Shown here: positions 1-64,000 of the stretch, piece by piece | How the letters are laid out: each line of letters starts with the position of its first letter | Numbering within the stretch: the first letter of the stretch is position 1 | Assembly (NCBI GenBank): GCA_043814545.1 | Contig: JBDRJY010000014.1 | Location: 7,617 to 71,616, forward strand | Length of the DNA stretch: 64,000 nucleotides | From: an archaeon | GTDB lineage: Archaea > Nanobdellota > Nanobdellia > SCGC-AAA011-G17 > GW2011-AR17 | Direction of reading: 5' to 3' | Notes under the pieces: generated by a model | Told to the model about the DNA's origin: nothing | Seen by the model: the letters and a program-made list of their open reading frames with translations, nothing else | Databases searched by the model: none | Position numbers and translations under genes: made by a program

Positions 1-172
1 GTGCTCATATCGAGCTTTATTTTCGTAGATATCGTCCTTTACCACTTCTATATACTCCCGCAATTCAAACTTATTAATTGGAGTACTTCAAATCTCACAA
101 AATTACGTAATTTCCCAAGAACATAATCTCAAAGTAATACCCTTTTAGAGGGTACTTTTACTCTGAGTCGAA

Positions 173-247
173 TGCTCCGGCCGGGATTTGAACCCGGGTC
201 TTTGCCTCGAAAGGGCAAAATGATTGACCGAACTACACCACCGGAGC
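173..247 (-). tRNA. tRNA-Glu (anticodon UUC)
   Basis: Reverse complement reads GCTCCGGTGGTGTAG...TTTGCC-CTTTCGA-GGCAAA...CCGGGTTCAAATCCCGGCCGGAGCA. It has a 7-bp acceptor stem, a TTC anticodon in a 7-nt loop and a GTTCAAATCC T-arm. It is near-identical in architecture to methanogen tRNA-Glu, and CCA is not encoded. Confidence 0.85.
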
Positions 248-322
248 TTAAGTTTTTTGAATTCGATTTGGTTTATAAACTTTTCCCCCGTCAAAAACAA
301 AGGCAAAAACTAAACAATAATC

Positions 323-332
323 TTTATATAAA
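323..332 (+). promoter_or_regulatory. Putative archaeal TATA box (TTTATATAAA) upstream of the ABC ATPase gene; an SD-like AAAGAGGTG lies at 357-365
   Basis: An A/T octamer lies about 40 bp upstream of the GTG start at 371. A purine-rich RBS-like motif sits 6 nt before the start. Confidence 0.3.
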
Positions 333-370
333 GAAAAATCAATTGTTAAAGTAATAAAAGAGGTGTTTTT

Positions 371-1066
371 GTGAGGGATAATACTATTATTGAGTTAAAA
401 GAAGTTTGGAAAACTTATCATATGGGCGAAGTTCCTGTTCATGCGTTAAGAGGAATGAACCTTAAAATTAAAAATGGCGAGTTTGTTGCAGTTTTAGGGC
501 CGTCAGGTTCAGGTAAATCAACTGCAATGTCAATGATAGGTTGTTTAGACCTGCCTAGCAAAGGTTGTGTTTATCTAGAACATCAAGACATTTCTAAACT
601 AACTGAATCTAATTTAGCGCAAATTAGAGGAAAGAAAATAGGTTTCATTTTTCAAAGGTTTAACCTTTTATCAACGTTAACAGCAAGGGAAAATGTTGAA
701 TTGCCAATGATTTTTCAAGGTATTCCTAAAGATAAAAGAGAACTTATTGCGAAAGAATTATTAACAGATGTTGGCTTAGACAAACGTATGGATCATAGGC
801 CTACTCAGTTAAGTGGTGGTGAAATGCAGCGTGTTGCAATTGCGAGAGCTTTGGCAAACAATCCTGAAGTTGTTTTAGCTGACGAACCAACCGGCAATTT
901 AGATTCGAAAACAGGTCAAGAAATTATGAAAGTTTTAACAGAATTACACAGAAAATACAAACGTACTATAATCATGGTCACACACGATAAAAACGTGGCA
1001 AAGTTTGCGGACAGACAAGTCTTTTTACAAGACGGCCGTGTCGTACATAAAAGAGGTGCAAAATAA
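371..1066 (+). CDS. ABC transporter ATP-binding protein (MacB/LolD/FtsE-like)
   Basis: Walker [13 protein letters not shown] signature [15 protein letters not shown] and Walker [13 protein letters not shown] are present. The gene is first in a three-gene operon. Confidence 0.85.
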
Positions 1067-2398
1067 ATGAAAAAATTAATTTTGATTGGTTTACTTGTAA
1101 TACTTTGTGCAAGCATGGTTGCAGCGAACCAAATTGTTTATACAAGAGCAGACGAATTACGGATTGATTTGGTAAGTTACAATCCGTCGCCAGTACAACC
1201 AGGGGAAAAATCTAAACTAATGTTTGAATTAGTTAACCTTGATGAAGAAGCGTTAACAGATTTAACAATAACATTGATTGAAGATTTTCCGTTCTTTTTA
1301 GAAACAGGGGCAGATGCTGTGTTTGACTTTGATACTCTTGGTCCTGGTGAAAAAGAAAGTTTTTCGTTTCCTATCGTTGCAAACAGTAACATTGACGACG
1401 GTTTTTATACATTAAGGTTACAGTTTTATTCATCTAAAACTAACCAAATCACAAGTGAACCGTTCACAATTTATGTTCAAAAAGCTAATCGTGTTATTAG
1501 TCCGACTTCTGTTCAGGTTACATCTGTTGTAGAAGACGACGCAGGAAATTTTTACCCTGGCGAAGCTTCACAGGTTGTTGTCCATGTTCAAAACTTTGCA
1601 GCTTATCACATGAAAGATGTTTCAGTTAAATTAAACTTGACTGACTCGGCGATACCGTTCGCACCATACGGCTCAACGTCTGAGAAAAACATTCAAAGTG
1701 TTGGCATTGGCGAAGGCTACGATGTAGTGTTTGATATAATAGCGTTACCTGACGCAGAGTCAGGCATTTACAAAGTGCCTTTAACATTAGTTTATTATGA
1801 TGATCAAGGCACTAAGTATACTAAAGATAATTTGATAGGTTTAGTTATTGCAGCTATACCAGAATTACATTTTGAAATTAAAGATAACGAAATTTATTCA
1901 AAGCATGGTATGGGCGAAATTACTGTTGATATTATTAACATAGGGTTAACTAATCTTAAGTTTGTCACTGTGCAACTTAACGAACCTCTATTAGAATCAA
2001 GAGGAATTTTTGGTTATACAATTAAGGAATGGCCAGAGTTTAAACTGCTTTCAGAAGATAAAATTTATTTGGGAGATATTGAACCTGACGATGGTGAAAG
2101 CGTAGATTTCAAACTTAACTTAAAATCTAAGGACGACTTTATAACTTTACCTCTGACATTGACTTACCTTGACGCAAACAACAACGAGTATACTGAAAAT
2201 GTTGAACTTGAAGTTGAGATCTATAGTATGAAAGAGCTAGGCTTGGACAACGGTTCGTCATGGTTCACTATATTTATCTTAATTGTGTTAGCAGTTTACG
2301 CGTTTGGGTTTTGGCGATGGAGAAAAAAACATCCTAGGAAAGGTTTGTTGCAATATACAAAATTTTTATTTTCCTTTTTAGCAAGAAAAAATGATTAA
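1067..2398 (+). CDS. Secreted/surface protein with N-terminal signal peptide and C-terminal TM anchor plus basic tail (extracytoplasmic partner of the MacB-type ABC system)
   Basis: Hydrophobic N-terminus. The C-terminal segment WFTIFILIVLAVYAFGFWRWRKKHPRK is a TM anchor with a basic tail. The start abuts the ATPase stop and the end overlaps the permease start (ATGATTAA). Confidence 0.55.
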   Translation: MKKLILIGLLVILCASMVAANQIVYTRADELRIDLVSYNPSPVQPGEKSKLMFELVNLDEEALTDLTITLIEDFPFFLETGADAVFDFDTLGPGEKESFSFPIVANSNIDDGFYTLRLQFYSSKTNQITSEPFTIYVQKANRVISPTSVQVTSVVEDDAGNFYPGEASQVVVHVQNFAAYHMKDVSVKLNLTDSAIPFAPYGSTSEKNIQSVGIGEGYDVVFDIIALPDAESGIYKVPLTLVYYDDQGTKYTKDNLIGLVIAAIPELHFEIKDNEIYSKHGMGEITVDIINIGLTNLKFVTVQLNEPLLESRGIFGYTIKEWPEFKLLSEDKIYLGDIEPDDGESVDFKLNLKSKDDFITLPLTLTYLDANNNEYTENVELEVEIYSMKELGLDNGSSWFTIFILIVLAVYAFGFWRWRKKHPRKGLLQYTKFLFSFLARKND

Positions 2399-3599
2399 GG
2401 ATTACCTAGCATTTGCAATAAAGAGTATATTAAACCGGAAGCTACGTTCTTGGCTTACTGTAATAGGTATTTTTATTGGTATAGCAACAGTAGTAGCATT
2501 AATTTCGATTGGGCAAGGTATGGAATCTGCAATTAACGAAGAATTTGAAAAGTTAGGAACTAACAAAATTATTGTTTCGCCAACAGGCAGTTTTGTGGTA
2601 GGCATTGAATCTGCACGACCCCTCACTACAAAAGATGTAGAAGTTATTGAAGATGTTAAAGGTGTCGACGTAGTCGCAGGCATGATAGCCAGGACAGCCC
2701 AAGTTGAGTTTAAGAACGAAGTTAAGTACACTACTGTTTCAGGCATGCCAACTGATGAAGGTTATGAAGTTATGGAAGATATTCAATCTTTTACTATTGG
2801 TTCAGGTAGGGAAATTGAGGAAGGTGACACTTATGATGCAATGGTGGGTTATATTTTTGCAGAAGAATTGTTTGACAACGAACTTTCTGTTCGAGACAAA
2901 TTTTATATTGAAGGTCAAAAGTTTCAAGTTATTGGTATCATGGACAAGATTGGGAACCCTGAGGATGATAAACAAGTTATAATCCCTCTTGAGATTGCCC
3001 GTGAATTGTTTAACGAACCTGACAATGTTATGGCTATCATGATTAAGGTTAAAGAAGGTGAAGAACCTAGCGAAGTCGCTGAACGAATTGAAGAAGAGTT
3101 AAGAGATTCTCGGGACGAGGAAGAAGGCGAGGAAAGTTTTGCAGTACAAACCTTTGAAGATATTTTGAAACAAGTAGGCGTAGTGTTAAACATTATTAGC
3201 GCAGTTTTGATTGCAATCGCAGCAATTTCGTTATTGGTAGGTGGCATTGGCATTATGAATACAATGTACACTTCTGTATTAGAACGTACTAAAGAGATTG
3301 GCATAATGAAATCTTTAGGCGCAAAAAACTCTGATGTTTTACTTATATTCATGTTAGAGTCGGGAATTTATGGTTTAGTCGGTGGTACGATAGGTATCCT
3401 TACTGGTGTTTTGCTTAGTGTTGCAGTATCTCAAATAGCAGTTGCTGCCTTAGGAGTAGAATATTTCAGGGCAGATGTTAGCATTTGGTTGGTTTTGGGT
3501 GCATTAAGTTTTTCTTTTGTAGTAGGTTGTGCTTCAGGTGTGTTACCTGCGCGACAAGCTTCAAAGTTAAAACCTGTTGACGCTTTACGTTATGAGTAA
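2391..3599 (+). CDS. ABC transporter permease, FtsX/MacB family (MacB periplasmic domain plus C-terminal 4-TM FtsX domain)
   Basis: N-terminal TM, a large extracytoplasmic domain, and the C-terminal segment ...GGIGIMNTMYTSVLERTKEIGIMKSLGA... typical of FtsX-like permeases. Confidence 0.8.
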   Translation: MIKDYLAFAIKSILNRKLRSWLTVIGIFIGIATVVALISIGQGMESAINEEFEKLGTNKIIVSPTGSFVVGIESARPLTTKDVEVIEDVKGVDVVAGMIARTAQVEFKNEVKYTTVSGMPTDEGYEVMEDIQSFTIGSGREIEEGDTYDAMVGYIFAEELFDNELSVRDKFYIEGQKFQVIGIMDKIGNPEDDKQVIIPLEIARELFNEPDNVMAIMIKVKEGEEPSEVAERIEEELRDSRDEEEGEESFAVQTFEDILKQVGVVLNIISAVLIAIAAISLLVGGIGIMNTMYTSVLERTKEIGIMKSLGAKNSDVLLIFMLESGIYGLVGGTIGILTGVLLSVAVSQIAVAALGVEYFRADVSIWLVLGALSFSFVVGCASGVLPARQASKLKPVDALRYE

Positions 3600-3635
3600 A
3601 CCTTTTAAACCATGAGTTTATTCAATTTTTATATT

Positions 3636-3718
3636 GCCGAGGTCGCATAATCTGGTATTGCACCAGCCTGGAAAGCTGGACCCTCCGGGGTGTCTGGGTT
3701 CAAATCCCAGCCTCGGCG
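3636..3718 (+). tRNA. tRNA-Ser (anticodon GGA), class II with long variable arm
   Basis: GCCGAGG acceptor pairs with CCTCGGC. The anticodon stem CCAGC/GCTGG carries the loop CTGGAAA. The variable arm is CCCTCCGGGG and the T-arm is CTGGGTTCAAATCCCAG. Total length is 83 nt. Confidence 0.85.
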
Positions 3719-3779
3719 TATTCTTCTAATAATTAAAAAAATAGAAAAAGATATAAATCTTATATTAAAAGTCTTGTAT

Positions 3780-4604
3780 ATGGAAGAAGTGTTAATTGCT
3801 AATAGTAAAGAATTTGAAAATAAAATAGAAGAAATAAAGAAAGACGGGGCTAAATCAATTCAAGTCGTTTCAGATTTTGATAAAACTTTGACAAAAGCTT
3901 TTATTGATGGTAAAAAAATCATGAGTTCTTATGCAATCTTAAGGGAAAATAAATATTTAGGCGAGGAATATTCTGCCAAGGCTTTCGCATTATTTGATGA
4001 ATATCATCCTTATGAACTTTCAACAGAATTAACATTTGAAGAAAAAAAACAGAAAATGGACGAATGGTGGAGCAAACATTTAGAACTCATGATAAAAAGC
4101 GGAATTAATAAAGAAATATTTAAGGAGATTGCGGATAAAGATCATGTAAAGGTAAGGGAAGGTCTAAATAAATTCATAGAAATACTAAATAAAAATAACA
4201 TTCCTTTTTTAATATTTTCAGCAGGATTGGGGGATGTTATCAAAGAAGTGTTAAGAGTAAAAGGTTTTTTAAAACAAAATGTAAACATTATTGCTAATTT
4301 TTTTAAGTTTAATGGGCAAGGTAATGTTATTGGTTATGATCAAGATATAGTTCATGTTTTTAATAAGAATACCATCGAACATGATGAAGATATTCCCGAA
4401 AGAAAAAATGTAATTTTATTAGGTGATAATATTGACGATTTAGGTATGGTTGAAGGAATAAGTTATGACACTATAATAAAAATTGGTTTTTTAAATGAAA
4501 AAATTGAAGAAAGGAAAAAAGAATATTTAAAACATTTTGATATAATTATTGTTAATGATGGAAGTTTTAATAAAATCAATGAAATTTTTGAAAAAATAAT
4601 CTGA
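3780..4604 (+). CDS. HAD-superfamily pyrimidine 5'-nucleotidase-like protein (cN-III / UMPH-1 family)
   Basis: The start was moved to the ATG at 3780, because the tracked ORF start at 3690 overlaps tRNA-Ser. The VVSDFDKTLT motif I (DxDxT) and overall similarity resemble cytosolic 5'-nucleotidase III. Confidence 0.5.
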   Translation: MEEVLIANSKEFENKIEEIKKDGAKSIQVVSDFDKTLTKAFIDGKKIMSSYAILRENKYLGEEYSAKAFALFDEYHPYELSTELTFEEKKQKMDEWWSKHLELMIKSGINKEIFKEIADKDHVKVREGLNKFIEILNKNNIPFLIFSAGLGDVIKEVLRVKGFLKQNVNIIANFFKFNGQGNVIGYDQDIVHVFNKNTIEHDEDIPERKNVILLGDNIDDLGMVEGISYDTIIKIGFLNEKIEERKKEYLKHFDIIIVNDGSFNKINEIFEKII

Positions 4605-4696
4605 TTAAGGTTTTTATTTAATTTATTATTTACTTCAGCGTTTTTTAATTCTTTCACAAAATTTATAAGGGAAAGCAAATTCTTTTAATATTAATA

Positions 4697-5908
4697 ATGT
4701 CTAATTTTAAGAAATTATTCCCAACCGCTGTTTTATCATTAATTCTTGCAGGTACTGCTATTGGCTTGAAAACTGAACAAAAAGAACCTGAAAAAGAAAA
4801 AATTGAAAACACTGCTAAGCCTGATAAAAACATTTTAATTCTGGGATGGGATGGTGTACAGAGAGACGAGTTCTTCGATTGTTATAACAAAGAAGAAAAA
4901 GATTGTCCTGACGGCTTGCCGAATATTTTAAAATTGTCTGAAGATAACATATTTGAAATGACTATTACTAACGGCCAAAGTTGTACTAAACCTGGCTGGT
5001 CACAAATTTTTACTGGGTACGAAGTTGAAGATTTAGGTATTTACGATAATTTAAGGTTTGAACCTATGTCTGAAGGCTACACAGTTTTTGAACGGCTTGA
5101 AGACCATTTTGGCGACAACATTACAACAATTTTCATTGGCGGTAAAGATGGTAACATTGGTGGTAAATGTAAACTTTCAAATTCAGGTGAAATTATCACT
5201 GGCGAACCCTGGTGCCGAACTAAATCTAACATTGACCATTACGAAATTCATATAGGAGTAGTAAGTGAAGTTTCAGAAAGAACATTTGAAATCTTAGAGG
5301 AGATTAAAGATGAAAGATTTTTCATGTTTGTACAGTATAAAGAACCAGATTTCCCTGGCATACATTTTTTCACAGCTGATTCAAATGAATATAGGCGAGA
5401 GTTAAGAGCTGTTGATACAGAATTAGGCAGAATCATGGATTGGCTAAAAGAAAATAATTTAGATGATGATACAATTGTTTACGTTATAACTGACCACGGC
5501 GCTGGTAGCGGTTTAGCACACAGGAACGCGCCGTATGGGATTTTTGCAACTACTGATGAGAGGGTTATGAGGGAAGCAGACAGGATGGATTTTGCACCTA
5601 CTTGGCTAGAATTTTACGGTTTAGATCCAGACACATATTTACCAGAGATTGACGGCACTTCGTTATATCAGTTGCATGATTTACAATGTATACCTGAAGG
5701 CAGTGCTTATTTAGATTATAAGGGTGCGCCAGAATGTTGTCCAGGTTTAGAATCTATTTCTTTAGAAAAGGATTATATCCATGGTAGACCTGCTTGCGTT
5801 ACACCAGTGGGTGATGTTACGGACAATTCGGGGTATTGCACAGATTGTGGTAATGGTTCTTGCGATAAACCTGAAAACAAATGTAATTGTCCAGAAGATT
5901 GTAAATAA
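4697..5908 (+). CDS. Secreted alkaline-phosphatase-superfamily enzyme, nucleotide pyrophosphatase/phosphodiesterase (NPP)-like, with Cys-rich C-terminus
   Basis: Signal peptide present. LILGWDGVQRDEF resembles the NPP DGFR motif and VITDHGAGSG resembles the SDHG motif. The C-terminus is the Cys-rich CTDCGNGSCDKPENKCNCPEDCK. Confidence 0.5.
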   Translation: MSNFKKLFPTAVLSLILAGTAIGLKTEQKEPEKEKIENTAKPDKNILILGWDGVQRDEFFDCYNKEEKDCPDGLPNILKLSEDNIFEMTITNGQSCTKPGWSQIFTGYEVEDLGIYDNLRFEPMSEGYTVFERLEDHFGDNITTIFIGGKDGNIGGKCKLSNSGEIITGEPWCRTKSNIDHYEIHIGVVSEVSERTFEILEEIKDERFFMFVQYKEPDFPGIHFFTADSNEYRRELRAVDTELGRIMDWLKENNLDDDTIVYVITDHGAGSGLAHRNAPYGIFATTDERVMREADRMDFAPTWLEFYGLDPDTYLPEIDGTSLYQLHDLQCIPEGSAYLDYKGAPECCPGLESISLEKDYIHGRPACVTPVGDVTDNSGYCTDCGNGSCDKPENKCNCPEDCK

Positions 5909-5940
5909 TTCTATTATTAAATTAATAAAAAAAAGAAAAT

Positions 5941-6195
5941 TTAAGCAAACCTGCTTGCGATATCTTCGTTATTTTTTGGCGCAGCTTCACCTTGTTGCTT
6001 TTGCATTTGTTCTTGAATTTTCTTAGCTTCAGCTTCAAGATCCACACCTAGTTCTTTAAGTGCATGAATATGAGCTTGCATAAGTTGTTCAACGACTTGC
6101 AACAGCTTGATAAACTCTTCACGTTCTTTAGCTAGTACAGCTAGTGAACCTTTGTGAATACCAATTTGTTCATCTTTATTTGGTTGTTCTACCAT
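5941..6195 (-). CDS. Small coiled-coil hypothetical protein
   Basis: 84-aa ORF downstream of pheT with heptad-like charged composition. No motif recognised. Confidence 0.3.
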   Translation of the reverse strand: MVEQPNKDEQIGIHKGSLAVLAKEREEFIKLLQVVEQLMQAHIHALKELGVDLEAEAKKIQEQMQKQQGEAAPKNNEDIASRFA

Positions 6196-6233
6196 TTTAT
6201 CTTCTTCAAGAAAGAATATACTATATATAAAGT

Positions 6234-7886
6234 TTACTTATTCAGAATTTCAAATAATTCAGTAAGGTTAAGTTCAAAACCTACGATGGGTGTTTTAATA
6301 TCGAAATTATTTAATACTTGGGGATGAATTTCTCCTATGTAAGCAACATCTTTGCCTTGTACACTTACTCTGCCTACTCTGCCTTTAATAAAAGAATCAT
6401 GTTTAACATCCCTGACATTATATTTTACATCTAACATTCTTAACAAATAATCTAAGATTTGTTTAGCTTCAGTAAAGTTAGCAGTTTGATGAGTTATGGC
6501 TACGCCTAAGCGCGTAAATTCTTTTACACCAGTTTCAGACTTTGCATCTTCTGTGAACATTACGCCTGCTTCGAAAATTTTCTGTGGTAACTCATGATGT
6601 CTATTCTCTGATAGAATTTTTATTAACTGTGGTAGCATCCATGTTCGTAACACATTATATTCTTCGTTAACTGCTGAATCTAATTCTATTAACGGTAAGT
6701 TAACTAACATTTTTTCACACTGAGTTTCCTTATTAGTTAAATGATAAGAAGAAGTTTCTAAAAGGCCTAAGCCAGTAAGGATTTCTGAAATTTTTCTTTT
6801 GAACGTTTCCATTTCAGATTCAGAACCGATTGTTGCAACGTCAGGTATTTCTTCTTTAAAATTTTCATAACCGTACGCAATTGCAACATCTTCGACTAAA
6901 TCGATAGGATGTAAAATGTCTGCACGGTAAGAAGGTATTTGTGCAGTTCCTTTAGAATAATCGTAACCCATTTTAGCAAACAATTTTTCCAAATCTTTTT
7001 CTTTAAGTTCTAAACCTAACAATTTATTAACATATTGAATATCAATTTTCATTTTAGCCGGGTTTAGGTTAGGTGAAGATATTATTTTATTTGAATATTT
7101 CACTTTAACTTCGTATAACTTTCCACCCATGTCAGAAAACATTGTAGATAAAATATTAATGATCATGTTAAGAGTGTGAAAATCAAAACCTGAAGCTTCA
7201 ATAAAAATATCTTTAGTATTTTCAGAAACTTTACCAGTTTCGTGCGAATTAATTATTGGCGGCATTGAAAGAATCTTATCATAATTATCAACAAATAAAG
7301 CATATTTTTTCAAACCTTTCATTAAATGTGCATAAGTTTTTCCTGCAGGATGTCGAGATAAAATCTCTGCGCCGTCCATTTCTTTTAACGCTTCTAATGG
7401 TTTGAAAAGAATTTCTGAAGGTTTTTTTGCTAAATATTTAATTGGAAAACTAATTTTTTCCATAGGATAAATTCCGATAGCAGCTTTCTTACGGTTCCTA
7501 CAAAAAGTAACATGTAACTTTTCTTGAATTTGGATAACTTCGCGAATATTTTCGTCTGTAAATTTTAAATCCTTAACAACAGCACAAAGAGTGTAAGGTC
7601 TTACATTAGAAACATTTTTGTCAACATAAACTTCATATTGCGATTTAGCAACAGAATATTTTCTTAGACCTGTCTTAACACCGATAAAAGAAGATAGCGC
7701 TCGCGCAAAACCCTGTTCAGATAACATGTCTGGTCTATTCGGAAAAATTTCGACGTCAATATCTTCACTGTTAACATCTTCAAGGTCAGTACCTAACATA
7801 CTAATACGATCTTTCAAGGTTTTATCATCTAACTGTTTTCCTAAAAGTTTCATTACAGTTTTTTTATTCAACTTTACTGTAGGCAT
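6234..7886 (-). CDS. pheT: Phenylalanine--tRNA ligase beta subunit (archaeal type)
   Basis: 550 aa, which is the archaeal length rather than the roughly 800 aa of bacterial PheT. B3/4- and B5-like regions are present. The start abuts the pheS stop. Confidence 0.9.
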   Translation of the reverse strand: MPTVKLNKKTVMKLLGKQLDDKTLKDRISMLGTDLEDVNSEDIDVEIFPNRPDMLSEQGFARALSSFIGVKTGLRKYSVAKSQYEVYVDKNVSNVRPYTLCAVVKDLKFTDENIREVIQIQEKLHVTFCRNRKKAAIGIYPMEKISFPIKYLAKKPSEILFKPLEALKEMDGAEILSRHPAGKTYAHLMKGLKKYALFVDNYDKILSMPPIINSHETGKVSENTKDIFIEASGFDFHTLNMIINILSTMFSDMGGKLYEVKVKYSNKIISSPNLNPAKMKIDIQYVNKLLGLELKEKDLEKLFAKMGYDYSKGTAQIPSYRADILHPIDLVEDVAIAYGYENFKEEIPDVATIGSESEMETFKRKISEILTGLGLLETSSYHLTNKETQCEKMLVNLPLIELDSAVNEEYNVLRTWMLPQLIKILSENRHHELPQKIFEAGVMFTEDAKSETGVKEFTRLGVAITHQTANFTEAKQILDYLLRMLDVKYNVRDVKHDSFIKGRVGRVSVQGKDVAYIGEIHPQVLNNFDIKTPIVGFELNLTELFEILNK

Positions 7887-9398
7887 TTATTTTCTCCATA
7901 TTTTTATATCTCTTAATTGCTTAACATCGTTACGATATAAGTCACGTAAATCTTTAATTTTATAAAAATCAACTATAAGTCGGTCAAAACCAGGACCCCA
8001 TGCTAATACAGGTACAGGTTCTCCTAAAAGAGGTTCAACAACTTCGGGCCGAAACATTCCAGCACCGCCTAATTCTACCCACTGTTTCTTTTGCGGATGA
8101 TAAACATCTATTTCAACACTCATCTCTGTATATGGAAAATAAGCTGGCCGAAACCTAGCGTCAGGGAAACCTAATTTACCGAAAAACTTTTTCAAATAAC
8201 CTAATAGATGTCGAAAATTAGCGTTAGGGTCAACAACAATACCTTCGGTTTGGTTAAACTCAAACAAATGTTTCCAGTCAACAGCTTCGTTCCGAAAACA
8301 TTTTCCTACAGCGAAATATTTTGCAGGCCAGTCAGATTTTTTCAATTTTGCTAAAGTTTTTGAAGATAAAACAGTAGTATGTGTACGTAAGACATTACGC
8401 TTAGATTCGTTCGGACTCCAATCATACTGCCATCCTTGACTGTTAACTTTATCACCTTTTTCGTGTATAAGTTTAATATTTTTAACTAGGTTAGCATTAG
8501 GTAATTTTCCTTGTTTAGGTTTTTTAATAAAAAATGTATCTTGCATTTCTCGTGCAGGATGGTCTTGTGGTACGAACAAAGCGTCAAAGTTCCAGAATGA
8601 AGTGTTTAATATTGGGCCTTCCATTTCTTTAAATCCTAACTCAATCCAAACTTTACGTGCATAATCCATTGCTTGGTTAACGAAATGCCTTTTGCCCCCA
8701 TAGATTTGTGGAACATTAATTTTAACATCATAAGCACGAAACTCTTGGCCTTTCCATGAAGAGTTTTCAAGCATTTTCGGTGTAAGAGTACCGATAAACT
8801 TGTCAGAAAGTTTTTGTTTAGACAGTTCTTTACCAATATCAGTTAATTTAATTGTGCGATTTTTTATTAATTCAGTTTTAATAATATTCCTTCGCGAAGA
8901 TAAATTTTTGTAAGCAAGTTTTTCTTCAGGTTTTAATTCTTCTAAATTAATTGGAAGTTTTTTCAAGAACTGTTCTTCTAACGAATCTTTATTTAATAAT
9001 TTTTCACCATTAGCAGTTATTGATACAATAAGATTATTGTCTTCTTTAGTAATATCAATTGCAGCTTTACGTTTAAGGATACCAATGCAAGCATTCACTT
9101 CTTGCTTATCAAGTTTAATTGAAGAAACTTTTGTTTTGCCTTTAATAGATTTAAGAAAAATTTTTTCGGGCAAACCTTCTTTAACATACTGTGAACCAAG
9201 TTTATCCAATTTAATTTCTTCACTTACTTCAAGTTTAATTTTAAGAACTTCTTTATTTTCTAACCATTGCAAAGCACGCATAACTTCAACTTCTTTTAAC
9301 CCACTTTTTTTAACAAGTTCAGAAAGTGTTACACCATCTTTAAGATACGGAACAACTTTACGTTCCAACGAATGCAAGCCTGCAATAAGCTGTTTCAT
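7887..9398 (-). CDS. pheS: Phenylalanine--tRNA ligase alpha subunit (archaeal/eukaryal type with N-terminal extension)
   Basis: Class II catalytic core ...FRPAYFPYTEMSVEIDVY...GAGMFRPEV... with a long winged-helix N-terminus. Confidence 0.9.
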   Translation of the reverse strand: MKQLIAGLHSLERKVVPYLKDGVTLSELVKKSGLKEVEVMRALQWLENKEVLKIKLEVSEEIKLDKLGSQYVKEGLPEKIFLKSIKGKTKVSSIKLDKQEVNACIGILKRKAAIDITKEDNNLIVSITANGEKLLNKDSLEEQFLKKLPINLEELKPEEKLAYKNLSSRRNIIKTELIKNRTIKLTDIGKELSKQKLSDKFIGTLTPKMLENSSWKGQEFRAYDVKINVPQIYGGKRHFVNQAMDYARKVWIELGFKEMEGPILNTSFWNFDALFVPQDHPAREMQDTFFIKKPKQGKLPNANLVKNIKLIHEKGDKVNSQGWQYDWSPNESKRNVLRTHTTVLSSKTLAKLKKSDWPAKYFAVGKCFRNEAVDWKHLFEFNQTEGIVVDPNANFRHLLGYLKKFFGKLGFPDARFRPAYFPYTEMSVEIDVYHPQKKQWVELGGAGMFRPEVVEPLLGEPVPVLAWGPGFDRLIVDFYKIKDLRDLYRNDVKQLRDIKIWRK

Positions 9399-9462
9399 AG
9401 TTATAAATTATAGTTAAATGAAGTTTTTAAAGGTTTTGTCTTAAGAGTAGAAAAATAAATAA

Positions 9463-9780
9463 TTATTTGGGAATATAACGGAAAGTAACTTGATATTTGT
9501 CAAGGTCTTCATTTCCAAACGTAGTAACTTCAAATACGGCTGCTTGTAAAAATCCCCAAACTCCATCAGTATTGTAAAAAGACAGTTCATAACCATAATT
9601 TTGTCTACTACACGCAGGCATTTTCCGCCTAAGATGACATTCAATGGTTATATTTTGTCCATGAAAATCTTGAGCACCCTTATTATTAACATCCAAACCA
9701 ATTTTTTCCATAACTTCAACTAAATCTTTTCTTTTTCCGATAAAAAGTGCTTGATGCATTTTAATACTCTTCCTCTTCAC
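9463..9780 (-). CDS. Hypothetical protein (about 100 aa, Cys/His-containing)
   Basis: Clean ORF in an intergenic slot between pheS and the TrmB gene. No recognisable motif. The start is more likely the MHQALF... Met at about 9759. Confidence 0.3.
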   Translation of the reverse strand: MKRKSIKMHQALFIGKRKDLVEVMEKIGLDVNNKGAQDFHGQNITIECHLRRKMPACSRQNYGYELSFYNTDGVWGFLQAAVFEVTTFGNEDLDKYQVTFRYIPK

Positions 9781-9869
9781 GATATTTATTATTCTTACGA
9801 AAAAATAAACTAGGTTTATTAAAAAACTTCCGTTCTTCGGATTGTATCATTTTTAAAAAAAGAAAAAAT

Positions 9870-10670
9870 TTAGGCCAAAGCCTTTTGAGTTTTCCATGAA
9901 GTGTTAAACATACTTTCTAAAGCTTGCGCAAAGAACGGTGTATTAACCCATACGCCCGTATCATATGTTTCATGTACTTCTTTGTCGTCTGAAACCATAA
10001 ACAATACTTGTCGGCCGTCAATAATAACAAACCGTGCACTTTGTTGATCAACATTTTTGATTTCAGCATACTTCTTTAACTCAGCAGAGACTAGACCTTT
10101 CTCAACTGGAGCAGAAATTTTAATCTGAACGCCTCTTTCGTTAGCACGCTTAAGTGTGCTTTTCAAAGCTTCCATCTTACGAAGGAAACCTGTTTCGGTT
10201 GTTACAAGAACAACTGAATGTTCAGCGTTATTGATCAAGGTTTTTAGATGATCATAGATATTTTTTCGCCCTTTCAATAAACCTGAAAGGTCAGTAGCTT
10301 CAATTTTATCGATACCTTGCTTGTATAGCAATTCGATATCTTGGTAAATGTTAGTACCTTTAACTTTGTCAAGAGTCTTAAGATCTTCTTCAGCTTTCAC
10401 TTCAACTTTTCTTTTAACTCTGATTAGAATTTCGTCAGGTTTAACAGCTATATATTTGATAGGTTTACCTAACTTCATTACAATAAATCCTTTCTTTTCA
10501 AGACTTTCTAATACGTCATACGACCGAGACCTTGGTACATTACTAATGTCAGCCAATTCACCGGCAGAGGCAATACCACGTGACAGTAAAGCTGTCCATA
10601 CTTTAGCCTCATAGATATTTAATTCGAAGATTGTTCTTATCTGTTTTAAAAATTCTTCTCCTACGATCAT
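9870..10670 (-). CDS. TrmB-family transcriptional regulator (N-terminal winged HTH plus C-terminal effector domain)
   Basis: IYEAKVWTALLSRGIASAGELADISNVPRSRSYDVLESLEKKGFI is a classical TrmB HTH. Confidence 0.8.
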   Translation of the reverse strand: MIVGEEFLKQIRTIFELNIYEAKVWTALLSRGIASAGELADISNVPRSRSYDVLESLEKKGFIVMKLGKPIKYIAVKPDEILIRVKRKVEVKAEEDLKTLDKVKGTNIYQDIELLYKQGIDKIEATDLSGLLKGRKNIYDHLKTLINNAEHSVVLVTTETGFLRKMEALKSTLKRANERGVQIKISAPVEKGLVSAELKKYAEIKNVDQQSARFVIIDGRQVLFMVSDDKEVHETYDTGVWVNTPFFAQALESMFNTSWKTQKALA

Positions 10671-10773
10671 TTTTTTATACTCTCCTCTACCTCTCTTTTC
10701 TTGGGTTTGAAGATTAAATAGGTGATATATAAAGCTTCCGGTTATGTTACTACTGCCCAGTGTAACAGATAAC

Positions 10774-12501
10774 TTATCTATTATTCATATTTTTGGTGGA
10801 CTCTCTTGAAACAAGAGCTAGAACTAGAGAACCAAGAACCATACCACCTAATGCTAAGAATAAACTTTTAATACCGCTGAACCCACTATTAAATAAAATT
10901 AGCTTTTTAATTATGCTTTCTCCAAGTACAAATGGGTTAAACATTGCAATACTACGGAAAGGCATAGATAAAGTTTCTATAGGTAAAATAACACTTGAGA
11001 AGAATAATAGTACGATTCCTAAAGATATTGCTGCTATTGTTACTGTCTGTTTAGTGTTAAACACTGATCCTAATGTCATTCCAATAAAAATGAAAAATGA
11101 TGCTAACATTACTAATACAATAGCTGAAAGAGCATATGATTTGATAGGTACTTCGTTAAAGAAAAAGTATACTACTCCGAATATAATTGTTAATTGGAAT
11201 AATATTACTAATAAGTTACTGGTAAAGTTACCAGCCATGAAAAGTTTATCATTAGTTGGGCTGATAAAATTTCTAAAATGTGACCTACAGGTTTTTTCAG
11301 AGATGATTGTCGAACTTGAGATAAGTAAGCTTACGAACATAATTACTAAAACTAATAATGATGGTAAAATGTATAACAAATAATTGTTATTTGGGCTGAT
11401 TGGTTCAATTGTGTTTTGGACAGGACTAACAATATTATCTATGTTAGTTATTTTAATGTTTGAAATATCATTTGCAATTGATGATAAAGCAACGTTTATT
11501 GACGCTAAACCTGTTGCGTCTGATATCATTGTAGATTCAACATTTTCAAGTGTTATTTGAGCATTTTGAATTTGTGCTTCAACAACAGTTAGACCAGATA
11601 AAAGGTTTTCAAGTTTACGGAACGCTGTACTTGATGAGTTTGTAACAGATTTAAGATTATCAACTTCTTCAGAGATTGCGTCAAAATCAAAATTAGAATC
11701 ACTAAGAGCGATTAAATCAAACTGTTCTCTGATTGCGCTATTATCTTCTTTTAATTGATCTAAACTAGTTTTTTGTGTTGCAACTTTTTGATTGATGTTA
11801 TCAACAGTTGTTAAGATGTCAAGAACTATGTTTCCGCTTATTTCTTCAGATTCACTTAAAACTTTTTTTGCAATATCATTTGAAACTTGGTTAGCAAAAT
11901 TTATTCTAGAATTATCAACAATGATTCGTACTTCGTTATTATTACTATTATCGAGAAGCATGTTGGCTGGCAAAACTGTACAAACTTGTGCATTGCCAAA
12001 CTTTACAGCATTAATACATTCTTCCTCACTTGCTAACCTTAAAACATCATATTGTTCGTCATTAAGATTTGTTACGATATTTTCGCTAAGTTCAGAGTAA
12101 GCATCTGAATATACTCCAACTGTTAAGCCAGAGATAGCTGAAGTGTTAAAAGCAAAACCTACTAAAAACATAATAAACAACGGTCCGAATAAAAATATTA
12201 AGGCTGATGCTTTGGATCTAATAAGTAATTTAAGGTCTTTCTGAATAATATAATAAAGTTTAACCATTGGGTTATAGAAATGTTTGTGATGCAACTTTTC
12301 TTGGCTTCGATACATTAGTGCTTCGTCACGTTCAATGTTTTGCTGTGCTTCACGTCTTAAGGCAAAACCCATTTTTTCTTCAGGAACTTCGTTAGCATTA
12401 TTAGCTCTAAACGGCCCGTTAAATTCTACTTTTCTAACTTTAGCATGATTTTCATCGAACGGGTTTTCCGCTCTTGCCGGTTCTTTATTAAACAGTCCCA
12501 T
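10774..12501 (-). CDS. ABC-2 type exporter permease with large extracytoplasmic coiled-coil domain (YhgE/Pip-like)
   Basis: N-terminal TM, an extracellular domain of about 300 aa, and a C-terminal 5-TM ABC-2 membrane domain. Sits immediately downstream of the ABC ATPase. Confidence 0.65.
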   Translation of the reverse strand: MGLFNKEPARAENPFDENHAKVRKVEFNGPFRANNANEVPEEKMGFALRREAQQNIERDEALMYRSQEKLHHKHFYNPMVKLYYIIQKDLKLLIRSKASALIFLFGPLFIMFLVGFAFNTSAISGLTVGVYSDAYSELSENIVTNLNDEQYDVLRLASEEECINAVKFGNAQVCTVLPANMLLDNSNNNEVRIIVDNSRINFANQVSNDIAKKVLSESEEISGNIVLDILTTVDNINQKVATQKTSLDQLKEDNSAIREQFDLIALSDSNFDFDAISEEVDNLKSVTNSSSTAFRKLENLLSGLTVVEAQIQNAQITLENVESTMISDATGLASINVALSSIANDISNIKITNIDNIVSPVQNTIEPISPNNNYLLYILPSLLVLVIMFVSLLISSSTIISEKTCRSHFRNFISPTNDKLFMAGNFTSNLLVILFQLTIIFGVVYFFFNEVPIKSYALSAIVLVMLASFFIFIGMTLGSVFNTKQTVTIAAISLGIVLLFFSSVILPIETLSMPFRSIAMFNPFVLGESIIKKLILFNSGFSGIKSLFLALGGMVLGSLVLALVSRESTKNMNNR

Positions 12502-12503
12502 TT

Positions 12504-13436
12504 TTAGATTCTCGTGATAGCCTCAAACACTTCTTCGATTGACGGCCTGTTAATTTCAACACTCTTAATACGCTCTTTTTTATTTCTATAAAAATCTAAG
12601 ATACTTAAAAGAATTTTTTGCGGTTCAGGCGTGTAAAGGTGTAACGCATCATTTTTTACAAAACTTGTTTTAATGTTAAATTCTTTCAGTTTCTTAAGCA
12701 AAATTTCATAGTTACCATTTTCGCTTTTTAATTTGATAACGCCATTTTTTGTATATTTATCTTTTAATTCATCAGGGTTGCCTATTTCAACGATTTTACC
12801 TTTGTGTAAAATTGCTAACTGGGTAGATATTTGTTCAATCTCTCCCATCAAGTGTGATGTGATTATGACTTTTGTACCTTCATCAGAGATTTTCTGGATT
12901 AAAGCCATGATTTTTTTACGTAATACTGGATCTAAGTTACCGGTTGGCTCGTCTAAGATTAAGATTTTAGGATTATGTATCAATGAACATGCAATGTCTA
13001 AACGCCTGTACATTCCTGTTGATAATGAAGTAGTTATCATATGTCGTGCTTCAGCCAGTTCAAAAAAGTTTAATAGTTCGTTGATACGTTTTTGGATTGC
13101 AAAATTACTCATATTATGCATTTGACCAAAATAAATTAGGTTTTCTTCAACTGTAAGCTTAGGATAAATTGAACCTTCCTGCGTTGCAAATCCGAATAGA
13201 TCTTGTACCATAGATTTATTCTTAACTATATCCAAAGAATTATAATATATATTGCCTGTTGTTGGCTTCCAAAACCCGACTAAAATATTTAACAAAGTCG
13301 TTTTTCCAGAGCCACTTAGGCCAAGAATTGAAGTTATACCTTTATGAGGGATTCCAAGGGTAAGATTTTTGATAACGTTGTGTTTACCGAACCTTTTTGT
13401 TAAACCTTCTATACGTATAAAAGAATCATCACCCAT
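12504..13436 (-). CDS. ABC transporter ATP-binding protein (ABC-2 exporter type)
   Basis: Walker A GLSGSGKTT, signature LSTGMYRRLDIACSL and Walker [13 protein letters not shown] are present. Confidence 0.85.
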   Translation of the reverse strand: MGDDSFIRIEGLTKRFGKHNVIKNLTLGIPHKGITSILGLSGSGKTTLLNILVGFWKPTTGNIYYNSLDIVKNKSMVQDLFGFATQEGSIYPKLTVEENLIYFGQMHNMSNFAIQKRINELLNFFELAEARHMITTSLSTGMYRRLDIACSLIHNPKILILDEPTGNLDPVLRKKIMALIQKISDEGTKVIITSHLMGEIEQISTQLAILHKGKIVEIGNPDELKDKYTKNGVIKLKSENGNYEILLKKLKEFNIKTSFVKNDALHLYTPEPQKILLSILDFYRNKKERIKSVEINRPSIEEVFEAITRI

Positions 13437-13493
13437 TTTTAAATTAAAACACGCTGAACTGCTTAATAAAGTTTTTGCTTATTTAGAGGCAAA

Positions 13494-14339
13494 ATGTTAT
13501 ATACTTGGTTATCTTTTGAAAGGCTAATGAAACATAATCTTAAGATAATTACAATCTTATTAGTCTTGTTTTTCTTGGCACAGTTTATTGGTTTGATAGT
13601 AACTTCAGCTTATATGATTAGCCCTGAGTTACCTTTGAACATTGAACGGCCTGAGATGGATGAAGGCACAACTTCAATTTCCTTGTTTATGTTAATAGTT
13701 GTTGTCACTTTGTTAGCAATTTTATTGATTAACATGAAATTTTTCAGGTTTTGGCGGTTATGGTTTTTAGCTAGTGTTTTTTTAACTTTGACAATAAGTT
13801 TTTTCGCTTTCATTAAGAACGAAACAGTTGCAATTGTTATGGCTTTAGTATTAGCTTTATGGAAAGTGTATAGGTCTAATATTATAATTCATAATTTGAC
13901 TGAAGTTTTCATTTATGGTGCGTTAGCAGTAATTTTTGCACCATTATTAAACATATTTTTCGTTGCAATTTTATTGGTAGCAATTTCTGTTTATGATTAT
14001 ATTGCTGTTAGAAAAACTAAACATATGATTAAGTTGGCTAAAGCGCAAAGTCAAGCAAAAGTTTTTGCAGGAATTTTGGTGCCTTATGGTAAAAAATCTG
14101 CGATTTTGGGAGGGGGTGACATTGCATTTCCGTTATTATTTGCTGCAGTGATAATGCAAGATTTTGGTTTGAGCTTATTTAATCCTATTACTTACATTGT
14201 ACCTGTTTGTGTTTCAATTGCGTTAGCGATTTTGTTTTTGAAAGGAGAACCAAAGAAGTTTTACCCGGCAATGCCTTATTTAACTGTAGGATGTTTTGTC
14301 GGTTATGGTTTAGTTTTATTATTTAGCGCAATCTTGTAA
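13494..14339 (+). CDS. Polytopic membrane protein, presenilin/signal-peptide-peptidase-like (A22 intramembrane aspartyl protease family)
   Basis: About 8-9 TM segments. A YD motif (ISVYDYIAV) and a GxGD motif (LGGGDIAFP) are present. A PAL-like motif (YPAMPYL) resembles SPP PALLYLVP. Confidence 0.5.
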   Translation: MLYTWLSFERLMKHNLKIITILLVLFFLAQFIGLIVTSAYMISPELPLNIERPEMDEGTTSISLFMLIVVVTLLAILLINMKFFRFWRLWFLASVFLTLTISFFAFIKNETVAIVMALVLALWKVYRSNIIIHNLTEVFIYGALAVIFAPLLNIFFVAILLVAISVYDYIAVRKTKHMIKLAKAQSQAKVFAGILVPYGKKSAILGGGDIAFPLLFAAVIMQDFGLSLFNPITYIVPVCVSIALAILFLKGEPKKFYPAMPYLTVGCFVGYGLVLLFSAIL

Positions 14340-14572
14340 ATTTTTTTAGCAATTTTTTCTATAAGAACTTCATCTTTACAATTTTTGAAAGTTAAGTCAC
14401 CATACTTTTGCACCATGATTTCAACATTTTCTTCTTTTATGATTAAAGCAACAGGAGTTTCAACAATGATTTCAAAATTAGATTTAATTTTTTTAAAATC
14501 TAGTTTAGTGTTATGTTTAAGTTGAGCTTTGATTGCCCCTTTAGTTTTACACGGTTTAATTTCAAATTCCAT
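14303..14572 (-). CDS. Hypothetical small protein (89 aa)
   Basis: ORF only; no recognisable motif. Confidence 0.25.
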   Translation of the reverse strand: MEFEIKPCKTKGAIKAQLKHNTKLDFKKIKSNFEIIVETPVALIIKEENVEIMVQKYGDLTFKNCKDEVLIEKIAKKIYKIALNNKTKP

Positions 14573-14646
14573 TAAGAGGAATGAAAGTTTTAATCTATTT
14601 AAAATTATCAGAAACCTTTATATAACAACAAACCATATTTTGTAAT

Positions 14647-16578
14647 ATGAAAAAGGGTGTGATTTGGATATTCTTTTTAGTTATATTTTCACAATTAGTA
14701 CTTGCTCTGGACACTAAAACAAAATCTTTAGGTGGTTTTCTTGGTTCTTTGTTTACTGACATAGGTTCTTTGTTTATTGATTTGTTAAATTTACTTTTTG
14801 GTACAAGCGAATATAGTATATTATTTTTGAAATTGATGTTGGTTATAATAATTGCAACAGCGTTGTATCGGCCTGCGTTAAACATTTTTCAGCATCAGAA
14901 GGTTTCACTTTTGATAACAATTCTTATAGGTTTTATTGGAGTAAGGTTCATGCCTGAGTCTACTATTACATTTTTAGGCAGATATATTATGATTGCCGTT
15001 ATTGCAGCGTTACCTTGGTTTCTTGGTAGATTCTTTTTACCGTCGGGCTGGCCGCAAACAATTTTTATAATTGCATCTTATGGAGTTATGGCATATTTTC
15101 TTTTGAACTTTAGTAGTTATTCAGGTTACTTGCCTGAATTGGGAAAAGTAGGTGGTGGCGCAGAAATATTTACTGATTTGGTTTACATGTTTGAACATTA
15201 TGCTTTATTTATTATAATTTTGTTTGTGATTATTGCTGTAATTGCATTATTTATTCGGTTTAGGGATCCTACAAGTCGTCGAAGTTGGTGGCGTCGAAGG
15301 GGAAGTGGTGATGCTGATGGTAACGGTCCGGATGGTGCAGGCTCTGATGGTGCTACTCCAGATGGTAGACCAAGTCGAAGTAGAAGTCGAAGCATTTTAA
15401 GTTACTTGTTTGTTTTAGCATTGGCAGCATTAGGCGCATTCTTTGTTTTTTCAGGTAATTATTATTGGGCTGGTGCAGTCGCATTAGCTTTAGTTGCATA
15501 TTTCCTTTTAACTTCCGGGAGACCATATGCGCAAAGGTCAAGGGCGGGTGCAAGAAGACATTGGTGGAAATGGGTTTTAGGAATTTTGATACTTTTAGGA
15601 GCATATTTTACTGTAGTTCAAGGCCAATATTGGTTAACAGTTGTTTTGCTTACAGTCTTACTTTTGATTTACTGGTTAGGAAAACCTAAACCAGGAGTAC
15701 GCGCTGTAGTTCCTTATAGTTGGGGTCAAAGAATTTGGGCTTTGATTTTTGGTTTTGGTATAGCTTTTGCTTTAACATATTTTGGGATAATTTATTTTGG
15801 ATATTTATATGGAATTTTGGCAGGTGCAGGTTGGGTGTTAATTTTATTTATTTATTATGTTATTAGGGGAAGAACAGGTTTCAGAACAATTACAGCTACG
15901 AGAGCACATCTCCGTACACGTTGGCTATGGTGGATTTTAACACCTTTAACATTAGCAGGTTCTGTTCTTTTAACAATATACATTGGATGGTGGGCTGGCG
16001 CAATTGGTTTAGGACTTTTAATTTTAATTTGGTTATCTACTTCACCTAAAGCAAGTACAGCAAGAGGACATGTTGGTACAGCTGGCACACATTTACGCTC
16101 ACGTTGGCTTTGGTACCTTGCCGGTATTATAACTTTAGTCGCATCTTTTGCAGTAACTTATTACATTGGATGGTGGGCAGGTGCAATTGGTTTAGGACTT
16201 TTAATTTTAATTTGGTTATTTTCTTCATCTAGAACAAGTGCTGGCGCAGTTAGAGGTCATTTCCATGCACGTTGGCTATGGTGGATAGTAGGATTTGTAA
16301 CATTAATTACAGCATTTTCATTGACTTATTTTGTACATTGGACATTTGGTGTTGCCGGTTTAGCTCTTTTGATAGTAATTTGGTTCATGATATCTTCAAG
16401 AGAGGGTGTACGCAGTGCTAGAACTCACAGCCAAGGACATTTATTATTCATTATTTTTGCAATAATTATGATTATTTTAACAGTTATAAATTTCATGGTT
16501 CCTGATCCGATACCTTGGATCGACGAAATATTAATGGTAGGGTTAGACATTTATTTGATAATCAAAGGTATAGACTAA
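14647..16578 (+). CDS. Large polytopic membrane protein built from tandem two-helix Trp-rich repeats with Arg/His-rich loops; function unknown
   Basis: 643 aa and almost entirely hydrophobic. It contains at least 5 consecutive units of about 56-61 aa of the form RxRWLWW...TL...YIGWWAGAIGLGLLILIWL...RGH. A Gly/Asp/Pro/Ser/Arg low-complexity linker (RRSWWRRRGSGDADGNGPDGAGSDGATPDGRPSRSRSRS) is also present. Confidence 0.7.
   Translation: MKKGVIWIFFLVIFSQLVLALDTKTKSLGGFLGSLFTDIGSLFIDLLNLLFGTSEYSILFLKLMLVIIIATALYRPALNIFQHQKVSLLITILIGFIGVRFMPESTITFLGRYIMIAVIAALPWFLGRFFLPSGWPQTIFIIASYGVMAYFLLNFSSYSGYLPELGKVGGGAEIFTDLVYMFEHYALFIIILFVIIAVIALFIRFRDPTSRRSWWRRRGSGDADGNGPDGAGSDGATPDGRPSRSRSRSILSYLFVLALAALGAFFVFSGNYYWAGAVALALVAYFLLTSGRPYAQRSRAGARRHWWKWVLGILILLGAYFTVVQGQYWLTVVLLTVLLLIYWLGKPKPGVRAVVPYSWGQRIWALIFGFGIAFALTYFGIIYFGYLYGILAGAGWVLILFIYYVIRGRTGFRTITATRAHLRTRWLWWILTPLTLAGSVLLTIYIGWWAGAIGLGLLILIWLSTSPKASTARGHVGTAGTHLRSRWLWYLAGIITLVASFAVTYYIGWWAGAIGLGLLILIWLFSSSRTSAGAVRGHFHARWLWWIVGFVTLITAFSLTYFVHWTFGVAGLALLIVIWFMISSREGVRSARTHSQGHLLFIIFAIIMIILTVINFMVPDPIPWIDEILMVGLDIYLIIKGID
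15919..16440 (+). repeat. Intragenic tandem DNA repeat: three units of about 170-180 bp (15919-16101, 16102-16269, 16270-about 16440), each beginning CGTTGGCT(A/T)TGGT
   Basis: Visible by eye: units 1 and 2 share long identical runs (e.g. ...tacattggatggtgggc(a/t)gg(c/t)gcaattggtttaggacttttaattttaatttggtta...). Unit 3 is more divergent. Two further degenerate units lie upstream at the protein level. Confidence 0.65.
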
Positions 16579-16624
16579 ACAATTGATAACAATTATATAG
16601 TAATTCTCTCTTACTTTTTATTTA

Positions 16625-18556
16625 ATGAGCCTTCAGATATTATTAAAAAAAATTCAAGTGCACCACGATAAAGCGGATTTAGATTTGATTCGTAAAGCTT
16701 CTCGCTGGTCGGAAAAATATCATAAAGGTCAAAAGCGTGCATCTGGTGTAAGTTATTATCGGCACCCTTTAGCAGTTGCAAAAATTCTAGCAGATTTAAG
16801 GTTAGGCCCAATCACTATCGCTAGTGCTTTGTTGCATGATTTAGTTGAAGACACTGATGTTACTTTGAAAGATATTCGTAAAGAGTTTGGTGATGAGATA
16901 GGTAATATTATTGAAGGTTTGACAAAGATAGATAAATTAAGTGTTAAAGATCGTACTGAATATCATGCTGAAAGTATTCGTAAAGTAATGCTGGCTTCTG
17001 TTCAAGACATAAGAGTAATTTTCATTAAACTTGCTGATAAGTTACATAATATGCGTACTGTAGATGTTTTCCGTCCAGAAAAACGTAAACGTATTGCTAA
17101 AGAAGTTTTAGAAATTTATGCGCCTATTGCTTACAAGTTAGGTATAGCAACAATAAAATGGGAGCTTGAAGATTTAGCGTTTAGGCAGATTGAGCCAGAG
17201 ATTTATGAAGAACTTGCATTTAAAATTAAAAAAACTTCTAAGCAACGTGAAAAAGATTTACAACATATATCCGAAATTGTTAAAGAACTTTTAGAACAAA
17301 ATGGTATTCAAGTAAAAGTTTGTGGAAGACCAAAACACATTTACAGTATTTACAAAAAAATGTTACGTAAAAATTGTCGATTTTCAGAGATATATGATTT
17401 AACTGCATTACGTATCATAACAAAATCTGTTAAAGACTGTTATACTATTGTGGGTTTGTTACATAATAAATGGCGACCAGTACCAAAAGAGTTTGACGAT
17501 TACATTGCAATGCCTAAACCTAACATGTACCAGTCTTTGCACACTGTTGTTATCATTCCAGACGGTATTCCTGTCGAGATTCAAATTAGGACAACTGAAA
17601 TGGATCGTGTTGCTGAGGAAGGTATAGCTGCTCACTGGCGGTACAAAGGTGTTCATGGCGATGAAGATTTTGACACAAAGTTAAGTTGGATGCGACAAAT
17701 TTTGGACTGGCAACGCGAATCTAAAGACGCTAAAGAATTTATGGAAATGTTGCATATGGATTTTTTTGAAGACGAAATATTTTCTTTTACTCCTCAGGGG
17801 GATGTAGTTTCTTTACCTAAAGGCGCATGTGTTATTGATTTTGCTTATTCAATACATACTAATGTTGGCGATACTGCAATGGGGGGCAAAGTTAACGGAA
17901 AGTTTGTCCCTTTACGTACTGTTTTAAAAAATGGAGATATGGTAGAAGTTGTTACAGCTAAAAACCAAAAACCTTCCCGAGAATGGTTAAAGTTTGCAAA
18001 ATCTTCAAAAGCTAAAACTAAAATTCGACAATCTGTTGAACATTACGGAAAAATACCTGCAAGGGCTTTACAGAAAGTTAAAGAAGAAAAAAAAGAATTA
18101 GCAAAATGGATTATTAAAGTTGAAGGCATACGTGATCCGAACATAAACATTTCTAAATGTTGTTTACCTTTACCTGGCGACAAGATTGTTGGTTATGCTA
18201 CAGCATCTGACAAAGTAGCTATACACAAATTTGATTGTAAAAATATTAATAAAGTTAGTCGCGGTTCACGAAAAAAACCAGTAAAAGTAATTTGGATAGA
18301 CCGGATAGGGTCGGAAGTTAAATTAAAGGTTGACGCTGTTAATAGGGTAGGTTTGTTTGCAGAAATTCTTAATACTTTGGTTGCTAAGAAAACCAAAATT
18401 AAATCTGCTAATGCAAAACTTATTACTGGTAATATTGTAGAATGTTCTATCAACATAGAAATTGAAAGCCTGGGCCATTTACAAGATTTAATTAGAAGGA
18501 TAAATAAAATTAAAGATGTTAAGAAAGTTTTTATTGGAAATTTAATAGAAAAATAA
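16625..18556 (+). CDS. Bifunctional (p)ppGpp synthetase/hydrolase, long RelA/SpoT homolog (HD hydrolase + synthetase + TGS + ACT)
   Basis: HD motif HPLAVAKILADLRLGPITIASALLHDLVEDT. Synthetase core IYSIYKKM...RIITKSVKDCYTIVGLLHNKWRPVPKEFDDYIAMPKPNMYQSLHTVV. TGS region FTPQGDVVSLPKGACVIDFAYSIHTNVG. An ACT-like domain sits at the C-terminus. Confidence 0.85.
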   Translation: MSLQILLKKIQVHHDKADLDLIRKASRWSEKYHKGQKRASGVSYYRHPLAVAKILADLRLGPITIASALLHDLVEDTDVTLKDIRKEFGDEIGNIIEGLTKIDKLSVKDRTEYHAESIRKVMLASVQDIRVIFIKLADKLHNMRTVDVFRPEKRKRIAKEVLEIYAPIAYKLGIATIKWELEDLAFRQIEPEIYEELAFKIKKTSKQREKDLQHISEIVKELLEQNGIQVKVCGRPKHIYSIYKKMLRKNCRFSEIYDLTALRIITKSVKDCYTIVGLLHNKWRPVPKEFDDYIAMPKPNMYQSLHTVVIIPDGIPVEIQIRTTEMDRVAEEGIAAHWRYKGVHGDEDFDTKLSWMRQILDWQRESKDAKEFMEMLHMDFFEDEIFSFTPQGDVVSLPKGACVIDFAYSIHTNVGDTAMGGKVNGKFVPLRTVLKNGDMVEVVTAKNQKPSREWLKFAKSSKAKTKIRQSVEHYGKIPARALQKVKEEKKELAKWIIKVEGIRDPNINISKCCLPLPGDKIVGYATASDKVAIHKFDCKNINKVSRGSRKKPVKVIWIDRIGSEVKLKVDAVNRVGLFAEILNTLVAKKTKIKSANAKLITGNIVECSINIEIESLGHLQDLIRRINKIKDVKKVFIGNLIEK

Positions 18557-18563
18557 AAAAAAA

Positions 18564-19505
18564 TTAAGCTGATAATTCAGCATCAATAATTTCTTGGAAC
18601 GCACTCAACGGTTGTGCACCTACCAACGATATTCCGTTAATGAAAAATGCTGGCGTGCCAGAAACACCGTTACTTTGACCAATACCCATTTGTGCTGAAA
18701 CTGTATCAGCCATAGTATCTTCGTCAAGACAAGTGTTAAACGCTTCAGTGTCTAATCTCAATGCTTCAGCAGAAGATTTCAAACTGTCGACATCCAATGC
18801 ACCTTGGTCAGCAAACAATACATCATGGTATTCCCAGAACATTCCTTGCTCGTTTGCACAAAGTGAAGCTTCAGCAGCTTTCTGCGCATTAGCGTGGAAA
18901 CTTAACGGGAATTGCATGAAGACTACTCCAACTTCGTCATAAGCTTCAAGGACTTCCTCAATTGTTGTTGCACCTCTTGCACAGTATGGACATTCAAAGT
19001 CTGAAAATTCTATAATCAGAACTTCGCCGTCAGGGTTACCTCTTACAGTTAAACCAGTTGTATCAATTTCAACACGTTCAACTTCAGTAGGTTCAGTCTC
19101 GTCAGGGATATTAATGCCATTTGTCGTGTCTAAGACTGTCGGCATAAGCATTTTTCCATCTTTTGTAACATAAGATGTAAACTCTTTGCCACTAACAGTA
19201 ATTTTTAGTTTGTACATTCCGTATTCTTCGCTTACATCATTCAATTCTGCTTCAGCTAATCCACCTAACAAATTAATGTTAATATAATCCATTGTATCTT
19301 CTATAATTTGATCCTGGCTACCACTTGGTAAGGAAAAGGATCCGCCTAACACTACTGAGAAGACCAATAAAACTAATAATACACCTGTAGCAATTTGCCA
19401 TGGTAAAGCGTTTTTTGCAGAACGTAAAAATTTAACTTTATTTTTATGTTCTTTTAGAACTTCGTTTTTATGTTCACTCATATATTTCGCCTCCAATATA
19501 AACAA
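18564..19505 (-). CDS. Membrane-anchored thiol:disulfide oxidoreductase, DsbA-like thioredoxin fold, with N-terminal extracytoplasmic domain
   Basis: N-terminal TM. The FSDFECPYCARG CxxC active site sits in a DsbA-like context. Confidence 0.7.
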   Translation of the reverse strand: MFILEAKYMSEHKNEVLKEHKNKVKFLRSAKNALPWQIATGVLLVLLVFSVVLGGSFSLPSGSQDQIIEDTMDYININLLGGLAEAELNDVSEEYGMYKLKITVSGKEFTSYVTKDGKMLMPTVLDTTNGINIPDETEPTEVERVEIDTTGLTVRGNPDGEVLIIEFSDFECPYCARGATTIEEVLEAYDEVGVVFMQFPLSFHANAQKAAEASLCANEQGMFWEYHDVLFADQGALDVDSLKSSAEALRLDTEAFNTCLDEDTMADTVSAQMGIGQSNGVSGTPAFFINGISLVGAQPLSAFQEIIDAELSA

Positions 19506-19612
19506 GTGATTTGAATTTTTTGTAATATATAAAGTTTTATGTAATAAATACTATCCTCGGTTGCAGGCAAAAAATATATAAACTCTAACCAAAACTTTAA
19601 ACTGGTTAAAAA

Positions 19613-22000
19613 ATGGCTGAAATCAAGGATAAACGTTGGAGCAAAGAGTTAGAACAAGAAATTTATGAAAAATGGAAAAAAGATAAAACTTATGAATTTA
19701 ATGAAAATACAAAAAAACCAATTTATTCTATTGATACTCCGCCACCTTATGTAAACAGTCCAGTACATATTGGGCAAGCAACAACTTACGCTTTAATGGA
19801 CATGTTTGCTCGTTTTAAAAGAATGACTGGTTTTGAAGTTTTGTTTCCTTTAGGTTTGGATAGGAACGGTTTGCCTATTGAAATGGCAGCTGAAAAAAAG
19901 TTTAAAATTAAATTAACCGAAACTCCTCGTAAAGAGTTTATTAAATATTGTTACAAAGTTCTTGAAGAATCTAGTGCAGCTTCAACTGAATCATTTTTGC
20001 GTTTAGGTTTAAGTTTTAATTCTTGGAAGTTAGGCGATAAAGCTGGTGATGTTTACCATACTGATTCAGAGTCTTACAGAACTTTAACGCAAGAAACTTT
20101 TATTGACATGTGGAAAAAAGGTTTAATTTATGAAGATGAAAGAGTTAATAACTGGTGCCCAGGTTGCCAGACGACTGTTGCTGATTCTGAGATAGAGTAT
20201 AAAGATATTGAAACTTATTTTAATGATATTAAGTTTAAAGTTAAAGAATCAGGCGAAGAGATTATTATAGGTACAACAAGACCTGAACTAGTTTGCACTT
20301 GTGGCATAGTCATATTTAACCCTGAAGATGAAAGGTACAAAGAGCTTGAAGGTAAAACTGCAATCTCTCCGATCTTTGGGAAAGAAATTCCAATCAAAGC
20401 ACATCCTATGGCAGACATTGATAAAGGTACAGGCTTGGCAATGATGTGTTCGGCCGGTGACTTGACTGACATTAGATTTTTTCGTGAACAAAAGTTAGAA
20501 CCAGTTATTGCAATTAACCAAGACGGTACAATGAACAAGCATGCTGGTTTTTTGAAAGGTTTGAAAGTTAGGGAAGCTAGAAAAAAGATGATTGAAACTC
20601 TTCTAGAAAAAGACCTTCTTGTAAACAAGAAAAAAACTATACATCGTACACCTATTTGCGAGCGTAGTAAAGATGAAATTGAATTTATTTCAATGTCGGA
20701 ATTTTATGTTAAGCAAACTCATTACAAGTCTAAGATGAAACAAATGGCTAAAAAGTTAAACTTTTATTCTCCACAATCAAGACAAATCCTTTTAGACTGG
20801 ATTGAATCAGTTTCAATTGACTGGCCTATTTCCCGTCGAAGATACTACGCAACCGAGATACCGTTATGGTACTGTGAATGTGGCGAAGTTATTTTACCTC
20901 CTAAAGGAAAATATTACCAGCCTTGGAAAGAAGACCCGCCGATAAAAAAATGTCCTAAATGTGGTGGCACTAAATTTAAAGGAGAAGAAAGAGTTTTTGA
21001 CACTTGGTTTGACTCTTCAATCACACCGTTATACATTTTAAAATATTCTCGCGATAAAAAGTTTTTTGAAAAAGCTAAACCTTGCACATTACGTCCGCAG
21101 GGTAAAGAGATTATTCGAACATGGTTATATTATACATTGTTAAAATGTCATATGTTAACTGACGAATCTATTTTCTCTGACGTTTGGATAAATTATCATA
21201 TTGTCGACGAGAAAGGTCATAAAATGAGCAAATCTGTTGGCAACATTATTAATCCTAAAGAAATCTTAGACAAGTTAGGCGCAGAACCGTTTAGGTTATG
21301 GGCAGTTGTCGAAGGTAACTTAGAAAAAACAGATTTTAGATGTTCATTTGAACGTATAGAAGGTGCAGGAAAAACTTTGGTAAAATTATGGAACGTTGCA
21401 CGTTTCATTTCCCGTTTCCCGACGCCAAAAGGCGAACATAAATTAACGGATTTAGATAAATGGATAATTAACGAGATGAACGAGTTAACTGAATTTGCTA
21501 AACAACATTACGAGATTTACGATTTTCATAACCCTTCAACTAAAATAAAAAATTTCATTTGGGAAGCATTTTCTTCACATTATTTAGAGTTAGTTAAGAC
21601 AAGGGCTTACAATCCAGAAGGTAAATATTCTGATGAAGAACAAAACGGCGCATTGTACACTTTAAATTATTGTTTAGAGACAATCTTAAAACTTTGGGCA
21701 CCAGTATTACCTATGATGACTTACAAGTTGTACCAGGATTTACGAGGAGAAGATATACACGCTTGCGAATTCCCAACTTGCCATAAAAAGTTCGACAACT
21801 TACCTTTTACTACTGAAAACGTTTTCGAATTGAATTCATATGTTTGGAAATCTAAGAAAGATAACAGCTTGGCACTTAACGCTGAGGTTAAAACTTTAAC
21901 AATTCCTGAAAATTTAAAATCAGTTAAGAAAGATGTGCAGTTAACGCATAAGGTGCAAGAAATTGGTACAGGTAAAAAATTAAAATTAGAGTTTTTATAG
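19613..22000 (+). CDS. valS: Valine--tRNA ligase (archaeal type, compact)
   Basis: YSIDTPPPYVNSPVHIGQATTYALMDMFARFKRMTGFEVLFPLGLDRNGLPIE aligns closely with archaeal ValRS N-termini (HIGH region). The KMSKS motif is KMSKSVGN. The zinc/editing-proximal segment is CPKCGG...VFDTWFDSS. A TATA-like AAAATATATAAAC lies at 19573-19585. Confidence 0.8.
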   Translation: MAEIKDKRWSKELEQEIYEKWKKDKTYEFNENTKKPIYSIDTPPPYVNSPVHIGQATTYALMDMFARFKRMTGFEVLFPLGLDRNGLPIEMAAEKKFKIKLTETPRKEFIKYCYKVLEESSAASTESFLRLGLSFNSWKLGDKAGDVYHTDSESYRTLTQETFIDMWKKGLIYEDERVNNWCPGCQTTVADSEIEYKDIETYFNDIKFKVKESGEEIIIGTTRPELVCTCGIVIFNPEDERYKELEGKTAISPIFGKEIPIKAHPMADIDKGTGLAMMCSAGDLTDIRFFREQKLEPVIAINQDGTMNKHAGFLKGLKVREARKKMIETLLEKDLLVNKKKTIHRTPICERSKDEIEFISMSEFYVKQTHYKSKMKQMAKKLNFYSPQSRQILLDWIESVSIDWPISRRRYYATEIPLWYCECGEVILPPKGKYYQPWKEDPPIKKCPKCGGTKFKGEERVFDTWFDSSITPLYILKYSRDKKFFEKAKPCTLRPQGKEIIRTWLYYTLLKCHMLTDESIFSDVWINYHIVDEKGHKMSKSVGNIINPKEILDKLGAEPFRLWAVVEGNLEKTDFRCSFERIEGAGKTLVKLWNVARFISRFPTPKGEHKLTDLDKWIINEMNELTEFAKQHYEIYDFHNPSTKIKNFIWEAFSSHYLELVKTRAYNPEGKYSDEEQNGALYTLNYCLETILKLWAPVLPMMTYKLYQDLRGEDIHACEFPTCHKKFDNLPFTTENVFELNSYVWKSKKDNSLALNAEVKTLTIPENLKSVKKDVQLTHKVQEIGTGKKLKLEFL

Positions 22001-22036
22001 GAAGTTTTTTAAATCTCTTTTTCTATATATAACATA

Positions 22037-22741
22037 ATGAAAAGGGGCCAGGCTACTTTATTAATTCTATTCGGTTTAATTGTAGTTGTTCTGTTGGTTA
22101 GTACATATTATTTATTTTATCAAGTTGATGTTGTTGAAGAAGTTACTCAAACCATTGTTGAAACTGAACAACAGGAAGAAATTTTTTTAGAATTGGAAAA
22201 TTGTATTGAATTAGTTGTAGTGGATTCTTTGATTCAGATTGGCGAAAATGGTGGCCTTTATAACGAAATGAATTATTTAGCTAATGAAGGTATTAATAAC
22301 GTTCCTGACGAAACGGAATTAAATGAAGAATTTTTAGAATTTTTTGAAACTTATGTTCCATACTGTTTATACTACGTGGATTACCAAGATTATGAAATTG
22401 AAAGTGGCGATGTTAAATCCGATGTTACCCTAACTGACAATAGTGTTAAGTTAGAGATAACTTATCCTTTACAATTAACAGGAGAAAACTCGTTTAGTAT
22501 TGCTGAACCGTTTTACTACGAATATGATATTCCGTTAAAAACTTACCTTGATGTTGCTAACGAAATTGTGAATGAATATTTGGTTAATAATAGAATGTGT
22601 CTAAGCTGTATTTCAACTATTGGCACAGAAAACGATTTAAACATTAATATGTTGTTCGAGGAAGAAGGACAACTTATCATAATTGAAGATGAAAATGTCG
22701 ACTTTAGCGAGGGGGTGTACTATTTTGCGTTTATGGTTTAG
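22037..22741 (+). CDS. Type IV pilin-like protein with archaeal class III signal peptide (paralog of 42145-42897)
   Basis: N-terminus MKRGQ|ATLLILFGLIVVVLLV has a K/R-G-Q motif directly preceding a hydrophobic helix. There is clear full-length similarity to the 42145-42897 product, e.g. ...NRMCLSCISTIGTENDLNINMLFEEEG versus ...NKLCVSCITDITLDYNLEINFENLDEG. Confidence 0.55.
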   Translation: MKRGQATLLILFGLIVVVLLVSTYYLFYQVDVVEEVTQTIVETEQQEEIFLELENCIELVVVDSLIQIGENGGLYNEMNYLANEGINNVPDETELNEEFLEFFETYVPYCLYYVDYQDYEIESGDVKSDVTLTDNSVKLEITYPLQLTGENSFSIAEPFYYEYDIPLKTYLDVANEIVNEYLVNNRMCLSCISTIGTENDLNINMLFEEEGQLIIIEDENVDFSEGVYYFAFMV

Positions 22742-24707
22742 CTTTTTGCTTTTATTATTAATCGTCCCAGGGGTTTTTGCTGCTGAGTGTGACTTGGAAG
22801 AGTACGAGTATCAAGGCGAACTGGTTATGCGTTGCAATGTTAATGAAAATATTGAAATCTTAGGCAACGGGATATACCTTTCACCTGACGATACAGAAGT
22901 AAGAACAACTGGTAGTTACCCTTTCACGTTTCGTTTGTCTGAATCTATTCAAACTGAAGAAGGTTTTGAAATAGATGTAACAACTGTTGAAACAGAATGG
23001 GTTAAAGGAAATATTGGCGAAGACGGTATTTTTCAGGGTATATCTTTAGCCGACACTTTTATTTCTGATTATAACCTTCCAGAAAATTTTGAGTTTAGTT
23101 ATTATGTTGTTGATGACATATTTGAAATTGAACACTTTGATACGTTTGAAGGTTATGAGTACGAAGGCCATACGTTAAACATTGCTGAAGATGGGGTTAT
23201 AAAAATTCAAAATGTTGGCGGCGAATGGTTAATTTCTGGCTACAATTTTATGATTGACGACGTTCTTGTTAAAAGTTATAACTCTGCAACTTATGATGGG
23301 GTTAACGACAAATTTCTTTTTGATTTAGGCGGAGATTTTGAATATGCAGGAATAGATTTTTCGTCAGGGCAAGAATTTCAATTATTATCTTATGAAATTG
23401 ATGGTGTAAGCAGGGAAGATTTTCTTTATAATTTTTACCAGGGAGAACTTTTTACGAACGAAAACGATTATTTAATGTTATTAAATGAAGAAATCTCTCA
23501 AACAGAAATTGTACCTTTCATTTTAAACGGTGAAGGTTTAACTTTTGATGTTACATCAGACTCTCTTTTGTTTAACTTTGATGACCGAAACGATTATTTT
23601 AAGGGTGCTTTATCACAAGGTTCATTATTTTTTGAAGATTTAGGGACAGCACATGTTTACGGTAACGCAGAAATCCAAAACGGTCCGTACAAAACTTATT
23701 TTTATGAGGAAGGACGAACAGAAATGGAACTTCTGCAACGACCAGGTTATAATGTTTACAAAACCGGTTACGACATTGTCCCATTAAGTTTAGGTTATGT
23801 TAACGAAGATGGTTATGTTGAAGAAATTTTATACAAAGAATCTACTGCAAGTAGAGGGGTAGACAGTTTAACTGTTTCAACAGCTGAATTTTATGTTGGT
23901 GAAGATTACGTAACAGACGTTTCTGTAGAAACACTTTTAACGGAACCAGAAATTTCGACAGCGTTCTTAACTGATGAATCTTTTGAACCGTTGGAAGGTG
24001 AAGAACCAGAAGTAAGTTGTTTAGGTTTAAGTTTTGACGAATGCCTTTACAATCCGAAAGGCCACGGTTGTTTTTGGTCCGGCGGTTGTACAGAATGTAA
24101 TGTAATAATGTGCGAGATGTATAGTTCTCAGGAAGAATGTGTGAGAGACCCTTGTGGTTTTAACGATATCAGTTCAAAATGTTCGTTTGAAGGTGCGTGT
24201 ATGTCGGTAGATAGGATAGAAGATACTGTTGCAGCATCAGAGATTTTAGCTGTGGCAAATATATACAAGGAAGCTAGTGTCCATTACAGTCAAGGTAATT
24301 GGTTAATGGAAGAGCCAGAAGTGAACGGTTTAGATTGTTCAGGCTTTGCGCAAAAACCTTGGCACGAGTTGGGTGTAGCAATGCCGGCACGTGCGTCAAC
24401 ACAAGCAATGGTAACTCGGGATGATGGTACGACTGAAGTTAAAATGGAAAATTATTTTAACCATATTGAATGTAAAGATTTAAAACCTGCTGACATGCTA
24501 ATTTACCGTCCTAAACCAGGTGTTGAAAGGGATGGTCATGTAGTTTTGGTCAAAGAAAGTTATGGTAACAGTGGCGCAGTGATTATACATTCTAAAGGTG
24601 GAACAGGTGTTACTGAAGATTTTTTGATAGACGTTGAAAATGTTTATTCTCCTTTAGGGTTAGAGTTAAAGGATTGTTGGCGGCATAAGAGCGTTGTTTA
24701 TGAATAA
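22683..24707 (+). CDS. Large secreted Cys-rich protein with C-terminal NlpC/P60 cysteine peptidase domain
   Basis: Signal peptide present; an alternative in-frame TTG start at 22725 gives MRLWFSFLLLLLIVPGVFA|AEC. The C-terminus has NGLDCSGF (catalytic Cys), ...ADMLIYRP...DGHVVLV...AVIIHSKG (His triad region) and a Cys-rich linker. Overlaps the upstream pilin-like gene. Confidence 0.7.
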   Translation: MKMKMSTLARGCTILRLWFSFLLLLLIVPGVFAAECDLEEYEYQGELVMRCNVNENIEILGNGIYLSPDDTEVRTTGSYPFTFRLSESIQTEEGFEIDVTTVETEWVKGNIGEDGIFQGISLADTFISDYNLPENFEFSYYVVDDIFEIEHFDTFEGYEYEGHTLNIAEDGVIKIQNVGGEWLISGYNFMIDDVLVKSYNSATYDGVNDKFLFDLGGDFEYAGIDFSSGQEFQLLSYEIDGVSREDFLYNFYQGELFTNENDYLMLLNEEISQTEIVPFILNGEGLTFDVTSDSLLFNFDDRNDYFKGALSQGSLFFEDLGTAHVYGNAEIQNGPYKTYFYEEGRTEMELLQRPGYNVYKTGYDIVPLSLGYVNEDGYVEEILYKESTASRGVDSLTVSTAEFYVGEDYVTDVSVETLLTEPEISTAFLTDESFEPLEGEEPEVSCLGLSFDECLYNPKGHGCFWSGGCTECNVIMCEMYSSQEECVRDPCGFNDISSKCSFEGACMSVDRIEDTVAASEILAVANIYKEASVHYSQGNWLMEEPEVNGLDCSGFAQKPWHELGVAMPARASTQAMVTRDDGTTEVKMENYFNHIECKDLKPADMLIYRPKPGVERDGHVVLVKESYGNSGAVIIHSKGGTGVTEDFLIDVENVYSPLGLELKDCWRHKSVVYE

Positions 24708-25503
24708 AATGAAAAAAGTTTATAATATTTTATTAAAAGAGTATGGCCCTCAAGGCTGGTGGCCTATAATTGACAATAAGACACTGCTATGTGAATATGG
24801 GACTGGCGCACCAAAAAACGAATTGGAAGTATTAGAAATATGTATTGGTGCTATCTTAGCACAAGGAACACAATGGAAACCTAATGTTGTTACGTCTCTC
24901 CGTCAATTAAAGCTTGGCAGGGAACTTACAAAAGAAGAACAGGAGGTTATAAAAGAATTAGAGAAAGTATCTAAAAAAATATCCAAAAAGAGACAAAAAA
25001 CAATTCAAAATAATATATTGACCCAGAATACTAATTGGAACAATGTTGAAAAAGCATTAAAAAATTTAAGACCAATTACTGTTAACAGATTAGATAAAAT
25101 ATCTGAGAATGATTTAGATAAATTAATCAAACCTTCAGGATATTACAATCAAAAAGCTAAAAAAATTAAATTTTTTATAAAATTTTTAAAAGAAAAAAAT
25201 AAAATTAACAGGAAAAATCTTCTCGGTATTTGGGGCTTAGGCCCAGAGACTGTTGACTCAATTTTACTTTACGCTTATAATCAACCCTATTTCGTTATTG
25301 ACGCTTACACAAAAAGAATCTTTTCTCGTTTAGGTTACGAATATAAAACTTATGACGAATGGCAACAGTTTTTTCATGAAAACGTTAACAAAAAAATATA
25401 CAAAGAGTATCACGCATTATTAGTTGAACATGCAAAAAGATTTTGTACAACTAAACCAAAATGTAAAAAATGTTCGTTAAAAGAATTATGTCAATTCCGC
25501 TAA
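24694..25503 (+). CDS. HhH-GPD superfamily DNA glycosylase (endonuclease III-like) with inserted Lys-rich segment and C-terminal [4Fe-4S] Cys cluster
   Basis: ILAQGTQW and LLGIWGLGPETVDSILLYAY form the HhH-GPD region. CTTKPKCKKCSLKELC gives a C-x5-C-x2-C-x5-C cluster. Confidence 0.6.
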   Translation: MFMNKMKKVYNILLKEYGPQGWWPIIDNKTLLCEYGTGAPKNELEVLEICIGAILAQGTQWKPNVVTSLRQLKLGRELTKEEQEVIKELEKVSKKISKKRQKTIQNNILTQNTNWNNVEKALKNLRPITVNRLDKISENDLDKLIKPSGYYNQKAKKIKFFIKFLKEKNKINRKNLLGIWGLGPETVDSILLYAYNQPYFVIDAYTKRIFSRLGYEYKTYDEWQQFFHENVNKKIYKEYHALLVEHAKRFCTTKPKCKKCSLKELCQFR

Positions 25504-25504
25504 T

Positions 25505-26266
25505 TTACTTTTCTCTAATTTTTTTCAAAATAAAATATATTATTAGCAGTTGGATTAAAATTAATATTAAAATAATTAATAACAAATAATTGTATTCTTT
25601 TTGTTCAATAATTTCAAAAATATTTTCTGTTGACGCTTTTCCCCCGTCGTAAATTAATAAAATGTATAAGATATAATGTCCTACATCAATATCTTCAGGC
25701 AATGTAATTATTTTTATAAAATCTAAATTATTTCCTATAATCTTAGATTCTTTTTCTGTTAAAATAACATTATCATTTAAATCTATAATTGAATAATTTA
25801 ATGTTACGTTATTTGTTCCAGGTTCACCAAAGTTAGTTAATGATATGTTGATAAATAATATTTCGCTTAGACTAATTTTATTTTTAATTAGATTTGATTT
25901 TATATCAAATAGTGGTCCTTTAACAATACAGCTTTTATTTTCAATTGGCTTGTGTTTAGTTGTTTCACATTTATTTCTATCATGACAAATTCTTATCTCT
26001 TGATCATTATCACAATTTGCCCAATGTGTACAAGTCCAATTCTCTTGACATAGTAAGACGCGATTTAATATTCCGCTTCCGCGACCTGTAATTTCTTCTT
26101 CGATAGCTTCCCCAATTTCTTCTGTTGGCGCCGCTACAACTGTTAAAGAAACTTCACCAGTTGCCATGGCACTTATTTGATTATAAACAAAAAAACTGTT
26201 CATCGTTGTAATAATTAAGAAAACTATTATAAGAATCAATAAATTTTTATTTTTTAAATTATCCAT
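25505..26266 (-). CDS. Membrane-anchored surface protein (N-terminal TM/signal, Cys-containing ectodomain, C-terminal TM); last gene of the surface operon
   Basis: N-terminal hydrophobic segment and C-terminal YNYLLLIILILILIQLLIIYFILKKIREK. Confidence 0.4.
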   Translation of the reverse strand: MDNLKNKNLLILIIVFLIITTMNSFFVYNQISAMATGEVSLTVVAAPTEEIGEAIEEEITGRGSGILNRVLLCQENWTCTHWANCDNDQEIRICHDRNKCETTKHKPIENKSCIVKGPLFDIKSNLIKNKISLSEILFINISLTNFGEPGTNNVTLNYSIIDLNDNVILTEKESKIIGNNLDFIKIITLPEDIDVGHYILYILLIYDGGKASTENIFEIIEQKEYNYLLLIILILILIQLLIIYFILKKIREK

Positions 26267-26642
26267 TTTTAAAATTTATTTGTAATTTCCCTTCATATTC
26301 TCCATATGCTGCACTTTCAGGCACTGAAATTGAAACTTCGACAATTTTATTTTCATTTGGCATCATAACAAAATTATTTTCGGGTAATACAACCCAATGT
26401 TTTAATTTGCCTTTAGCCTTTAAATTAACATAAGAAATTTGATTAGAATTAGTAATGTTAACCATTCTAGTTCCAATACCTGCAGGTGTAATTGCCCCAA
26501 AATAAAGTGCATCATTATCAACATTAAATCCCGTATAATTTGCAACTGTTAAATACATGCCAATCTCATGATTTGGCGTATCTAAGGTAAGAAAAAAAAC
26601 TAAAGACGCAATTAAAATAACTAATATCAATTTAGCTTTCAT
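26259..26642 (-). CDS. Small secreted protein (signal peptide)
   Basis: Likely start is the MKAKLILVILIASLVFF Met within the tracked ORF 26259-26681. Tightly packed in the operon. Confidence 0.4.
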   Translation of the reverse strand: MKAKLILVILIASLVFFLTLDTPNHEIGMYLTVANYTGFNVDNDALYFGAITPAGIGTRMVNITNSNQISYVNLKAKGKLKHWVVLPENNFVMMPNENKIVEVSISVPESAAYGEYEGKLQINFKNG

Positions 26643-27762
26643 TTTTACGCCTCTTAAGCATTCTGTATACAAAAATTGCAATGATTATAATTAAAACTCC
26701 AATTATTACTAAATTCCAGGAGAAAATATTTCTTTTAACTTGAATTGGAATGTTTGTTTCCATTGATTTATCTGCAAAATATAAAGTTGTGTGTAAAATA
26801 TAATCACCTACATTAACATTAGTCGTATCCCAATAAGCGTTAAGATTTTTTTCTAATAAGGGCTTAAGTTCAATAGATTCAGTTTTTATTATCCCAATTT
26901 CTTGATTATTATCTAAGATTTGCAGTTCAGCATAAACATCTGTAATTTTTTCATTCCATAAACTTTTTAACGAAATTTCAATTTTATTAATTGTATTTAC
27001 TTGAAAGGCTGTAGGAACAATCTTGAGGATTTCAATAAGCAAATCTCCAATTTGGAAACTTTTTTCTGTTTCAATACTTTCTTCATCAAAATAAACTTTA
27101 GCTTTTACGATATATTCACCGGCGCTTAGATCTGTAGGTGTCCATTTTGTCGAAATTTCACCTGATTCTTTTGTATTAATTTTTATACTGTTTGTAGTTA
27201 ATATCGCAACTTCAGTACCATTAGAATCTGTAATTCTGATTGTTGCATCAACATTATTTAAATTTTCAGTACCTAAATTTTGTACGTCAAGTGTTATTTC
27301 TGTTTCTTTATTCAAATTAGTTTTTTCAATAGAAAGTTTAGTAGAAATATATTTTCCAGGGTAAGGGACAAGAATAAGAAACTGTGATTCTACGCCTGTA
27401 ACTGCTCCTACACCGCCTAAGTTTTCTGGAATAGCTTCTACAACACCTATTCTTGTATCATAAATTCCTGGTTTTTCAATGTTTTCAGGCAAATTAACTT
27501 CTACCACAAAACTTTTAATTTCGTTTTCGTTAAGCGTTGTTGAAGTTTCAGAAAGACTCACATATCCAGCTAACTCTCCTTTTGTATACATCTGAACAGT
27601 TGTCGGATTTTCTCTATTAATTATATTGTAAGTATATGTAGAATCTAAGTTTGGTTCAAAATTAACAGTGACGCGGCTGGGACTAATCCCTATAGCTAAT
27701 CCGCTTTTTGTAACTAATAAAATCAAAATTCCGAAGATTATAATTTTAATTATTTTGTTCAT
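26632..27762 (-). CDS. Cell-surface protein with CARDB/DUF11-like beta-sandwich repeats, signal peptide and C-terminal TM anchor with basic tail
   Basis: Signal peptide present. Repeated ...QNLGTENLNNVDATIRITDSNG... NxG-type motifs. C-terminal VIIGVLIIIIAIFVYRMLKRRKNES. Confidence 0.5.
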   Translation of the reverse strand: MNKIIKIIIFGILILLVTKSGLAIGISPSRVTVNFEPNLDSTYTYNIINRENPTTVQMYTKGELAGYVSLSETSTTLNENEIKSFVVEVNLPENIEKPGIYDTRIGVVEAIPENLGGVGAVTGVESQFLILVPYPGKYISTKLSIEKTNLNKETEITLDVQNLGTENLNNVDATIRITDSNGTEVAILTTNSIKINTKESGEISTKWTPTDLSAGEYIVKAKVYFDEESIETEKSFQIGDLLIEILKIVPTAFQVNTINKIEISLKSLWNEKITDVYAELQILDNNQEIGIIKTESIELKPLLEKNLNAYWDTTNVNVGDYILHTTLYFADKSMETNIPIQVKRNIFSWNLVIIGVLIIIIAIFVYRMLKRRKNES

Positions 27763-28352
27763 TATGATTCGTAAGCAGTGAACACTAAGTTTTCACTTTT
27801 TAATCCGGCTGGTTCATCGCCAGGAGGATTAATCAAAAGTTCAATCTGAACTTCGTCATTTGTGTCAACATAATTAAATTCGCAAACAGCTACTATTGGG
27901 TCAGTGCCAGGAACATTTGTCCATGTTATGGTGCTACAAGCAGGATTCCCCGGAACACCTTCACCAGCAACACTAGCAGCAAATTGAAAAGAACTTGTGT
28001 TATCTCCTCCACCAGTCCCGTTAAACAATGGCGTACTGTTTACATCTCTTGCGATTGTAAAATTAACTTCAACACTACCATCATTTCTTATTAAAAATGG
28101 GACAGGATTATTATCAGTAGTATTATCAGTCCCTCCAGCTGTAATATTTCCGAAATTAACATTATTTGTAACAAGAGTTATCTGTGCTACTTGTAACACA
28201 TTAACTTGTGCTATACCAACAGGCATACCTGTAATACTGTTGAAACCAGGTATATTCCAGTTAAAAATGAGAATAAAACCAACTAAAAGAATAATAAATA
28301 ATTCTATTCCAATCCTAATTTTGTTTTGTTTTGGCATTTCATAATTAATCAA
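27762..28352 (-). CDS. Small secreted Thr/Asn-rich protein, paralog family member 1 (conserved C-terminal ...EPAGLKSxxxxFTA motif)
   Basis: N-terminal hydrophobic segment after a charged n-region (..KQNKIRIG|IELFIILLVGF, possibly class III-like). The C-terminus GDEPAGLKSENLVFTAYES is shared with the 28349 and 31598 products. Confidence 0.5.
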   Translation of the reverse strand: MINYEMPKQNKIRIGIELFIILLVGFILIFNWNIPGFNSITGMPVGIAQVNVLQVAQITLVTNNVNFGNITAGGTDNTTDNNPVPFLIRNDGSVEVNFTIARDVNSTPLFNGTGGGDNTSSFQFAASVAGEGVPGNPACSTITWTNVPGTDPIVAVCEFNYVDTNDEVQIELLINPPGDEPAGLKSENLVFTAYES

Positions 28353-28909
28353 GCTTGCGTTGCTGTAAATGTTACAGTTGAACTTTTTAATCCGGCTGGT
28401 TCAGCATTAGGAATTGTGACCCCTATATCAACTTCAACTTGATCTCCAGTATCGGTAAAGGGAAGATCTGCAATTATTAAAATAGGATTACCGCTTGATG
28501 ACATGTTTGTTAAATTTACAATTGATCCAGTAGGACAACTAATTTCTCCACTACCGCAGGCGAATTGATAAGAGCTATTTGGATTTGGAGCTGTTGTAAA
28601 TATATCAGTTGCTTGAATTGTGACATTTACATTTACAGTCCCATCATTTTGTAATTGAAACGGCGCCGGACTATCATTAAGAGTATCATTATTGACATTG
28701 TTATCCATTGGTCCAAAATCGATAGAAGCGAGTGGTAACGAAATATAAGTTGTTGCAGTTACAGTAACATTTGCTACACCTGTAGGTGTAGAGGTTTGCG
28801 CTCCTGTAATAAGAGAAATACTTTCTTTATTTGATATAAGAACACAACTTCCAATAGTTAGCAGGAGCATGATAAAAATAAAAAATTTGAGTTTTAAGTT
28901 AATTTTCAT
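28349..28909 (-). CDS. Small secreted Thr/Asn-rich protein, paralog family member 2
   Basis: Signal peptide present. The C-terminus NAEPAGLKSSTVTFTATQA is shared. A 4-nt overlap with the downstream gene indicates translational coupling. Confidence 0.5.
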   Translation of the reverse strand: MKINLKLKFFIFIMLLLTIGSCVLISNKESISLITGAQTSTPTGVANVTVTATTYISLPLASIDFGPMDNNVNNDTLNDSPAPFQLQNDGTVNVNVTIQATDIFTTAPNPNSSYQFACGSGEISCPTGSIVNLTNMSSSGNPILIIADLPFTDTGDQVEVDIGVTIPNAEPAGLKSSTVTFTATQA

Positions 28910-29153
28910 TTAATACCTCCTCAAATTTGATGGCGTCATTTTTTGTTTCAAAGTTATTTGATGTTTGAGGATTAACATATAATTGTACCTTGCCAGAATT
29001 TGTAGTATCTGAAGACCTAACATTTGTTTGATTAGAAACCAACCCCAAAATTAAAATAATTACTAAAAATAAGATTAGAAGAACTAAAACTTTTTTATTT
29101 ATTTGCATCCCCCTTTTACCCCCTTTATTTTTAAGATTAAATATAGCTTTCAC
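28899..29153 (-). CDS. Small membrane-anchored protein (about 70-84 aa)
   Basis: MQINKKVLVLLILFLVIILILGLV is an N-terminal TM followed by a short polar tail. Confidence 0.35.
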   Translation of the reverse strand: MKAIFNLKNKGGKRGMQINKKVLVLLILFLVIILILGLVSNQTNVRSSDTTNSGKVQLYVNPQTSNNFETKNDAIKFEEVLNEN

Positions 29154-29201
29154 GCATTTAAAGGTATAGATTAATTTTCAAACTGAATCATCATTAAGAA
29201 G

Positions 29202-29690
29202 TTAAAGTTTTAAACTTATTAGTTCAAAAAAGGAATCAAATATAGTCTTTCTTTTCCAAACAATTTTATTTTTTCCATCATAATATTGGCTGGTAGTAAT
29301 GCTATTATTAGGAATATTTAATATATATTTAACAGTTTGACTTTTGCCTGGTTCAAGATAAAATACAATTTTGTTCTTATAACTTAATTCATCTATATTA
29401 TAAGTTAGCCACTCTGCCATAGGCCTATCACTTGTAATTATAATTTTCATTGGATATGGATAAAGGTTATTAAAATGCATATTCCGATAAGCACTTAACG
29501 AATTTATAGGGATGTTTCCAAAATGCAGTTTATTTTCATCAAGATTTAAACTAATATGGTCATCTTCTACAATATTAACATCCATGGGGTAATATATTGT
29601 TTCTTCAATTAGAACTTTGAAGTTTAAAATTAACGCAGTACCCAAACCAATTATAAAAATTATTACGAAAATTAAAATGATTTTTTTCAT
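29202..29690 (-). CDS. N-terminally membrane-anchored protein (162 aa)
   Basis: MKKIILIFVIIFIIGLGTALIL followed by a soluble domain. Sits in the operon. Confidence 0.4.
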   Translation of the reverse strand: MKKIILIFVIIFIIGLGTALILNFKVLIEETIYYPMDVNIVEDDHISLNLDENKLHFGNIPINSLSAYRNMHFNNLYPYPMKIIITSDRPMAEWLTYNIDELSYKNKIVFYLEPGKSQTVKYILNIPNNSITTSQYYDGKNKIVWKRKTIFDSFFELISLKL

Positions 29691-29694
29691 GATT

Positions 29695-30846
29695 TCACCT
29701 TTTCTTTCTTAGTAGGACAATAAGGAGGATTAGTGTTATTAAAAGTAGCCCGCTTGATGCAATCAAAGCTACCACTATCCAATCTTGGTTTTCAAAAATA
29801 AGATTATTTCCTTGATATTCCTCAACCTTGACTTCAAATTCACTTACTGTTTCTATCTCATCATAAGACAATTTTATTTTCAAAGTATAATTGCCAGGCA
29901 TTATATCATTTAAATCTAAACTTAAAGACAAATCTTTTTCACTAATAGCATTAAAAATAAATGAGTTAAGATTTGTTTTTGTTATCAAAGAAGATTCATC
30001 ATATAACCCAACTTCAATTTCAACATCTAAATCTTCAATCCAATAATTAAATGTTTTTAACGTAATAGTATTGATAACTTGACTATTTAATTTTTTTGGT
30101 ACGAGATCTAAAATTTCAATTTCTTTTTTTGCAATAATAAAATTTGCAATGTTTGAGGAACTTTCTTCCTTATCGTATTCTGTATATAAAACTAAATTAT
30201 AAAGGCCCAGATCCATAGCAGTTGTATCGGTTGACACTAATACGGATTCACTTGAATCAGGAAATAAATAATTCAAAGATTCAATTTCAACTTTTTTATT
30301 AAAACCTTCATCATTTGTTATTTGAAAATAACCGTCTACTGTGTTAATAACTTCTGTACCTATGTTACTGATTGTAGCTTTTAGTTCTGCAAAATCTCCT
30401 ACATTTTCAATTACCACTTCATCTATTTCTATTTTCAAAAATTTATCCGGATAAGGTGCATTAGTTGTAATAGGTATTTTCAGCGCTACAGTTGCGCCGA
30501 TATCTCCACTTGATCCAAATGGGACTAGATAAAATTTAATTAAAGCAATCTGCACGTCCCCAAATTCATTAAGTTCAGGTATAGTTAAACTGAAATCTAC
30601 ATCTTCACTTTCATAAGCTCCAACAAGAATTTTATCTGATGGAAAATTAAAGTATTCTTCATAATCGCTTTCAAGGGTAATTTCAATTATACTTTCTACT
30701 GCTAATTCATTTGTAACTGTTAGCGTAAACTCTTCTATTTCTCCTGGAGCATATCCTATGTTTATTTTTGCAGGATTAATTAACAGTGCATTTACAGAAA
30801 TAGATAAAATGGCTAAAAATAATATTATTATAATAATTTTTTTCAT
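29695..30846 (-). CDS. Cell-surface protein with CARDB/DUF11-like repeats, signal peptide and C-terminal TM anchor with basic tail
   Basis: Signal peptide present. ISNIGTEVINTVDGYFQITNDEG NxG motifs. C-terminal IVVALIASSGLLLITLILLIVLLRKKR. Confidence 0.5.
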   Translation of the reverse strand: MKKIIIIILFLAILSISVNALLINPAKINIGYAPGEIEEFTLTVTNELAVESIIEITLESDYEEYFNFPSDKILVGAYESEDVDFSLTIPELNEFGDVQIALIKFYLVPFGSSGDIGATVALKIPITTNAPYPDKFLKIEIDEVVIENVGDFAELKATISNIGTEVINTVDGYFQITNDEGFNKKVEIESLNYLFPDSSESVLVSTDTTAMDLGLYNLVLYTEYDKEESSSNIANFIIAKKEIEILDLVPKKLNSQVINTITLKTFNYWIEDLDVEIEVGLYDESSLITKTNLNSFIFNAISEKDLSLSLDLNDIMPGNYTLKIKLSYDEIETVSEFEVKVEEYQGNNLIFENQDWIVVALIASSGLLLITLILLIVLLRKKR

Positions 30847-30868
30847 CTTTTACCTCTTTTATAATAAA

Positions 30869-31426
30869 TTATGTTAAAGTACGTTGCAGATTATCATATC
30901 TATTAAATTTCACTCTTGAAATTTTGTTTTTAAGATTATCAATCATAAAATGAAATAACTCCGAAGGGTTATTTTTGATTAAACTAGTGTGGGAAAAAGT
31001 AAATAGTTCTTGAGTTTCGATAAAATTATGAAGATTTTGTTTTTGTTTTTCAGAATGAAAAAATTTGTCTAATTCTGGCAAATTTTTAAAACCATAGAGC
31101 AATATATGACTTGAACTACCTTTTGGAATGCGGTAAATATTGATAATTTGTGGAACTTGTAATAATTTTTTCTCAATTTCAACTTGTCCTTCCTTTTTTC
31201 CTTCATTTGTTAATTTAGTTATTGCTAAAGCAAAAGTTTCGATTCCTAATTTTGCATAATTTAAATTTAAAGTGTATGAATCTATAATTATACATTCTAA
31301 TTTTCTTCTAATTTTACCAACAGCGACACTTGAAATAGCTAATTTTGATGCAATTTCACTATCAGAAATTCTCGAATTTTCAAGTAATAATTTTAAAGTT
31401 CTTTTTTCATTTTTAGTTAACTTCAT
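30869..31426 (-). CDS. Transcriptional regulator with Lrp/AsnC-type N-terminal HTH; first gene of the surface-protein operon
   Basis: MKLTKNEKRTLKLLLENSRISDSEIASKLAISSVAVGKIRRKLE matches the AsnC-type HTH. The C-terminal domain of about 130 aa is unassigned. Confidence 0.55.
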   Translation of the reverse strand: MKLTKNEKRTLKLLLENSRISDSEIASKLAISSVAVGKIRRKLECIIIDSYTLNLNYAKLGIETFALAITKLTNEGKKEGQVEIEKKLLQVPQIINIYRIPKGSSSHILLYGFKNLPELDKFFHSEKQKQNLHNFIETQELFTFSHTSLIKNNPSELFHFMIDNLKNKISRVKFNRYDNLQRTLT

Positions 31427-31597
31427 TGTGCGAGGCCTTTAACTTATTAATCAAATAGGCTATTATAGTTTATAAATCTAACGTTTATTTTTTTAACTTT
31501 TCTTTAACCATTTTGTTTTACATTTAAGCCACGACTTTAAATCTATGGAAGATTGTATCAGTTTTTAAATTAATTTAAGTAAAGGGGGTAAAAAAAC

Positions 31598-32209
31598 TTG
31601 AAAAAAAAATTTGTATTGGTCTCTTTATTATTGGTGACCTTTTTGTGTGCTGTTACAAATGTAATGGCAGCAACAGATGACGCAACTATAACATTAACTC
31701 AGGCAGGTTCAGCTGGAATCACCTTACCAGTTAGTGTTTTAGGATTTGGTAGTGGGTATTATAACGCAAGTTGTACCGTGGATTATTCAGAACTGGATTC
31801 TTTTAGTAAGAATAGTGCATGTTGGATAAATACTACGGATTTCTTGGCTACGGATACTTACCATGTTATTGAAAATAGTGGTAGTTCAGTTTTGAATATT
31901 ACAGCAGATACAGATAAGTTTAACGCTGAAAATTTATTCTGTAGTGGTGTAACTTGTCCTGGTACAACGTCTGCAGAAATTGCGATACAATCGCAGCAGA
32001 ACGAAACAGGATCCTGTAACACGGCTTTAACGACTCCATACGAAAAAATACTGGATGATACAAAAGAGTATCCTACCGGCCTTTGTGATGAATTAAATTT
32101 CCAAGACAGTAAAGATACAATAAGGGTTTACTACAGGTTTAGAGTACCAATAGATGCGCATGCAGGTGCGAAAACATTGACTGTGACCTACGAAGGTATT
32201 GCCGTATAA
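31598..32209 (+). CDS. Small secreted Thr-rich protein, paralog family member 3 (TTG start)
   Basis: A GGGGGT SD lies 7 nt before the TTG start. Signal peptide MKKKFVLVSLLLVTFLCAVTNVMA. The C-terminus ...HAGAKTLTVTYEGIAV is related to the 27762 and 28349 C-termini. Confidence 0.5.
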   Translation: MKKKFVLVSLLLVTFLCAVTNVMAATDDATITLTQAGSAGITLPVSVLGFGSGYYNASCTVDYSELDSFSKNSACWINTTDFLATDTYHVIENSGSSVLNITADTDKFNAENLFCSGVTCPGTTSAEIAIQSQQNETGSCNTALTTPYEKILDDTKEYPTGLCDELNFQDSKDTIRVYYRFRVPIDAHAGAKTLTVTYEGIAV

Positions 32210-32242
32210 GAGAAAGATAATCTGTATAAGAGAATAAAACAA

Positions 32243-32271
32243 TTTTTTTTTTTTAAGTTTCAATTTTTTTT
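32243..32271 (+). terminator. Oligo-T tract (12 T then 7 T), archaeal-style intrinsic terminator after the 31598-32209 gene
   Basis: aatttttttttttttaagtttcaatttttttt lies 34 nt after the stop codon. Confidence 0.4.
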
Positions 32272-32459
32272 AAATTTTCAGATTCTTTTTTAGGTGGTTC
32301 AACTATTGTTACTCCAACAATGCCAGAACCGCTTTGAGATATGGAAACTTCCTTCATACCCATATTTTCTATACTAGAAAGAATAAAAATACTCCCTAAA
32401 GCAATAGTAATTAATAAGAAAAAAATTAAGACTAAAATTAAAAGATTTTTTCCTTTCAT
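32253..32459 (-). CDS. Small single-TM protein (68 aa)
   Basis: MKGKNLLILVLIFFLLITIALGSIFIL hydrophobic N-terminus. No homology recognised. Confidence 0.3.
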   Translation of the reverse strand: MKGKNLLILVLIFFLLITIALGSIFILSSIENMGMKEVSISQSGSGIVGVTIVEPPKKESENLKKIET

Positions 32460-32500
32460 CCAAATTTATTACTGTTTAGAAAATTTAAATATCTTTTGTT

Positions 32501-32947
32501 TTAAATCTTAAGTTGCCTTTCTTTAGGAACCATATTATGGATTTTACCATCTTTTAACCGACCACACCCAAAAATATCTTTATCATGTTGAATTAGTACA
32601 TAAGGTCCTTCCTCTTTAGTCTTAGATTCAATATCTTCGCCTTTCATCCACTCTTCAATTTCCTTAGAATTTAATGAAACAATATTTTTTTTAGCTTTAA
32701 TCATTTGTGAACCTTCAATGCTAGGACGAAACCCATTTTTCTCTAGCTTACCAAAATACATACCAATACGATTAGTTTTCATTTTTTCCAATTCAATTTG
32801 ATCCAAAGCTTTAGATATAAGAAAAATTTTATCTTTATTGTTTTTTAGAAAACCAAGATCTAACTTTTCTTTAATACCAAACTGTTCTTCAATCTGTTTA
32901 TAGATTTTTTTCACATCACGAGTGTTAAGGATTTGATAATTTCGCAT
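32501..32947 (-). CDS. Hypothetical protein, possibly PUA-domain / Nip7-like
   Basis: 148 aa. The C-terminal GPYVLIQHDKDIFGCGRLKDGKI segment is reminiscent of a PUA fold. Weak evidence. Confidence 0.3.
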   Translation of the reverse strand: MRNYQILNTRDVKKIYKQIEEQFGIKEKLDLGFLKNNKDKIFLISKALDQIELEKMKTNRIGMYFGKLEKNGFRPSIEGSQMIKAKKNIVSLNSKEIEEWMKGEDIESKTKEEGPYVLIQHDKDIFGCGRLKDGKIHNMVPKERQLKI

Positions 32948-32979
32948 ATGAAAAAAGGAAGAAAAGAAGTTAATAAACT

Positions 32980-33711
32980 TTACTCTACAGTATAATAAAC
33001 TCTTCGCCGATCTTTACCTTTATTATCAGATTTTAAACCAACTATTTTACCAATTTCTTCAATATTCTTAACATGGGTACCACCGCAAGCTTCTTTTGCA
33101 AAACCTTTAATGTCAACGATGCGAACGTCTTTAATATCTTCAGAAAAACCTTTGGCTAAGGTAGTAAATTTATCGCCTAAGATTTGTTTAGCTTCTTCTA
33201 AAGGAACTAAAGTTAGAGTAACAGATAATTTTTTAGCAATAACTTCGTTAGCTTTCTCTACATACTCTTTAAATTTTTCTTTATCATAATTTTCTAAAGA
33301 GAAATCAATACGTGATTTTTCTAAACCTAACTGGTTACCAGTAATTTTAGCGCCAGTTTCTTTTAATATTACGTTAGCTAGAATATGTGCAGCAGTGTGC
33401 AGCCTCATAAACATATGTCTGCGTTCCCAATCAATTTTTCCGGTAACTTCGTCACCTTCATTAAGACCTTCATCAACTTCATGACTGATATTGTCGCCAA
33501 ATTTTCCAACAAAAACAACTTTAAACTCTTTATCATCAGATTTACGTACTAGGACACCAGTGTCATACGGCTGACCGCCAGAGTTAGGGTAAAAAGCAGT
33601 TTTATCTAAGACAACAAACTTACCATTGGTTACAGTTACAACTTTTGCGTCAAATTCTTTCAAATAACACTCAAGTAAATATAAAGCAGGATTCATTTTT
33701 ATTTTATTCAC
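32980..33711 (-). CDS. alaX: Alanyl-tRNA editing protein AlaX-M (Ser/Gly-tRNA(Ala) hydrolase)
   Basis: HTAAHIL zinc motif (HxxxH) and CGGTHV motif. The length of about 240 aa is typical of AlaX-M. Confidence 0.8.
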   Translation of the reverse strand: MNKIKMNPALYLLECYLKEFDAKVVTVTNGKFVVLDKTAFYPNSGGQPYDTGVLVRKSDDKEFKVVFVGKFGDNISHEVDEGLNEGDEVTGKIDWERRHMFMRLHTAAHILANVILKETGAKITGNQLGLEKSRIDFSLENYDKEKFKEYVEKANEVIAKKLSVTLTLVPLEEAKQILGDKFTTLAKGFSEDIKDVRIVDIKGFAKEACGGTHVKNIEEIGKIVGLKSDNKGKDRRRVYYTVE

Positions 33712-33741
33712 GATACTTTTATATATATACTTTTCTTTTCT

Positions 33742-35424
33742 TTGGCTGTTATGGAAGACAAGATTAGAGCTTTAGCATTAGAAAATGCTGTAAAATTTAA
33801 AGGTAAAGCTAATCCTAAATCAATCATGGGCCAAATTCTATCACAGGATAAAAATGTTAATCCTGGCGACGTTGCTAAAGAAGTTAACAGAATTGTAAAC
33901 GAAGTTAATTCTCTTTCATTAGATGAACAAAAGAAAGAATTAGATAATTTGGATCCTAAACTATTAGAGAAAAAGCAAAGGGAAGTTAAGGAAGGTTTAA
34001 AGGAGTTGAATAATGTTAAAGGCAAAGTTATAATGCGGTTTGAACCATCGCCTTCAGGACCGTTACATGTTGGTCATGCTTATACTGGCTGTTTAAATTC
34101 TGAATATGTTAATAAATATAAGGGCAAATTCATTCTAAGAATAGCTGACACTAACGCTGAAAACATTTATGTTCCCGCTTACAAATTGATTGAAGAAGAT
34201 GGCAACTGGTTGTTTGGTAATGTATCAGAACTTATAATCCAGTCAGATCACATGGACATTTATTATGAATACGCTGAAAAACTTTTTGATTTAGGTGTAG
34301 TATACGTTTGTGAATGTTCTGGCGATAAATTTAGAGAATATTCTAAAGAAAAAAAAGATTGTCCCTGTAGAAATTTATCTATTCAAGAACATACAAAACG
34401 TTGGAAAAAAATGTTTAAGGGTTATGAACAAGGTGAAGCAGTTGTAAGGTTTAAGACAGACATGCAACATAAAAATCCTGCAATGCGTGATTTTCCGTTG
34501 TTAAGAATCAAAGACGTTAAACATCCTAGGCAAAAAGATAAGTATAGAGTTTGGCCGTTGATGATATTTTCAGTTGCAATTGACGATGTTAACTCGAAAA
34601 TGACTCATATTATTCGGGCAAAAGATCATGCTGATAACGCAAAAAAGCAAGAATACATTTTCAAAGCTTTAAAATTTCCAATCCCTGAAACAGTTTTCGT
34701 TGGAAGAATTAATTTTGAAGGTTTTGAAGTTTCATGTTCTAAAACTAGAAAGAAAATTGAAGAAGGTTTGTACGACGGTTGGGACGATATTCGGTTACCG
34801 TTCATGCCAGCGTTAAGACGTCGCGGTTACAAAGCAGAAGCTTTCAAAAAATATGCAATTGCCGTCGGGGCGACACTTGCAGATAAATCTGTTTCAAAAG
34901 ACGATTTTTTTAAAAGTATTAACGCCTTTAACAAAGATGTAATTGATCCAGTATCACACAGGTATTTCTTTGTTGAGGATCCTAAAAAAATATTTGTAAA
35001 AAACGCACCACCTCAGAATTTAGAACTGGATTTACACCCTGATAATAAAAAAGGCGGTAGAATCTTTAAAACTCAGGAAGAATTTTTAATAACTAAACAA
35101 GATTATGAAGAATTAAAAGACAAAGTAATTAATCGTCTTATGGATTGTTTAAATTTTATAAAAATCGGCGACGATTTTAAGTTTCATTCGCAAGAATATG
35201 AAAAGTATAAAGGTTCTAAAGGCAAAATTATACATTGGGTGCCAATAGAAAAAAATGTTCAGGTAGAAATTCTTATGCCGGACAACACAATTAAGTCTGG
35301 TGTAGCTGAACAAGGTATAAGAAAACTTAAAGAAGGAGAAATCATACAATTTGAAAGATTCGGCTTTTGCAGGTTGGACAAAAATGAAAAAAATCTTTAT
35401 AAATTTTGGTTTGCACATAAATGA
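33742..35424 (+). CDS. gltX: Glutamate--tRNA ligase (archaeal type)
   Basis: MRFEPSPSGPLHVGHAY (HIGH region). The 560-aa length with an archaeal-type anticodon-binding C-terminus is consistent with archaeal GluRS. Confidence 0.85.
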   Translation: MAVMEDKIRALALENAVKFKGKANPKSIMGQILSQDKNVNPGDVAKEVNRIVNEVNSLSLDEQKKELDNLDPKLLEKKQREVKEGLKELNNVKGKVIMRFEPSPSGPLHVGHAYTGCLNSEYVNKYKGKFILRIADTNAENIYVPAYKLIEEDGNWLFGNVSELIIQSDHMDIYYEYAEKLFDLGVVYVCECSGDKFREYSKEKKDCPCRNLSIQEHTKRWKKMFKGYEQGEAVVRFKTDMQHKNPAMRDFPLLRIKDVKHPRQKDKYRVWPLMIFSVAIDDVNSKMTHIIRAKDHADNAKKQEYIFKALKFPIPETVFVGRINFEGFEVSCSKTRKKIEEGLYDGWDDIRLPFMPALRRRGYKAEAFKKYAIAVGATLADKSVSKDDFFKSINAFNKDVIDPVSHRYFFVEDPKKIFVKNAPPQNLELDLHPDNKKGGRIFKTQEEFLITKQDYEELKDKVINRLMDCLNFIKIGDDFKFHSQEYEKYKGSKGKIIHWVPIEKNVQVEILMPDNTIKSGVAEQGIRKLKEGEIIQFERFGFCRLDKNEKNLYKFWFAHK

Positions 35425-36002
35425 AAATAACAACTTCTAAAATTGAGATAAGAGATCTAGGAAAAGCTTGGCTAGTTTTATCTTTAGCTTTTGCAATAGT
35501 GTTTACAAGAGATCTAGTTTTAAGTTTATTATTAAAAAATTTTGTAATAGCATTAATAACTGTTGGTGCAGGTTTTATTTTACACGAGTTAGGTCACAAA
35601 TTTGTTGCACAATATTATGGTTGTACAGCAGAATTTCGAGCTTTTAACCAAATGCTTTTATTAGCTTTAGTTTTATCATTTTTCGGCTTAATCTTTGCAG
35701 CACCTGGTGCAGTTATGATTAGAGGACATTTAAGCTTGGCAAGAAACGGTAAAATCTCTTTAGCAGGACCGTTAACAAATTTTATCCTAGCTACGTTATT
35801 TTTCGCTTTAGCTTACTTTACAACCGGTTTTGTATTTGAAATAGGTCGCATAGGCTTTTTAATTAACACATGGCTAGGATTGTTTAACATGATTCCGGTA
35901 TGGAACCTTGATGGTAAAAAGATTTACAACTGGGACAAAACTATATACTTTATTGTTGTAATAGTTGGTTTTACGTTTTTATTCCTTGGAACATCCTTAT
36001 AA
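35421..36002 (+). CDS. Site-2 protease family (M50) intramembrane zinc metalloprotease, short form
   Basis: HELGHKF (HExxH) lies in a TM helix. The NLDGKKI (LDG) motif is in a later helix. There are 4-6 TM segments. Confidence 0.6.
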   Translation: MKITTSKIEIRDLGKAWLVLSLAFAIVFTRDLVLSLLLKNFVIALITVGAGFILHELGHKFVAQYYGCTAEFRAFNQMLLLALVLSFFGLIFAAPGAVMIRGHLSLARNGKISLAGPLTNFILATLFFALAYFTTGFVFEIGRIGFLINTWLGLFNMIPVWNLDGKKIYNWDKTIYFIVVIVGFTFLFLGTSL

Positions 36003-36041
36003 AAAACTATATAAACCAAAAAATCTATTCTATATATACAT

Positions 36042-37721
36042 ATGTGGTTTAAAAAAAAGCTTAACAGTATGAAACGGTTAAAACAAATTGTTGAAGTTTT
36101 ATTTTCTAAAGAATTAGGTTTTGTAATTGAACGTTTAAAGCTTAAAACCCATCTTACATTATCAAAAAAGATCCAGCAAAGTAAGTTTAAGAATAAACCG
36201 AAATCCATGTCTATAACATTACGGCAAGTCATGGAAGAGTTAGGTGCAACTTTTGTTAAACTGGGACAATTGTTAAGTTTAAGGACGGATTTTTTGCCGA
36301 AAGAATATTGTGAAGAGTTTGCAAAGTTACAGGACGACGTTTTGCCGTTTGAATATTCTCAAGTAAAAAAAATTGTTGAAAAAGAGTTTGGCAAACCAAT
36401 AATAAAAATATTTAAAGAATTTGAAAAAATTCCTATTGCTTCAGCTTCAGTAGGTCAAGTCCATAGAGCTAAATTAAAAAATGGTAAAGTTGTAGCAGTA
36501 AAAGTTCAAAGGCCAGGCATACAAAATACATTTCAGACGGATATTGAACTTTTATTTGAGTTGGCAAAGTTAGCTGAAAATTATATGGATGAGTTAAAAC
36601 AGTATGATTTGAAAAATATTGTTGAAGAGTTTGAACGTTATACGAGGAAAGAGTTAGATTATAAGCTTGAAGGTAAAAACATTGACACATTTTACGCAGT
36701 TTATAAATATAATAAATATATCAAGATTCCAAAAGTATATTGGGATTATACGACGTCAAAAGTTCTTACAATGGAATTTATGGAAGGCGTTAAGATTAGC
36801 GAAATTAAAAGTTTTGAAAAATTAAAAAGTAATAGAAAAACAATTTGTAAATTATTAACACAAGCTTTCATTGTGCAAACATTAGAGTATGGTGTGTTCC
36901 ACGCCGACCCACATCCTGGCAATATTTTCGTACAAAAGAATAACCAGATTGCGTTATTAGATTTTGGTATCATTGGCAGGTTAACTCCTGACATGAAAGA
37001 ATCTTTAGGAAAAATCTTTATAGGTTTAATTAAACACGACCTTGACACTTTAACCCAGGGCTTTTTAGACGTAGGCATGGTTGAAGGTGATATTGATATT
37101 AAACGGTTTAAGGAAGACCTTTACGAAAGTTTATCCTATTATTATAACATTTCTTTAAAACAAACTAATATGGGTAATTTCTTTTATGATGTTTTCGCAT
37201 TAGCAAGAAGGTATAACATGAAATTTCCAACTAATTTCGTTTTACTGATTAAAGCTATGGTTACGACGGAAGGTTTTTGTAAAAAATTAGATCCAAACTT
37301 TAACTTTGTCCAAGTTTCAAGAAGTTATGCTGAAGATTTGGTAAGTAAACGTAAAGCGCCTGGTTATTTGTTAAAATCAGTTAAAAGAACAGCTTTAGGG
37401 TTCAAGGATGTTATGCAAAATCTGCCACAAGATATACGTAAAATTACAACGATGATCCAGAAAGGTACGTTAGTTAATGTTGACATTAACAATGAAGATA
37501 TTAAACGTTTTACAATTGAAATGGACAGGTCTAGCAATAGGTTAACATTTGGTTTGATTATTGCAGCTTTGATTGTAGCAGCATCGTTAATAACTTTAAC
37601 AAATATGCCCCCATTTTTGTTAGGCTTACCATTTCTATCATGGTTTGCTTTAGGATTGGTAGGTATTTTATCATTATTATTAATTTTTTCCATATTACGG
37701 GAAAATAAAGGAGGTGAATAA
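36042..37721 (+). CDS. UbiB/ABC1 (aarF domain) atypical protein kinase with C-terminal TM segments
   Basis: LGATFVKLGQLLSLRTDFLP, IASASVGQVHRAKL and FHADPHPGNIFV are present. C-terminal hydrophobic helices. Confidence 0.8.
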   Translation: MWFKKKLNSMKRLKQIVEVLFSKELGFVIERLKLKTHLTLSKKIQQSKFKNKPKSMSITLRQVMEELGATFVKLGQLLSLRTDFLPKEYCEEFAKLQDDVLPFEYSQVKKIVEKEFGKPIIKIFKEFEKIPIASASVGQVHRAKLKNGKVVAVKVQRPGIQNTFQTDIELLFELAKLAENYMDELKQYDLKNIVEEFERYTRKELDYKLEGKNIDTFYAVYKYNKYIKIPKVYWDYTTSKVLTMEFMEGVKISEIKSFEKLKSNRKTICKLLTQAFIVQTLEYGVFHADPHPGNIFVQKNNQIALLDFGIIGRLTPDMKESLGKIFIGLIKHDLDTLTQGFLDVGMVEGDIDIKRFKEDLYESLSYYYNISLKQTNMGNFFYDVFALARRYNMKFPTNFVLLIKAMVTTEGFCKKLDPNFNFVQVSRSYAEDLVSKRKAPGYLLKSVKRTALGFKDVMQNLPQDIRKITTMIQKGTLVNVDINNEDIKRFTIEMDRSSNRLTFGLIIAALIVAASLITLTNMPPFLLGLPFLSWFALGLVGILSLLLIFSILRENKGGE

Positions 37722-38168
37722 ATGGATAAGATAAGAAAAACTTTACTTGTTGGTTTAGGTGCAGGTATAGTGGCAAAGGAAAAGACTGAACGTATTGCAA
37801 AGAAGTTTCTTTGTAAAGGAATGGCTAAAAGAAAAACAGCTACACGTATGGTAAGGAAAGCTATCTCTAAAGGTCTTCAAGAAGAGCAAAAGTTTGAGAA
37901 GGGTTTAAAGATGGGTGTAAGTGTTTTACGTAAAGCTTCAAAGAAAGCAGGTGTTGAAAGAAAAACTAAAAAAGTTGTTAAAGAAGCTGCCATAATTTCC
38001 AAGGAAGGTGCTAAGAAAGCTATTAAAATTTCCAAGGAAGGTGCAAAGAGAGCTAGAACAGTTGTAAAGAAAACTATCAAGCAAAAACCTGTTAAGAGAA
38101 AAAAGCCAGCAAAAACAACACGTAAAAAAACAGTCAAACGTAAAGCTCCTCGGAAAAAAAGAAAATAA
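37722..38168 (+). CDS. Highly basic Lys/Ala-rich protein (histone H1-tail-like / nucleic-acid-binding?)
   Basis: 148 aa. After a short hydrophobic N-terminus (TLLVGLGAGIVA) the rest is K/A/R-rich with repeated KEGAKKAIKISKEGAKRA and a C-terminal KRKKPAKTTRKKTVKRKAPRKKRK. Confidence 0.5.
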   Translation: MDKIRKTLLVGLGAGIVAKEKTERIAKKFLCKGMAKRKTATRMVRKAISKGLQEEQKFEKGLKMGVSVLRKASKKAGVERKTKKVVKEAAIISKEGAKKAIKISKEGAKRARTVVKKTIKQKPVKRKKPAKTTRKKTVKRKAPRKKRK

Positions 38169-38190
38169 AATTTTTTAAAAAGGTGTTTTA

Positions 38191-39099
38191 ATGGATTTAA
38201 GTAAAGTTTGCAAGGATATTAGGACTTTGAAGGTTCAAGGAGCGGCTAATGTAGCCCGTTATGCTTTAATGGGATATGCGTTAACTGCAGCTAGATCTAA
38301 AGCTAAAACTAAACAACAATTTTTTTCTGAATTGAATCAAGCTAAAAAAAAGTTATTTGCAACACGGCCAACTGAACCAGCTATGCGCAATTACATCAAT
38401 TTTGTAACACGTATTGTAGAGAATGAAGGTCTTACTGATGTAAAGCGTTTAAAGTTATTAACACAACAGTTTTCTAAAAAATTAATTGCAGAAAGAAAAA
38501 AAGAAAAAGAAAAATTGTACAGTTACGGTGCAAACGAAATTAAAAGCGGTTCAATTGTGTTTACGCACTGTCATTCTTCGTCGGTAATGGGCGTTTTGAA
38601 AGAAGCAAGGAAAAAGAGAAAGTTTCAAGTATATAATACAGAGACAAGACCTTTGTTCCAAGGTAGAAAAACTGCTAAAGAGTTAGCAAAAGTAAAAATT
38701 CCTGTTACACATTTCGTTGATTCGGCTGCTAGAGTTGCAATAAAAAAATCAGATATAATGTTAATCGGCGCTGATTCTATTACACCAACAAGAGTTTTTA
38801 ACAAAATTGGTTCAGAAATGTTTGCGGAAATTGCACAGAAATATGGTGTGCCAGTTTATGTATGTTCTTCCGCCTGGAAATTTAATCCGTTAACAACTAA
38901 AGGGTTTGGAGAAAAAATTGAAGAACGCAATCCTAATGAAATTTGGAAGTTTCCACCTAAAGGTGTTAAAATAAAAAATTATGCTTTTGAAAAAGTACAT
39001 ATTGATTTGATTGAAGGTTTTATTTCAGAATTAGGTGTGTTAAACTCATCAATGTTTTTTCAGGAAATCAAACTTAAACATCCGTGGATGTTCCAATAA
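38191..39099 (+). CDS. eIF-2B alpha/beta/delta family protein (ribose-1,5-bisphosphate isomerase / MtnA-like)
   Basis: ...GANEIKSGSIVFTHCHSSSV...IGADSITPTRVFNKIGSEMFAEIAQKYGVPVYVCSSAWKF is typical of the IF-2B fold. Confidence 0.7.
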   Translation: MDLSKVCKDIRTLKVQGAANVARYALMGYALTAARSKAKTKQQFFSELNQAKKKLFATRPTEPAMRNYINFVTRIVENEGLTDVKRLKLLTQQFSKKLIAERKKEKEKLYSYGANEIKSGSIVFTHCHSSSVMGVLKEARKKRKFQVYNTETRPLFQGRKTAKELAKVKIPVTHFVDSAARVAIKKSDIMLIGADSITPTRVFNKIGSEMFAEIAQKYGVPVYVCSSAWKFNPLTTKGFGEKIEERNPNEIWKFPPKGVKIKNYAFEKVHIDLIEGFISELGVLNSSMFFQEIKLKHPWMFQ

Positions 39100-39162
39100 C
39101 ATCGGAAAAACGAACTAAATTCTTGAATTAACCATTTAAACAAAATTTTCAACAGTATTCAT

Positions 39163-40200
39163 ATGCGTTACATAATATTATTACTTTTATTGATGCCAGG
39201 AGTTACAGCTAGTTTAACAATCAATGAAATCATGCCTAACCCGATAGGTGCAGACAATGCACCACAACCAAGAGGGGAATGGGTCGAATTATATAATCCA
39301 ACATCTGAAAAAATATATTTAGAAGATTATTATTTAACAGATTTAATAGAATATCATAAGTTAGAGATTTTAGAGGAATACATAGAACCTTACCAATATC
39401 TAACTATTTATCGAGATGAAGACGGCGATTTTGCATTAAACAATAATGGTGATGAAGTTAAACTATTTCATAATAAAACCCTAATAGACAAAATGGAATA
39501 TAAAAAATCTGAACAGTCATTATCTATAGCAAAAACCGAACAAGGTTGGATGATACAAACACCTTCACTAAACAAAGAAAATTATCCTTATGATTACACA
39601 CCGCAATGCGATTGGGAATTAGAGATTTGGTTAAACGAAACAATAACCTTAGACCCTTATTTTAAAGTTAAAATAAACAACGTTTATGGCGGTAAGAACA
39701 ACCTTACATTAACGCGTACAATTTTAAATCAAAAAGAAATAGAACGTTTATACGAAAATTTAACATTTTCTATCATTACAAAAACATCTTACACTTACAA
39801 ACCTCAACTTAAACCTGGCCCTCATAGAATACAAGCAGCAATAGAATCTTTAAATTGTAATGATACAAATATGGACAATAATAAAGTAGAAACCTTGGTA
39901 TATATCCCTGAAACAGTAAATTCATTAGAAATAGTAAATTCTTTAAATACTACAGGCATAAATTATTTAAACCCTACGGGAAACATTGTTTATGAGTCAA
40001 AGGGTAGGAAAGCAAAAACTTATGCAGTTTACGCCTTTTGCGCTATAATAATAGTATTAATTGTATATTGGGGAATTAAAGATGAAATCAAAAAAAATCA
40101 TAGCACGAATCATAGTCGAAGTTCTAGGTGCACCAAAAGAACACGTCGAAAAAACAATGCAACAGATAATAGAAAATCTAAAGCAAGACAAAGATCTTAA
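39163..40200 (+). CDS. Secreted lamin-tail-domain (LTD) protein with C-terminal TM anchor
   Basis: Signal peptide present. LTINEIMPNPIGADNAPQPRGEWVELYNPTSEKIYLEDYYLTD is the LTD signature. There is a C-terminal TM VYAFCAIIIVLIVYWGI. The last roughly 40 codons are low-complexity basic and overlap the next gene, so the true stop may lie earlier, or there is a frameshift or sequencing issue. Confidence 0.5.
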   Translation: MRYIILLLLLMPGVTASLTINEIMPNPIGADNAPQPRGEWVELYNPTSEKIYLEDYYLTDLIEYHKLEILEEYIEPYQYLTIYRDEDGDFALNNNGDEVKLFHNKTLIDKMEYKKSEQSLSIAKTEQGWMIQTPSLNKENYPYDYTPQCDWELEIWLNETITLDPYFKVKINNVYGGKNNLTLTRTILNQKEIERLYENLTFSIITKTSYTYKPQLKPGPHRIQAAIESLNCNDTNMDNNKVETLVYIPETVNSLEIVNSLNTTGINYLNPTGNIVYESKGRKAKTYAVYAFCAIIIVLIVYWGIKDEIKKNHSTNHSRSSRCTKRTRRKNNATDNRKSKARQRS

Positions 40201-40501
40201 ACTTTTAGAAACAAATGTCCATGATTTGGAAGAACAAGAGCATCCTAACGTACCAAATGTAAAATTATATTCTACGTTTACAGAAATTGAACTTGAAACA
40301 ACAGAGTTAAAGAAAATTATTAGTTTAGCGTTTGATTACATGCCATCTAATATTGAAATCATAGAACCGGCAGGCATGGACATTGATTTGAACGAAGTTA
40401 GTGACATCTTAAATGATTTATTGGCAAGGTTACACCAATATGATTCAATCATGAAAAATTTGCACGCTGAAAATACAATCTTAAAAAGTCAGAAAAAATA
40501 G
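40082..40501 (+). CDS. Hypothetical cytoplasmic protein (about 140 aa)
   Basis: Start chosen at MKSKKIIARIIVEVLGAP within the tracked ORF 40061-40501. No recognised motif. Confidence 0.35.
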   Translation: MKSKKIIARIIVEVLGAPKEHVEKTMQQIIENLKQDKDLKLLETNVHDLEEQEHPNVPNVKLYSTFTEIELETTELKKIISLAFDYMPSNIEIIEPAGMDIDLNEVSDILNDLLARLHQYDSIMKNLHAENTILKSQKK

Positions 40502-40503
40502 TT

Positions 40504-42144
40504 TTATTGTGAATCTAGGAAACTGGAAGCTTCGTTGTTACTGTGTACAGGCATTATGCAATTATTATCTTCACACTGGCCATAATCTGTTTCGCCATTT
40601 TCTTTAATTTCAATTATATTATTAACGTTACTATTTTTTTCTAGGATTGTTAAATCAATTTCAAGAGGCGTTACATCCATTCCTTTCAAAGTATAAAGTT
40701 GAGGTTTACCGTCGACCATATGTATAAAAGTTTGTTGTTCAATTACTTCATGTATTGAATCAGCAAGATCTATTATGGCACCTTCAGTAACTATTATGTC
40801 AACAGAATCATCTTCATCTAATTCTACATAAGTTTCACCTATCAAAGTTTCAACAATAGGTTCATTTTCAATGGGTTCAATTTCTTCTTTAACCCAGACA
40901 ACTAACATCGTTGTAACACCTTCACCTTCAACAACATAATTATTATTATCATTTAAACAATGGTTAACAAAGTTAGTTGTAAAATCTTTAGTTTTATCAG
41001 AACAAGAACTAAGACGTAAATCTTTATGGTTAGCATTGTTAATTATTTCTAAACCGGTTTCAATATTAAGTTCAAAAATAGTCACAGTAGCTTCCGGCCC
41101 AATATAATATTCTATGTCTGAAATAATTCTTAAATAAGAATCGGCTGGAGTATCAATAAAAAGCTGTTCGCCATTAGATCTTGTCCATACAAAATCCCCA
41201 CTAAAATATAAACCTGTAGCATATTTTTGGATAAGCATTTGACCACCATAGGGTTCAATAGTATAACTTCCTTTAGATATGCCATTCTCATCATATTGTA
41301 ATATTTTAAATTCTCTATTCTCAGTGTCAACATAAACATAACCTTCAGCGTATCGTATCATACCACCTTCAGGAATTTCATAATATTCATCAATGAAAAA
41401 GTAAGTTCCACCGTCTGAACCAGCATAAATTGTAGCTTCAATAAGGTTACCTTCTTTATCATATTTAACATAACTACCTTCACCAACATTAAGGTAAGGT
41501 GGCCTAATACCTTCAATCTCAATGTTAGCTTCAGCATCAGCAGTAAATGTAACAAACTCATCATCAGATTGTAAATTTAGGTTTTCGCTGGTTACCAAAT
41601 TAGCGCCTTCAATGTCTAAAAAATATTCTAAGTCAAATTCTCCTTCGCCTAAATTAAGCTCGGCATTAATAATATTACCTTCATCATTAAAATCAACATC
41701 ACCCTCAGCTTTATTTTCTTGCATAAGAGTTTGGATTTGTTTTGCTTGCCCCCAAAGTTCGATTATTTGATCAATGTCAGGATTATTTTCCATGGCTTTT
41801 CTCAGCATAGCTTCTTTTGCGGCATCAACAGGATTTGCAACATATTGGTAAGCTTGAAAAATTGTATTGTATACTTCTTCAAGGTCGGGATTTTTGTCAA
41901 GAACTTGCGTTTGAAACTGTGATTGAAGTTCGCCCATGGCAGCAGCTTTTGTATTTAAAACAAAACCAACTACTTTAGCAGCTTTAGGGTCAAGTTGCGA
42001 CAGCTGTGATGTTCCTAAAGAGATTAAATAGTTTCCAGCACCTTGCGATTTGACAGACATTGCGCTTGATAACGGGTCAAAAGTTGCAATGCTAAATGCA
42101 CTAACTAGGAACAATGCCAACATTATTGCTAAAACTTTTTTCAT
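40504..42144 (-). CDS. Large secreted protein (546 aa, signal peptide); partner of pilin-like paralog B
   Basis: MKKVLAIMLALFLVSAFSIA signal peptide. The start abuts the stop of the 42145-42897 gene. No catalytic motif recognised. Confidence 0.5.
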   Translation of the reverse strand: MKKVLAIMLALFLVSAFSIATFDPLSSAMSVKSQGAGNYLISLGTSQLSQLDPKAAKVVGFVLNTKAAAMGELQSQFQTQVLDKNPDLEEVYNTIFQAYQYVANPVDAAKEAMLRKAMENNPDIDQIIELWGQAKQIQTLMQENKAEGDVDFNDEGNIINAELNLGEGEFDLEYFLDIEGANLVTSENLNLQSDDEFVTFTADAEANIEIEGIRPPYLNVGEGSYVKYDKEGNLIEATIYAGSDGGTYFFIDEYYEIPEGGMIRYAEGYVYVDTENREFKILQYDENGISKGSYTIEPYGGQMLIQKYATGLYFSGDFVWTRSNGEQLFIDTPADSYLRIISDIEYYIGPEATVTIFELNIETGLEIINNANHKDLRLSSCSDKTKDFTTNFVNHCLNDNNNYVVEGEGVTTMLVVWVKEEIEPIENEPIVETLIGETYVELDEDDSVDIIVTEGAIIDLADSIHEVIEQQTFIHMVDGKPQLYTLKGMDVTPLEIDLTILEKNSNVNNIIEIKENGETDYGQCEDNNCIMPVHSNNEASSFLDSQ

Positions 42145-42897
42145 TTATGCATACCTGCTTGCAAACACGAACTGGAAATCTTCGTCGTAAACTTGCGAAT
42201 TTTTATCTGTTATCATAAACAATGTGCCTTCATCTAAATTTTCAAAATTTATTTCTAAATTATAATCTAGTGTAATATCAGTAATACAGCTAACGCAAAG
42301 TTTGTTATCATATATTTGATTTTCTATGATAAAGTTTAATGCTTCATGTAATTGAAACAAATAAATATTTTGATTTAAACTAAAATCATTTATTCTATAT
42401 TCAATAGAATTATATTTAACAGATATTGGCCAATAAATATCCCACGTTACCAAATCTTCAATAACAACAATAGGTTCAATATTGCCATAACTTAAATCAA
42501 AATTTTCATAATCTTTAACACAATTTTGGTAATTAGCTTTCATGTAAGACGCTAAATCATTTTCCCAGACTGTAAGATCAACAACATTATTTTGTCCTTT
42601 ATCATAAAGGTAAGGTACAGCATAAATATCATATTCTAAAAATGATAATGGTGTTTCGTAAAGATAACCTCCAGTTAAACCTAAATTATATACAGCATCA
42701 TTGCTTAAATCATATAAACAAGAATAAATTTGGTCTTTCAGTTCTTGAACTTCGTTAGGTAAAACTGATTCTTCGACGAACCCGGACTTTTGAAACATAT
42801 CAACCAATTCACTACGAAAAAAGAAACCTAAAATTATTATAATAAATAAAATTAGACCTAGAATAATTAAAATTGTAACTTGACCTTTTTTTGGCAT
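42145..42897 (-). CDS. Type IV pilin-like protein with archaeal class III signal peptide (paralog of 22037-22741)
   Basis: MPKKGQ|VTILIILGLILFIIIIL. Full-length similarity to the 22037 product, e.g. LGLTGGYLYE versus IGENGGLYNE, and a shared C-terminal CxSCI motif. Confidence 0.55.
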   Translation of the reverse strand: MPKKGQVTILIILGLILFIIIILGFFFRSELVDMFQKSGFVEESVLPNEVQELKDQIYSCLYDLSNDAVYNLGLTGGYLYETPLSFLEYDIYAVPYLYDKGQNNVVDLTVWENDLASYMKANYQNCVKDYENFDLSYGNIEPIVVIEDLVTWDIYWPISVKYNSIEYRINDFSLNQNIYLFQLHEALNFIIENQIYDNKLCVSCITDITLDYNLEINFENLDEGTLFMITDKNSQVYDEDFQFVFASRYA

Positions 42898-42917
42898 AAA
42901 ACTATAATCTTTTAAGG

Positions 42918-45323
42918 TTATAAAAACTTTTCTTCCTCTTCTTCCTCAGACATTTCACCCACTTCTTTAACTTGTGAAGCATTTTTCTCTTCAAGCCTTT
43001 CTCGTGCAACATTTAACAACAAACGTTTTTCGACGTTAGCGACGATATGTTTGATTTTTTTGACAGCGTCAGGGTTAGCTGAAATGCTATCAATACCTTT
43101 CTTAACTAAGAACTCAGCCATTTCAGGTCTACTACCAGCTTGTCCGCAAATACTAGTTTCAACATTATATTCTCTGCAAACTTTGATTACGTGCGCAATT
43201 TGTCTAAGAACAGCAGGATGCATTTCGTCATAAAGTTTTTGAATCTTTTCATTATTTCTATCAACGGCTAAAGTAAATTGTGTAAGATCGTTAGTACCAA
43301 ATGAAACAAAGTCTATACCTTCTTTACAAATTTCTTCGATGATTTGTACAGCTGCCGGTGTTTCAACCATAACACCAAACTCAATATTTTCCATAGGTTC
43401 AAGACCAACTTCTCTCAAAATTTTTTTAGCTTCAATAATTTGTGAAACGTGTGTTACTAAGGGTATCATAACACCTAAGTTGGTAAAACCAGCATCATGT
43501 ATTTTTTTAATAGCCTCATATTCGGCCTTTAACAATTCAGGCTGATCCAAACTTCTTCTAATACTACGCCAACCCATCATAGGATTTTCTTCGTGTGGTT
43601 CTTCATCCCCGCCTTCTAAACCACGAAACTCATCAGTAGGCGCGTCTAATGTTCTATACCAAATAGGCTTATCTTTGAACGCTTTACAAAAAATTAATAA
43701 GTTCTCGACTAGATTTTCAACAAATTCATCTTTTTGACCGTGTTGTATCATGTAAAAAGGATGAACTTTACTTTTCAAGTTAATGAACTCTCCTCTAAGT
43801 AAACCAATACCATCTGCACCAGTTTCAGCAGCTTTTTCTGCAAAGTCGGGCAGGTCCATGACCACTTTAACTTTTGTAATTGTATCAACTTCTGGTAAGT
43901 TTTCATAAAACTCTTCTTTAGGTTGTTCAATTTTTATTAAACCTTCATAAATTTTACCAGTTGTACCGTCAACAGTAATTTCTTGACCTTCTTGTAATTT
44001 TTGCGTGGCATTACTGGTTCCAACAACAGAAGGTATACCCATTTCTCTGGATACAATTGCTGCGTGACACGTTGCGCCTCCAGAATCAGTTACGATTGCT
44101 GCAGCTTTAACCATTGCTGCAACATAATCAGGGTTAGTCATTTCAGCAACAAGGACATCGCCTTTCTCAATTTTGTTTAAATCTTCAGGTCCGTGCAAAA
44201 TCTTAACTTTACCCGAACCAATACCTGGACTAGCCCCAATACCTGAAAGAATTTCTTTTTTATCTGTTGTAACAGGTTGCTTTTTTTTAGTTTCTTCAAC
44301 TTTCTTTTTCAAAGTTGTGATTGGTCTAGATTGTACAATGTAAATATTAGCACCGTCAATTGCAAATTCTAAATCCTGCGGATTTTGATAATGTGCTTCA
44401 ATTTTTTTAGCTAACTTTGCAAGCTTAACAATTTCAAACTCGTTCAAAACTTGCGACTGTGCTTTAGCACTATCTATGTTTTGTTTAACAGTTTTACCAA
44501 AGTTAAGATCTAAGGTATACATCCAATCTTGTTTTTGCACATTAATATTTTTTATCTCAAAATGGTCTTTACTAACAATATATTTGTCAGGGTTTATTGC
44601 GCCAGAAACAACAGCTTCTCCAAGACCCCAACCAGCTTCAATAAGAATTTCATTTTCATTAAAATTTAAAGGATTAACTGAAAATATTACACCTGACTTT
44701 TCAGAGTTAACCATTTTTTGTACAATTACCGAGATGAAAACTTTGTTATGTGCAAAATTATTTTTTACACGGTAAAAGATTGCACGCGCAGTGAACAAGG
44801 AAGCCCAACATTTTTTAACGGCTGTTAACAAAGAATTGTTTCCTTTAATATTAAGATAAGTTGCTTGTTGTCCTGCAAATGAAGCAGTTGGAAGATCTTC
44901 TGCAGTGGCAGAACTTCTCACAGCAACAAAAGGTAAATCTCTTCCAGTTTTAATTATATCTAATGTATTTTTGTTTAATGGGTTAGAAAAAATGTCTGCA
45001 TCAATGTTAAGATTATCATAAGCTTCACTGATATCCTGCTTAATTTCGTCAGGTATGTCAGTGTTCATAAAAATCTCATTAATTTTTTTTGATGTATCCT
45101 GTAAAGTTTGATTATCTTCAACATCTAAAGAATCTAGTAATGGATAAATCTCTTCATCAATACCTGTAGATTCAATAAAAAACTTATACGCTTGTGCTGT
45201 CACTGCAAATCCTGGTGGTATAGGCATTTGTGCGTTATACATTTCGGCTAACGAAGCACCCTTACCTCCAGCAATATTTAGACTATCTTTAGAAAGTTCT
45301 TTGAACCATGCAACATTTGTCAT
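42918..45323 (-). CDS. ppsA: Phosphoenolpyruvate synthase (pyruvate, water dikinase)
   Basis: N-terminal ATP-grasp MTNVAWFKELSKDSLNIAGGKGASLAEM. Phospho-His domain GGATCHAAIVSREMGIPSVVG. C-terminal PEP-utilising TIM barrel. 801 aa. Confidence 0.9.
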   Translation of the reverse strand: MTNVAWFKELSKDSLNIAGGKGASLAEMYNAQMPIPPGFAVTAQAYKFFIESTGIDEEIYPLLDSLDVEDNQTLQDTSKKINEIFMNTDIPDEIKQDISEAYDNLNIDADIFSNPLNKNTLDIIKTGRDLPFVAVRSSATAEDLPTASFAGQQATYLNIKGNNSLLTAVKKCWASLFTARAIFYRVKNNFAHNKVFISVIVQKMVNSEKSGVIFSVNPLNFNENEILIEAGWGLGEAVVSGAINPDKYIVSKDHFEIKNINVQKQDWMYTLDLNFGKTVKQNIDSAKAQSQVLNEFEIVKLAKLAKKIEAHYQNPQDLEFAIDGANIYIVQSRPITTLKKKVEETKKKQPVTTDKKEILSGIGASPGIGSGKVKILHGPEDLNKIEKGDVLVAEMTNPDYVAAMVKAAAIVTDSGGATCHAAIVSREMGIPSVVGTSNATQKLQEGQEITVDGTTGKIYEGLIKIEQPKEEFYENLPEVDTITKVKVVMDLPDFAEKAAETGADGIGLLRGEFINLKSKVHPFYMIQHGQKDEFVENLVENLLIFCKAFKDKPIWYRTLDAPTDEFRGLEGGDEEPHEENPMMGWRSIRRSLDQPELLKAEYEAIKKIHDAGFTNLGVMIPLVTHVSQIIEAKKILREVGLEPMENIEFGVMVETPAAVQIIEEICKEGIDFVSFGTNDLTQFTLAVDRNNEKIQKLYDEMHPAVLRQIAHVIKVCREYNVETSICGQAGSRPEMAEFLVKKGIDSISANPDAVKKIKHIVANVEKRLLLNVARERLEEKNASQVKEVGEMSEEEEEEKFL

Positions 45324-45436
45324 TGAAAAACATAAATATCTTACGACTTTATAAGCTTTTTGCGATAAAAAAACTAAAAAACTTTATATATTATAAAACA
45401 TATTATTTTGAAGGGTAGTATACCTGGGGTGGTTGA

Positions 45437-46687
45437 ATGAAAAAAGAGGTTAAACTAATTTTATTATTTGTGTTAATTCTAACACTATTATTTGCTATAG
45501 ACGTAACAGCATCATTAAATGTTGCTTTATCTGATCAAGGTTCAGGTGTCAAAGAAAAAGTTACTGGCAACACATTATTGTTGGCAGATTTAAATGTAAG
45601 TATATGGGATAACTTAACAGAAGGTAACTTACTTTATAATGAAGTTTTTTCAAACGCAATTGTCAACGGTTCCTGGAACGTGATGCTTGGCGAAAATTCA
45701 TCTAACCCTTTAACATTAGAATACGGCAATTTATACTACAAAGATTATATGATTGGTTCTGAAGACGCAGACTTTACTGATATTAACGGCACTGTTGTTG
45801 AACGTATGTTCTTTCGCGCCCCATTAGGAGATATTAATTCAACTGTTATTGCGCCAAATTCAATTAACGAAACACATATTGATAATAATGCAAATTTAAC
45901 TTTAGGTGGTAAAATCACTTTTGCTTTTGGCGAAATAATTGATAATTTGATTAATGGATATATACAAATAACTGGCGGTTTAAATGTTACAAAAGATGTT
46001 CATGTGGGTGAAAACCTTACTGTTCACGGTGGAAAAATAGAATTAGATAAAACTGCAAATGAGATAACAACTTTATCAAGTAACTCAAACATTACTTTTA
46101 GTTTTAATCAATTAACGACTGTTGTAGGAAGATTTAGTAACCAATTATTTGAAGTGTTTGGTAATTCTGAAATGTATAACTTATCATTAAAAGATAAACT
46201 TACCCTCAGTGCTAAAGATGCCCTTCTGGACATTTCTCCAGTATCCGGTGGAAATTTAACTTTATTATTCCAAGACAAAGCAACGTTTAAATTTACAGAT
46301 TCGGGACAATTTGGCATTAATTTAGAAAACCCTGTTGACGTTTTACATATGAGTGGTAATAATGTTTCGTTCCAAGGTATAGCACCTGCTGCTCATTTAA
46401 GGATAAATTTGGCAGGTGGAAGTGGTACAAATTTAGTAATATTCAATACTCGTATTGGCGCTATTGATTATCCGCATTTAACTTTTGATCCAATAACTCA
46501 ATTTACAGGTATTGGTACTAACACGCCTGATGCTAACTTAACAGTGAACGGAGCCATTCGTCTTGTAGAACAAACCAGTATGTCAGTAGTATGTGATGGA
46601 ACAAAGAAAGGTTTAATATTTTTTAACGACACCGACAACAATTTTATGGGATGTAATGGTGGTGTATGGGTGCAGTTAAACAACTAG
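45437..46687 (+). CDS. Secreted fibre-like protein with very many N-x-S/T sequons and a tail-fibre-like C-terminal motif
   Basis: Signal peptide present. More than 15 N-glycosylation sequons (NVSI, NLTE, NGSW, NSSN, NGTV, NSTV, NETH, NLTL, NVTK, NLTV, NITF and others). The C-terminus GAIRLVEQTS...GLIFFNDTDNNFMGCNGGVWVQL resembles the G-x-IRFN...W..L ending of phage/cell-surface fibre proteins. Confidence 0.45.
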   Translation: MKKEVKLILLFVLILTLLFAIDVTASLNVALSDQGSGVKEKVTGNTLLLADLNVSIWDNLTEGNLLYNEVFSNAIVNGSWNVMLGENSSNPLTLEYGNLYYKDYMIGSEDADFTDINGTVVERMFFRAPLGDINSTVIAPNSINETHIDNNANLTLGGKITFAFGEIIDNLINGYIQITGGLNVTKDVHVGENLTVHGGKIELDKTANEITTLSSNSNITFSFNQLTTVVGRFSNQLFEVFGNSEMYNLSLKDKLTLSAKDALLDISPVSGGNLTLLFQDKATFKFTDSGQFGINLENPVDVLHMSGNNVSFQGIAPAAHLRINLAGGSGTNLVIFNTRIGAIDYPHLTFDPITQFTGIGTNTPDANLTVNGAIRLVEQTSMSVVCDGTKKGLIFFNDTDNNFMGCNGGVWVQLNN

Positions 46688-46709
46688 GAGGTGTAAGGAG
46701 ATAAAATAA

Positions 46710-47858
46710 ATGTCACGGAAGGTCATCATTTTAACATTGGCAACTTTCCTACTAGTGATACCTTTTGTATTATCTTTTAACGCAACGACAACAACTTACA
46801 CTATAGATGCTTTTCATATGGGCGTTGCAACAAGCAACATTTCTGATACTTTAACTTACGAATTTTACAGTACAACTACATCAATGCAACCTAGCACTAA
46901 TGGTACAAGTACTTCTTATTCGTTTTTTGTTTCATGGTTTCCTAAAGCAACATGGTATGATTCAATCCCTCCTAACATAACTTTGCACAGCCCGGCAAAT
47001 AATGCGATTGTATATGTTCCGACGATTACAGTTAATTTTTCAGCTATAGACGAATTATCTACAATAAGTAATTGTACATTATTCATTGACAACCAAACCG
47101 CGTTCATTAACACAACCATCCCTGAAAATCGTAGCATGCAAATTACTGGCAATATTACTGAAGGTCAACACACTTGGCACATAGGATGCTACGATCATCT
47201 GGGCTTACCACAAAATACTTCGTCCAGGTACATAACTGCAGATTTTTCTGTTGCTGAAGAAATAACTGGTGGTGGCGCTGGCCCTAGTGGTGGTGGAGTT
47301 GTTCCTGTTGATGAAGAAGAGGAAGAAGTGCCTGAAGAACAAGCCCCAGAAGCTGAGGAGGAAGAAGCTGTTGTTGACGAGGAAGGTGGAATTGAAGATT
47401 TACCTGACGCAGGTTTTGACGAGGGAGAAGATCCTGTATTTGGAGAAGATTACGAAGATATTTTGAAAGAAATTCTTGGACCAGAAGATATACAAGATAT
47501 CTTAGATATTATTGAATTAGAACCTGATGTAGAAGTTTCGGTTGAAGACGGAGTTATTACTACTCAGATAAGTGTTACAGGTCTTTATAGTTTGGAGATA
47601 GTTAAAGAAAAAGGTAAATTACCTAGATTTGATATCGACTTTTCAGGGCCAGGTTATAGTCCAGTTAAATTAGATAAAGATTTTACAAAAGAGATTTTTA
47701 AATATTTTGTTAACAATTATAAAAGATGGGGAGATGTTTGGGACTGGTTATTATTATTACTAATCATTATTGCTTCAATATTATTAACTTACGATCATTT
47801 AGAAGCTGATAGAAAAGAAAAAATTTGGCAACGTTACCATGATTGGCGTCAAAGGTAA
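46710..47858 (+). CDS. Secreted protein with N-glycosylation sequons, an acidic low-complexity segment and C-terminal TM anchor
   Basis: Signal peptide present. EEEEEVPEEQAPEAEEEEAVVDEEGGIEDLPDAGFDEGED is the acidic segment. C-terminal WLLLLLIIIASILLTY. Confidence 0.45.
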   Translation: MSRKVIILTLATFLLVIPFVLSFNATTTTYTIDAFHMGVATSNISDTLTYEFYSTTTSMQPSTNGTSTSYSFFVSWFPKATWYDSIPPNITLHSPANNAIVYVPTITVNFSAIDELSTISNCTLFIDNQTAFINTTIPENRSMQITGNITEGQHTWHIGCYDHLGLPQNTSSRYITADFSVAEEITGGGAGPSGGGVVPVDEEEEEVPEEQAPEAEEEEAVVDEEGGIEDLPDAGFDEGEDPVFGEDYEDILKEILGPEDIQDILDIIELEPDVEVSVEDGVITTQISVTGLYSLEIVKEKGKLPRFDIDFSGPGYSPVKLDKDFTKEIFKYFVNNYKRWGDVWDWLLLLLIIIASILLTYDHLEADRKEKIWQRYHDWRQR

Positions 47859-49192
47859 AAGTTAGAAAATTTCTTTAAGGCAAACACAGCCTGTTCAGGA
47901 TAATCAAATGTTGGTATAGAATTTTGTTCAAGTTTATTTTTCAGTTCTTGGGTTTGATTACCGCCTGTAGATACAACTACAATAGTTTTTGTTTTAACAT
48001 TATCTTTAATCACATCAACAATTTTATTGTTTAATGTAGGCGTTTGTAATAAGGCAACTAATAGGATTATGTCAATATTTTTATCTTTACTAACAGCAAT
48101 AAGCGCATGTTCGTACCGTTTAGGGTCAGCATCACCTACAAGATCAATGGGATTGCCAATAGTCGTAATGTCAGGCAAAAGTTTTTTTAATTTATTTTTG
48201 GTTGAATCTTTTATTTGTGCCAATTTTAATCCGTTTTTCACGATAGCATCAGTGCAAAGTATACCATACCCGCCCCCGTTAGTTATGACTTGTACGTTTA
48301 AACCTTTAGGCACACGACCTTTTTCGAAAAGTTTAGCAACCAAAAACAATTCTTCTAAAGTTTCAACTTGTATTAATCCGGTTTGTTTAAATGCAGCATT
48401 ATAAACATGATGTTGTCCTGCTAACGAACCTGTATGTGATAAAGTCGCTTTCGACCCTTCCATGGTTGCACCACCTTTGATGACTATGACTGGCTTTTTT
48501 TCTGCAACATTTTTAGCAACTTCCATGAAACGTTTAGCATCGCTAACACCTTCAATGTAAAGACAAATAACTTTAGTATTACGATCTTTTTCAAGATATT
48601 CAAGACAATCTGACTCGTTAAGGCTAGTTGCATTACCATAACTTATGAATTTAGAAAACCCATAACCTAAACTTGAAGCTTTATCAAGCATTGCTGCGCC
48701 GAGAGCGCCGCTTTGACTAATGAAAGAGATTACACCTTTTTCAGGACGCTGCATTTTTTCTCGCGGTAAAAACAATAAGTCTAAGTTTGAATAAGCATCA
48801 AACGTTCCAAGACAATTTGGTCCGATAGCTTTAATTTCATGCTCTTTTAATTTATCTTTAAGCTTTTTTTCTAATTCAAAGTTACCAGTTTCTTTAAAAC
48901 CTGAAGAAATAATTATAACATGTTTAATTTTTTTCTTTCCGCATTCATCTAAAATGTTTAGGACTAATTTTGCAGGTATTGCTATAACTGCTAGGTCAAT
49001 GGAATCAGGTATATCATTTAGTGTAGGATAAACAGTTTCTCCTAAAACTTTTTTTATATTAGGGTTAACAGGGTAAATTTTCCCTTTATAGCCGTTTTGT
49101 AAAAGGTTTTTATAAATTGTATGTCCAACCTTTTTTTCGTTAGCTGAGACACCTATGATAGCAACACTTTGTGCGTTAAAGAACTTATCCAT
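47849..49192 (-). CDS. Acetate--CoA ligase (ADP-forming) alpha subunit-like / CoA-binding NDP-forming acyl-CoA synthetase
   Basis: CoA-binding N-terminus FNAQSVAIIGVSANEKKVGHTIYKNLLQNGYKGKIYPVNP followed by a succinyl-CoA-synthetase-like flavodoxin domain. 447 aa. Confidence 0.6.
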   Translation of the reverse strand: MDKFFNAQSVAIIGVSANEKKVGHTIYKNLLQNGYKGKIYPVNPNIKKVLGETVYPTLNDIPDSIDLAVIAIPAKLVLNILDECGKKKIKHVIIISSGFKETGNFELEKKLKDKLKEHEIKAIGPNCLGTFDAYSNLDLLFLPREKMQRPEKGVISFISQSGALGAAMLDKASSLGYGFSKFISYGNATSLNESDCLEYLEKDRNTKVICLYIEGVSDAKRFMEVAKNVAEKKPVIVIKGGATMEGSKATLSHTGSLAGQHHVYNAAFKQTGLIQVETLEELFLVAKLFEKGRVPKGLNVQVITNGGGYGILCTDAIVKNGLKLAQIKDSTKNKLKKLLPDITTIGNPIDLVGDADPKRYEHALIAVSKDKNIDIILLVALLQTPTLNNKIVDVIKDNVKTKTIVVVSTGGNQTQELKNKLEQNSIPTFDYPEQAVFALKKFSNFYL

Positions 49193-49574
49193 ACTTCAAA
49201 AGGAGTAAGCTGATATTTTTAAATCTTTTCAATCGTGTTTATTTGTCACTTTAAAATTTTAACAGGCTTTTACTACTTTAAGTTGAACCCAAACGTTTAA
49301 ATACTATGTTGCTTTTTTTAACATTAATGGATCCTTTAGAATTTTTCTCAGAAGATGATTCATGTGAAGAAAATGAAAGCTACTATGATTTTTCTTTGTT
49401 TATCGCAATGTGATAACTTTGATTAAACTCGCAAGTGGTAGCAATGGTTCTTGTAATTAATTTAGTAACATAATCTTTATATACTTGTTTGATTAATAAT
49501 ATATTAGAAATATACATAGTAAACATCTCGCAGTAATTCTACAGAAACCATTTCATAATAATATTAGAAAAGGA

Positions 49575-49708
49575 TTTGTTTTCCTCAATGGCCTCGCAAA
49601 CCGAATGAGGAAAACAAAAACCAAAACATGGAAACTCAAACAAGAATTCCCAAACCAAAGAAACAAAACATGTTAATAAATGTTTCGCAAATTTTGAATT
49701 CTTGTTTC
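49575..49708 (+). promoter_or_regulatory. Structured leader/promoter region of ftsZ: perfect 13-bp hairpin (49575-49618) and nested 13-bp inverted repeat (49637-49649 / 49696-49708); GGAGG RBS at 49727-49731
   Basis: TTTGTTTTCCTCA...TGAGGAAAACAAA with an 18-nt loop. CAAACAAGAATTC...GAATTCTTGTTTC flanks an inner AAACATGTTAATAAATGTTT palindrome. Confidence 0.35.
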
Positions 49709-49739
49709 CAGTTTCTTCAAACCAAAAAAGGAGGACAAA

Positions 49740-50828
49740 ATGTCTGAAGAAAATAATGTGTTAGGTTCATTAGTTAATGAAGCTTTAGAAAAAACTAGAG
49801 AGTATTCTAAAGAAGATTTAAACATTGGCAAAGCAAACATAAAAGTTGTAGGCTGTGGTGGTGGTGGAGGAAATGCAACTGATTGGCTGTACAAAAAAGG
49901 TATTGAAGGTGCAGAGATCATTGCGATTAATACTGATAAACAACATTTAGATTTGATTGAAGCTGATAAAAAGATTTTGATAGGTCGAGAACTTACACGT
50001 GGTTTGGGTTGTGGTGGTTATCCGAATAAAGGACGGGACGCTGCTAAAGAACAGTTGACTGAAATTAAAAATATGATTAAAGGTTCAGACATGGTTTTTA
50101 TTACTGCAGGTTTAGGTGGTGGTACTGGTACAGGTTCAGCACCAATTGTTGCACAAGTTGCAAAAGAAAATAATGCAATTGTTATAGGTACTGTTACAAT
50201 GCCGTTTGAAATTGAAAAAGCTAGAATTGATAAAGCTGAATTTGGTTTACAACAGTTGCGCGAGATATGTGATACTGTAATTGTTATAGATAATAATCGC
50301 CTTGTAAAAATTGCTGGAAATCTGCCAATTCAGCAAGCATTTGCTGTTGCGAATGAATTAATTTCTACGATGATAAAAAGTATTGTAGAAATTATTGCTG
50401 TTCCCTCGTTAGTTAATTTGGATTACGCGGACGTTCGTGCTATTATGGCTAATGGAGATGTCTCAGTTATTGGTGTTGGGGAAAGCGACTCTGAACATAG
50501 AGTTGATGAAGCTGTAAAACGCGCATTAAGCAATCCTTTGTTGGACGTTAGTTACGACGGTGCGACCGGCGCGTTAATCCATATTACAGGGGGCAATGAT
50601 TTAACTTTGGAAGAAGTTAGCAAGGCAGGAGAACTGATTACTGAAGCTTTAGACGCAGATGCTAACGTGATTTGGGGTTCAAGAATTAATCCCGATTTTA
50701 AAGGTAAACTCCGTGTTATGACAATTGTAACCGGCGTGTCTTCACCTTACATACTTGGTAAAAGTTCAAAAAAAGATAAGATTATTCATCATAAATTTAA
50801 GGACGATTTGGGTATAGATATGATTTAG
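49740..50828 (+). CDS. ftsZ: Cell division GTPase FtsZ
   Basis: VVGCGGGGGNATDWL and the tubulin signature AGLGGGTGTGSAPIVAQ. Confidence 0.9.
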   Translation: MSEENNVLGSLVNEALEKTREYSKEDLNIGKANIKVVGCGGGGGNATDWLYKKGIEGAEIIAINTDKQHLDLIEADKKILIGRELTRGLGCGGYPNKGRDAAKEQLTEIKNMIKGSDMVFITAGLGGGTGTGSAPIVAQVAKENNAIVIGTVTMPFEIEKARIDKAEFGLQQLREICDTVIVIDNNRLVKIAGNLPIQQAFAVANELISTMIKSIVEIIAVPSLVNLDYADVRAIMANGDVSVIGVGESDSEHRVDEAVKRALSNPLLDVSYDGATGALIHITGGNDLTLEEVSKAGELITEALDADANVIWGSRINPDFKGKLRVMTIVTGVSSPYILGKSSKKDKIIHHKFKDDLGIDMI

Positions 50829-50856
50829 AATAAAAATTAGGGGGTGTTGTTAAAAA

Positions 50857-51069
50857 ATGGAAGAAAAAAACAAGTATTATGTGATGTGGCAAGTGGTAAA
50901 AAAGAAGACAAAAAACGGATTAGTGAACCAAATCCTTGGCAAGAAAATTGCATATAAAACATCGATTGTTCACAGTTACGACAATGAAGAAGTCGCTAAC
51001 TTTGGTTTTAAAAATATAAAATCCAATGGCGGCTATCGACCAGTATTGTTAAAAGTACTTAGGGAATAA
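50857..51069 (+). CDS. Small hypothetical protein (70 aa) downstream of ftsZ
   Basis: ORF with a GGGGGTG SD-like motif upstream. No motif recognised. Confidence 0.3.
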   Translation: MEEKNKYYVMWQVVKKKTKNGLVNQILGKKIAYKTSIVHSYDNEEVANFGFKNIKSNGGYRPVLLKVLRE

Positions 51070-51325
51070 ATCCTTTTTACGGTCGGTCAGGTTGAGGCCT
51101 GGCCGCACCACTATACACAAAAATGGACGCAACGAAAAAACACAAAAAAATGATTGAGTTTGAGATAGAGAATTGTATTGATAATATCGATTTTTATAAG
51201 AAAGAAATCGATTACATGCAGGAAAAGATTCAAGGCCTGCACCGTCTCAAACAATCAATCGAAATTAACGAATAAAAGTACGTTTGGATAAGGTTTAAAT
51301 ATTCTTCTATGTTATTTTATGTTAT

Positions 51326-51835
51326 ATGGTTAAAGTTTTATTTGTAATAGCACAACATAATTTTCAAGACAAAGAATTTTCTGTGCCTAAAGATATTTTA
51401 GAAAGTAAAGGTTTTGAAGTTGTTGTTGCAAGTGTTAAGAAAGGCGAATGTGTTGGCATGTTTGGTTCAAAAGCTACGGCTGATGTTACAATTGATGAAG
51501 TTAATTCTAAGGATTATGATGCTTTGGTTTTGGTAGGTGGTTCAGGTGCAATTGTTTATGTTGAGAATAAAAAAGTTTTAAGTTTGGTTAAAGAAATGAA
51601 TACCGACAATAAAATAGTTGCAGCAATTTGTATTGCACCAGTAATTTTAGCAAAATCAGGTCTCTTAGAAGGTAAAAAAGCAACAGTCTATAATTTTCCT
51701 TTATCAAAACAATACTTTTCGTTACATAATGTTAAGAAGCTTGATGATAACGTTGTTGTTGATGGTAATATTATTACTGGTAACGGTCCGAAAGCAGCTG
51801 AAGAGTTTGGTAACGCAATTGCAGAAAAACTATGA
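51326..51835 (+). CDS. DJ-1/PfpI family protein (class I glutamine amidotransferase-like fold)
   Basis: DALVLVGGSGA and the nucleophile elbow AAICIAPVILAKSG. Confidence 0.75.
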   Translation: MVKVLFVIAQHNFQDKEFSVPKDILESKGFEVVVASVKKGECVGMFGSKATADVTIDEVNSKDYDALVLVGGSGAIVYVENKKVLSLVKEMNTDNKIVAAICIAPVILAKSGLLEGKKATVYNFPLSKQYFSLHNVKKLDDNVVVDGNIITGNGPKAAEEFGNAIAEKL

Positions 51836-52449
51836 TATCAAAAATATTACAAAGGTTTAGGAAACATTACAAAACACCGAAGACTGCTTTAATATATAGA
51901 TCTAATTTCCAATTATTAGTTTCAACAATACTTTCGGCACAATGTACTGATAAGAGGATTAACGCTGTTACAAAAGAATTGTTTAAGAAATATAAAACTC
52001 CACAAGATTTTGCAAAAATAAATATATTAACTTTAGAGAAAGAAATATATTCGACTGGCTTTTATAAAAATAAAGCAAAAAATATCAAGGCTACATCTAA
52101 ACTCTTGGTAGAAAAGTATAATTCTCGTGTACCTAGCAATATGAAAGATTTGTTAACTTTACCTGGCGTTGCAAGGAAAACTGCTAATGTTGTTTTATCT
52201 TCGGCTTTTAACAAGAATGAAGGAGTGGTTGTTGATACGCATGTTAGACGAGTAAGTTATAGGTTAGGTTTAACTAAGAATAAAGATCCTAAAAAGATTG
52301 AACAAGATTTAATGAAAATTCTTTCAAAACGTTCATGGGGAAACATTTCTTTTTATTTGATTAATCATGGTAGAACTTTGTGTACAGCTAGAAACAAAAA
52401 ATGTAAACAATGTTTCTTGAACGACATTTGCCCTTCGGCAGAAATCTAA
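51832..52449 (+). CDS. nth: Endonuclease III (HhH-GPD DNA glycosylase/AP lyase with [4Fe-4S] cluster)
   Basis: LPGVARKTANVVL HhH-GPD motif and a catalytic Lys region. C-terminal CTARNKKCKQCFLNDIC gives C-x6-C-x2-C-x5-C. Confidence 0.8.
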   Translation: MISKILQRFRKHYKTPKTALIYRSNFQLLVSTILSAQCTDKRINAVTKELFKKYKTPQDFAKINILTLEKEIYSTGFYKNKAKNIKATSKLLVEKYNSRVPSNMKDLLTLPGVARKTANVVLSSAFNKNEGVVVDTHVRRVSYRLGLTKNKDPKKIEQDLMKILSKRSWGNISFYLINHGRTLCTARNKKCKQCFLNDICPSAEI

Positions 52450-52482
52450 ACCTTTATATATTTAGTATTTTTCTTTCGCATT

Positions 52483-53409
52483 ATGGAAGCTGTTAAAAAA
52501 ATGTTAGAGAAACAACACTATTGTTTTTTAGGCGAACATAGCGCATTAAAGGTTTGTAGTTGGACAAAAAAATCTTTACGTGATGAAGGTGTTTGTTATA
52601 AAGAAAAGTTTTATGGTATTAGATCACATTTATGCGCACAAATTTCTCCTATAGTGAATTTCTGTAACCATGATTGTGTTTTTTGTTGGCGTGATAAAGG
52701 TAATTGGGAAGTAAAAAAGTTAGATGAACCTTCAGAGATAATCTCAGGCATTGCGCAAGCGCAGAAGAAGATGTTAACTGGTTTTAACGGTTATGATGGA
52801 GTTAACAAGGATAAGTTAGAAGAAGCTTCTGACCCGCAACATATCGCAATTTCCCTTACTGGCGAGATTTTAGCGTATAAAAAAATAAGTGAATTGATAA
52901 AAGGTTTTCATGAAGCAGGTAAAACTACTTTTGTCGTTACCAACGGTACTTTCCCTGATGTTTTACGTAAAATGGAAATGCCTACACAGTTGTATATCTC
53001 TATTGAAGCTCCTAATAAAGAATTGTATAAGAAGATTGACAAACCTTTATTCCAAGATACATGGGACAAGTTAATGGACTCTTTGGATATAATGAAAAAT
53101 TTGAAAACTAAAACTCGTACTGCTTTACGTATAACTGCTATTAAAGATTTAAACATGATTGACCCTGAAGGTTATGCTAAACTAATTGAAAAAGCAGATG
53201 CAACTTTTGTCGAAGTTAAATCTTACATGTACGTTGGTGCTTCGCAACAAAAATTAGAAATTGAAAACATGCCTCGCCATCCCGAAGTAAAAGAATTTGC
53301 TGAAGAGATAGCTAAACATTGCGGTTATAAAATTATTGACGAACAAAAAGAGTCTCGTGTTGTATTGTTAATGAAAGAAGATTTTGATGGTAGGGTTATG
53401 AAGTTTTAA
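52483..53409 (+). CDS. taw1: tRNA 4-demethylwyosine synthase Taw1 (TYW1, radical SAM)
   Basis: ...YGIRSHLCAQISPIVNFCNHDCVFCWRD... contains the radical-SAM CxxxCxxC-like cluster plus the Taw1-specific upstream Cys. The length of about 310 aa is typical of archaeal Taw1. Confidence 0.75.
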   Translation: MEAVKKMLEKQHYCFLGEHSALKVCSWTKKSLRDEGVCYKEKFYGIRSHLCAQISPIVNFCNHDCVFCWRDKGNWEVKKLDEPSEIISGIAQAQKKMLTGFNGYDGVNKDKLEEASDPQHIAISLTGEILAYKKISELIKGFHEAGKTTFVVTNGTFPDVLRKMEMPTQLYISIEAPNKELYKKIDKPLFQDTWDKLMDSLDIMKNLKTKTRTALRITAIKDLNMIDPEGYAKLIEKADATFVEVKSYMYVGASQQKLEIENMPRHPEVKEFAEEIAKHCGYKIIDEQKESRVVLLMKEDFDGRVMKF

Positions 53410-53451
53410 TAAAACAACTTTTATATACTCCTATCACATATATTTAATATT

Positions 53452-54072
53452 ATGGTAACAAAAATCAAAATTAAAGAAACTGCACTTATAGTAATAGATA
53501 TTACCAATCAATGTTGTCATCCGAAGTATGAAATAAAAAAATGGAATTTGACATTCAATAAGATTAGAAAAATAGTCCCATCTTTAAAAAAGTTTATAAC
53601 AAAATATAGAAAAGCTGGTGGAAAAGTAATTTTTGTCAATTGCACCCCTTGGAAAAAAGAATTTTTAACTCCAAATATTATAGAATTGTATAAAGATCCG
53701 AAATGTAAATATTACTCTTCCGACAAATCAGGTTTTAGTGAAGAATTTTTTGAATTAGAACCAACAAAAGACGACTTAATTATCACTAAAAGCACATATG
53801 ATGCCTTTACCAACCCAAAATTAAATAAATATTTGAAAAAACAAAAAATCAAGTATGTTGTTATTACTGGTATTTTTGGTGATGGTTGTGTTCAATCTAC
53901 AATTCAAGGAGGATTTTCAGCAGGATATAATTTTATTATATTAAAAGATTTGATAGAAACCACAGATGTTCCCGTCAGACAAAAATTACAACAACTCTTG
54001 AAAAGATATACTTGGCCTGTTATGTTTGGCAAAACAATTTCTTCAAAAGAATTTTTTAAATTTGTAAAATAA
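53452..54072 (+). CDS. Isochorismatase-family cysteine hydrolase (nicotinamidase-like)
   Basis: TALIVIDITNQC is the N-terminal D/K motif region. VVITGIFGDGCVQST carries the catalytic Cys. Confidence 0.55.
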   Translation: MVTKIKIKETALIVIDITNQCCHPKYEIKKWNLTFNKIRKIVPSLKKFITKYRKAGGKVIFVNCTPWKKEFLTPNIIELYKDPKCKYYSSDKSGFSEEFFELEPTKDDLIITKSTYDAFTNPKLNKYLKKQKIKYVVITGIFGDGCVQSTIQGGFSAGYNFIILKDLIETTDVPVRQKLQQLLKRYTWPVMFGKTISSKEFFKFVK

Positions 54073-54077
54073 ATAAC

Positions 54078-54887
54078 TTATTTAGTTCTAGAACAATAAT
54101 GAAAATAATCGCATTGACCAGTTTTCCATTTACACAACGCCGATTCTTTCTTTGGATAATCTTTAATTTCTTTTGTTTGCGTACCTTCGTGAACTTTACG
54201 AATTTCATATTTTGCAAACTCAATTAATTGGTCATCAACATGACAAAATTTTTCACTGTATTTTAAGAAATTCACACCGACTCTGTTAGGTCTTACACCG
54301 TGTTGTTCTTCATACATTAAAGCATAAATTCCTAACTGCAACTTATAATCATCAGTTAAGGTATCTTTTTTAGAAGTTTTATAATCTATAAGGGTAACAA
54401 AATCTTTTTCTTCATGTATTGCATCAATAAAACCTCTTACACCTAACTCTGTGGATTGATATTGCAGTTCAGTTTTAGGTTTAATATAATTAAATGATTC
54501 AACAAATTCTAACTTTTCCATTCTTAGGTTAAGTTTATTCATAAAACCTTGAAACCAGTTGTTTAACATACGCATTGACTCGTCTTTATAGAAAGCTAAC
54601 TGTTCAGCAGTAAGATCTAATTCATTAAGTTTAGATTCTTTGTTCATCCAATGTTTGTTAAAGCTTTCAAGTAATATCACGTTAAGTTCAATCTCAAACC
54701 CTTCTTTTGATAAGGTTGTAGGTTCAATTTTAAAAAAATCTTCTAAAGTGGAATGAACAATGTTACCTCTAATCAAATGTATTGAAGGTAAAGAAGGTAA
54801 TTGCATTATATACGAGAAAAAATATCTTCTAGGACACTGTCTATACGTATTAATAGATGATGGTGATTGTATACGTGCAAAATTCAT
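54078..54887 (-). CDS. PD-(D/E)XK nuclease, RecB/Cas4-like with Cys cluster (orphan, no CRISPR context)
   Basis: N-terminal NTYRQCPRRYFFSY. GFIDAIHEE...LIDYKTSK is a D...ExK motif. C-terminal CKWKTGQCDYFHYC supplies Fe-S-type Cys ligands. Confidence 0.55.
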   Translation of the reverse strand: MNFARIQSPSSINTYRQCPRRYFFSYIMQLPSLPSIHLIRGNIVHSTLEDFFKIEPTTLSKEGFEIELNVILLESFNKHWMNKESKLNELDLTAEQLAFYKDESMRMLNNWFQGFMNKLNLRMEKLEFVESFNYIKPKTELQYQSTELGVRGFIDAIHEEKDFVTLIDYKTSKKDTLTDDYKLQLGIYALMYEEQHGVRPNRVGVNFLKYSEKFCHVDDQLIEFAKYEIRKVHEGTQTKEIKDYPKKESALCKWKTGQCDYFHYCSRTK

Positions 54888-54914
54888 GAAATAACTAAAC
54901 GAAAAAAATAGTAT

Positions 54915-55451
54915 TTAAGTATTATTGCGTTTGACTGTTTTTAACATGATGATAGGGTAATATAAAAAATATTTTAGTTTGGTTTTCACTGGATTTTTTT
55001 CAACTTCATCTAAATATTCCATTTCAGCTTTAGTACGATAAATATCACAATGTAAAGTTTTCAAACCTATCAATGGGCTTATTATGCCTGGTTTATACTT
55101 TTTCCTACGTTCAATCAGTTCAGGACTTAATCTATCAAGAGAATTTTTTGTTAATGGTCTAAGACCAACAACTTGCATTTCACTTTTTAGAATATTATAC
55201 AGTTGCGGCATTTCGTCTAACCGCCATTTACGCAAAAAGTTACCAATAGACGTTATTCGGGGATCATTTTTAATTTTCCCATACTCATCGACACCTTTTT
55301 CTTCACGAAGTTGTTCATATAATGATTCAGAATCATGGTACATGGTACGAAATTTATAAATTTTAAACAAATCTCCATTTAAACCAATACGCTCTTGTTC
55401 AAAAATAATTTCTTTTTTTATTCTTTGAACAAGATTTTCTAATGATTTCAC
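54915..55451 (-). CDS. Bacterial-type sugar phosphotransferase catalytic domain (Bac_transf, PglC/WbaP-like) apparently lacking the N-terminal membrane helix
   Basis: IYKFRTM...DPRITSIGNFLRKWRLDEMPQLYNILKSEMQVVGLRPL is the canonical Bac_transf core. The ORF begins directly at the soluble domain, and there is no upstream in-frame extension. Confidence 0.6.
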   Translation of the reverse strand: MKSLENLVQRIKKEIIFEQERIGLNGDLFKIYKFRTMYHDSESLYEQLREEKGVDEYGKIKNDPRITSIGNFLRKWRLDEMPQLYNILKSEMQVVGLRPLTKNSLDRLSPELIERRKKYKPGIISPLIGLKTLHCDIYRTKAEMEYLDEVEKNPVKTKLKYFLYYPIIMLKTVKRNNT

Positions 55452-55629
55452 TATAATATGTAAAATGCTAGAAATATTTAAGTTTTATTAAAGAGAGGCT
55501 CCCAAACCCAAAGGCTTGAGGAACCCCCAAATCACCCCTCAGATACAGCTAGTGATTTTATGGTTATATTTAAATCTTACCATCCTTAATCCTAAATATT
55601 TATAAAGAACTAATTATTCAGCCAAAGAT

Positions 55630-56556
55630 ATGAGAATCTTAGTTACAGGCGGTGCAGGTTTTATCGGTTCACATTTATGTGAAACTTTGTTAAGGCAAGG
55701 CCATTATGTAATTTGTTTAGACAATTTTTATTGTAGTTCTAAGGAAAATATTAGACATTTGATTCCTCATCCCAACTTTGAACTTATTAGACACGACATT
55801 ACAGAATCGTTAAGAATAGAAGTTGACCAGATTTATAATTTAGCATGTCCAGCTTCACCAGTACATTACCAAAAAAATCCTATTAAAACAGTTAAGACAA
55901 ATGTTTTAGGAATTGTAAACATGTTAGGTTTAGCTAAGAGAACTGGCGCAAGAATTTTACAAGCTTCAACTTCAGAAGTTTACGGTAACCCATTAGAACA
56001 TCCACAAACTGAAAAATATTGGGGCAATGTTAATCCGATAGGTGTAAGAAGTTGTTACGATGAAGGTAAGCGTGTGGCTGAAACTTTAATGATGGATTAT
56101 TACAGGCAAAACCAGGTTGATATTCGTATTGTAAGAATCTTTAACACTTACGGTCCAAGAATGGCTAAGAACGATGGTCGTGTAGTACCAAACTTCATTA
56201 ACCAGGCTTTGTTAGGCCAAGACATAACTGTGTACGGTGATGGTGAACAAACACGATCTTTCTGTTATGTTTCAGAATTAGTTGACGGTATGATGAAAAC
56301 AATGAACTCTGAAAACTTTACAGGTCCTGTTAACTTAGGCAACCCGACAGAATATACAATGATCCAGTTAGCTGAAACAATTATAAAATTGACTAACTCA
56401 CAATCTCGATTAATTTACCAAGAGTTACCTTCTGACGATCCAGTTAAACGTAAACCTGATATAACTTTAGCAAGGGAAAAGTTAGGTTGGGTACCTAAGA
56501 TAGAGTTGGAAGAAGGTTTAAGAACAACTATTGAACATTTTAAGCAACGGCTTTGA
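55630..56556 (+). CDS. UDP-glucuronate decarboxylase (UDP-xylose synthase) / NAD-dependent sugar epimerase-dehydratase
   Basis: [21 protein letters not shown]...[18 protein letters not shown] closely resembles UXS. The short-chain dehydrogenase/reductase catalytic Tyr/Lys region is present. Confidence 0.8.
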
Positions 56557-56557
56557 T

Positions 56558-56655
56558 TTTTGCCTTTGGCTGTGTATATAAAAAGTAATGTTTAATTTGT
56601 AATGAGGTTATTTGTTTTTTAGGTTGTGTTTTAATTATTTGGTTTGTGGACAAAA
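56558..56655. repeat. Intergenic repeat element copy A (about 100 bp); copy B lies at 62682-62780 and the GTTTGTGGACA core recurs at 63453-63463
   Basis: A: tttgcctttggctgtgtata...aggttgtgttttaattatttggtttgtggacaaaa. B: tttgccttcggctgtgtaca...agattgtgttttaattgtttgatttgtggacagat. Identity is about 75%, and both lie just upstream of +strand genes. Confidence 0.5.
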
Positions 56656-56696
56656 TAGATAGATTTTTAAAAAATACTTATTCTCTGATTAATAAA

Positions 56697-56987
56697 ATGA
56701 GTCTAATTGAATTAACAGAAGATGATGAAAACTTTTTTTTAGATGGCGAAATCCAAGGTTTTGTTTGCAGCGAAAATGGAAATGCTTTAGTCTTAAATTC
56801 ACCTATTTCTTTAGCTATTGAAGGTTCTGCCATGAGAAAATTCTATTTAGCTGATGAACCACCAACATTATATATTCAATATCAAAATTCTGTAACTGAT
56901 AATTTGGTTCCACTTAAACTTGGGAAGGTTAGCGATGTTGGAAAAGCAGAAAAATGGATTGAAAGAGTTAATAAATTATATGAATAA
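56697..56987 (+). CDS. Small hypothetical protein (97 aa)
   Basis: The ATG at 56697 (MSLIELTEDD...) is the preferred start, because the tracked ORF start at 56646 lies inside the repeat element. Confidence 0.35.
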   Translation: MSLIELTEDDENFFLDGEIQGFVCSENGNALVLNSPISLAIEGSAMRKFYLADEPPTLYIQYQNSVTDNLVPLKLGKVSDVGKAEKWIERVNKLYE

Positions 56988-57050
56988 CTTCTGTCTTTAA
57001 ATCCACTGGTTAATGGATAAAAACTCCTAAACCCGTAAGGAAAAACTAAT

Positions 57051-57611
57051 TTAAATTAATCTAAGAAAATTCTTAATTAAAGTTTCACCGTCTTTATCTG
57101 AACATTCAGGATGAAACTGTACACCGAACAAAGGTTTTTTCTTATGTTTCATTGCTAAAACATCAACAAAGTCAGATGAAGCTAATAACATAAAATCTTC
57201 AGGAATTTTTACAATATACTCTTCGTGGTTACAATACATTTGACATTTATCAAGACCTTTAAAGATTTGACCTTCTTTATGCACAATTACACGTTTAGTA
57301 CCTTCGATAGCAAACCCTAAGTTTCTTAATGTAGAACCGTTCAAGAAACCGATTAACTGATGACCGAAACAGATACCTAACACAGGCTTATCATAATTTT
57401 TTAGAAAACGATAACAGCGTAGAACTTTCCTTTGAACTTTAGCTTCAGCTAGCATTAAAGGCGATCCTGAAAGAATTAAACCGTCAAACTTATCCATGTT
57501 AGTTTTTGGTATTTGGTTTATTGTAACTGTTTTATATTTAACTTTAAGTTTATCAAGTATTTTAGTTAAATCAGGAAAGAATTTTGAACCATTATCAACA
57601 ACACCAAGCAT
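57051..57611 (-). CDS. Class I glutamine amidotransferase, most like archaeal GMP synthase subunit A
   Basis: GICFGHQLIG catalytic Cys region. ...IFKGL... and ...LFGVQFHPE... are conserved in GuaA-A/GATase1. Confidence 0.6.
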   Translation of the reverse strand: MLGVVDNGSKFFPDLTKILDKLKVKYKTVTINQIPKTNMDKFDGLILSGSPLMLAEAKVQRKVLRCYRFLKNYDKPVLGICFGHQLIGFLNGSTLRNLGFAIEGTKRVIVHKEGQIFKGLDKCQMYCNHEEYIVKIPEDFMLLASSDFVDVLAMKHKKKPLFGVQFHPECSDKDGETLIKNFLRLI

Positions 57612-57730
57612 ATTATTACCTAATATAATTTGGATTTATAAGTTTTGCCTAAATAATCTTAAGAATAATGGTGTTCATATATTATTTGGACGCCAAATCT
57701 TTTTATATCATATATGTCCGTGGATTTGTT

Positions 57731-58249
57731 ATGGAAATCGTTGAATATGAAGGTTATAGAATTCCTGTAGGAAATCATAAAGGTAAAAAGATTGTGATAG
57801 GTTGCGACCACAGAGGTTATGATTTGAAAGAAAAGTTAAAAATCTTTTTAGTATCACACGGTTATAAAGTTGTAGATGTAGGTTGTCAAAGTTCAGAACG
57901 TTGCGATTATCCTATATATTCTCGCGCTGTTGGCAAGTTAGTATATGAAGACGAAACTTTTGGCACTGTAGGGATAGGTATTTGCGGTTCTGGTATAGGA
58001 ATAAGTATACCTGCTTCTAAATTTAAAGGAGTATATCCAGGGTTATGTGTTAATGTAGAACAAGCTAAAAGTACTAGAAAACATAATAATACTAATTATT
58101 TATCTTTGCCAGCTGACCAGTTAGATTTTGAAAAAGCCAGACAGATTGTTGAAGCTTGGCTTGAAGAACCTTTCTTTTCTACAAAAGATGAAGAATCATA
58201 TTTGAAACGGTTTGTACAAACTCTTGAAGTTGAAGAAGAAGTTTATTGA
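57731..58249 (+). CDS. rpiB: Ribose-5-phosphate isomerase B (RpiB/LacAB family)
   Basis: KIVIGCDHRGYDLKE...VGC...GIGICGSGIGISI. The start was placed at the in-frame ATG at 57731. Confidence 0.75.
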   Translation: MEIVEYEGYRIPVGNHKGKKIVIGCDHRGYDLKEKLKIFLVSHGYKVVDVGCQSSERCDYPIYSRAVGKLVYEDETFGTVGIGICGSGIGISIPASKFKGVYPGLCVNVEQAKSTRKHNNTNYLSLPADQLDFEKARQIVEAWLEEPFFSTKDEESYLKRFVQTLEVEEEVY

Positions 58250-58578
58250 TTTCTTTTATATTTATCTTCTACTCTTACGATATCGTTTTCGTTAAAATTA
58301 CCATAAGATATTTCTAAGAATTTTAAAGGTCCAATGGCACGGTGTTTGGTTCCTCGTTTAATAAAAAACTCATCCCCTGGCTTAGTTTCAAATGTTTCAT
58401 CGTTTAAAATAACTTTTCCACCGCCTTCCAATATTTTCCAAAACTCGTCTCTATTATTATGATACTGGTAAGATAACGGTTCGTTGGGTTTAACTGTAAT
58501 AATTTTAACTGTCGTTGTTTCGTTATGCGTGTACTGTTCAAAGTTACCCCACGGTCTGTGGTCGATTATTTTTTTCAT
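58243..58578 (-). CDS. Cupin-domain protein (mannose-6-phosphate isomerase-like small cupin)
   Basis: RPWGNFEQY...KPNEPLSYQYHNNRDEFWKILEGGGKV...PGDEFFIKRGTKHRAIG are cupin motifs 1 and 2. Confidence 0.6.
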   Translation of the reverse strand: MKKIIDHRPWGNFEQYTHNETTTVKIITVKPNEPLSYQYHNNRDEFWKILEGGGKVILNDETFETKPGDEFFIKRGTKHRAIGPLKFLEISYGNFNENDIVRVEDKYKRNQ

Positions 58579-58645
58579 ATATTATGAAATAGATTTAGTA
58601 TATTTAAATAATATCTAAGTAAGATTTATATATAATAGTGAATTC

Positions 58646-59473
58646 TTGATTGAGATGCCATTACAAGCAATTTTATTTGACTGGTCAGGAACTTTAAGCC
58701 ACGACTTAGATGTTGTTTTAAAAACCCAGAACGAACAGTTTATAGCAATAGGCGCATTACCTCGTGCTTTAGAAGAACAGGACAAATTTTATGCTGAACG
58801 CGGGCAACGTCAGATGGTAGGTGCGCAAGAAATAACAAAACAATTTTACCAATCAGAGATGGAATTGCCTTACATGAAATGGTATTCTCGTTTTACAGAT
58901 TGTCCGAAAGAAAGAATTGATAAAATCTTTTTTGAAATTTATACTAGAAATGCTCACGAAACCTCTATTATTCCAGGGGCAGAAAATGTATTACAGTACT
59001 TAAAAATTAATTGTATAAAATCTTTGGTACTTTCAGCTTCTCAACAACCACATATTGAAAAAGAAATTGCAAGATATAATCTTGAAGGTTTATTTGATGA
59101 AGTTAAAGGTAGTTGTTATGATAAAAGGGATGATATTAAAGAATTAATGAACAAACACGGATTAATACCTTACAAAACAATATTTATTGGCGACATGGTA
59201 CACGATGTTGAAACAGCTTTACATGCTGGCATTATTTCAGTAGCTGTATCTCATCCTAAATCTAGTTATACAATTAAAGAAAAATTGTTAAAGGCTAACC
59301 CTCATTATATTATTGAAGATATAAAATCTTTAATACCATTAGCAGAATTATTAAGACAGTGGCCTATATCTGAGTTAATGCCTCACCAAACATATGAAGA
59401 AAGGCCGATAATGATTGAAAATGAAACGAATTTTAAGTCCCTCGCTGCTAGGTTACGAAGATCAGTTAGATGA
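58646..59473 (+). CDS. HAD-superfamily hydrolase (phosphatase-like; motif I variant DWSGT)
   Basis: AILFDWSGTLSHD and ...IGDMVHDVETALHAGIISVAVSH (motif IV). Overlaps the next gene by about 50 nt. Confidence 0.5.
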   Translation: MIEMPLQAILFDWSGTLSHDLDVVLKTQNEQFIAIGALPRALEEQDKFYAERGQRQMVGAQEITKQFYQSEMELPYMKWYSRFTDCPKERIDKIFFEIYTRNAHETSIIPGAENVLQYLKINCIKSLVLSASQQPHIEKEIARYNLEGLFDEVKGSCYDKRDDIKELMNKHGLIPYKTIFIGDMVHDVETALHAGIISVAVSHPKSSYTIKEKLLKANPHYIIEDIKSLIPLAELLRQWPISELMPHQTYEERPIMIENETNFKSLAARLRRSVR

Positions 59474-60188
59474 GAAGTTATCTTTTATTCTTGATATGAT
59501 TGAAGTTGGCATAGTTAACATGCACATTGACGTTATGGCTCCGCCTTTTATTTCTGACACGAATAAATTTTCTTTAGAGAAATTTAAATTTTTGTATGGC
59601 AAATTGAAAGGTAAGTGTAGTTTTGATATTCACTTTATGTTATCTAATCCTATTCCTTATATTGAATCTTTGGATTTTATTGAAAATAAAAATAAAATTA
59701 TATTAACAATACATATGGAAAGTTTTAGAACTTTTTCTGGGGGATTAGAAAGGTTTAATTCTAAAGATTATGATTTGATTAAATCAGATAATGTAAGGTT
59801 AAGGCAAGCTGATTTAGAAATAAAAAATAAAATTGTTAAAACTTTAGAAATGATTAAAGGTAAAGGATTTAAGACAGGTATTGCATTAGAACCAGGAACA
59901 TCTTTAGAAAATTTAACACCTTTGGTAATGGAAAATGTGGATTTAGTTTTGTTAATGAGTGTTGTTTCTGGTGCTGGCGGTCAAAAGTATCATGATTATG
60001 TTACTGAGAAAATAAAAAATGTTAAAAATAATTTTCCGTCGGTAATTGTGCAAGTTGACGGCGGCGTGAATGAAGAAACTTTACCGATAGTTATTGAAGC
60101 TGGCGCTGATAACATTGTAATTGGTTCTTATATTACAAATGAAGAAGATGTTAAAGGAAGAGTGAAAGAAATTCTAAATTTATTATGA
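59415..60188 (+). CDS. rpe: Ribulose-phosphate 3-epimerase-like (divergent)
   Basis: ILSPSLL, ...MHIDVMAPPFISD (variant of HVDVMDGHFVPN), ...GGQKY... and VDGGVNEETL. Confidence 0.55.
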   Translation: MKMKRILSPSLLGYEDQLDEKLSFILDMIEVGIVNMHIDVMAPPFISDTNKFSLEKFKFLYGKLKGKCSFDIHFMLSNPIPYIESLDFIENKNKIILTIHMESFRTFSGGLERFNSKDYDLIKSDNVRLRQADLEIKNKIVKTLEMIKGKGFKTGIALEPGTSLENLTPLVMENVDLVLLMSVVSGAGGQKYHDYVTEKIKNVKNNFPSVIVQVDGGVNEETLPIVIEAGADNIVIGSYITNEEDVKGRVKEILNLL

Positions 60189-60284
60189 TTAAAATATTTT
60201 AATTTTTGGTAGATATAAATCATTCAATTATAAAACAAAAGCTTTTTATAATAAATAATAAATAAATAATAAAGAGGTGAAATT

Positions 60285-60557
60285 ATGCCAACAAAAAAAC
60301 TTAAAGTAAAAACACAGGCAGGAAAAATAATTGAATATCCTGTCTCAAAAGTTAAAAGAATTCTTTCAGACGCAGGTTATAGTGGTAAGATTTTGGTTAA
60401 TGCTACCGGAGAAGTTTTTAAAGAAGCTAAAAAACTGACCAAAGGTGGAGTAATCACAGCAACGAATTTGCAGAAAGCTATTGTTGTATCAGTTGCAAAA
60501 ACTAATAACACTGTTATTAACTCAGCGCAAAAAATCGTAAAAAGAGTTCTGAAATAA
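60285..60557 (+). CDS. Small basic hypothetical protein (90 aa)
   Basis: AAAGAGGTGA SD 5 nt upstream. A T-rich tract follows the stop. No motif recognised. Confidence 0.3.
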   Translation: MPTKKLKVKTQAGKIIEYPVSKVKRILSDAGYSGKILVNATGEVFKEAKKLTKGGVITATNLQKAIVVSVAKTNNTVINSAQKIVKRVLK

Positions 60558-60587
60558 TTTTTATTTTTTTTATTTTTATTATGGGGA

Positions 60588-61616
60588 TTAATCAACAATA
60601 ACTGTCTCTAATTGCGGCAACAAACAAAAATCAGTTTTAAAATTGTAAGCTCCAGCGTTAAGAAAAACTAGTTTATCGCCAACTTTAGGATTTTTCAAAT
60701 AAACTCTGTAACGGAATATATCCATTGAGTCAGGTGTACAACCTTTTATAGTAAAACCTTCGCCGTTTTCTAATTCTCCGTCGACAAGTAACCGAACATG
60801 TGCGATAAACGTATCCATTGCAGCATTATACACTGAAGCGTTAACAATAATATTATTTTTATAAACATTAACAATTTCTGTTTCTAATTGTACACAGGGT
60901 GCAGCAATAAAGCGTCCAGGTTCAATAATAAACTCTTTACCAACTAACCATTTACGTAAAGTTTCAATTTCATTAAAGATTTTAACAAACAGTTTATCAG
61001 TACGAGAATTTTTGTAACGCATAGGCATACCACCACCCATGTTTAATATGTCAATAGCTTCAAAAGTTTCAGGTGTAATAACTTGTTCAAGCTCAGTTTT
61101 CATTGACCATTCGCTAATGTTTTGCGTTTTACGATGAAAATGTATGCCTAATTTGTTTACAAGTTTATTTTTTTTCAACTTAGGAACTAACTTATTAACT
61201 TCGTCTGAATACATTCCGAAAACAAAATGCTTTCCGGTATGGATTGTATTTTCTTTCAACTTCATCCGTAATAACAAATTAATTGAAATAGAATGTTTCT
61301 CAATATAATTTAATAAAACTTGTAAATCTTTACGATTATCTACGACAAATGATTCACACTTTAACGAAAACACAGAATCTAATTCACTACCGTTAAGCCC
61401 TTGGGCAAAAAACCAAGCTCGTTTACAATCACTAAGACATTCTAAACTTGCAACAGAATGTACAGAAAACATACAATCGGTTTCTTTATCTAACAACTTA
61501 CCAACTTCAAAATTTGTTTTCAAACTGTAAGAAACAGTGTCACACATAGATTTCATAATAGAATATTGTTCCATCATCTTAGATTTACTTAAAACAAACT
61601 TAGCTTTACTAATCAT
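60588..61616 (-). CDS. PLP-dependent fold-III decarboxylase (Orn/DAP/Arg/carboxy(nor)spermidine decarboxylase family), short form
   Basis: ...YSLKTNF (PLP-Lys region), ...MGGGMPMRY (Gly-rich loop), EPGRFIAAP and AGAYNF. A 4-nt overlap with the upstream deoxyhypusine synthase gene indicates an operon. Confidence 0.6.
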   Translation of the reverse strand: MISKAKFVLSKSKMMEQYSIMKSMCDTVSYSLKTNFEVGKLLDKETDCMFSVHSVASLECLSDCKRAWFFAQGLNGSELDSVFSLKCESFVVDNRKDLQVLLNYIEKHSISINLLLRMKLKENTIHTGKHFVFGMYSDEVNKLVPKLKKNKLVNKLGIHFHRKTQNISEWSMKTELEQVITPETFEAIDILNMGGGMPMRYKNSRTDKLFVKIFNEIETLRKWLVGKEFIIEPGRFIAAPCVQLETEIVNVYKNNIIVNASVYNAAMDTFIAHVRLLVDGELENGEGFTIKGCTPDSMDIFRYRVYLKNPKVGDKLVFLNAGAYNFKTDFCLLPQLETVIVD

Positions 61617-62551
61617 TCTAAAAGACCTTCCTCATCTAACCGTTCTAAAACATTAACCATTACCAATGGAAACGTAATAGTTACGTCACCGATAACAGTA
61701 GCTGCATCAGAATCGTCTTTAATCTTACCCCAGCTTTTAGCTTCATTAGTTGTCGCACCGCTCATACTACCAGAACTAGAATGCGCAGTAGTCAAATAAA
61801 CAGCATAATCTAAACCGCCGTTTAACAAACAAGATAAGATTGCGTGATGTTTAGATATGCTACCACCTAAGGTAATAAGACCCTTCTTTTCATCCTGGCT
61901 GGTAGATAACAAAATATTTTTAAAATCATGTACAACATCTACAATAAAATCTGGATGTTTTTCTTGAAACATAAACAAATGGAACCCAAAAGAACCGTCA
62001 GTTATAGCAGGACAAAAGATTGGCACATCGTTCTTAGCAGCTTGGTAAAGAATAGAATCCTCATCAGTCATCATCAAACCAATTTCTTTAAACAATTCAG
62101 AAGGTGTCCATCTTTTCTTTTTTTCATACAATTTAGCTAATATAGGTAATAAAAGATCTTCAAACTTACAATAACTTTCATTAGTAACAAACAAGTTACC
62201 TACTCTGTTAACCCCTTTCTCATACAATTCAACGTCATCTGACTTAAAATCTCCAATGATAAACTTCTCGCCAGCAGCTTTCATGATATCTTCTTCAATA
62301 CCGCCAACAGTAGTTACAATAACATCAGCCATTTTGTTTTGGATAACTTGTGCAAAGAAACCACGTAAACCGGAAGTGACCATGTTAGAAGTGAATGTGA
62401 AGAATATTGTAGCCTGTTCTTTCTTCATCTTAACAATTACGTCTGCTGCGTTAGAAAGTTGGATACTTTGAAAACCTAAGTTTTTATACTGAGTAACCAA
62501 ATCCTTAACTTTCATACCTTTTTCCCATTTTAGATCTTGTACATATGCCAT
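61613..62551 (-). CDS. dys: Deoxyhypusine synthase
   Basis: ...IFFTFTSNMVTSGLRGFFAQVIQNKMADVIVTTVGGIEEDIMKAAG... and ...ITLGGSISKHHAI... are typical of DHS. Confidence 0.8.
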   Translation of the reverse strand: MAYVQDLKWEKGMKVKDLVTQYKNLGFQSIQLSNAADVIVKMKKEQATIFFTFTSNMVTSGLRGFFAQVIQNKMADVIVTTVGGIEEDIMKAAGEKFIIGDFKSDDVELYEKGVNRVGNLFVTNESYCKFEDLLLPILAKLYEKKKRWTPSELFKEIGLMMTDEDSILYQAAKNDVPIFCPAITDGSFGFHLFMFQEKHPDFIVDVVHDFKNILLSTSQDEKKGLITLGGSISKHHAILSCLLNGGLDYAVYLTTAHSSSGSMSGATTNEAKSWGKIKDDSDAATVIGDVTITFPLVMVNVLERLDEEGLLE

Positions 62552-62843
62552 TTTTTAGAATAAATCTCCTAAATATTATGGTAACTAACTAAAAGAATTA
62601 ACTGTGAGCTCTAACATTATCAGTTTTATTTACCATGTAGTAAAGAAAAAATAGATTGTTTATAAAGGTTTTGATTTGGTCTTTGCCTTCGGCTGTGTAC
62701 AGAGAATGTTGTGTTTTGTTTATGTTAAGATTGTTCGTATTTTAGATTGTGTTTTAATTGTTTGATTTGTGGACAGATTCGTTATATTTATATAGGGAAG
62801 GTTTTCTAATTTTCTATCATAATAATTACTTGGAGGCAATAAA

Positions 62844-63410
62844 ATGAAAAATATTAAAACACTTTCCGACAAAGCTGTTCTAAAAAGATGGGAAGCGGAT
62901 TGTTTAGAAGAATTAGCTAAGAAATTAAGACATGGAAGAAATCTAACAAGGATATTAAATCCATTGAATGAAAATACTTATTTTAATAATCTACGGATTA
63001 ACCAAAAATTTGCCGATTTATACGCAGATATGTTATTTACTAATGAAACAGCTGATGAAGCTGATGAATATGATAAATTATTTATGAAGGTTGTAAGGCA
63101 TGCCGATAATTTTAAAGTTATACATGCTTTTGCTGAAGCTGGAGACCCATTATGTCAACGTTTAATAGAAAACACTAATAATTCAACAATTCAGCACGAA
63201 CCAGCCTTGATTTATTGGGGAATTGAATTTTCACCAATTGCTACAAAGTTATTAACAAGAACAATGACCGAAGAAGAATATAACGGATATTTGAATGGAA
63301 CTTTACCTATTTACGAAAAGAAAGATTGGAATCTTCCTGGAGAGGACAAGACTTTTCCTGGGATTAATATTCCTGATGTAGAAGCAATTTATTTGCCACA
63401 AGGGGAATAA
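62844..63410 (+). CDS. Hypothetical protein (188 aa)
   Basis: A GGAGG SD lies 8 nt upstream. No motif recognised. Confidence 0.35.
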   Translation: MKNIKTLSDKAVLKRWEADCLEELAKKLRHGRNLTRILNPLNENTYFNNLRINQKFADLYADMLFTNETADEADEYDKLFMKVVRHADNFKVIHAFAEAGDPLCQRLIENTNNSTIQHEPALIYWGIEFSPIATKLLTRTMTEEEYNGYLNGTLPIYEKKDWNLPGEDKTFPGINIPDVEAIYLPQGE

Positions 63411-63482
63411 TGTTTTCTTTTTATTCTTTTTATTCTATCCATAAATCAACTGGTTTGTGGACATAATAAAAGAAAGAAAAAA

Positions 63483-63900
63483 TTATTTTTTTTCAATCAT
63501 TTCAAATACATCAGCATTATAGGGTATTGGTTTGTGGTTTCCGATTTCATTATCCAATTCAGTAAGATTATCAAACCATCTTCCAGAGATTTCTTTAAAT
63601 GGAAGTTTTGAACCAAGATCTAATGCAGTCTTTTTCATAGCTTCATATCTTCTCTCACTTGCATTAGTGGAGATTGTAAGCTGTGTAGCAAATAGATTTC
63701 TATCTTCTTTCTGTTTTATTCCACCAAATTTAAGTTCTACACATCCAATACCTAATTTTTTATTCCCAATAATTCTTTGGTCATAATAGGTGTTGCCTCC
63801 AGCAGTATTTGGTGAATAGACTATTCCAATTTCAGAGCATATACTATCAAATCTTTCTCTATCTATTCTTTCTTCCAATTCTACGAACCATGTGTCTGAC
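63483..63900 (-). CDS. Hypothetical protein (139 aa)
   Basis: The start was set at MSDTWF, which is preceded by GGAGG-N8-ATG. The tracked longer ORF would overlap the upstream gene end. Confidence 0.4.
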
Positions 63901-63915
63901 ATTTTGTTTTCCTCC

Positions 63916-64000
63916 TTAAATATAATAATACTCTTCAACTTGAGCATTTGAACCAATGATGTATCTAGGAACATCTACTGCCCTATCAATTACTTTTGCA
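63916..64000 (-). CDS. C-terminal fragment of a gene continuing beyond the window end (...AKVIDRAVDVPRYIIGSNAQVEEYYYI*)
   Basis: Open frame on the minus strand running to the window edge. It ends at a TAA immediately before the SD of the next gene. Confidence 0.3.
   Translation of the reverse strand, partial: AKVIDRAVDVPRYIIGSNAQVEEYYYI

Follow-up and report, generated by a model that had tools for sequence, protein, structure and literature searches.

A tandem-hairpin membrane protein with an undescribed N-terminal domain, encoded directly upstream of a long RelA/SpoT homolog in an archaeon

In the c/K subunits of archaeal A-type ATP synthases the membrane hairpins have been duplicated, triplicated and, in Methanopyrus kandleri, multiplied 13-fold within one polypeptide. 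DUF6116 (PF19611), on the other side of the prokaryotic divide, comprises small bacterial membrane proteins with no assigned function, and a literature search on this domain returned no mention of it. Here we analyze a protein that resembles both, encoded in a 64,000-nucleotide stretch of archaeal DNA (the window; contig JBDRJY010000014.1 of assembly GCA_043814545.1), whose coordinates are used throughout.

The CDS at 14647..16578 on the + strand encodes a 643-aa polytopic membrane protein, for which a signal peptide and 18 membrane helices are predicted; the ORF proposed in the first-pass annotation, made from the DNA letters, is borne out by the ORF call. The protein is identical to the NCBI entry "MAG: hypothetical protein ABIF40_03775 [archaeon]", and has two orthologs of 703 and 484 aa, all three loci sharing identical synteny. 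Its repetitive and hydrophobic composition is the only hint that the ORF might be spurious, decaying or an artefact of low complexity. This is ruled out by a reading frame intact in 3/3 genomes (the window and two related archaea), by a confident AlphaFold2 model of the N-terminal domain (pLDDT 82) and by dN/dS ratios against the 703-aa ortholog that are below 1 in every module, namely 0.27 in the N-terminal domain, 0.51 in the hairpin units and 0.04 in the C-terminal module, the most constrained part of the protein. It is well supported that this ORF is a real gene under purifying selection coding for an integral membrane protein, and equally that the protein consists of three modules: a signal peptide with a five-helix N-terminal domain, six two-helix hairpins and a DUF6116-like C-terminal hairpin. 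The gene and its parts are laid out as follows:

14617..14624, + strand: TTTATATA, archaeal TATA-box-like element read from the sequence, its center ~26 nt before the ATG
14647..14709, + strand: signal peptide, residues 1-21 (MKKGVIWIFFLVIFSQLVLAL), with a KK n-region, a hydrophobic core and an LA-L/AA end
14710..15261, + strand: conserved N-terminal domain, residues 22-205, an extracellular amphipathic helix ending in FG followed by five membrane helices
15262..15393, + strand: cytoplasmic linker, residues 206-249, Arg-rich RRSWWRRRG, then Asp/Gly/Pro/Ser low complexity, then RSRSRS
15382..15555, + strand: hairpin unit 1, residues 246-303, divergent, orthologous to unit 1 of both orthologs
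15556..15717, + strand: hairpin unit 2, residues 304-357, divergent, core-unit HMM iE 5.8e-7
15718..15909, + strand: hairpin unit 3, residues 358-421, most divergent, absent in the 484-aa ortholog
15910..16092, + strand: hairpin unit 4, residues 422-482, core type, LRxRWLWW ... YIGWWAGAIGLGLLILIWL
16093..16260, + strand: hairpin unit 5, residues 483-538, core type, DNA 92-93% identical to its counterpart in the 703-aa ortholog
16261..16440, + strand: hairpin unit 6, residues 539-598, core type, the unit common to all three orthologs
16441..16578, + strand: C-terminal module, residues 599-643, a membrane helix, PDPIPWIDE and a short helix, resembling DUF6116

The element TTTATATA suggests, by its sequence and position, that the gene may be transcribed from a promoter of its own into an mRNA with a short leader or none. 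Scans with sigma-70 and terminator models, which are inapplicable to an archaeon, stayed at or below shuffle levels.

The N-terminal domain is marked by the motifs VRFMPE, ALPWF (LPY in homologs) and EIFTD. A phmmer search recovered 18 matches, 15 of which span only query residues ~31-231, with E-values from 2e-9 (2.4e-9) to 8e-4, the remainder being the protein itself and two matches to the C-terminal module. These 15 homologs are proteins of 125-807 aa with K/R-rich tails. The signal peptide is kept in the orthologs and in most of the homologs, and we infer that it is cleaved. In an alignment of the domain F51, P103 and P123 are invariant, and the [RK]FMPE and LP[YW] motifs are common to the members; a profile HMM matches the window protein with an E-value of 1.3e-63, a circular figure as the protein is part of the seed alignment. 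Conservation along the aligned domain was nowhere high enough to give a stretch usable for scanning metagenomes. The domain has no match in Pfam and no fold match among the solved structures of the PDB, and it is well supported that it defines an undescribed archaeal membrane-protein family. Hydropathy and charge predict an N-out topology with five helices followed by a net-basic cytoplasmic region, which would place the conserved motifs (FG, RFMPE, LPY/W and an acidic loop) on the outer side of the membrane.

The linker that follows is rich in Asp, Gly, Pro, Ser and Arg and lies, as had been noticed earlier, in a GC-richer tract (0.51-0.53 against ~0.32 elsewhere), which reflects the codons required for G, R, D, P and A. 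Its DNA holds short 15-nt direct repeats (family D4), and it is shorter or absent in the orthologs.

In the array itself the hairpins are delimited by hydropathy together with predicted helix-turn-helix structure, which the AlphaFold2 secondary structure places in each of the six units. The first-pass annotation had counted at least five repeat units of 56-61 aa; its repeats stand, but as six two-helix units of 54-64 aa each. A full-length AlphaFold2 model computed from three sequences is unreliable (pLDDT 46) and therefore unfit for a fold search. Units 4-6 are strongly alike (63% amino acid identity between units 4 and 5; alignment z-scores of 14-21 against shuffles), and the similarity of units 1-3 to them is marginal. 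An HMM of the core unit finds unit 1 in register at an iE of 1e-2 and unit 2 at 6e-7, and does not recover unit 3 in the window protein. A profile-profile comparison of the hairpin unit with the N-terminal domain aligned helix B with helix 5 at an unconvincing 44% probability. The repeats are indeed Trp-rich (7.1% Trp in the repeat region), and the RGH, TH and RSR clusters previously described in the loops are present. The DNA repeats had also been called near-identical, which overstates the case: whole units are only 74% (units 4 and 5), 67% (units 4 and 6) and 65% (units 5 and 6) identical, no DNA repeat is longer than 110 nt (81% identity, copies spaced by 183 and 168 nt), and 95% identity is restricted to the helix-B tract of units 4 and 5 (57/60 nt). 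Tandem Repeats Finder reported no long-period DNA array because the repeats are too diverged at the DNA level.

The three orthologs carry 4, 6 and 7 hairpins, the window protein being the one with 6. Cross-species unit scores (A4-B5 219, A5-B6 219, A6-C4 201) exceed those within a protein (A4-A5 180, A5-A6 152); units are thus closer to their positional counterparts in other species than to each other, and the recent repeat expansion proposed earlier does not hold. Judged from these unit sequences, a duplication that would predate the split of the two closest known genomes is well supported. No match to the repeat region was found in a search of 1.84 billion representatives, and a 17-unit hairpin profile run against a 5.8-billion-protein collection found nothing, a weak negative for which the word index was probably limiting. 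Among the several billion proteins searched, the array is carried by only three genomes. By itself it is a lineage-restricted curiosity; it also illustrates, in a clean natural case, how such a polytopic protein grows by hairpin duplication.

The earlier statement that no described family has this architecture agrees with searches of Pfam, NCBIfam, PADLOC and PHROGs, in which every match fell below threshold. A PDB sequence search gave no match to the window protein, and a search with a single unit, set beforehand as a refutation test, matched no transporter family. An anti-phage defence or phage protein was considered and rejected, the membrane protein having no PADLOC or PHROGs matches.

The C-terminal module matches Pfam DUF6116 in all three orthologs with E-values of 1.6e-3 to 3.7e-5, and with scores of 18.8-24 bits that lie under the gathering cut-off of 27 (18.8 for the window protein, or 22.4 for its C-terminal fragment alone; 19.9 for P0002; 24.0 for P0003). 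A genome scan with the ortholog alignment recovered only DUF6116-like bacterial genes. Elsewhere the DUF6116-like module also stands alone, in P0009 (49 aa) and in ORFs of L004 (92 aa), L005 (77 aa) and L006 (114 aa).

The genes flanking the membrane-protein gene are:

13494-14339, + strand (that of the membrane-protein gene): presenilin/SPP-type intramembrane protease gene, identified by Pfam
16591-16599: TATA-like AATTATATA, before the RelA/SpoT gene
16625..18556, + strand: long RelA/SpoT homolog with Pfam HD_4, RelA_SpoT, TGS and ACT, 46 nt downstream of the membrane-protein gene
18564..19505, - strand: membrane-anchored DsbA-like thioredoxin gene, identified by Pfam and by blastp to counterparts in L001, L002, L007, L009 and L095

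In 8/11 of the distinct loci sampled, a gene for the N-terminal domain precedes a long RelA/SpoT gene on the same strand, at a distance of 0-6 kb. The two genes are 46-130 nt apart in the window, L001 and L002 and ~50 nt apart in L007 and L009; wider gaps occur in L098 (0.3 kb), in L097 and L095 (1.1-1.4 kb) and in L010 (6 kb). No RelA/SpoT gene is seen at three of the 11 loci, two of these (L013 and L014) being on short contigs. Across lineages the RelA/SpoT proteins are 54-58% identical and the N-terminal domains only 23-29%, and the outer flanks differ. A metagenome scan with the RelA/SpoT alignment, which yielded only RSH loci of 36-52% identity, presumed to be bacterial, served as a negative control, and an N-domain gene was present at 0/80 of them. 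A literature search for membrane partners of archaeal RelA/SpoT returned nothing relevant. This placement, the N-terminal domain family and the DUF6116-like C-terminus were all missed by the first-pass annotation.

Since family genes are found just upstream of RelA/SpoT in several divergent lineages, a partner of RelA/SpoT is the most likely role, and our best guess, held with low confidence at a probability of roughly 40%, is that the protein is a membrane scaffold working with RelA/SpoT. It would be a membrane-anchored partner of the enzyme, acting either as a sensor or as a docking platform. Every other member of the family has, at the position of the hairpin array, a basic cytoplasmic tail of 5-615 aa, with K+R exceeding D+E in every homolog tail; a basic-WW motif is weakly enriched in these tails, the motif having been defined after inspection of the data. 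As the tail stands at the same position and the charge of the hairpins lies in their cytoplasmic loops, the array can be read as the basic family tail stitched to the membrane. Such a scaffold would line the inner face of the membrane with five to seven Arg/His-Trp motifs (RxRWLWW). A broader proposal, which we regard as unlikely, is that the N-domain proteins are archaeal-specific membrane partners of the bacteria-derived long RelA/SpoT and replace the ribosome-based control of bacteria. An outward sensor domain would then act through the basic tail, here the membrane-held Arg/His-Trp loops, which would dock or regulate the (p)ppGpp synthetase/hydrolase. Each of the two neighboring genes seems to be preceded by a TATA-like promoter of its own, which counts against a RelA/SpoT partner.

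A possible but doubtful alternative is a structural membrane or envelope protein unlinked to RelA/SpoT, the adjacency being inherited gene order. Its outward N-domain motifs might bind an envelope, S-layer or host-derived component, and the array might serve only to anchor the protein further, to make the membrane stiffer or more curved, or to hold anionic lipids at its Arg/Trp interfaces. Several observations are in line with this: the predicted outward orientation of the motifs, hydrophobic hairpin helices with Trp/Tyr belts at both interfaces, and variable copy number with relaxed selection on the units (dN/dS ~0.5). Likewise ThiS, ThiF and the DsbA-like gene, the last directly after RelA/SpoT in several lineages, are syntenic too; in L014 the N-domain gene stands beside an S8 peptidase gene, with no RelA/SpoT gene; and the sampled lineages may form one order-level clade with simply inherited gene order. 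Against it, the pair of N-domain gene and RelA/SpoT gene persists despite differing flanks and N-terminal domains that are ~25% identical. The upstream protease gene, on the same strand in 3/3 close orthologs, raises the further idea that the protein is a substrate or partner of the SPP-type enzyme; no SPP gene occurs near any of the more distant N-domain genes, and we consider this highly improbable.

The composition of the hairpins bears on two other functions that had been suggested for them. Residues 250-598 contain 4 K, 22 R, 9 H, no D, 1 E and 25 W. Nearly all the charge is in the cytoplasmic loops (26 K/R, 9 H and 1 E, the sole Glu lying in the loop SREGV), the outer turns have 1-4 residues only, and the helices are uncharged, their polar side chains being limited to Ser, Thr, Tyr and one His. 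A channel, the first possibility named in the first-pass annotation, or a transporter would have the tandem hairpins form a ring or bundle. The helices do contain small-xxx-small motifs (AGAIGLG) like those used for packing in rotor rings and channels, and there are weak sub-threshold matches to SdpI and holin models. However, the lack of acidic residues in the helices and the location of the charge make a polar channel unlikely, and a copy number of 4, 6 or 7, a unit dN/dS of ~0.5 and the absence of any transporter or channel match in Pfam, NCBIfam and the PDB also speak against it, so that we judge this reading improbable. The same earlier list included a metal- or oxyanion-binding module, which we extend to polyanions (e.g. 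phosphate, polyphosphate, nucleotides or RNA). The ratio of 9 His and 26 Lys/Arg to one acidic residue in the loops and a recurring RGH...H[LF]RxRW, conserved from the window protein to its 703-aa ortholog, would accord with such binding. However, the His residues are largely missing from units 1-3 of the 484-aa ortholog, the most distant one, there are no Cys, Asp or Glu ligands, no metal-binding domain was matched, and the positive-inside rule accounts for most of the surplus of Arg and Lys, as every loop must stay cytoplasmic. A binding function is possible but weak, and we hold it to be improbable; of the functions suggested earlier the membrane scaffold fits best.

In our opinion the N-terminal domain family and its repeated placement upstream of RelA/SpoT matter more than the repeat array: the conserved membrane neighbor is a concrete and testable candidate for the control of bacteria-acquired alarmone enzymes in small-genome archaea. 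The newness is limited to an undescribed family and implies no mechanism.

Among known systems, the c/K subunits share with the window protein a tandem-duplicated two-helix hairpin, Gly/Ala packing motifs and short loops. Unlike them, the window protein lacks the conserved carboxylate of the second helix, having no Asp or Glu in its helices, and does not match ATP-synt_C even at E-values up to 10; no ATPase genes lie nearby, the neighbors being the SPP, RelA/SpoT and DsbA-like genes, and its close relatives differ in their number of hairpins. Among Pfam models the best match for a pair of units, albeit a weak one, is SdpI/YfhL (PF13630), which aligns with units 5 and 6 in two stretches (E 0.007; 16.9 bits against a gathering cut-off of 28.2) and leaves a single unit unmatched. 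Trp-containing helical hairpin membrane segments occur in both, and the similarity is probably compositional. The nearest relatives form the unnamed "FG-RFMPE-LPY" family (P0004-P0023), homologous over the N-terminal ~200 residues and likewise with a basic region after helix 5. These relatives differ in that their tails are soluble and Lys/Arg/Glu-rich, coiled-coil-like or short and basic, and in one case bear a zinc ribbon (labeled "zinc ribbon domain-containing protein [archaeon]" at NCBI); hairpin repeats and a DUF6116-like end are missing from all of them, and many, unlike the window protein, are tandem paralog pairs. With DUF6116 the C-terminal 45 residues have in common a helix-PDPIP[FW]IDE-helix arrangement, and show 39-58% identity to proteins of 77-114 aa from Acidobacteriota and Lysobacterales, LTVINFMVPDPIPWIDEILMVGLDIYLI of the window protein matching LTVINFFIPDPIPFIDEAILLITSAI of L005 and similar stretches in L004 and L006. 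Whereas DUF6116 is a small stand-alone protein (~50-115 aa, with basic ends), here it forms the last module of a 643-aa protein.

The 643-aa membrane protein of the window is identical to the NCBI entry 'MAG: hypothetical protein ABIF40_03775 [archaeon]' and is found in the following setting:

13494-14339 (+): homolog of presenilin/signal-peptide-peptidase (Pfam SPP, E 6e-8), with recognisable YD and GGGD motifs
14303-14572 (-): Lys-rich 89-aa ORF, convergent with the presenilin/SPP gene and overlapping its 3' end by 37 nt
14647-16578 (+): ORF of the 643-aa membrane protein
16625-18556 (+): full-length long RelA/SpoT homolog (HD_4, RelA_SpoT, TGS and ACT domains)
18564-19505 (-): membrane-anchored DsbA/GILT-like thioredoxin

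The layout of the protein is the same by hydropathy and by AlphaFold2 secondary structure:

residues 1-21: signal peptide
up to residue 205: amphipathic helix and five membrane helices
residues 206-249: linker, Arg-rich and then Asp/Gly/Pro/Ser-rich
residues 246-598: six helix-turn-helix hairpins (U1-U6)
residues 599-643: final membrane helix, then PDPIPWIDE, then a short helix

The low-complexity linker is encoded, as the first-pass annotation had stated, by a GC-richer tract (GC 0.51-0.53, in a window of ~32%), which is accounted for by its amino-acid composition. Residues 28-44 (GGFLGSLFTDIGSLFID; 14728-14778, +) are a 17-aa insertion in the extracellular N-terminal helix that is missing in both orthologs; a small recent duplication is its probable origin, given the 17-nt direct repeat (14743-14759 and 14764-14780) in its DNA.

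An exhaustive phmmer search over 1.84 billion representatives recovered 18 matches in total, namely the protein itself, two that cover only its C-terminal module and 15 restricted to residues ~31-231. Pfam recognises no domain in the N-terminal region of any of these 15 homologs (125-807 aa). Their common N-domain has a signal peptide or N-out start, comprises five helices and carries FG, [RK]FMPE and LP[YW] motifs. In every case the domain is followed by a net basic soluble tail of a few to ~600 residues, the long tails being Lys/Arg/Glu-rich and coiled-coil-like, and one tail containing a zinc ribbon. The window protein therefore belongs to an undescribed archaeal family, and its hairpin array takes the place of the basic cytoplasmic tail of the other members.

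A RelA/SpoT gene is situated downstream of the N-domain gene in 8 of 11 distinct loci; of the three loci without one, two (L013, L014) are on short contigs. The observed arrangements are:

window and its orthologous loci L001 and L002: single N-domain gene 46-130 nt upstream of long RelA/SpoT on the same strand, followed by the DsbA-like gene on the other strand
L007, L009: N-domain paralogs as a tandem pair, directly upstream of RelA/SpoT
L098: N-domain genes 0.3 kb upstream
L097, L095: N-domain genes 1.1-1.4 kb upstream, with ThiF in between
L010: N-domain genes 6 kb upstream, with an inserted run of small ORFs intervening

The RelA/SpoT proteins of these lineages share 54-58% identity with the window copy, whereas identity of the N-domains is just 23-29% and the outer flanks vary. 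None of 80 metagenomic RelA/SpoT loci (presumed bacterial, with best RSH matches 36-52% identical to the window copy over the best segment) contains an N-domain gene. RelA/SpoT in DPANN archaea has already been reported as a transfer from bacteria (PMC8407392), and our literature search found no paper describing a membrane neighbour of the archaeal enzyme. Sampling covered the lineages closest to the query, and ThiS, ThiF and the DsbA-like gene are syntenic as well, so the association could also reflect inherited gene order. A TATA-like box ~26-29 nt before the ATG of both the membrane-protein gene and the RelA/SpoT gene suggests separate promoters. The HD and synthetase motifs of the window RelA/SpoT look intact by eye.

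Several further features of these neighborhoods were noted. The DsbA/GILT-like thioredoxin directly follows RelA/SpoT on the opposite strand in several divergent lineages (window, L001, L002, L007, L009, L095), and together with the N-domain gene or genes the two make up a conserved three-gene block. Tandem N-domain pairs upstream of RelA/SpoT (L007 790-2196, L009 1187-2334, L095 7428-8924, L098 4590-6503, L097 2-1739) combine a short paralog (132-193 aa; signal peptide confirmed in L007 and L009) with a longer one bearing a basic tail, and the window clade has one N-domain gene in place of the pair. In the other clades the N-domain genes have ThiS/SAMP-like and ThiF (E1-like) genes on their flanks (L095 7162-7353 and 8925-9635; L007 525-716; L009 927-1118; L097 1745-2704; L010 14436-15383), suggesting a wider conserved neighborhood that includes a ubiquitin-like modifier system. 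After the N-domain gene, L010 (9552-14439) and L011 (8034-13758) have a ~6-kb run of small ORFs that includes NTP_transf_2/Polbeta pairs and a ParE-like toxin, probably a toxin-antitoxin or mobile cassette that was inserted there. In L010 the run lies between the N-domain gene and ThiF-RelA/SpoT; the L011 locus stops short of any ThiF or RelA/SpoT gene. The 89-aa ORF is called at the equivalent site in both orthologous loci (L001 7657-7926, L002 7656-7922). It matches no Pfam family, and its PADLOC match, to the CARF_RelE model, is weak (E 9e-4). The same-strand SPP gene upstream of the membrane-protein gene is conserved in position only among the three close relatives.

Among 5.8 billion clustered proteins the hairpin-repeat form is restricted to three genomes: the only relatives with the same architecture, P0002 (703 aa, 57% identity, seven hairpins) and P0003 (484 aa, 36% identity, four hairpins), are encoded in synteny identical to the window, giving copy numbers of 4, 6 and 7. 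The hairpin units are 54-64 aa long. U4-U6 are clearly homologous (U4 and U5 have 63% of residues in common; alignment z-scores 14-21 versus shuffles) and U1-U3 are far more diverged. An HMM of core-type units alone detects U1 and U2 in register (iE 1e-2 and 6e-7, respectively), and one built from units 1 and 2 recovers the core units at ~1e-4; U3 is the weakest unit. The tandem-repeat membrane protein of the first-pass annotation is real, but its near-identical DNA repeats were overstated: whole-unit DNA identities among U4-U6 are 74%, 67% and 65%, no repeat is longer than 110 nt (81% identity; spacings 183 and 168 nt), and Tandem Repeats Finder reported no long-period array. Only the second helix of U4 and U5 is 95% identical (57/60 nt), against 55% for the first; the 95% tract may reflect strong constraint or short gene conversion. 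The recent expansion proposed alongside does not hold either, since units are positionally orthologous, with cross-species scores (window U4-P0002 unit 5, 219; U5-unit 6, 219; U6-unit 7, 196; U6-P0003 unit 4, 201) above those within the protein (U4-U5, 180; U5-U6, 152). The duplications are therefore older than the divergence of the two closest genomes, and the last unit is older than that of all three. The dN/dS values relative to P0002 differ between modules (N-domain 0.27, units ~0.5, C-terminus 0.04); the gene is real, with the repeats its least and the C-terminal hairpin its most constrained part.

Residues 250-598 contain 22 Arg, 4 Lys, 9 His, 0 Asp, 1 Glu and 25 Trp. The charged residues are located in the inter-hairpin loops, and the turns within hairpins comprise 1-4 residues (Tyr, Trp, Gly, Gln or His), so that by the positive-inside rule the loops would be cytoplasmic and the turns would barely reach outside. 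A polar pore or transporter is argued against by purely hydrophobic helices with small-xxx-small motifs (e.g. AGAIGLG), by the variable copy number and by the dN/dS of the units. The His/Arg loops could bind metals or anions, but the distant ortholog does not conserve the loop His, and acidic and Cys ligands are absent. We instead propose that the array is a membrane-embedded counterpart of the family's basic tail, a scaffold that would present repeated RxRWLWW-type interfacial motifs at the inner face. Of 13 long homolog tails, 6 also contain basic WW motifs, versus ~2.3 expected from shuffles; this is a weak lead because the motif was defined after the data were seen. The most specific hypothesis, from the conserved neighborhood, is that the protein might act as a sensor or docking platform coupled to RelA/SpoT (probability about 0.2-0.4); a structural role without dependence on RelA/SpoT is an alternative of similar probability.

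Comparison with known families bears out the earlier view that none described has this architecture: no above-threshold match in Pfam or NCBIfam came from the full-length protein, one unit, a pair of units or the N-domain, and the protein matched nothing in a PDB sequence search, PADLOC or PHROGs. No well-characterised transporter family was matched by the single unit. DUF6116 alone gives a consistent signal, which all three orthologs show at their C-terminus (E 1.6e-3 to 3.7e-5; 18.8-24 bits, under the 27-bit cut-off). A genome scan found small bacterial proteins (77-114 aa), 39-58% identical to this C-terminus, with the same helix-PDPIPFIDE-helix motif, which makes the module DUF6116-like; DUF6116 has no known function, and the literature search found no paper on it. 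A stand-alone 49-aa DUF6116-like protein (L099 6001-6150; 51% identity to the C-terminus) is surrounded by a one-strand run of ~20 small ORFs without family matches, adjoining Laminin_G_3 proteins of 1092 and 1200 aa, and this neighborhood looks like a virus or mobile element. What is new here is an undescribed family rather than a demonstrated mechanism, and the most useful outcome is the N-domain family together with its recurrent site upstream of archaeal RelA/SpoT.

Follow-up and report, generated by a model that had tools for sequence, protein, structure and literature searches.

A predicted active Rel-type RelA/SpoT homolog with a reduced Helical domain in a DPANN archaeon

The window analysed here, a 64,000-nt stretch of an archaeal contig, carries a RelA/SpoT homolog (RSH) gene at positions 16625-18556 on the plus strand, an ATG-to-TAA open reading frame (stop codon included) that encodes 643 aa. 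The product is 100% identical to MFH1456043.1, an existing NCBI entry whose annotation is bifunctional (p)ppGpp synthetase/hydrolase. Its domain order is HD, synthetase, TGS, zinc finger (ZFD/RIS) and ACT/RRM, and both the reading frame and the Pfam and NCBIfam matches agree with an earlier note on this DNA, which had placed HD, synthetase, TGS and ACT domains in this ORF. The protein passes the long-RSH family threshold (NCBIfam TIGR00691 spoT_relA, 686 bits against a cutoff of 499.2). It scores below the cutoffs of both the SpoT equivalog (NF008303, 558 bits against 947) and the RelA equivalog (NF008124, 434 bits against 728), and with its HD motif intact it is not of the monofunctional RelA type. 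An AlphaFold2 model of the protein has a mean pLDDT of 80, with a pTM of 0.59 that leaves the inter-domain geometry uncertain.

A TATA-like box (TTATATA) can be read in the sequence at positions 16593-16599 on the plus strand, 26-32 nt 5' of the ATG, and no Shine-Dalgarno sequence was seen upstream of that ATG. A/T-rich elements lie at a comparable distance in loci L081, L083 and L084. The box is a possible archaeal promoter giving a leaderless or short-leader mRNA, a weak assignment given the AT-rich (32% GC) genome. Rfam matched two tRNAs only over the window and nothing at the RSH locus.

The host belongs to the archaea, within a DPANN lineage of Nanoarchaeota/Woesearchaeota type. The window encodes archaeal/eukaryotic-type PheRS alpha and beta subunits (with a B1 domain; beta of 550 aa), TrmB, an E/Q-type GluRS, an aIF-2B family protein, a wyosine radical-SAM enzyme, an ADP-forming acyl-CoA synthetase and deoxyhypusine synthase. 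The order PheRS beta/alpha, TrmB, ABC transporter, SPP, membrane protein, RSH, DsbA-like protein and ValRS is conserved and recurs in three other assemblies (another MAG, on a contig of 599 kb; a Logan run assembly; and a JGI contig), which argues that the contig is not chimeric. Relatives of the adjacent ValRS are labelled Nanoarchaeota, Woesearchaeota or DPANN. The archaeal core machinery described in the earlier note is therefore borne out by the marker genes and the syntenic assemblies, and the chimera check that it proposed came out clean, with archaeal flanking genes and synteny in three independent assemblies. As for the bacterial-type neighbours that it listed, MacB/FtsX, DsbA and Bac_transf are present, but NlpC/P60 is a sub-threshold match only.

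The HD (hydrolase) domain covers residues 25-174 (16697-17146, plus strand; Pfam HD_4, E = 1e-42). Aligned to B. subtilis Rel (6yxa), residues H47, H71, D72, E75, D76, D138 and N142 are all intact, and the 'HDLVED' motif is located in L69-L-H71-D72-L-V-E75-D76. The synthetase domain, residues 234-341 (17322-17647, plus strand; Pfam RelA_SpoT, E = 3e-43), has a complete core, comprising GRPKH (G234, R235, K237), D258 (the equivalent of B. subtilis Rel D264 by alignment), R263, Y302, Q303, H306, E318, Q320 and R322, and it matches the string used in our RSH census (GRKDR followed by YQHEQR). B. subtilis, S. aureus and M. smegmatis Rel together with E. coli RelA served as references for the residue-level alignment. 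The modelled catalytic half fits the pppGpp-bound S. aureus Rel structure 7oiw_A with a TM score of 0.94 and an rmsd of 1.8 Å, and as modelled the catalytic fold is canonical. Every catalytic residue that we checked is present in both sites, as the earlier note had read them, and the intact residues in the two predicted active sites support its description of the enzyme as plausibly bifunctional.

The charge motif of the synthetase domain is E289-F-D-D292, i.e. EXDD instead of RXKD (for these motifs in RSH synthetases see PMC2666561), and the RXKD motif of the bifunctional Rel/SpoT class sensu Sajish et al. 2009 is absent from the window protein. More distant members of its clade retain RFKD, and the distribution of EFDD and RFKD shows a trend with divergence; sequences with EFDD were not resolvable as a subclade in the neighbor-joining (NJ) tree. 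An intact HD domain combined with EXDD was considered as a novel combination and dropped, as 19 long forms from bacteria share it, and those among them that have names are Chloroflexota.

In the regulatory half, the TGS domain (residues 386-444; 17778-17956, plus strand; Pfam TGS, E = 1e-21) contains H411, which by its position in the RelA alignment corresponds to H432 of E. coli RelA and H420 of B. subtilis Rel, the residues that stack on the tRNA 3' CCA end (PMC7797070). The ZFD/RIS (residues ~497-545; 18113-18259, plus strand) was assigned by alignment to the ZFDs of RelA and M. smegmatis Rel, has C512, C513, H534 and C538 and is supported by a precomputed match to PF28438 RelA_RIS. In the census, the CCHC zinc-finger residues are found in 143 of 146 short forms. 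The ACT/RRM domain spans residues 564-635 (18314-18529, plus strand; Pfam ACT_4, E = 1e-12). Contact of ZFD and RRM with the A-site finger is described in PMC5829649. Residues of both halves are invariant across 86 clade members, namely H47, H71, R235, K237, D258, R263, Y302, H306, E318, Q320, R322, H411, C512, C513, H534 and C538.

Between TGS and ZFD the protein departs from this pattern of conservation. Alignment, the linker census and the model place a remnant of the Helical (AH) domain at residues ~445-496 (17957-18112, plus strand), where the stretch from TGS to ZFD measures ~40 aa as against ~114 aa in bacterial Rel, and an explicit alignment shows a gap of ~75-80 aa relative to RelA, M. 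smegmatis Rel and Bacillota Rel. The window protein has no Helical domain of about 105-115 aa in this position, and PF19296 RelA_AH_RIS stays below threshold (18.3 bits against a cutoff of 23.8) with only profile positions 73-175 matched. In the AlphaFold2 model the remnant is a single 15-residue helix (461-475) followed by a low-confidence tether (478-491). Linker length is bimodal among 348 RSHs, with values of 40-49 aa or 100-139 aa and none at 80-99 aa, and it is 43-45 aa in 121 of 136 clade members. Loss of most of the Helical domain is thus common to the whole archaeal clade and is apparently undescribed. The label "full-length" given to the enzyme in the earlier note does not strictly apply, as it passes over this truncation, which runs through the whole clade.

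The window protein falls within a clade of archaeal-type sequences, at least 136 in number, among whose labels are 'archaeon', 'Nanoarchaeota' and 'Candidatus...'. Distant members adjoin genes for aIF2-gamma, S6e, aIF5B and Orc1/Cdc6, and the archaeal-context contigs that bear clade RSHs span 134-841 kb. In NJ trees built on simple distances, with a best-scoring subset as the bacterial sample, 120 archaeal sequences plus the Nanoarchaeota sequence L044 excluded 78 named bacteria and 198 long forms in 100 of 100 bootstraps at full length. The C-terminal half gave the same separation of archaea from bacteria in 86-99 of 100 bootstraps; the tree of the catalytic domains alone was weaker (72-74 of 100 against the named bacteria and 35 of 100 against all long forms). 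These figures give the separation of the verified archaeal sequences from the named bacteria and from the long forms, a comparison that replaced the exact 136-member split (43 of 100 bootstraps at full length, 2 of 100 for the catalytic half), a measure that we judged too strict. The named outgroups came from a genome scan on RSH motifs with at least 79 bacterial loci and at least one archaeon among the matches listed. Bacillota Rel proteins are the nearest named outgroups in the NJ tree, and the nearest long-form neighbours are otherwise labelled just '[bacterium]'.

A bacterial ancestry of the window RSH is supported, in line with the earlier note, and the large archaeal clade seems to go back to one acquisition event. 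The GC content of the gene (0.332; window 0.328 ± 0.032), its GC3 (0.216; 0.234 ± 0.034) and its codon-usage distance (4.2; 5.4 ± 1.4) all lie at the window norm, which indicates that the gene is compositionally ameliorated in this genome. For one gene pair, the window gene and a 92% orthologue, dN/dS is 0.085 overall and 0.045-0.125 per domain, linker, ZFD and RRM included (TGS 0.045, ACT/RRM 0.059, ZFD 0.07, synthetase 0.125), values that point to strong purifying selection on this pair. The view that archaeal RSHs are rare, scattered acquisitions is contradicted by the large monophyletic clade, the ameliorated gene and the published DPANN distribution. The novelty claimed for an archaeal RSH is weakened by the phylogenetic placement suggested in the earlier note, since the protein nests within a known archaeal RSH clade and is, as that note itself allowed, less novel for it.

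RSH presence in DPANN has in fact been published, and it is the architecture that adds value here. In the passages of Li et al. 2021 considered here (PMC8407392), RelA/SpoT is recorded in 69% of Diapherotrites, 41.7% of Woesearchaeota, 21.3% of Pacearchaeota and 19% of Nanoarchaeota genomes, with an inferred bacterial origin. The reference RSH survey lists archaea as without long RSHs (PMC3153485), and the parts of the 2019 RSH reclassification supplements considered here do not mention them. Reviews on archaeal second messengers, up to 2023, hold that no (p)ppGpp has been detected in archaea and that it is seemingly unimportant there (PMC10249747).

These data are most likely explained by a Rel that works, has long been resident and has had its sensing remodelled. 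That the enzyme is active, of Rel type and long resident is predicted with high confidence; that its sensing is still coupled to ribosome and tRNA we would put at an even chance; and, with the two blended, we hold the explanation as a whole to be probable. The gene would have been taken up once from bacteria by the ancestor of a large DPANN group and inherited since under purifying selection; among the bacterial sequences sampled, Bacillota-like Rel comes closest, as a neighbour and not as an identified donor. As in bacterial Rel, the C-terminal half may keep the enzyme hydrolase-on until the TGS domain meets the 3' end of a deacylated tRNA, most likely on the ribosome, and switches it to synthesis, with the ZFD and RRM presumably bound near the A-site finger. 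The Helical domain, 114 aa in bacteria, would have become one helix and a flexible tether of very constant length, a shortening that we read as adapting the distance between TGS and ZFD to the geometry of archaeal ribosome and tRNA, and not as decay. From EFDD we predict a RelA-like synthetase, with a preference for GDP and an altered response to Mg2+, alongside an active hydrolase. On general knowledge, the alarmone targets would most likely be ones that bacteria and archaea have in common, for instance purine-salvage enzymes and the GTPases of translation and ribosome assembly. RNA polymerase is an unlikely target, because the known (p)ppGpp sites on RNAP/DksA are bacterial.

The main alternative is that the enzyme is active but uncoupled from ribosome and tRNA, its regulation being SpoT-like or like that of Rel off the ribosome, through a small ligand on the ACT/RRM, a protein partner or the balance of product and substrate. 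In B. subtilis Rel the TGS domain alone binds tRNA unstably and needs the Helical domain for stable, specific binding (PMC7797070), and ~75 aa of that domain are missing clade-wide, so that ribosome and tRNA sensing could be weakened or replaced; the low confidence of model residues 478-491, which are probably flexible, is also consistent with this. Against this, none of the 86 sequences varies at H411 or at the CCHC zinc finger, features that in bacteria are dedicated to contacts with tRNA and ribosome, dN/dS is low in the TGS domain (0.045) and the ZFD (0.07), and the tether is held at 43-45 aa, a constancy of length as would be expected if two docking points had to stay a set distance apart. 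We regard uncoupling as unlikely.

Considerably less probable is a mainly hydrolytic, Mesh1/SpoT-like role, in which the enzyme would clear alarmone derived from bacterial neighbours or side reactions, with a synthetase that is only a vestige. In its favour, the window protein and 103 of 136 clade members have an intact HD motif, and bacterial Rel off the ribosome is predominantly in the hydrolase state (PMC7797070). Yet the synthetase catalytic residues are intact in 134 of 146 short forms, dN/dS for that domain is 0.125, and the decayed, divergent members (L044, P0144, P0157, P0252 and P0266) have lost the HD motif and retained the synthetase, the reverse of what a mainly hydrolytic role would lead one to expect. 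That the gene derives from contaminating bacteria, chimeric assembly or very recent transfer and has no bearing on archaeal biology, as an overwhelmingly bacterial family and a metagenome-assembled genome might suggest, is effectively refuted by the gene order repeated in the other MAG, the Logan run assembly and the JGI contig, the archaeal genes beside distant members, the composition and codon usage within the window norm and the monophyly of the clade.

The reading of a working, long-resident Rel can be extended to a bolder and more tentative proposal, which we hold to be possible but somewhat doubtful: that DPANN archaea of the Nanoarchaeota/Woesearchaeota kind run an endogenous (p)ppGpp stringent response with a re-engineered bacterial Rel that docks on the archaeal ribosome and reads deacylated tRNA, its Helical domain reduced to a fixed 43-45-aa tether and its RXKD changed to EXDD in one subclade. 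Clade-wide conservation of catalytic and tRNA-sensing residues, together with purifying selection on the gene pair, argues for alarmone use in these abundant, mostly uncultured archaea. If the proposal is true, archaea do use (p)ppGpp as a second messenger, against what current reviews say, and stringent-factor recognition depends only on ribosomal features common to both prokaryotic domains. The clade offers a natural experiment on how stringent factors recognise the ribosome, since it lacks most of the tRNA-gripping Helical domain but has preserved both the histidine that reads the CCA end and the zinc finger for A-site-finger binding. A single clonable protein makes the existence of an archaeal stringent response directly testable.

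Among known systems, the DPANN RelA/SpoT proteins of Li et al. 2021 belong to the same family and superphylum, and the window protein falls in the corresponding clade; the passages of that paper considered here give presence or absence and a call of horizontal transfer, and are silent on catalytic-residue status, Helical truncation, the EXDD switch and selection. Bacillota Rel (B. subtilis 6yxa/6htq, S. aureus 7oiw and S. equisimilis RelSeq 1vj7) has the same domain order and shares HDxxED, the synthetase residues, the TGS histidine, the CCHC zinc finger and the ACT/RRM, with a structure-based identity of 43-48% and, for B. subtilis Rel, a phmmer match over window residues 17-473 (E = 3e-152). 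It differs in having RFKD where the window protein has EFDD and in B. subtilis Rel residues ~484-583, whose equivalents are mostly absent here; ribosome, tRNA modifications and downstream targets also differ between Bacillota and the archaeal host. E. coli RelA (5iqr, 5kpv), the best full-length Foldseek match (E = 1.5e-38), is a long RSH with the same EXDD (EFDD) charge motif, and the H432 equivalent and the ZFD motif 'CC..P.PGD.I.G....H..DC' are conserved between the two. Unlike the window protein, however, it has a full Helical domain and a dead hydrolase, with 'LLFPLADAN' in place of 'LLHDLVEDT'. Long Rel proteins of Chloroflexota (for example loci L001 from Anaerolineae, L006 from Dehalococcoidia and L038 from Anaerolinea) combine an intact HD domain with an acidic EFDD or QFDD motif, but have a full-length Helical domain with a linker of 102-113 aa. 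In the NJ tree they do not join the archaeal clade, which makes an independent origin of the acidic motif probable, and they provide a bacterial precedent for the combination found in the window protein.

The uninterrupted 643-codon ORF at 16625-18556 (+) encodes a Rel-type (p)ppGpp synthetase/hydrolase (RSH), bearing out the earlier note's claim of an intact RelA/SpoT enzyme. Pfam places HD_4 at residues 25-174 (E 1e-42), the RelA_SpoT synthetase domain at 234-341 (E 3e-43), TGS at 386-444 (E 1e-21) and ACT_4 at 564-635 (E 1e-12), and the NCBIfam spoT_relA subfamily model scores 686 bits (cutoff 499). The protein falls far under the cutoffs of both NCBIfam equivalog models for E. coli-type SpoT and RelA, and its Pfam RelA_AH_RIS match is sub-threshold and covers only the second half of the model.

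We examined catalytic residues by alignment to solved Rel/RelA structures, in a census of 348 RSH sequences and in an 86-member alignment of the archaeal RSH group (the clade), and the three checks were concordant. The hydrolase residues are H47, H71, D72, E75, D76, D138 and N142, with the HDLVED motif read from the sequence corresponding to H71-D72-L-V-E75-D76. The synthetase core, also reported as intact, has all of its catalytic residues (G234, R235, K237, D258, R263, Y302, Q303, H306, E318, Q320 and R322). Catalytic residues are mostly invariant in the clade alignment and the remainder are at least 90% conserved. D258 is equivalent to D264 of B. subtilis Rel, in which D264G serves as a synthetase-inactive control (PMC7797070). 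The AlphaFold2 model has a mean pLDDT of 80, and superposition of its catalytic half on the S. aureus Rel structure with pppGpp gives TM 0.94 and 1.8 Å. Relative to a 92%-identical orthologue, dN/dS is 0.085 overall (HD 0.09, synthetase 0.13, TGS 0.045, linker between TGS and the zinc-finger domain 0.12, zinc-finger domain (ZFD) 0.07, ACT/RRM 0.06), such that constraint on the regulatory half equals that on the catalytic half. Both active sites are intact and the regulatory half is conserved, under strong purifying selection.

The flanking genes agree with the archaeal core machinery that had been claimed. Archaeal or archaeal/eukaryotic markers in the window are PheRS alpha (503 aa), PheRS beta (550 aa, with a B1 domain), a TrmB regulator, an E/Q-type GluRS, an aIF-2B family protein, a wyosine-forming radical-SAM enzyme, an ADP-forming acyl-CoA synthetase, FtsZ and deoxyhypusine synthase. 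The ValRS beside the RSH matches 'MAG: valine--tRNA ligase [archaeon]' from the same 134,220-bp contig at 100% identity, and its closest relatives carry the labels Nanoarchaeota, Woesearchaeota, Aenigmatarchaeota, Diapherotrites or 'DPANN group'. An RSH orthologue of 78% identity is encoded on a 599-kb contig from another MAG (GCA_054040335.1) and in an independent assembly of a Logan run, in each case with the order PheRS-beta/alpha, TrmB, ABC transporter, SPP, membrane protein, RSH and a convergent gene that is DsbA-like wherever a Pfam match exists; the 599-kb contig goes on into ValRS and the Logan contig stops within the convergent gene. Gene order is identical in the JGI contig carrying the 92% orthologue, and remoter clade members, on contigs of 204-841 kb, adjoin aIF2-gamma, ribosomal protein S6e, aIF5B, Orc1/Cdc6 and RtcB. 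The RSH also resembles the window in GC (0.332 vs 0.328±0.032), GC3 (0.216 vs 0.234±0.034) and codon-usage distance (4.2 vs 5.4±1.4). Archaeal neighbours, shared gene order and native composition effectively exclude chimerism, contamination and recent transfer.

Several other genes were of note. A gap of 46 nt separates the RSH from the upstream gene on its strand (14647-16578, +), which encodes a polytopic membrane protein of 643 aa without a Pfam family. Segments of the form R..RWLWW.. recur in this protein as internal repeats, and it contains a low-complexity stretch rich in G, D, A and P; its counterpart varies in length among close relatives (484 aa at locus L081, 703 aa at L085). Three predicted bacterial-type envelope genes were found: a MacB/FtsX permease (2391-3599, +), a Bac_transf sugar transferase (54915-55451, -) and a DsbA-like thioredoxin-fold protein (18564-19505, -), the last convergent with the RSH and adjoining it in L085 and on the contig of RSH protein P0075 too. 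The proposed NlpC/P60 domain stands only as a sub-threshold match (20 bits, cutoff 23) at residues 548-623 of an otherwise unannotated 674-aa protein (22683-24707, +). Small proteins of unknown function and WxLIP_HBD/CARDB-like putative surface proteins (26632-27762, 29695-30846) run through 25505-31426 (-) with gene GC of 0.25-0.29, clearly under the window mean of 0.328, and may form a surface-protein or island-like cluster. A strong UMPH-1 pyrimidine 5'-nucleotidase family match (3690-4604, +; E 2e-68; low GC, 0.26) has a mechanically listed GTG start overlapping tRNA-Ser(GGA) at 3635-3719, so the true start must be downstream of it; residue 66 is the first that the Pfam match covers. Deoxyhypusine synthase (E 2e-106) directly adjoins an ornithine/arginine-type PLP decarboxylase at 60588-62551 (-), and the two look like a compact gene pair leading from polyamine to hypusine (aIF5A modification). 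A lamin-tail-domain protein (39163-40200, +) and an ABC1/UbiB-type atypical kinase (36042-37721, +; E 4e-83) seemed unusual for a small DPANN genome.

The best 120 database matches to the RSH are all 612-663 aa long at 49-92% identity, several labelled 'archaeon' or 'Candidatus...'. An exhaustive search over 50%-identity representatives split cleanly into short forms of 613-675 aa, which match continuously, and long forms of 700-800 aa, which match in two stretches and score 583 bits at best. In neighbour-joining trees of 348 sequences, 120 archaeal sequences and Nanoarchaeota locus L044 grouped to the exclusion of every named bacterial Rel (78 sequences) and every long form (198). Bootstraps excluded named bacteria and all long forms, respectively, in 100/100 and 100/100 replicates for full-length sequences, 95-99/100 and 86/100 for the C-terminal half and 72-74/100 and 35/100 for the catalytic half. 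The clade's nearest neighbours are a few sequences without names, one labelled '[bacterium]', followed by Bacillota Rel (e.g. Thermoanaerobacter, Syntrophomonadaceae, Clostridia, Bacilli). Within the limits of neighbour-joining on simple distances, this topology fits a single old acquisition from bacteria and subsequent inheritance within DPANN.

The RSH thus nests in an archaeal clade and is less novel than first supposed. An identical annotated protein is already in NCBI (MFH1456043.1), and Li et al. (2021) report RelA/SpoT in 19-69% of genomes across four DPANN phyla and infer a bacterial origin (PMC8407392); archaeal long RSHs are thus already known, and as an annotation this one is ordinary. 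In the literature on second messengers and RSHs, long RSHs and (p)ppGpp are still regarded as absent from archaea (PMC10249747; PMC3153485). Among the open-access papers searched, we found none that describes truncation of the Helical domain across the clade, the switch from RXKD to EXDD within it or the selection data. The RSH offers a clean way in to testing for a stringent response in archaea.

The description of the enzyme as full-length did not quite hold. B. subtilis Rel comprises TGS (374-469), Helical (470-583) and ZFD (from 584) (Takada et al.; PMC7797070), whereas the window RSH matches only the first ~14 Helical residues before alignment resumes at the ZFD. The absent block of ~75-80 aa is the location of the conserved '...F.F...DDL.AA.GYG.L...QV..RL...' core. 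Linker length is bimodal among the 348 sequences (40-49 aa in 134, 80-99 aa in none, 100-139 aa in ~195) and is 43-45 aa in 121 of 136 clade members; the model shows a single 15-residue helix (461-475) and then a low-confidence tether (478-491). This reduction matters because in B. subtilis Rel the TGS domain by itself fails to bind tRNA stably, whereas TGS plus Helical binds deacylated tRNA specifically (PMC7797070). The main rival to our reading is that truncation uncoupled the enzyme from the ribosome. To be weighed with it are the retained sensing residues. H411, invariant in the clade alignment, occupies the position of H432 in E. coli RelA and H420 in B. subtilis Rel, a histidine that stacks on the CCA 3' end of deacylated tRNA in the A site and whose substitution abolishes activation (PMC7797070). 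Zinc-finger residues C512, C513, H534 and C538 occur in 143 of 146 short forms; in RelA, the key contact with the ribosome is made by the ZFD and RRM at the A-site finger of 23S rRNA (PMC5829649).

We favor a reading in which the RSH, by analogy with bacterial Rel, would switch between hydrolase-on and synthetase-on states, sensing uncharged tRNA via H411 of TGS, probably on the ribosome via the ZFD and RRM, and the collapsed Helical domain would serve as a tether of fixed length, adapted to the archaeal ribosome. From general knowledge, putative alarmone targets are probably translation GTPases and purine salvage rather than RNA polymerase; salvage is relevant because many DPANN genomes are described as lacking annotated de novo nucleotide synthesis (PMC8407392). 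A hydrolase-only role is unlikely, since divergent clade members with one activity lost had lost the HD motif, not the synthetase.

The charge motif, E289-F-D-D292, is the EXDD of monofunctional RelA and not the RXKD of bifunctional Rel/SpoT. The response to Mg2+, the preference for GDP or GTP and the influence exerted by the C-terminal region reportedly depend on this charge motif, and a bifunctional Rel produces pGpp when mutated to EXDD (PMC2666561; PMC3153485). From its sequence, the window enzyme is predicted to show RelA-like substrate and metal behaviour. EFDD occurs in 77 of 146 short forms, and remoter clade members keep RFKD or intermediates. In some divergent members (L044 at 139-1980, P0144, P0157, P0252 and P0266), HG, HQ, HS or NL stands in place of HD and the synthetase residues are intact; it thus seems that monofunctional enzymes resembling RelA evolved within DPANN. 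An acidic motif with an intact hydrolase is not unique to the clade, as all 19 acidic-motif bacterial long forms, the named ones being Chloroflexota, have an intact HD. In the textbook pairing, EXDD denotes monofunctional RelA. Chloroflexota long Rel loci L001, L006, L013, L021 and L038 carry EFDD or QFDD with a fully intact HD motif, and that pairing is therefore not general.

Follow-up and report, generated by a model that had tools for sequence, protein, structure and literature searches.

A prepilin-like gene family paired with genes for large secreted proteins in DPANN archaea

A two-gene unit, in which a small gene whose product has a prepilin-like N-terminus is directly followed by a gene for a large Sec-exported protein, is widespread in DPANN archaea, yet it has no entry in Pfam or NCBIfam. 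Two such units, cassettes A and B, lie in the window, by which we mean the whole 64-kb stretch of archaeal DNA that was analysed. We give slightly better than even credence to the reading of the small protein as a pilin-like adaptor, by which the secreted cargo translated along with it is tethered or presented.

Two cassettes, related in their small genes

The preliminary description of this DNA, made from the letters alone, placed two small homologous ORFs in the window, each with a large neighbor, and all four ORFs are confirmed (Table 1).

Table 1. Features of the two cassettes, with positions in the window
Feature	Position	Strand	Basis
TATA-like box TTTTTAAAT	22005..22013	+	24-32 nt 5' of the ATG of small gene A; read from sequence
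Small gene A, 234 aa, family member	22037..22741	+	ORF, homology, dN/dS
Large partner C, 670 aa from ATG 22695	22695..24707	+	ORF, gene-caller starts, orthologs
Cys-rich segment of partner C	24018..24200	+	10 Cys in 61 residues
Candidate NlpC/P60-like papain-fold peptidase domain, C-terminal in partner C	24324..24704	+	Weak Pfam match and motifs
Large partner D, 546 aa	40504..42144	-	ORF, Sec-type signal peptide
Small gene B, 250 aa, family member	42145..42897	-	ORF, homology

Small proteins A and B begin MKRG↓QATLLILFGLIVVVLL and MPKKG↓QVTILIILGLILFIII, where the arrow marks a predicted cleavage site. They align over nearly their full length (BLASTP, 24% identity, E 2e-11) and find each other when all ORFs of the window are compared by phmmer (E ~1e-13), a comparison that brought up no third paralog. 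The GG and C-x-S-C-I motifs previously ascribed to both proteins are indeed common to them. Class III cleavage is predicted before Q5 in A, behind the leader MKRG, and before Q6 in B, behind MPKKG. The Q is followed by 25 hydrophobic residues in A and by 24, a hydrophobic helix, in B, and position +5 is Leu in both. The hydrophobic helix of A (residues 5-30) gives way to a variable linker (31-43) and then to an alpha/beta extracytoplasmic domain; the conserved residues are C56, G72, G73, C110, C188-x-x-C191 and D218, while the CxxC of the small proteins is not invariant. Neither A nor B matched a pilin or class III model at E<=1, and a PMBR match of A (E 0.077) was discarded as noise.

Small gene A is under purifying selection (dN/dS 0.14-0.30 against orthologs). 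The spacing of the TATA-like box upstream of it fits an archaeal promoter and suggests a leaderless or short-leader mRNA for the cassette A pair; a scan for sigma-70 promoters was set aside as not applicable to an archaeon. Small gene B begins 20 nt past the stop of a PEP synthase gene.

The length of 674 aa first given for large partner C is that of the mechanical ORF, which starts at the first TTG (22683), but gene callers applied to orthologs, and NCBI, favor ATG 22695 or 22689 (670 or 672 aa). From the ATG starts, the gene overlaps small gene A by 47-53 nt (47 nt from 22695), and the overlap is kept in two related genomes. Its signal peptide is Sec-type, MSTLARGCTILRLWFSFLLLLLIVPGVFA↓AEC. 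Partner C had also been called Cys-rich, which is true of one segment (10 Cys within residues 442-502 of the 670-aa form) but less so of the protein overall, whose content is modest (16 Cys). All 10 are conserved in orthologs 87% and 50% identical to it, and dN/dS values of 0.20-0.33 again indicate purifying selection. Relatives are few: a search of 5.8 billion proteins brought up three, one of them being partner C itself, and the N-terminal ~410 aa have no known relatives.

The C-terminus of partner C carries the candidate hydrolase domain. Its Pfam match, the only one found for this protein, is weak (PF00877, E 7e-4, 20.0 bits, under the gathering cut-off of 23), and phmmer against PDB sequences gave no match to an NlpC/P60 chain. 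The motifs of the domain are NGLDCSGF (with the candidate nucleophile Cys), PARASTQ, LKPADML, RDGHVVLV and IIHSKGG, all conserved in orthologs, and the combination of a DCSG Cys with a downstream His that is typical of papain-like enzymes (NGLDCSGF, RDGHVVLV, IIHS) is kept in the 87% and 50% orthologs. The pair lies between ValRS and HhH-GPD, and it occupies the same place beside ValRS in the relatives that carry these orthologs. A DsbA-like gene adjoins cassette A.

In cassette B, the ATG of large partner D abuts the TAA of small gene B (TAAATG, a 0-nt gap). The claim that a large secreted protein directly follows each small gene is therefore upheld, with overlap in the one cassette and abutment in the other. 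Partner D has a Sec-type signal peptide (MKKVLAIMLALFLVSAFSIA...), only 4 Cys, no C-terminal anchor and no Pfam family that could be found. It belongs to the largest of the partner families encoded beside family genes (34 of ~90 partners), which has a common module of ~200-280 aa. Similarity between C and D is not significant (BLASTP E 0.012), and profile HMM and hhalign comparisons were negative, so homology of the two large partners was rejected. The cassettes had been regarded as paralogous. This is right for the small genes, but since the large proteins are unrelated in sequence, the duplication does not extend to the whole cassette.

A large family with a conserved N-terminus

A word-index search with A alone as query found only 2 relatives, an underestimate in view of an exhaustive profile search, which gave 7,465 clusters at E<=1e-3 and 4,681 at E<=1e-10 (50%-identity clusters). 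No Pfam match was found in 127 family members scanned (E<=0.01), nor any NCBIfam match in 18, and the names seen for members in the sources are all "hypothetical". Neither the family nor the pairing is described in any paper that was found, and the earlier statement that this is not a described system accordingly stands. Some members are long forms of 620-965 aa, fused into a single polypeptide, for which Pfam gave nothing useful. A viral or mobile origin was rejected in view of the lack of relatives in the viral contigs of IMG/VR and by the stable ValRS and HhH-GPD synteny.

The N-terminal consensus of the family is K-[KR]-[G/A/S]↓Q-[VI]-T-x-F-[IV]-I-x-G, followed by ~20 hydrophobic residues. 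Position +1 is Q in 147 of 150 representatives, and in every one of those 147, position -1 is G, A or S (113, 21 and 13 cases, respectively). Position -2 is K or R in 140 of the 147, the logo has K at -3, and beyond the junction it has T at +3, F at +5 (Phe in 134/147), I at +7 and G at +9. Outside the N-terminus, mean column identity is 27%. A and B, like the family logo, have a short basic leader that ends in G, A or S, with a hydrophobic stretch of ~20 residues directly after it, and, judged by these sequence features, the family N-terminus is a class III (prepilin-type) signal. What had been read from KRGQ is evidently a property of the family and not a chance match.

The fold is less telling. 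In the model of small protein A, a break modeled with low confidence (residues 31-43) sets the hydrophobic helix apart from the globular domain. Classical pilins have a continuous alpha-1 helix, and the difference counts against a pilin-like adaptor. Weak structural matches of the small protein include the minor pilins PilX, GspK and PilV, but the fold is not clearly pilin-like, and the comparison found no thioredoxin-like or chaperone fold.

The window encodes no secretion ATPase, platform protein or prepilin peptidase, and a regular-expression search of 80-84 related loci (up to 10 kb on either side of the family gene) found no ORF with a T2SSE-type Walker motif. In archaea that have been studied, too, pilin genes often lie apart from the assembly machinery (PMC3875500). 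Pilin-like neighbors do occur, in 6 of 82 loci (L008, L015, L031, L071, L073 and L078), next to one subfamily. The arrays consist of three or four small genes on the same strand, after the pair and within 3.6-8.4 kb, whose products have class III-type N-termini with the same [GA]↓Q junction; Pfam recognizes no pilin among them, and the window has no such neighbors. Because ATPase, platform protein and prepilin peptidase are lacking from the window, and the ATPase motif from the surroundings of related loci, a pilus-tip role is something that we infer, and the one direct support for it comes from these arrays.

Pairing across DPANN genomes

An alignment of 18 sequences served to gather 80 DPANN genome loci (Woesearchaeota, Pacearchaeota and Nanoarchaeota), in which a gene was counted as paired if a signal-peptide protein of at least 450 aa was encoded within 120 nt downstream. 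This was the case for 84 of 106 family genes, as against 50 of 785 other genes (odds ratio 56, p 4.5e-61), and the median gap between small gene and large partner is -4 nt. Conservation of the pairing in related genomes, which the preliminary description had proposed to check by synteny, is thus borne out, the place beside ValRS included. Most pairs, among them both pairs of the window, stand alone among housekeeping genes.

The two members of a pair vary together. The distances among small proteins and among large ones are correlated (Mantel rho 0.355, as against 0 +/- 0.025 in 1,000 permutations), and in 59 of 85 cases, a small protein and its nearest homolog from a different locus have partners that are homologous too, compared with a background of 4.7%. 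Simple inheritance of the pair as a unit may account for this. The partners are otherwise diverse: a genome carries many pairs of adaptor and cargo with unrelated cargoes, many partners have 40-70 Cys and several 0-2, and against Pfam, partner representatives gave only weak Ig-like matches. They agree in having no anchor of their own, as a C-terminal transmembrane segment is found in 0 of 81 complete partners, versus 12 of 81 other signal-peptide proteins (p 3e-4).

What the pairs may do

If the small protein is a pilin-like adaptor, each cassette would represent a two-gene module that recurs across DPANN archaea. Its first gene would supply the adaptor: a short basic leader ending in Gly, cut by a class III peptidase before the near-invariant Gln, an N-terminal hydrophobic helix that is highly conserved, a linker that varies and, outside the cell, a disulfide-containing alpha/beta domain. 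The second gene, whose translation is coupled to that of the first through overlap or abutment, would supply the large Sec-exported protein, which has no membrane anchor. Adaptor and partner would be produced in equal amounts, the outer domain of the adaptor would bind its own partner, and the pilin-like helix would then hold the complex at the cell surface. Perhaps a type IV-like filament receives the complex at its tip, along with a set of minor pilin-like proteins whose genes lie elsewhere, or perhaps the adaptor is itself a short membrane-rooted stalk. Activity would come from the cargo. That of cassette A may be an NlpC/P60-type cell-wall or amide hydrolase, plausibly directed against the host envelope, and that of cassette B a non-enzymatic surface or adhesion protein.

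One might instead take the small protein for a plain membrane anchor or stalk, its leader cut or not, that is never polymerised and holds its partner as SlaB holds SlaA in Sulfolobus S-layers, with no type IV filament. This would suit partners that have no anchors of their own, the failure to find pilus machinery in the window or the related loci, the flexible linker between helix and globular domain, the fold that is not clearly pilin-like, and the many pairs per genome with their unrelated cargoes. We consider it unlikely all the same, though still to be reckoned with, in that a plain anchor would not conserve G/A/S at -1, Q at +1 and T/F/I/G at +3/+5/+7/+9 in proteins otherwise ~25% identical, and the neighboring small pilin-like genes carry the same [GA]↓Q junction. 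The prepilin-type N-terminus would likewise be left unexplained if the small protein were a membrane-tethered maturation factor (a foldase, disulfide helper or export chaperone) that takes no part in the final structure. Coupled 1:1 synthesis, conserved Cys pairs including CxxC in the small protein, the nearby DsbA-like gene and the very Cys-rich partners, with 40-70 Cys, are what such a factor might lead one to expect. However, many partners, among them D with its 4 Cys and several with 0-2, are not Cys-rich and are paired nonetheless, the CxxC is not invariant, and the structure comparison found neither a thioredoxin-like nor a chaperone fold, so that this explanation seems improbable.

The hydrolase domain of partner C, and polymorphic partners beside a conserved small gene, call to mind a toxin-immunity or effector-immunity pair, in which the NlpC/P60-bearing protein would be a secreted toxin from which the small protein protects the producer. 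But an archaeon has no peptidoglycan needing protection, and most partners, D included, have no recognizable toxin domain. Also, the small gene comes first and belongs to one big homologous family, whereas immunity proteins usually come after the toxin and vary with it. An immunity function is therefore very hard to credit. As to mere chance, whether a juxtaposition of unrelated genes or an artifact of ORF calling, it might be suspected from the unrelated large proteins of the two cassettes. In practice it is refuted by the pairing statistics, with their odds ratio of 56 (p 4.5e-61), by the synteny conserved in relatives, by purifying selection on the cassette A genes and by the co-variation of small and large proteins.

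The pilin-like adaptor may be part of something more general. Tentatively, and with less than even confidence, we suggest that DPANN archaea possess a modular surface display, in which one huge adaptor family plugs varied Sec-exported cargoes (adhesins, giant Cys-rich proteins, wall hydrolases), one adaptor for each, onto a type IV filament or pseudopilus, and that the pairs are the main determinants of host recognition and host attack. Little is known about the ways in which DPANN archaea recognize a host, attach to it and breach it, and most of their surface proteins are unannotated. By the motif K-[KR]-G↓Q-[VI]-T-x-F-[IV]-I, thousands of putative adaptor genes can be recognized, each pointing to an adjacent large secreted partner, which could provide a catalog of candidate host-interaction proteins, including the putative secreted NlpC/P60-type hydrolase described here. 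The finding would also add a split design of adaptor and cargo to the uses of the prepilin pathway known in archaea, which so far comprise pilins and binding proteins.

Parts of this design have counterparts elsewhere. In SlaA/SlaB of Sulfolobales, the genes are adjacent, as here, and a smaller, membrane-anchored protein holds a large anchorless secreted one, as it may do here. The anchor of SlaB is a C-terminal helix, whereas here it would be an N-terminal prepilin-type helix, and the DPANN cargoes are many and different within a genome, an apparent enzyme among them, with no homology found to SlaA/SlaB. In the Sulfolobus bindosome, as in the display proposed here, a prepilin-type signal and its machinery serve the surface display of functional proteins and not a classical pilus. 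There, the functional sugar-binding protein itself bears the class III signal, but here a separate putative adaptor bears it while the cargo uses a Sec signal, and only the long forms of the family, at 620-965 aa, are fused. These long forms resemble in design the modular pilins PilB and PilC of Streptococcus sanguinis, in which a functional, adhesive module is fused to a pilin module, whose N-terminus brings it to the filament; the window cassettes, by contrast, split adaptor and cargo into two polypeptides, and there is no sequence relation.

At the N-terminus, there is a likeness to the Epd pilins (DUF361) of Methanococcus maripaludis, processed by EppA, which also have a short leader ending in Gly, Gln at +1 and a hydrophobic helix, and whose genes also lie dispersed, at a distance from the ATPase locus. 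The leader ending in Gly with Gln at +1 is known from experimental study of EppA substrates of Methanococcus (PMC3875500), and an Epd-like type IV filament "system 1" has been reported in DPANN (preprint 10.64898/2026.04.22.720090). Unlike Epd pilins, the family has no match to DUF361 or any other Pfam entry, its globular domain is far larger (~200 aa, alpha/beta), and it is coupled obligatorily to a large secreted partner, a feature absent from Epd. Moreover, +5 is Phe in the family but Glu in EppA substrates and bacterial pilins, which counts against a pilin-like adaptor.

In overall organization, the pairs call to mind the bacterial type IVa tip module (FimU-PilVWX with PilY1, and the GspHIJK tip of T2SS), where pilin-type small proteins occur beside a large anchorless Sec-exported protein that gives adhesion or sensing. 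The DPANN partners, too, are large non-pilin Sec proteins encoded beside pilin-type genes; three or four pilin-like genes lie in the operon of the pair at the six related loci, and minor pilins are among the weak structural matches. The resemblance comes without sequence or Pfam relation to PilY1 or the minor pilins, and no homology to the PilY1/PilC C-terminal domain was found. The pairs also differ from the bacterial module in having one dedicated adaptor per cargo, in being many per genome and mostly solitary, and in belonging to archaea. If modular display proves true, they would be an archaeal functional counterpart of the minor-pilin/PilY1 tip complexes, built from unrelated proteins.

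Cassettes A and B and their surroundings

The preliminary description had placed two small genes (A and B) in the window, each with a large gene directly after it (partners C and D), and all four are present in the ORF list, as tabulated below. The open reading frame of C begins with TTG at 22683, followed by ATGs at 22689 and 22695. In two related genomes the automatic annotation chose these ATGs, as did NCBI for the source genome; the protein is then 670-672 aa long and overlaps A by 47-53 nt. In cassette B, the junction between small gene and partner is TAAATG. Both partners begin with a Sec-type signal peptide (basic n-region, hydrophobic core of 15-20 residues, small residues thereafter).

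Positions in the window of the genes discussed
Feature	Position	Strand	Description
Small gene A	22037-22741	+	234 aa
Partner C	22683-24707	+	674 aa; overlaps small gene A
Small gene B	42145-42897	-	250 aa
Partner D	40504-42144	-	546 aa; abuts small gene B
PF06550 membrane protein	13494-14339	+	281 aa
DsbA/thioredoxin-domain protein	18564-19505	-	313 aa
Secreted/membrane gene block	25505-30846	-	seven genes: 253, 140, 376, 196, 186, 162, 383 aa
LTD protein	39163-40200	+	345 aa; just upstream of cassette B region
EVLGxPKEH protein	40061-40501	+	~146 aa; convergent with partner D

The two cassettes had been called paralogous. So they are with respect to the small genes: A and B align over nearly their full length (24% identity, E 2e-11), and phmmer against all ORFs of the window finds each to be the other's sole relative. 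The claim fails for the large genes, by BLASTP of C with D (E 0.012), by comparison of C with a profile of 23 relatives of D (E about 0.06-0.1, negative bits), and by hhalign (probability 0.1%). As judged from sequence, then, paralogy is limited to the small genes. Purifying selection acts on both cassette A genes (dN/dS 0.14-0.33).

Partner C is identical to a protein from an NCBI MAG; apart from itself, it has just two relatives in a set of 5.8 billion proteins. Its signal peptide leads into about 410 aa without relatives, after which come a stretch holding 10 conserved Cys and a C-terminal domain whose motifs (NGLDCSGF, PARASTQ, LKPADML, RDGHVVLV, IIHSKGG) are all kept in orthologs. Since the score against Pfam NlpC/P60 is just below threshold (20 bits against 23, E 7e-4), we call the domain NlpC/P60-like. 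Export of such a hydrolase-like domain by an archaeon that itself lacks murein would point to a target in the envelope of a host or neighbor.

The window (GC about 32%) carries archaeal housekeeping genes: those for TrmB, PheRS alpha/beta, ValRS, GluRS, aIF-2B, PEP synthase, FtsZ, deoxyhypusine synthase, and a wyosine radical-SAM enzyme. The DsbA-like protein (E 1e-24), whose gene adjoins ValRS and cassette A, would fit the extracellular disulfide formation needed by a Cys-containing adaptor and its partners. The 281-aa protein matches the presenilin/signal-peptide-peptidase family PF06550 (E 6e-8), as a GxGD-type intramembrane aspartyl protease; this is not a prepilin peptidase family, though the mechanistic class is common to both. 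Its gene recurs in L085, one of the related genome loci carrying family genes (all designated by L numbers), where the ortholog of C is 50% identical. The block of seven genes, which resembles two copies of a module of ~150 aa plus ~380 aa, is also found in L085 (12994-16355) and is missing from L003, the 87-90% relative, where the gene right after HhH-GPD is a PUA gene, with a Fic gene next; the block is a surface-protein island indel between close relatives. Its 376- and 383-aa products match WxLIP_HBD / CARDB, the former with a C-terminal TM. The secreted 345-aa protein is a further surface protein that brings its own anchor; it combines a lamin-tail domain (LTD, E 4e-14) with a C-terminal TM and a strongly basic tail. 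The EVLGxPKEH protein lies near family loci in at least 5 other genomes (e.g., L016 5088-5513, L015 4111-4572, L031 4866-5339), and the family gene of L015, L031, L069, and L078 has PCNA immediately upstream; lineage synteny, not a functional link, probably explains both vicinities.

A family with a prepilin-type N-terminus

A word-index search for homologs of A found just two relatives. When 1.84 billion cluster representatives were searched exhaustively by HMMER, a 4-sequence profile matched 7,465 clusters at E<=1e-3, of which 4,681 reach E<=1e-10 and 413 reach E<=1e-30. The top 150 cluster matches are nearly all 235-270 aa long and aligned end to end, and, with a single genome scanned for each species, more than 428 family genes were confirmed. 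The system had not been recognized as a described one, and this stands: there is no Pfam match among 127 members scanned and no NCBIfam match among 18, no paper was found on the family or the pairing, and every source name seen reads 'hypothetical protein'. One study finds signal peptides and transmembrane helices to be generally overrepresented among the lineage-specific hypothetical proteins of archaea (PMC9258230). No relatives were found in IMG/VR viral contigs. The best 80 loci come from MAGs labelled Woesearchaeota, Pacearchaeota, Nanoarchaeota, Nanoarchaeia, and in some cases 'uncultured Methanosarcinales' or 'archaeon', the last two with gene content that looks the same as elsewhere. 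The title 'uncultured Methanosarcinales archaeon' stands on MAGs with typical pairs (L009, L017, L033, L037, L044, L045, L049, and others), and on such DPANN-like loci it may be a placeholder misassignment.

The N-terminus of A, with its KRGQ, had been taken for a class III signal, and the whole family bears this out. Anchored on the Gln, 147 of the 150 representatives give K at -3 (127), R/K at -2 (140), G (113), A (21), or S (13) at -1, Q at +1 (all 147), V/I at +2, T (115) or S (24) at +3, F at +5 (134), I at +7 (116), and G (103) or A (39) at +9, with hydrophobic residues up to about +22; outside the N-terminus, column identity averages 27%. Because position -1 admits small residues only, -2 is basic, and a long hydrophobic stretch comes right after the junction, we regard this as a class III (prepilin) signal. 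Within the window, A and B alone have the pattern. The mature part of haloarchaeal archaellins likewise begins ...RG/QVGIGTLIVF... (slash, junction). The pilins of Methanococcus maripaludis processed by EppA are alike in their leader ending in Gly and conserved +1 Gln, but they have Glu at +5 where the family has Phe (PMC3875500). Epd-like 'system 1' machinery has been placed in methanogens and DPANN (2026 preprint 10.64898/2026.04.22.720090).

A confident AlphaFold2 model (127 sequences; pLDDT 91.4, pTM 0.78) starts with a helix (3-30) and a low-confidence linker (31-43), and continues through helices (44-70, 92-113), a sheet (120-163), and further helices (167-198) to strands (202-233). Q5, C56, G72, G73, C110, and D218 are nearly invariant, and most members have C-x-x-C at 188-191. 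The conserved Cys positions fit a disulfide-stabilized extracytoplasmic domain.

Pairing with unrelated secreted partners

That small and large genes go together in related genomes was confirmed in 82 loci in which ORFs were called and family genes located by HMM. The next ORF on the same strand is almost always large (about 480-3,300 aa) with a signal peptide. Within 120 nt downstream, 84 of 106 family genes have a gene for a protein of 450 aa or more with a signal peptide, as against 50 of 785 other genes in the same loci (odds ratio 56, Fisher p 4.5e-61). Gaps are most often -4 nt (23 cases, also the median) or -8 nt (10 cases), a pattern of translational coupling. In relatives whose orthologs of C are 87% and 50% identical, cassette A sits between ValRS and the HhH-GPD glycosylase with the long overlap kept; another family member has an identical arrangement beside ProRS in 24 contigs. 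In L005, L006, L008, L009, and L017, a conserved secreted protein of ~195 aa directly follows a D-like partner, forming a three-gene unit that cassette B of the window lacks.

The partners themselves split into several unrelated families. The largest, with 34 of about 90 partners, includes D and has a common module of ~200-280 aa; others are very rich in Cys (40-70, with the motif CCEKTxxGAWCQ), and there are giants of 1,000-2,300 aa with weak Ig-like matches. Similarity of small proteins nonetheless tracks that of partners (Mantel rho 0.355 vs 0.000 +/- 0.025, 1,000 permutations), and for 59 of 85 small proteins the nearest homolog from another locus is paired with a homologous partner (background, 4.7%). 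The pair is thus inherited and diversifies as a unit, which alone is no proof of physical binding. A C-terminal hydrophobic anchor is present in none of 81 complete partners and in 12 of 81 other signal-peptide proteins (300 aa or longer) from the same loci (p 3e-4); partners so built would, without a holder, escape into the medium.

At many loci, the family domain is the N-terminal third of a protein of 620-965 aa. In these long-form operons (L063, L076, L082, L041, and 11 other loci), that gene comes second, after one for a multi-TM protein of ~264 aa and before one for a giant secreted Cys-rich protein (1,000-2,300 aa, weak Ig-like matches); seven end with a further membrane protein of ~281 aa. 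They may be a more elaborate version of an adaptor-cargo system.

A proposed adaptor and its cargo

With modest assurance, we lean toward the small protein as a prepilin-type adaptor, which would be synthesized jointly with its cargo, bind it outside the cell, and keep it on a type IV-like filament or short surface stalk. The 64-kb window lacks a secretion ATPase, a platform protein, and a prepilin peptidase, and no ORF within 10 kb of any of 80 related loci has a secretion-ATPase Walker motif. This absence of nearby machinery, and also the flexible linker of the small protein, would suit the main rival, a static membrane anchor with no filament. We give that a minority chance, as it leaves unexplained the strong conservation of positions -1 to +9 and the identical junction in neighboring pilin-like genes. 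Such genes occur at six loci (L008, L015, L031, L071, L073, L078) in a conserved run of three or four, all small and with N-termini of class III type (for example KKG/QMKLSFGMIF, KRG/YLEISFSW, KG/QMKIQQTAF, KKA/QEEMVGFVL), on the strand of the family gene, 3.6-8.4 kb off, and typically directly after one or more Cys-rich partners. They have no Pfam match and are putative pilins by their N-terminal motif. Both cassettes of the window are dispersed, with no pilin-like neighbors.

Perhaps the small protein is instead a maturation factor for its partner, as the Cys-rich partners might lead one to think; many partners are Cys-poor, however, and we consider this unlikely. A toxin-immunity pair finds little support and is very improbable, and chance adjacency, also ill supported, is scarcely credible.

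The family, the design of one adaptor per cargo, and its scale in DPANN appear undescribed. The principle is already known: prepilin signals serve surface structures, and minor pilins carry a large adhesin. The layout of pilin-like series plus partner is reminiscent of the operon in bacteria where four minor pilins accompany PilY1.
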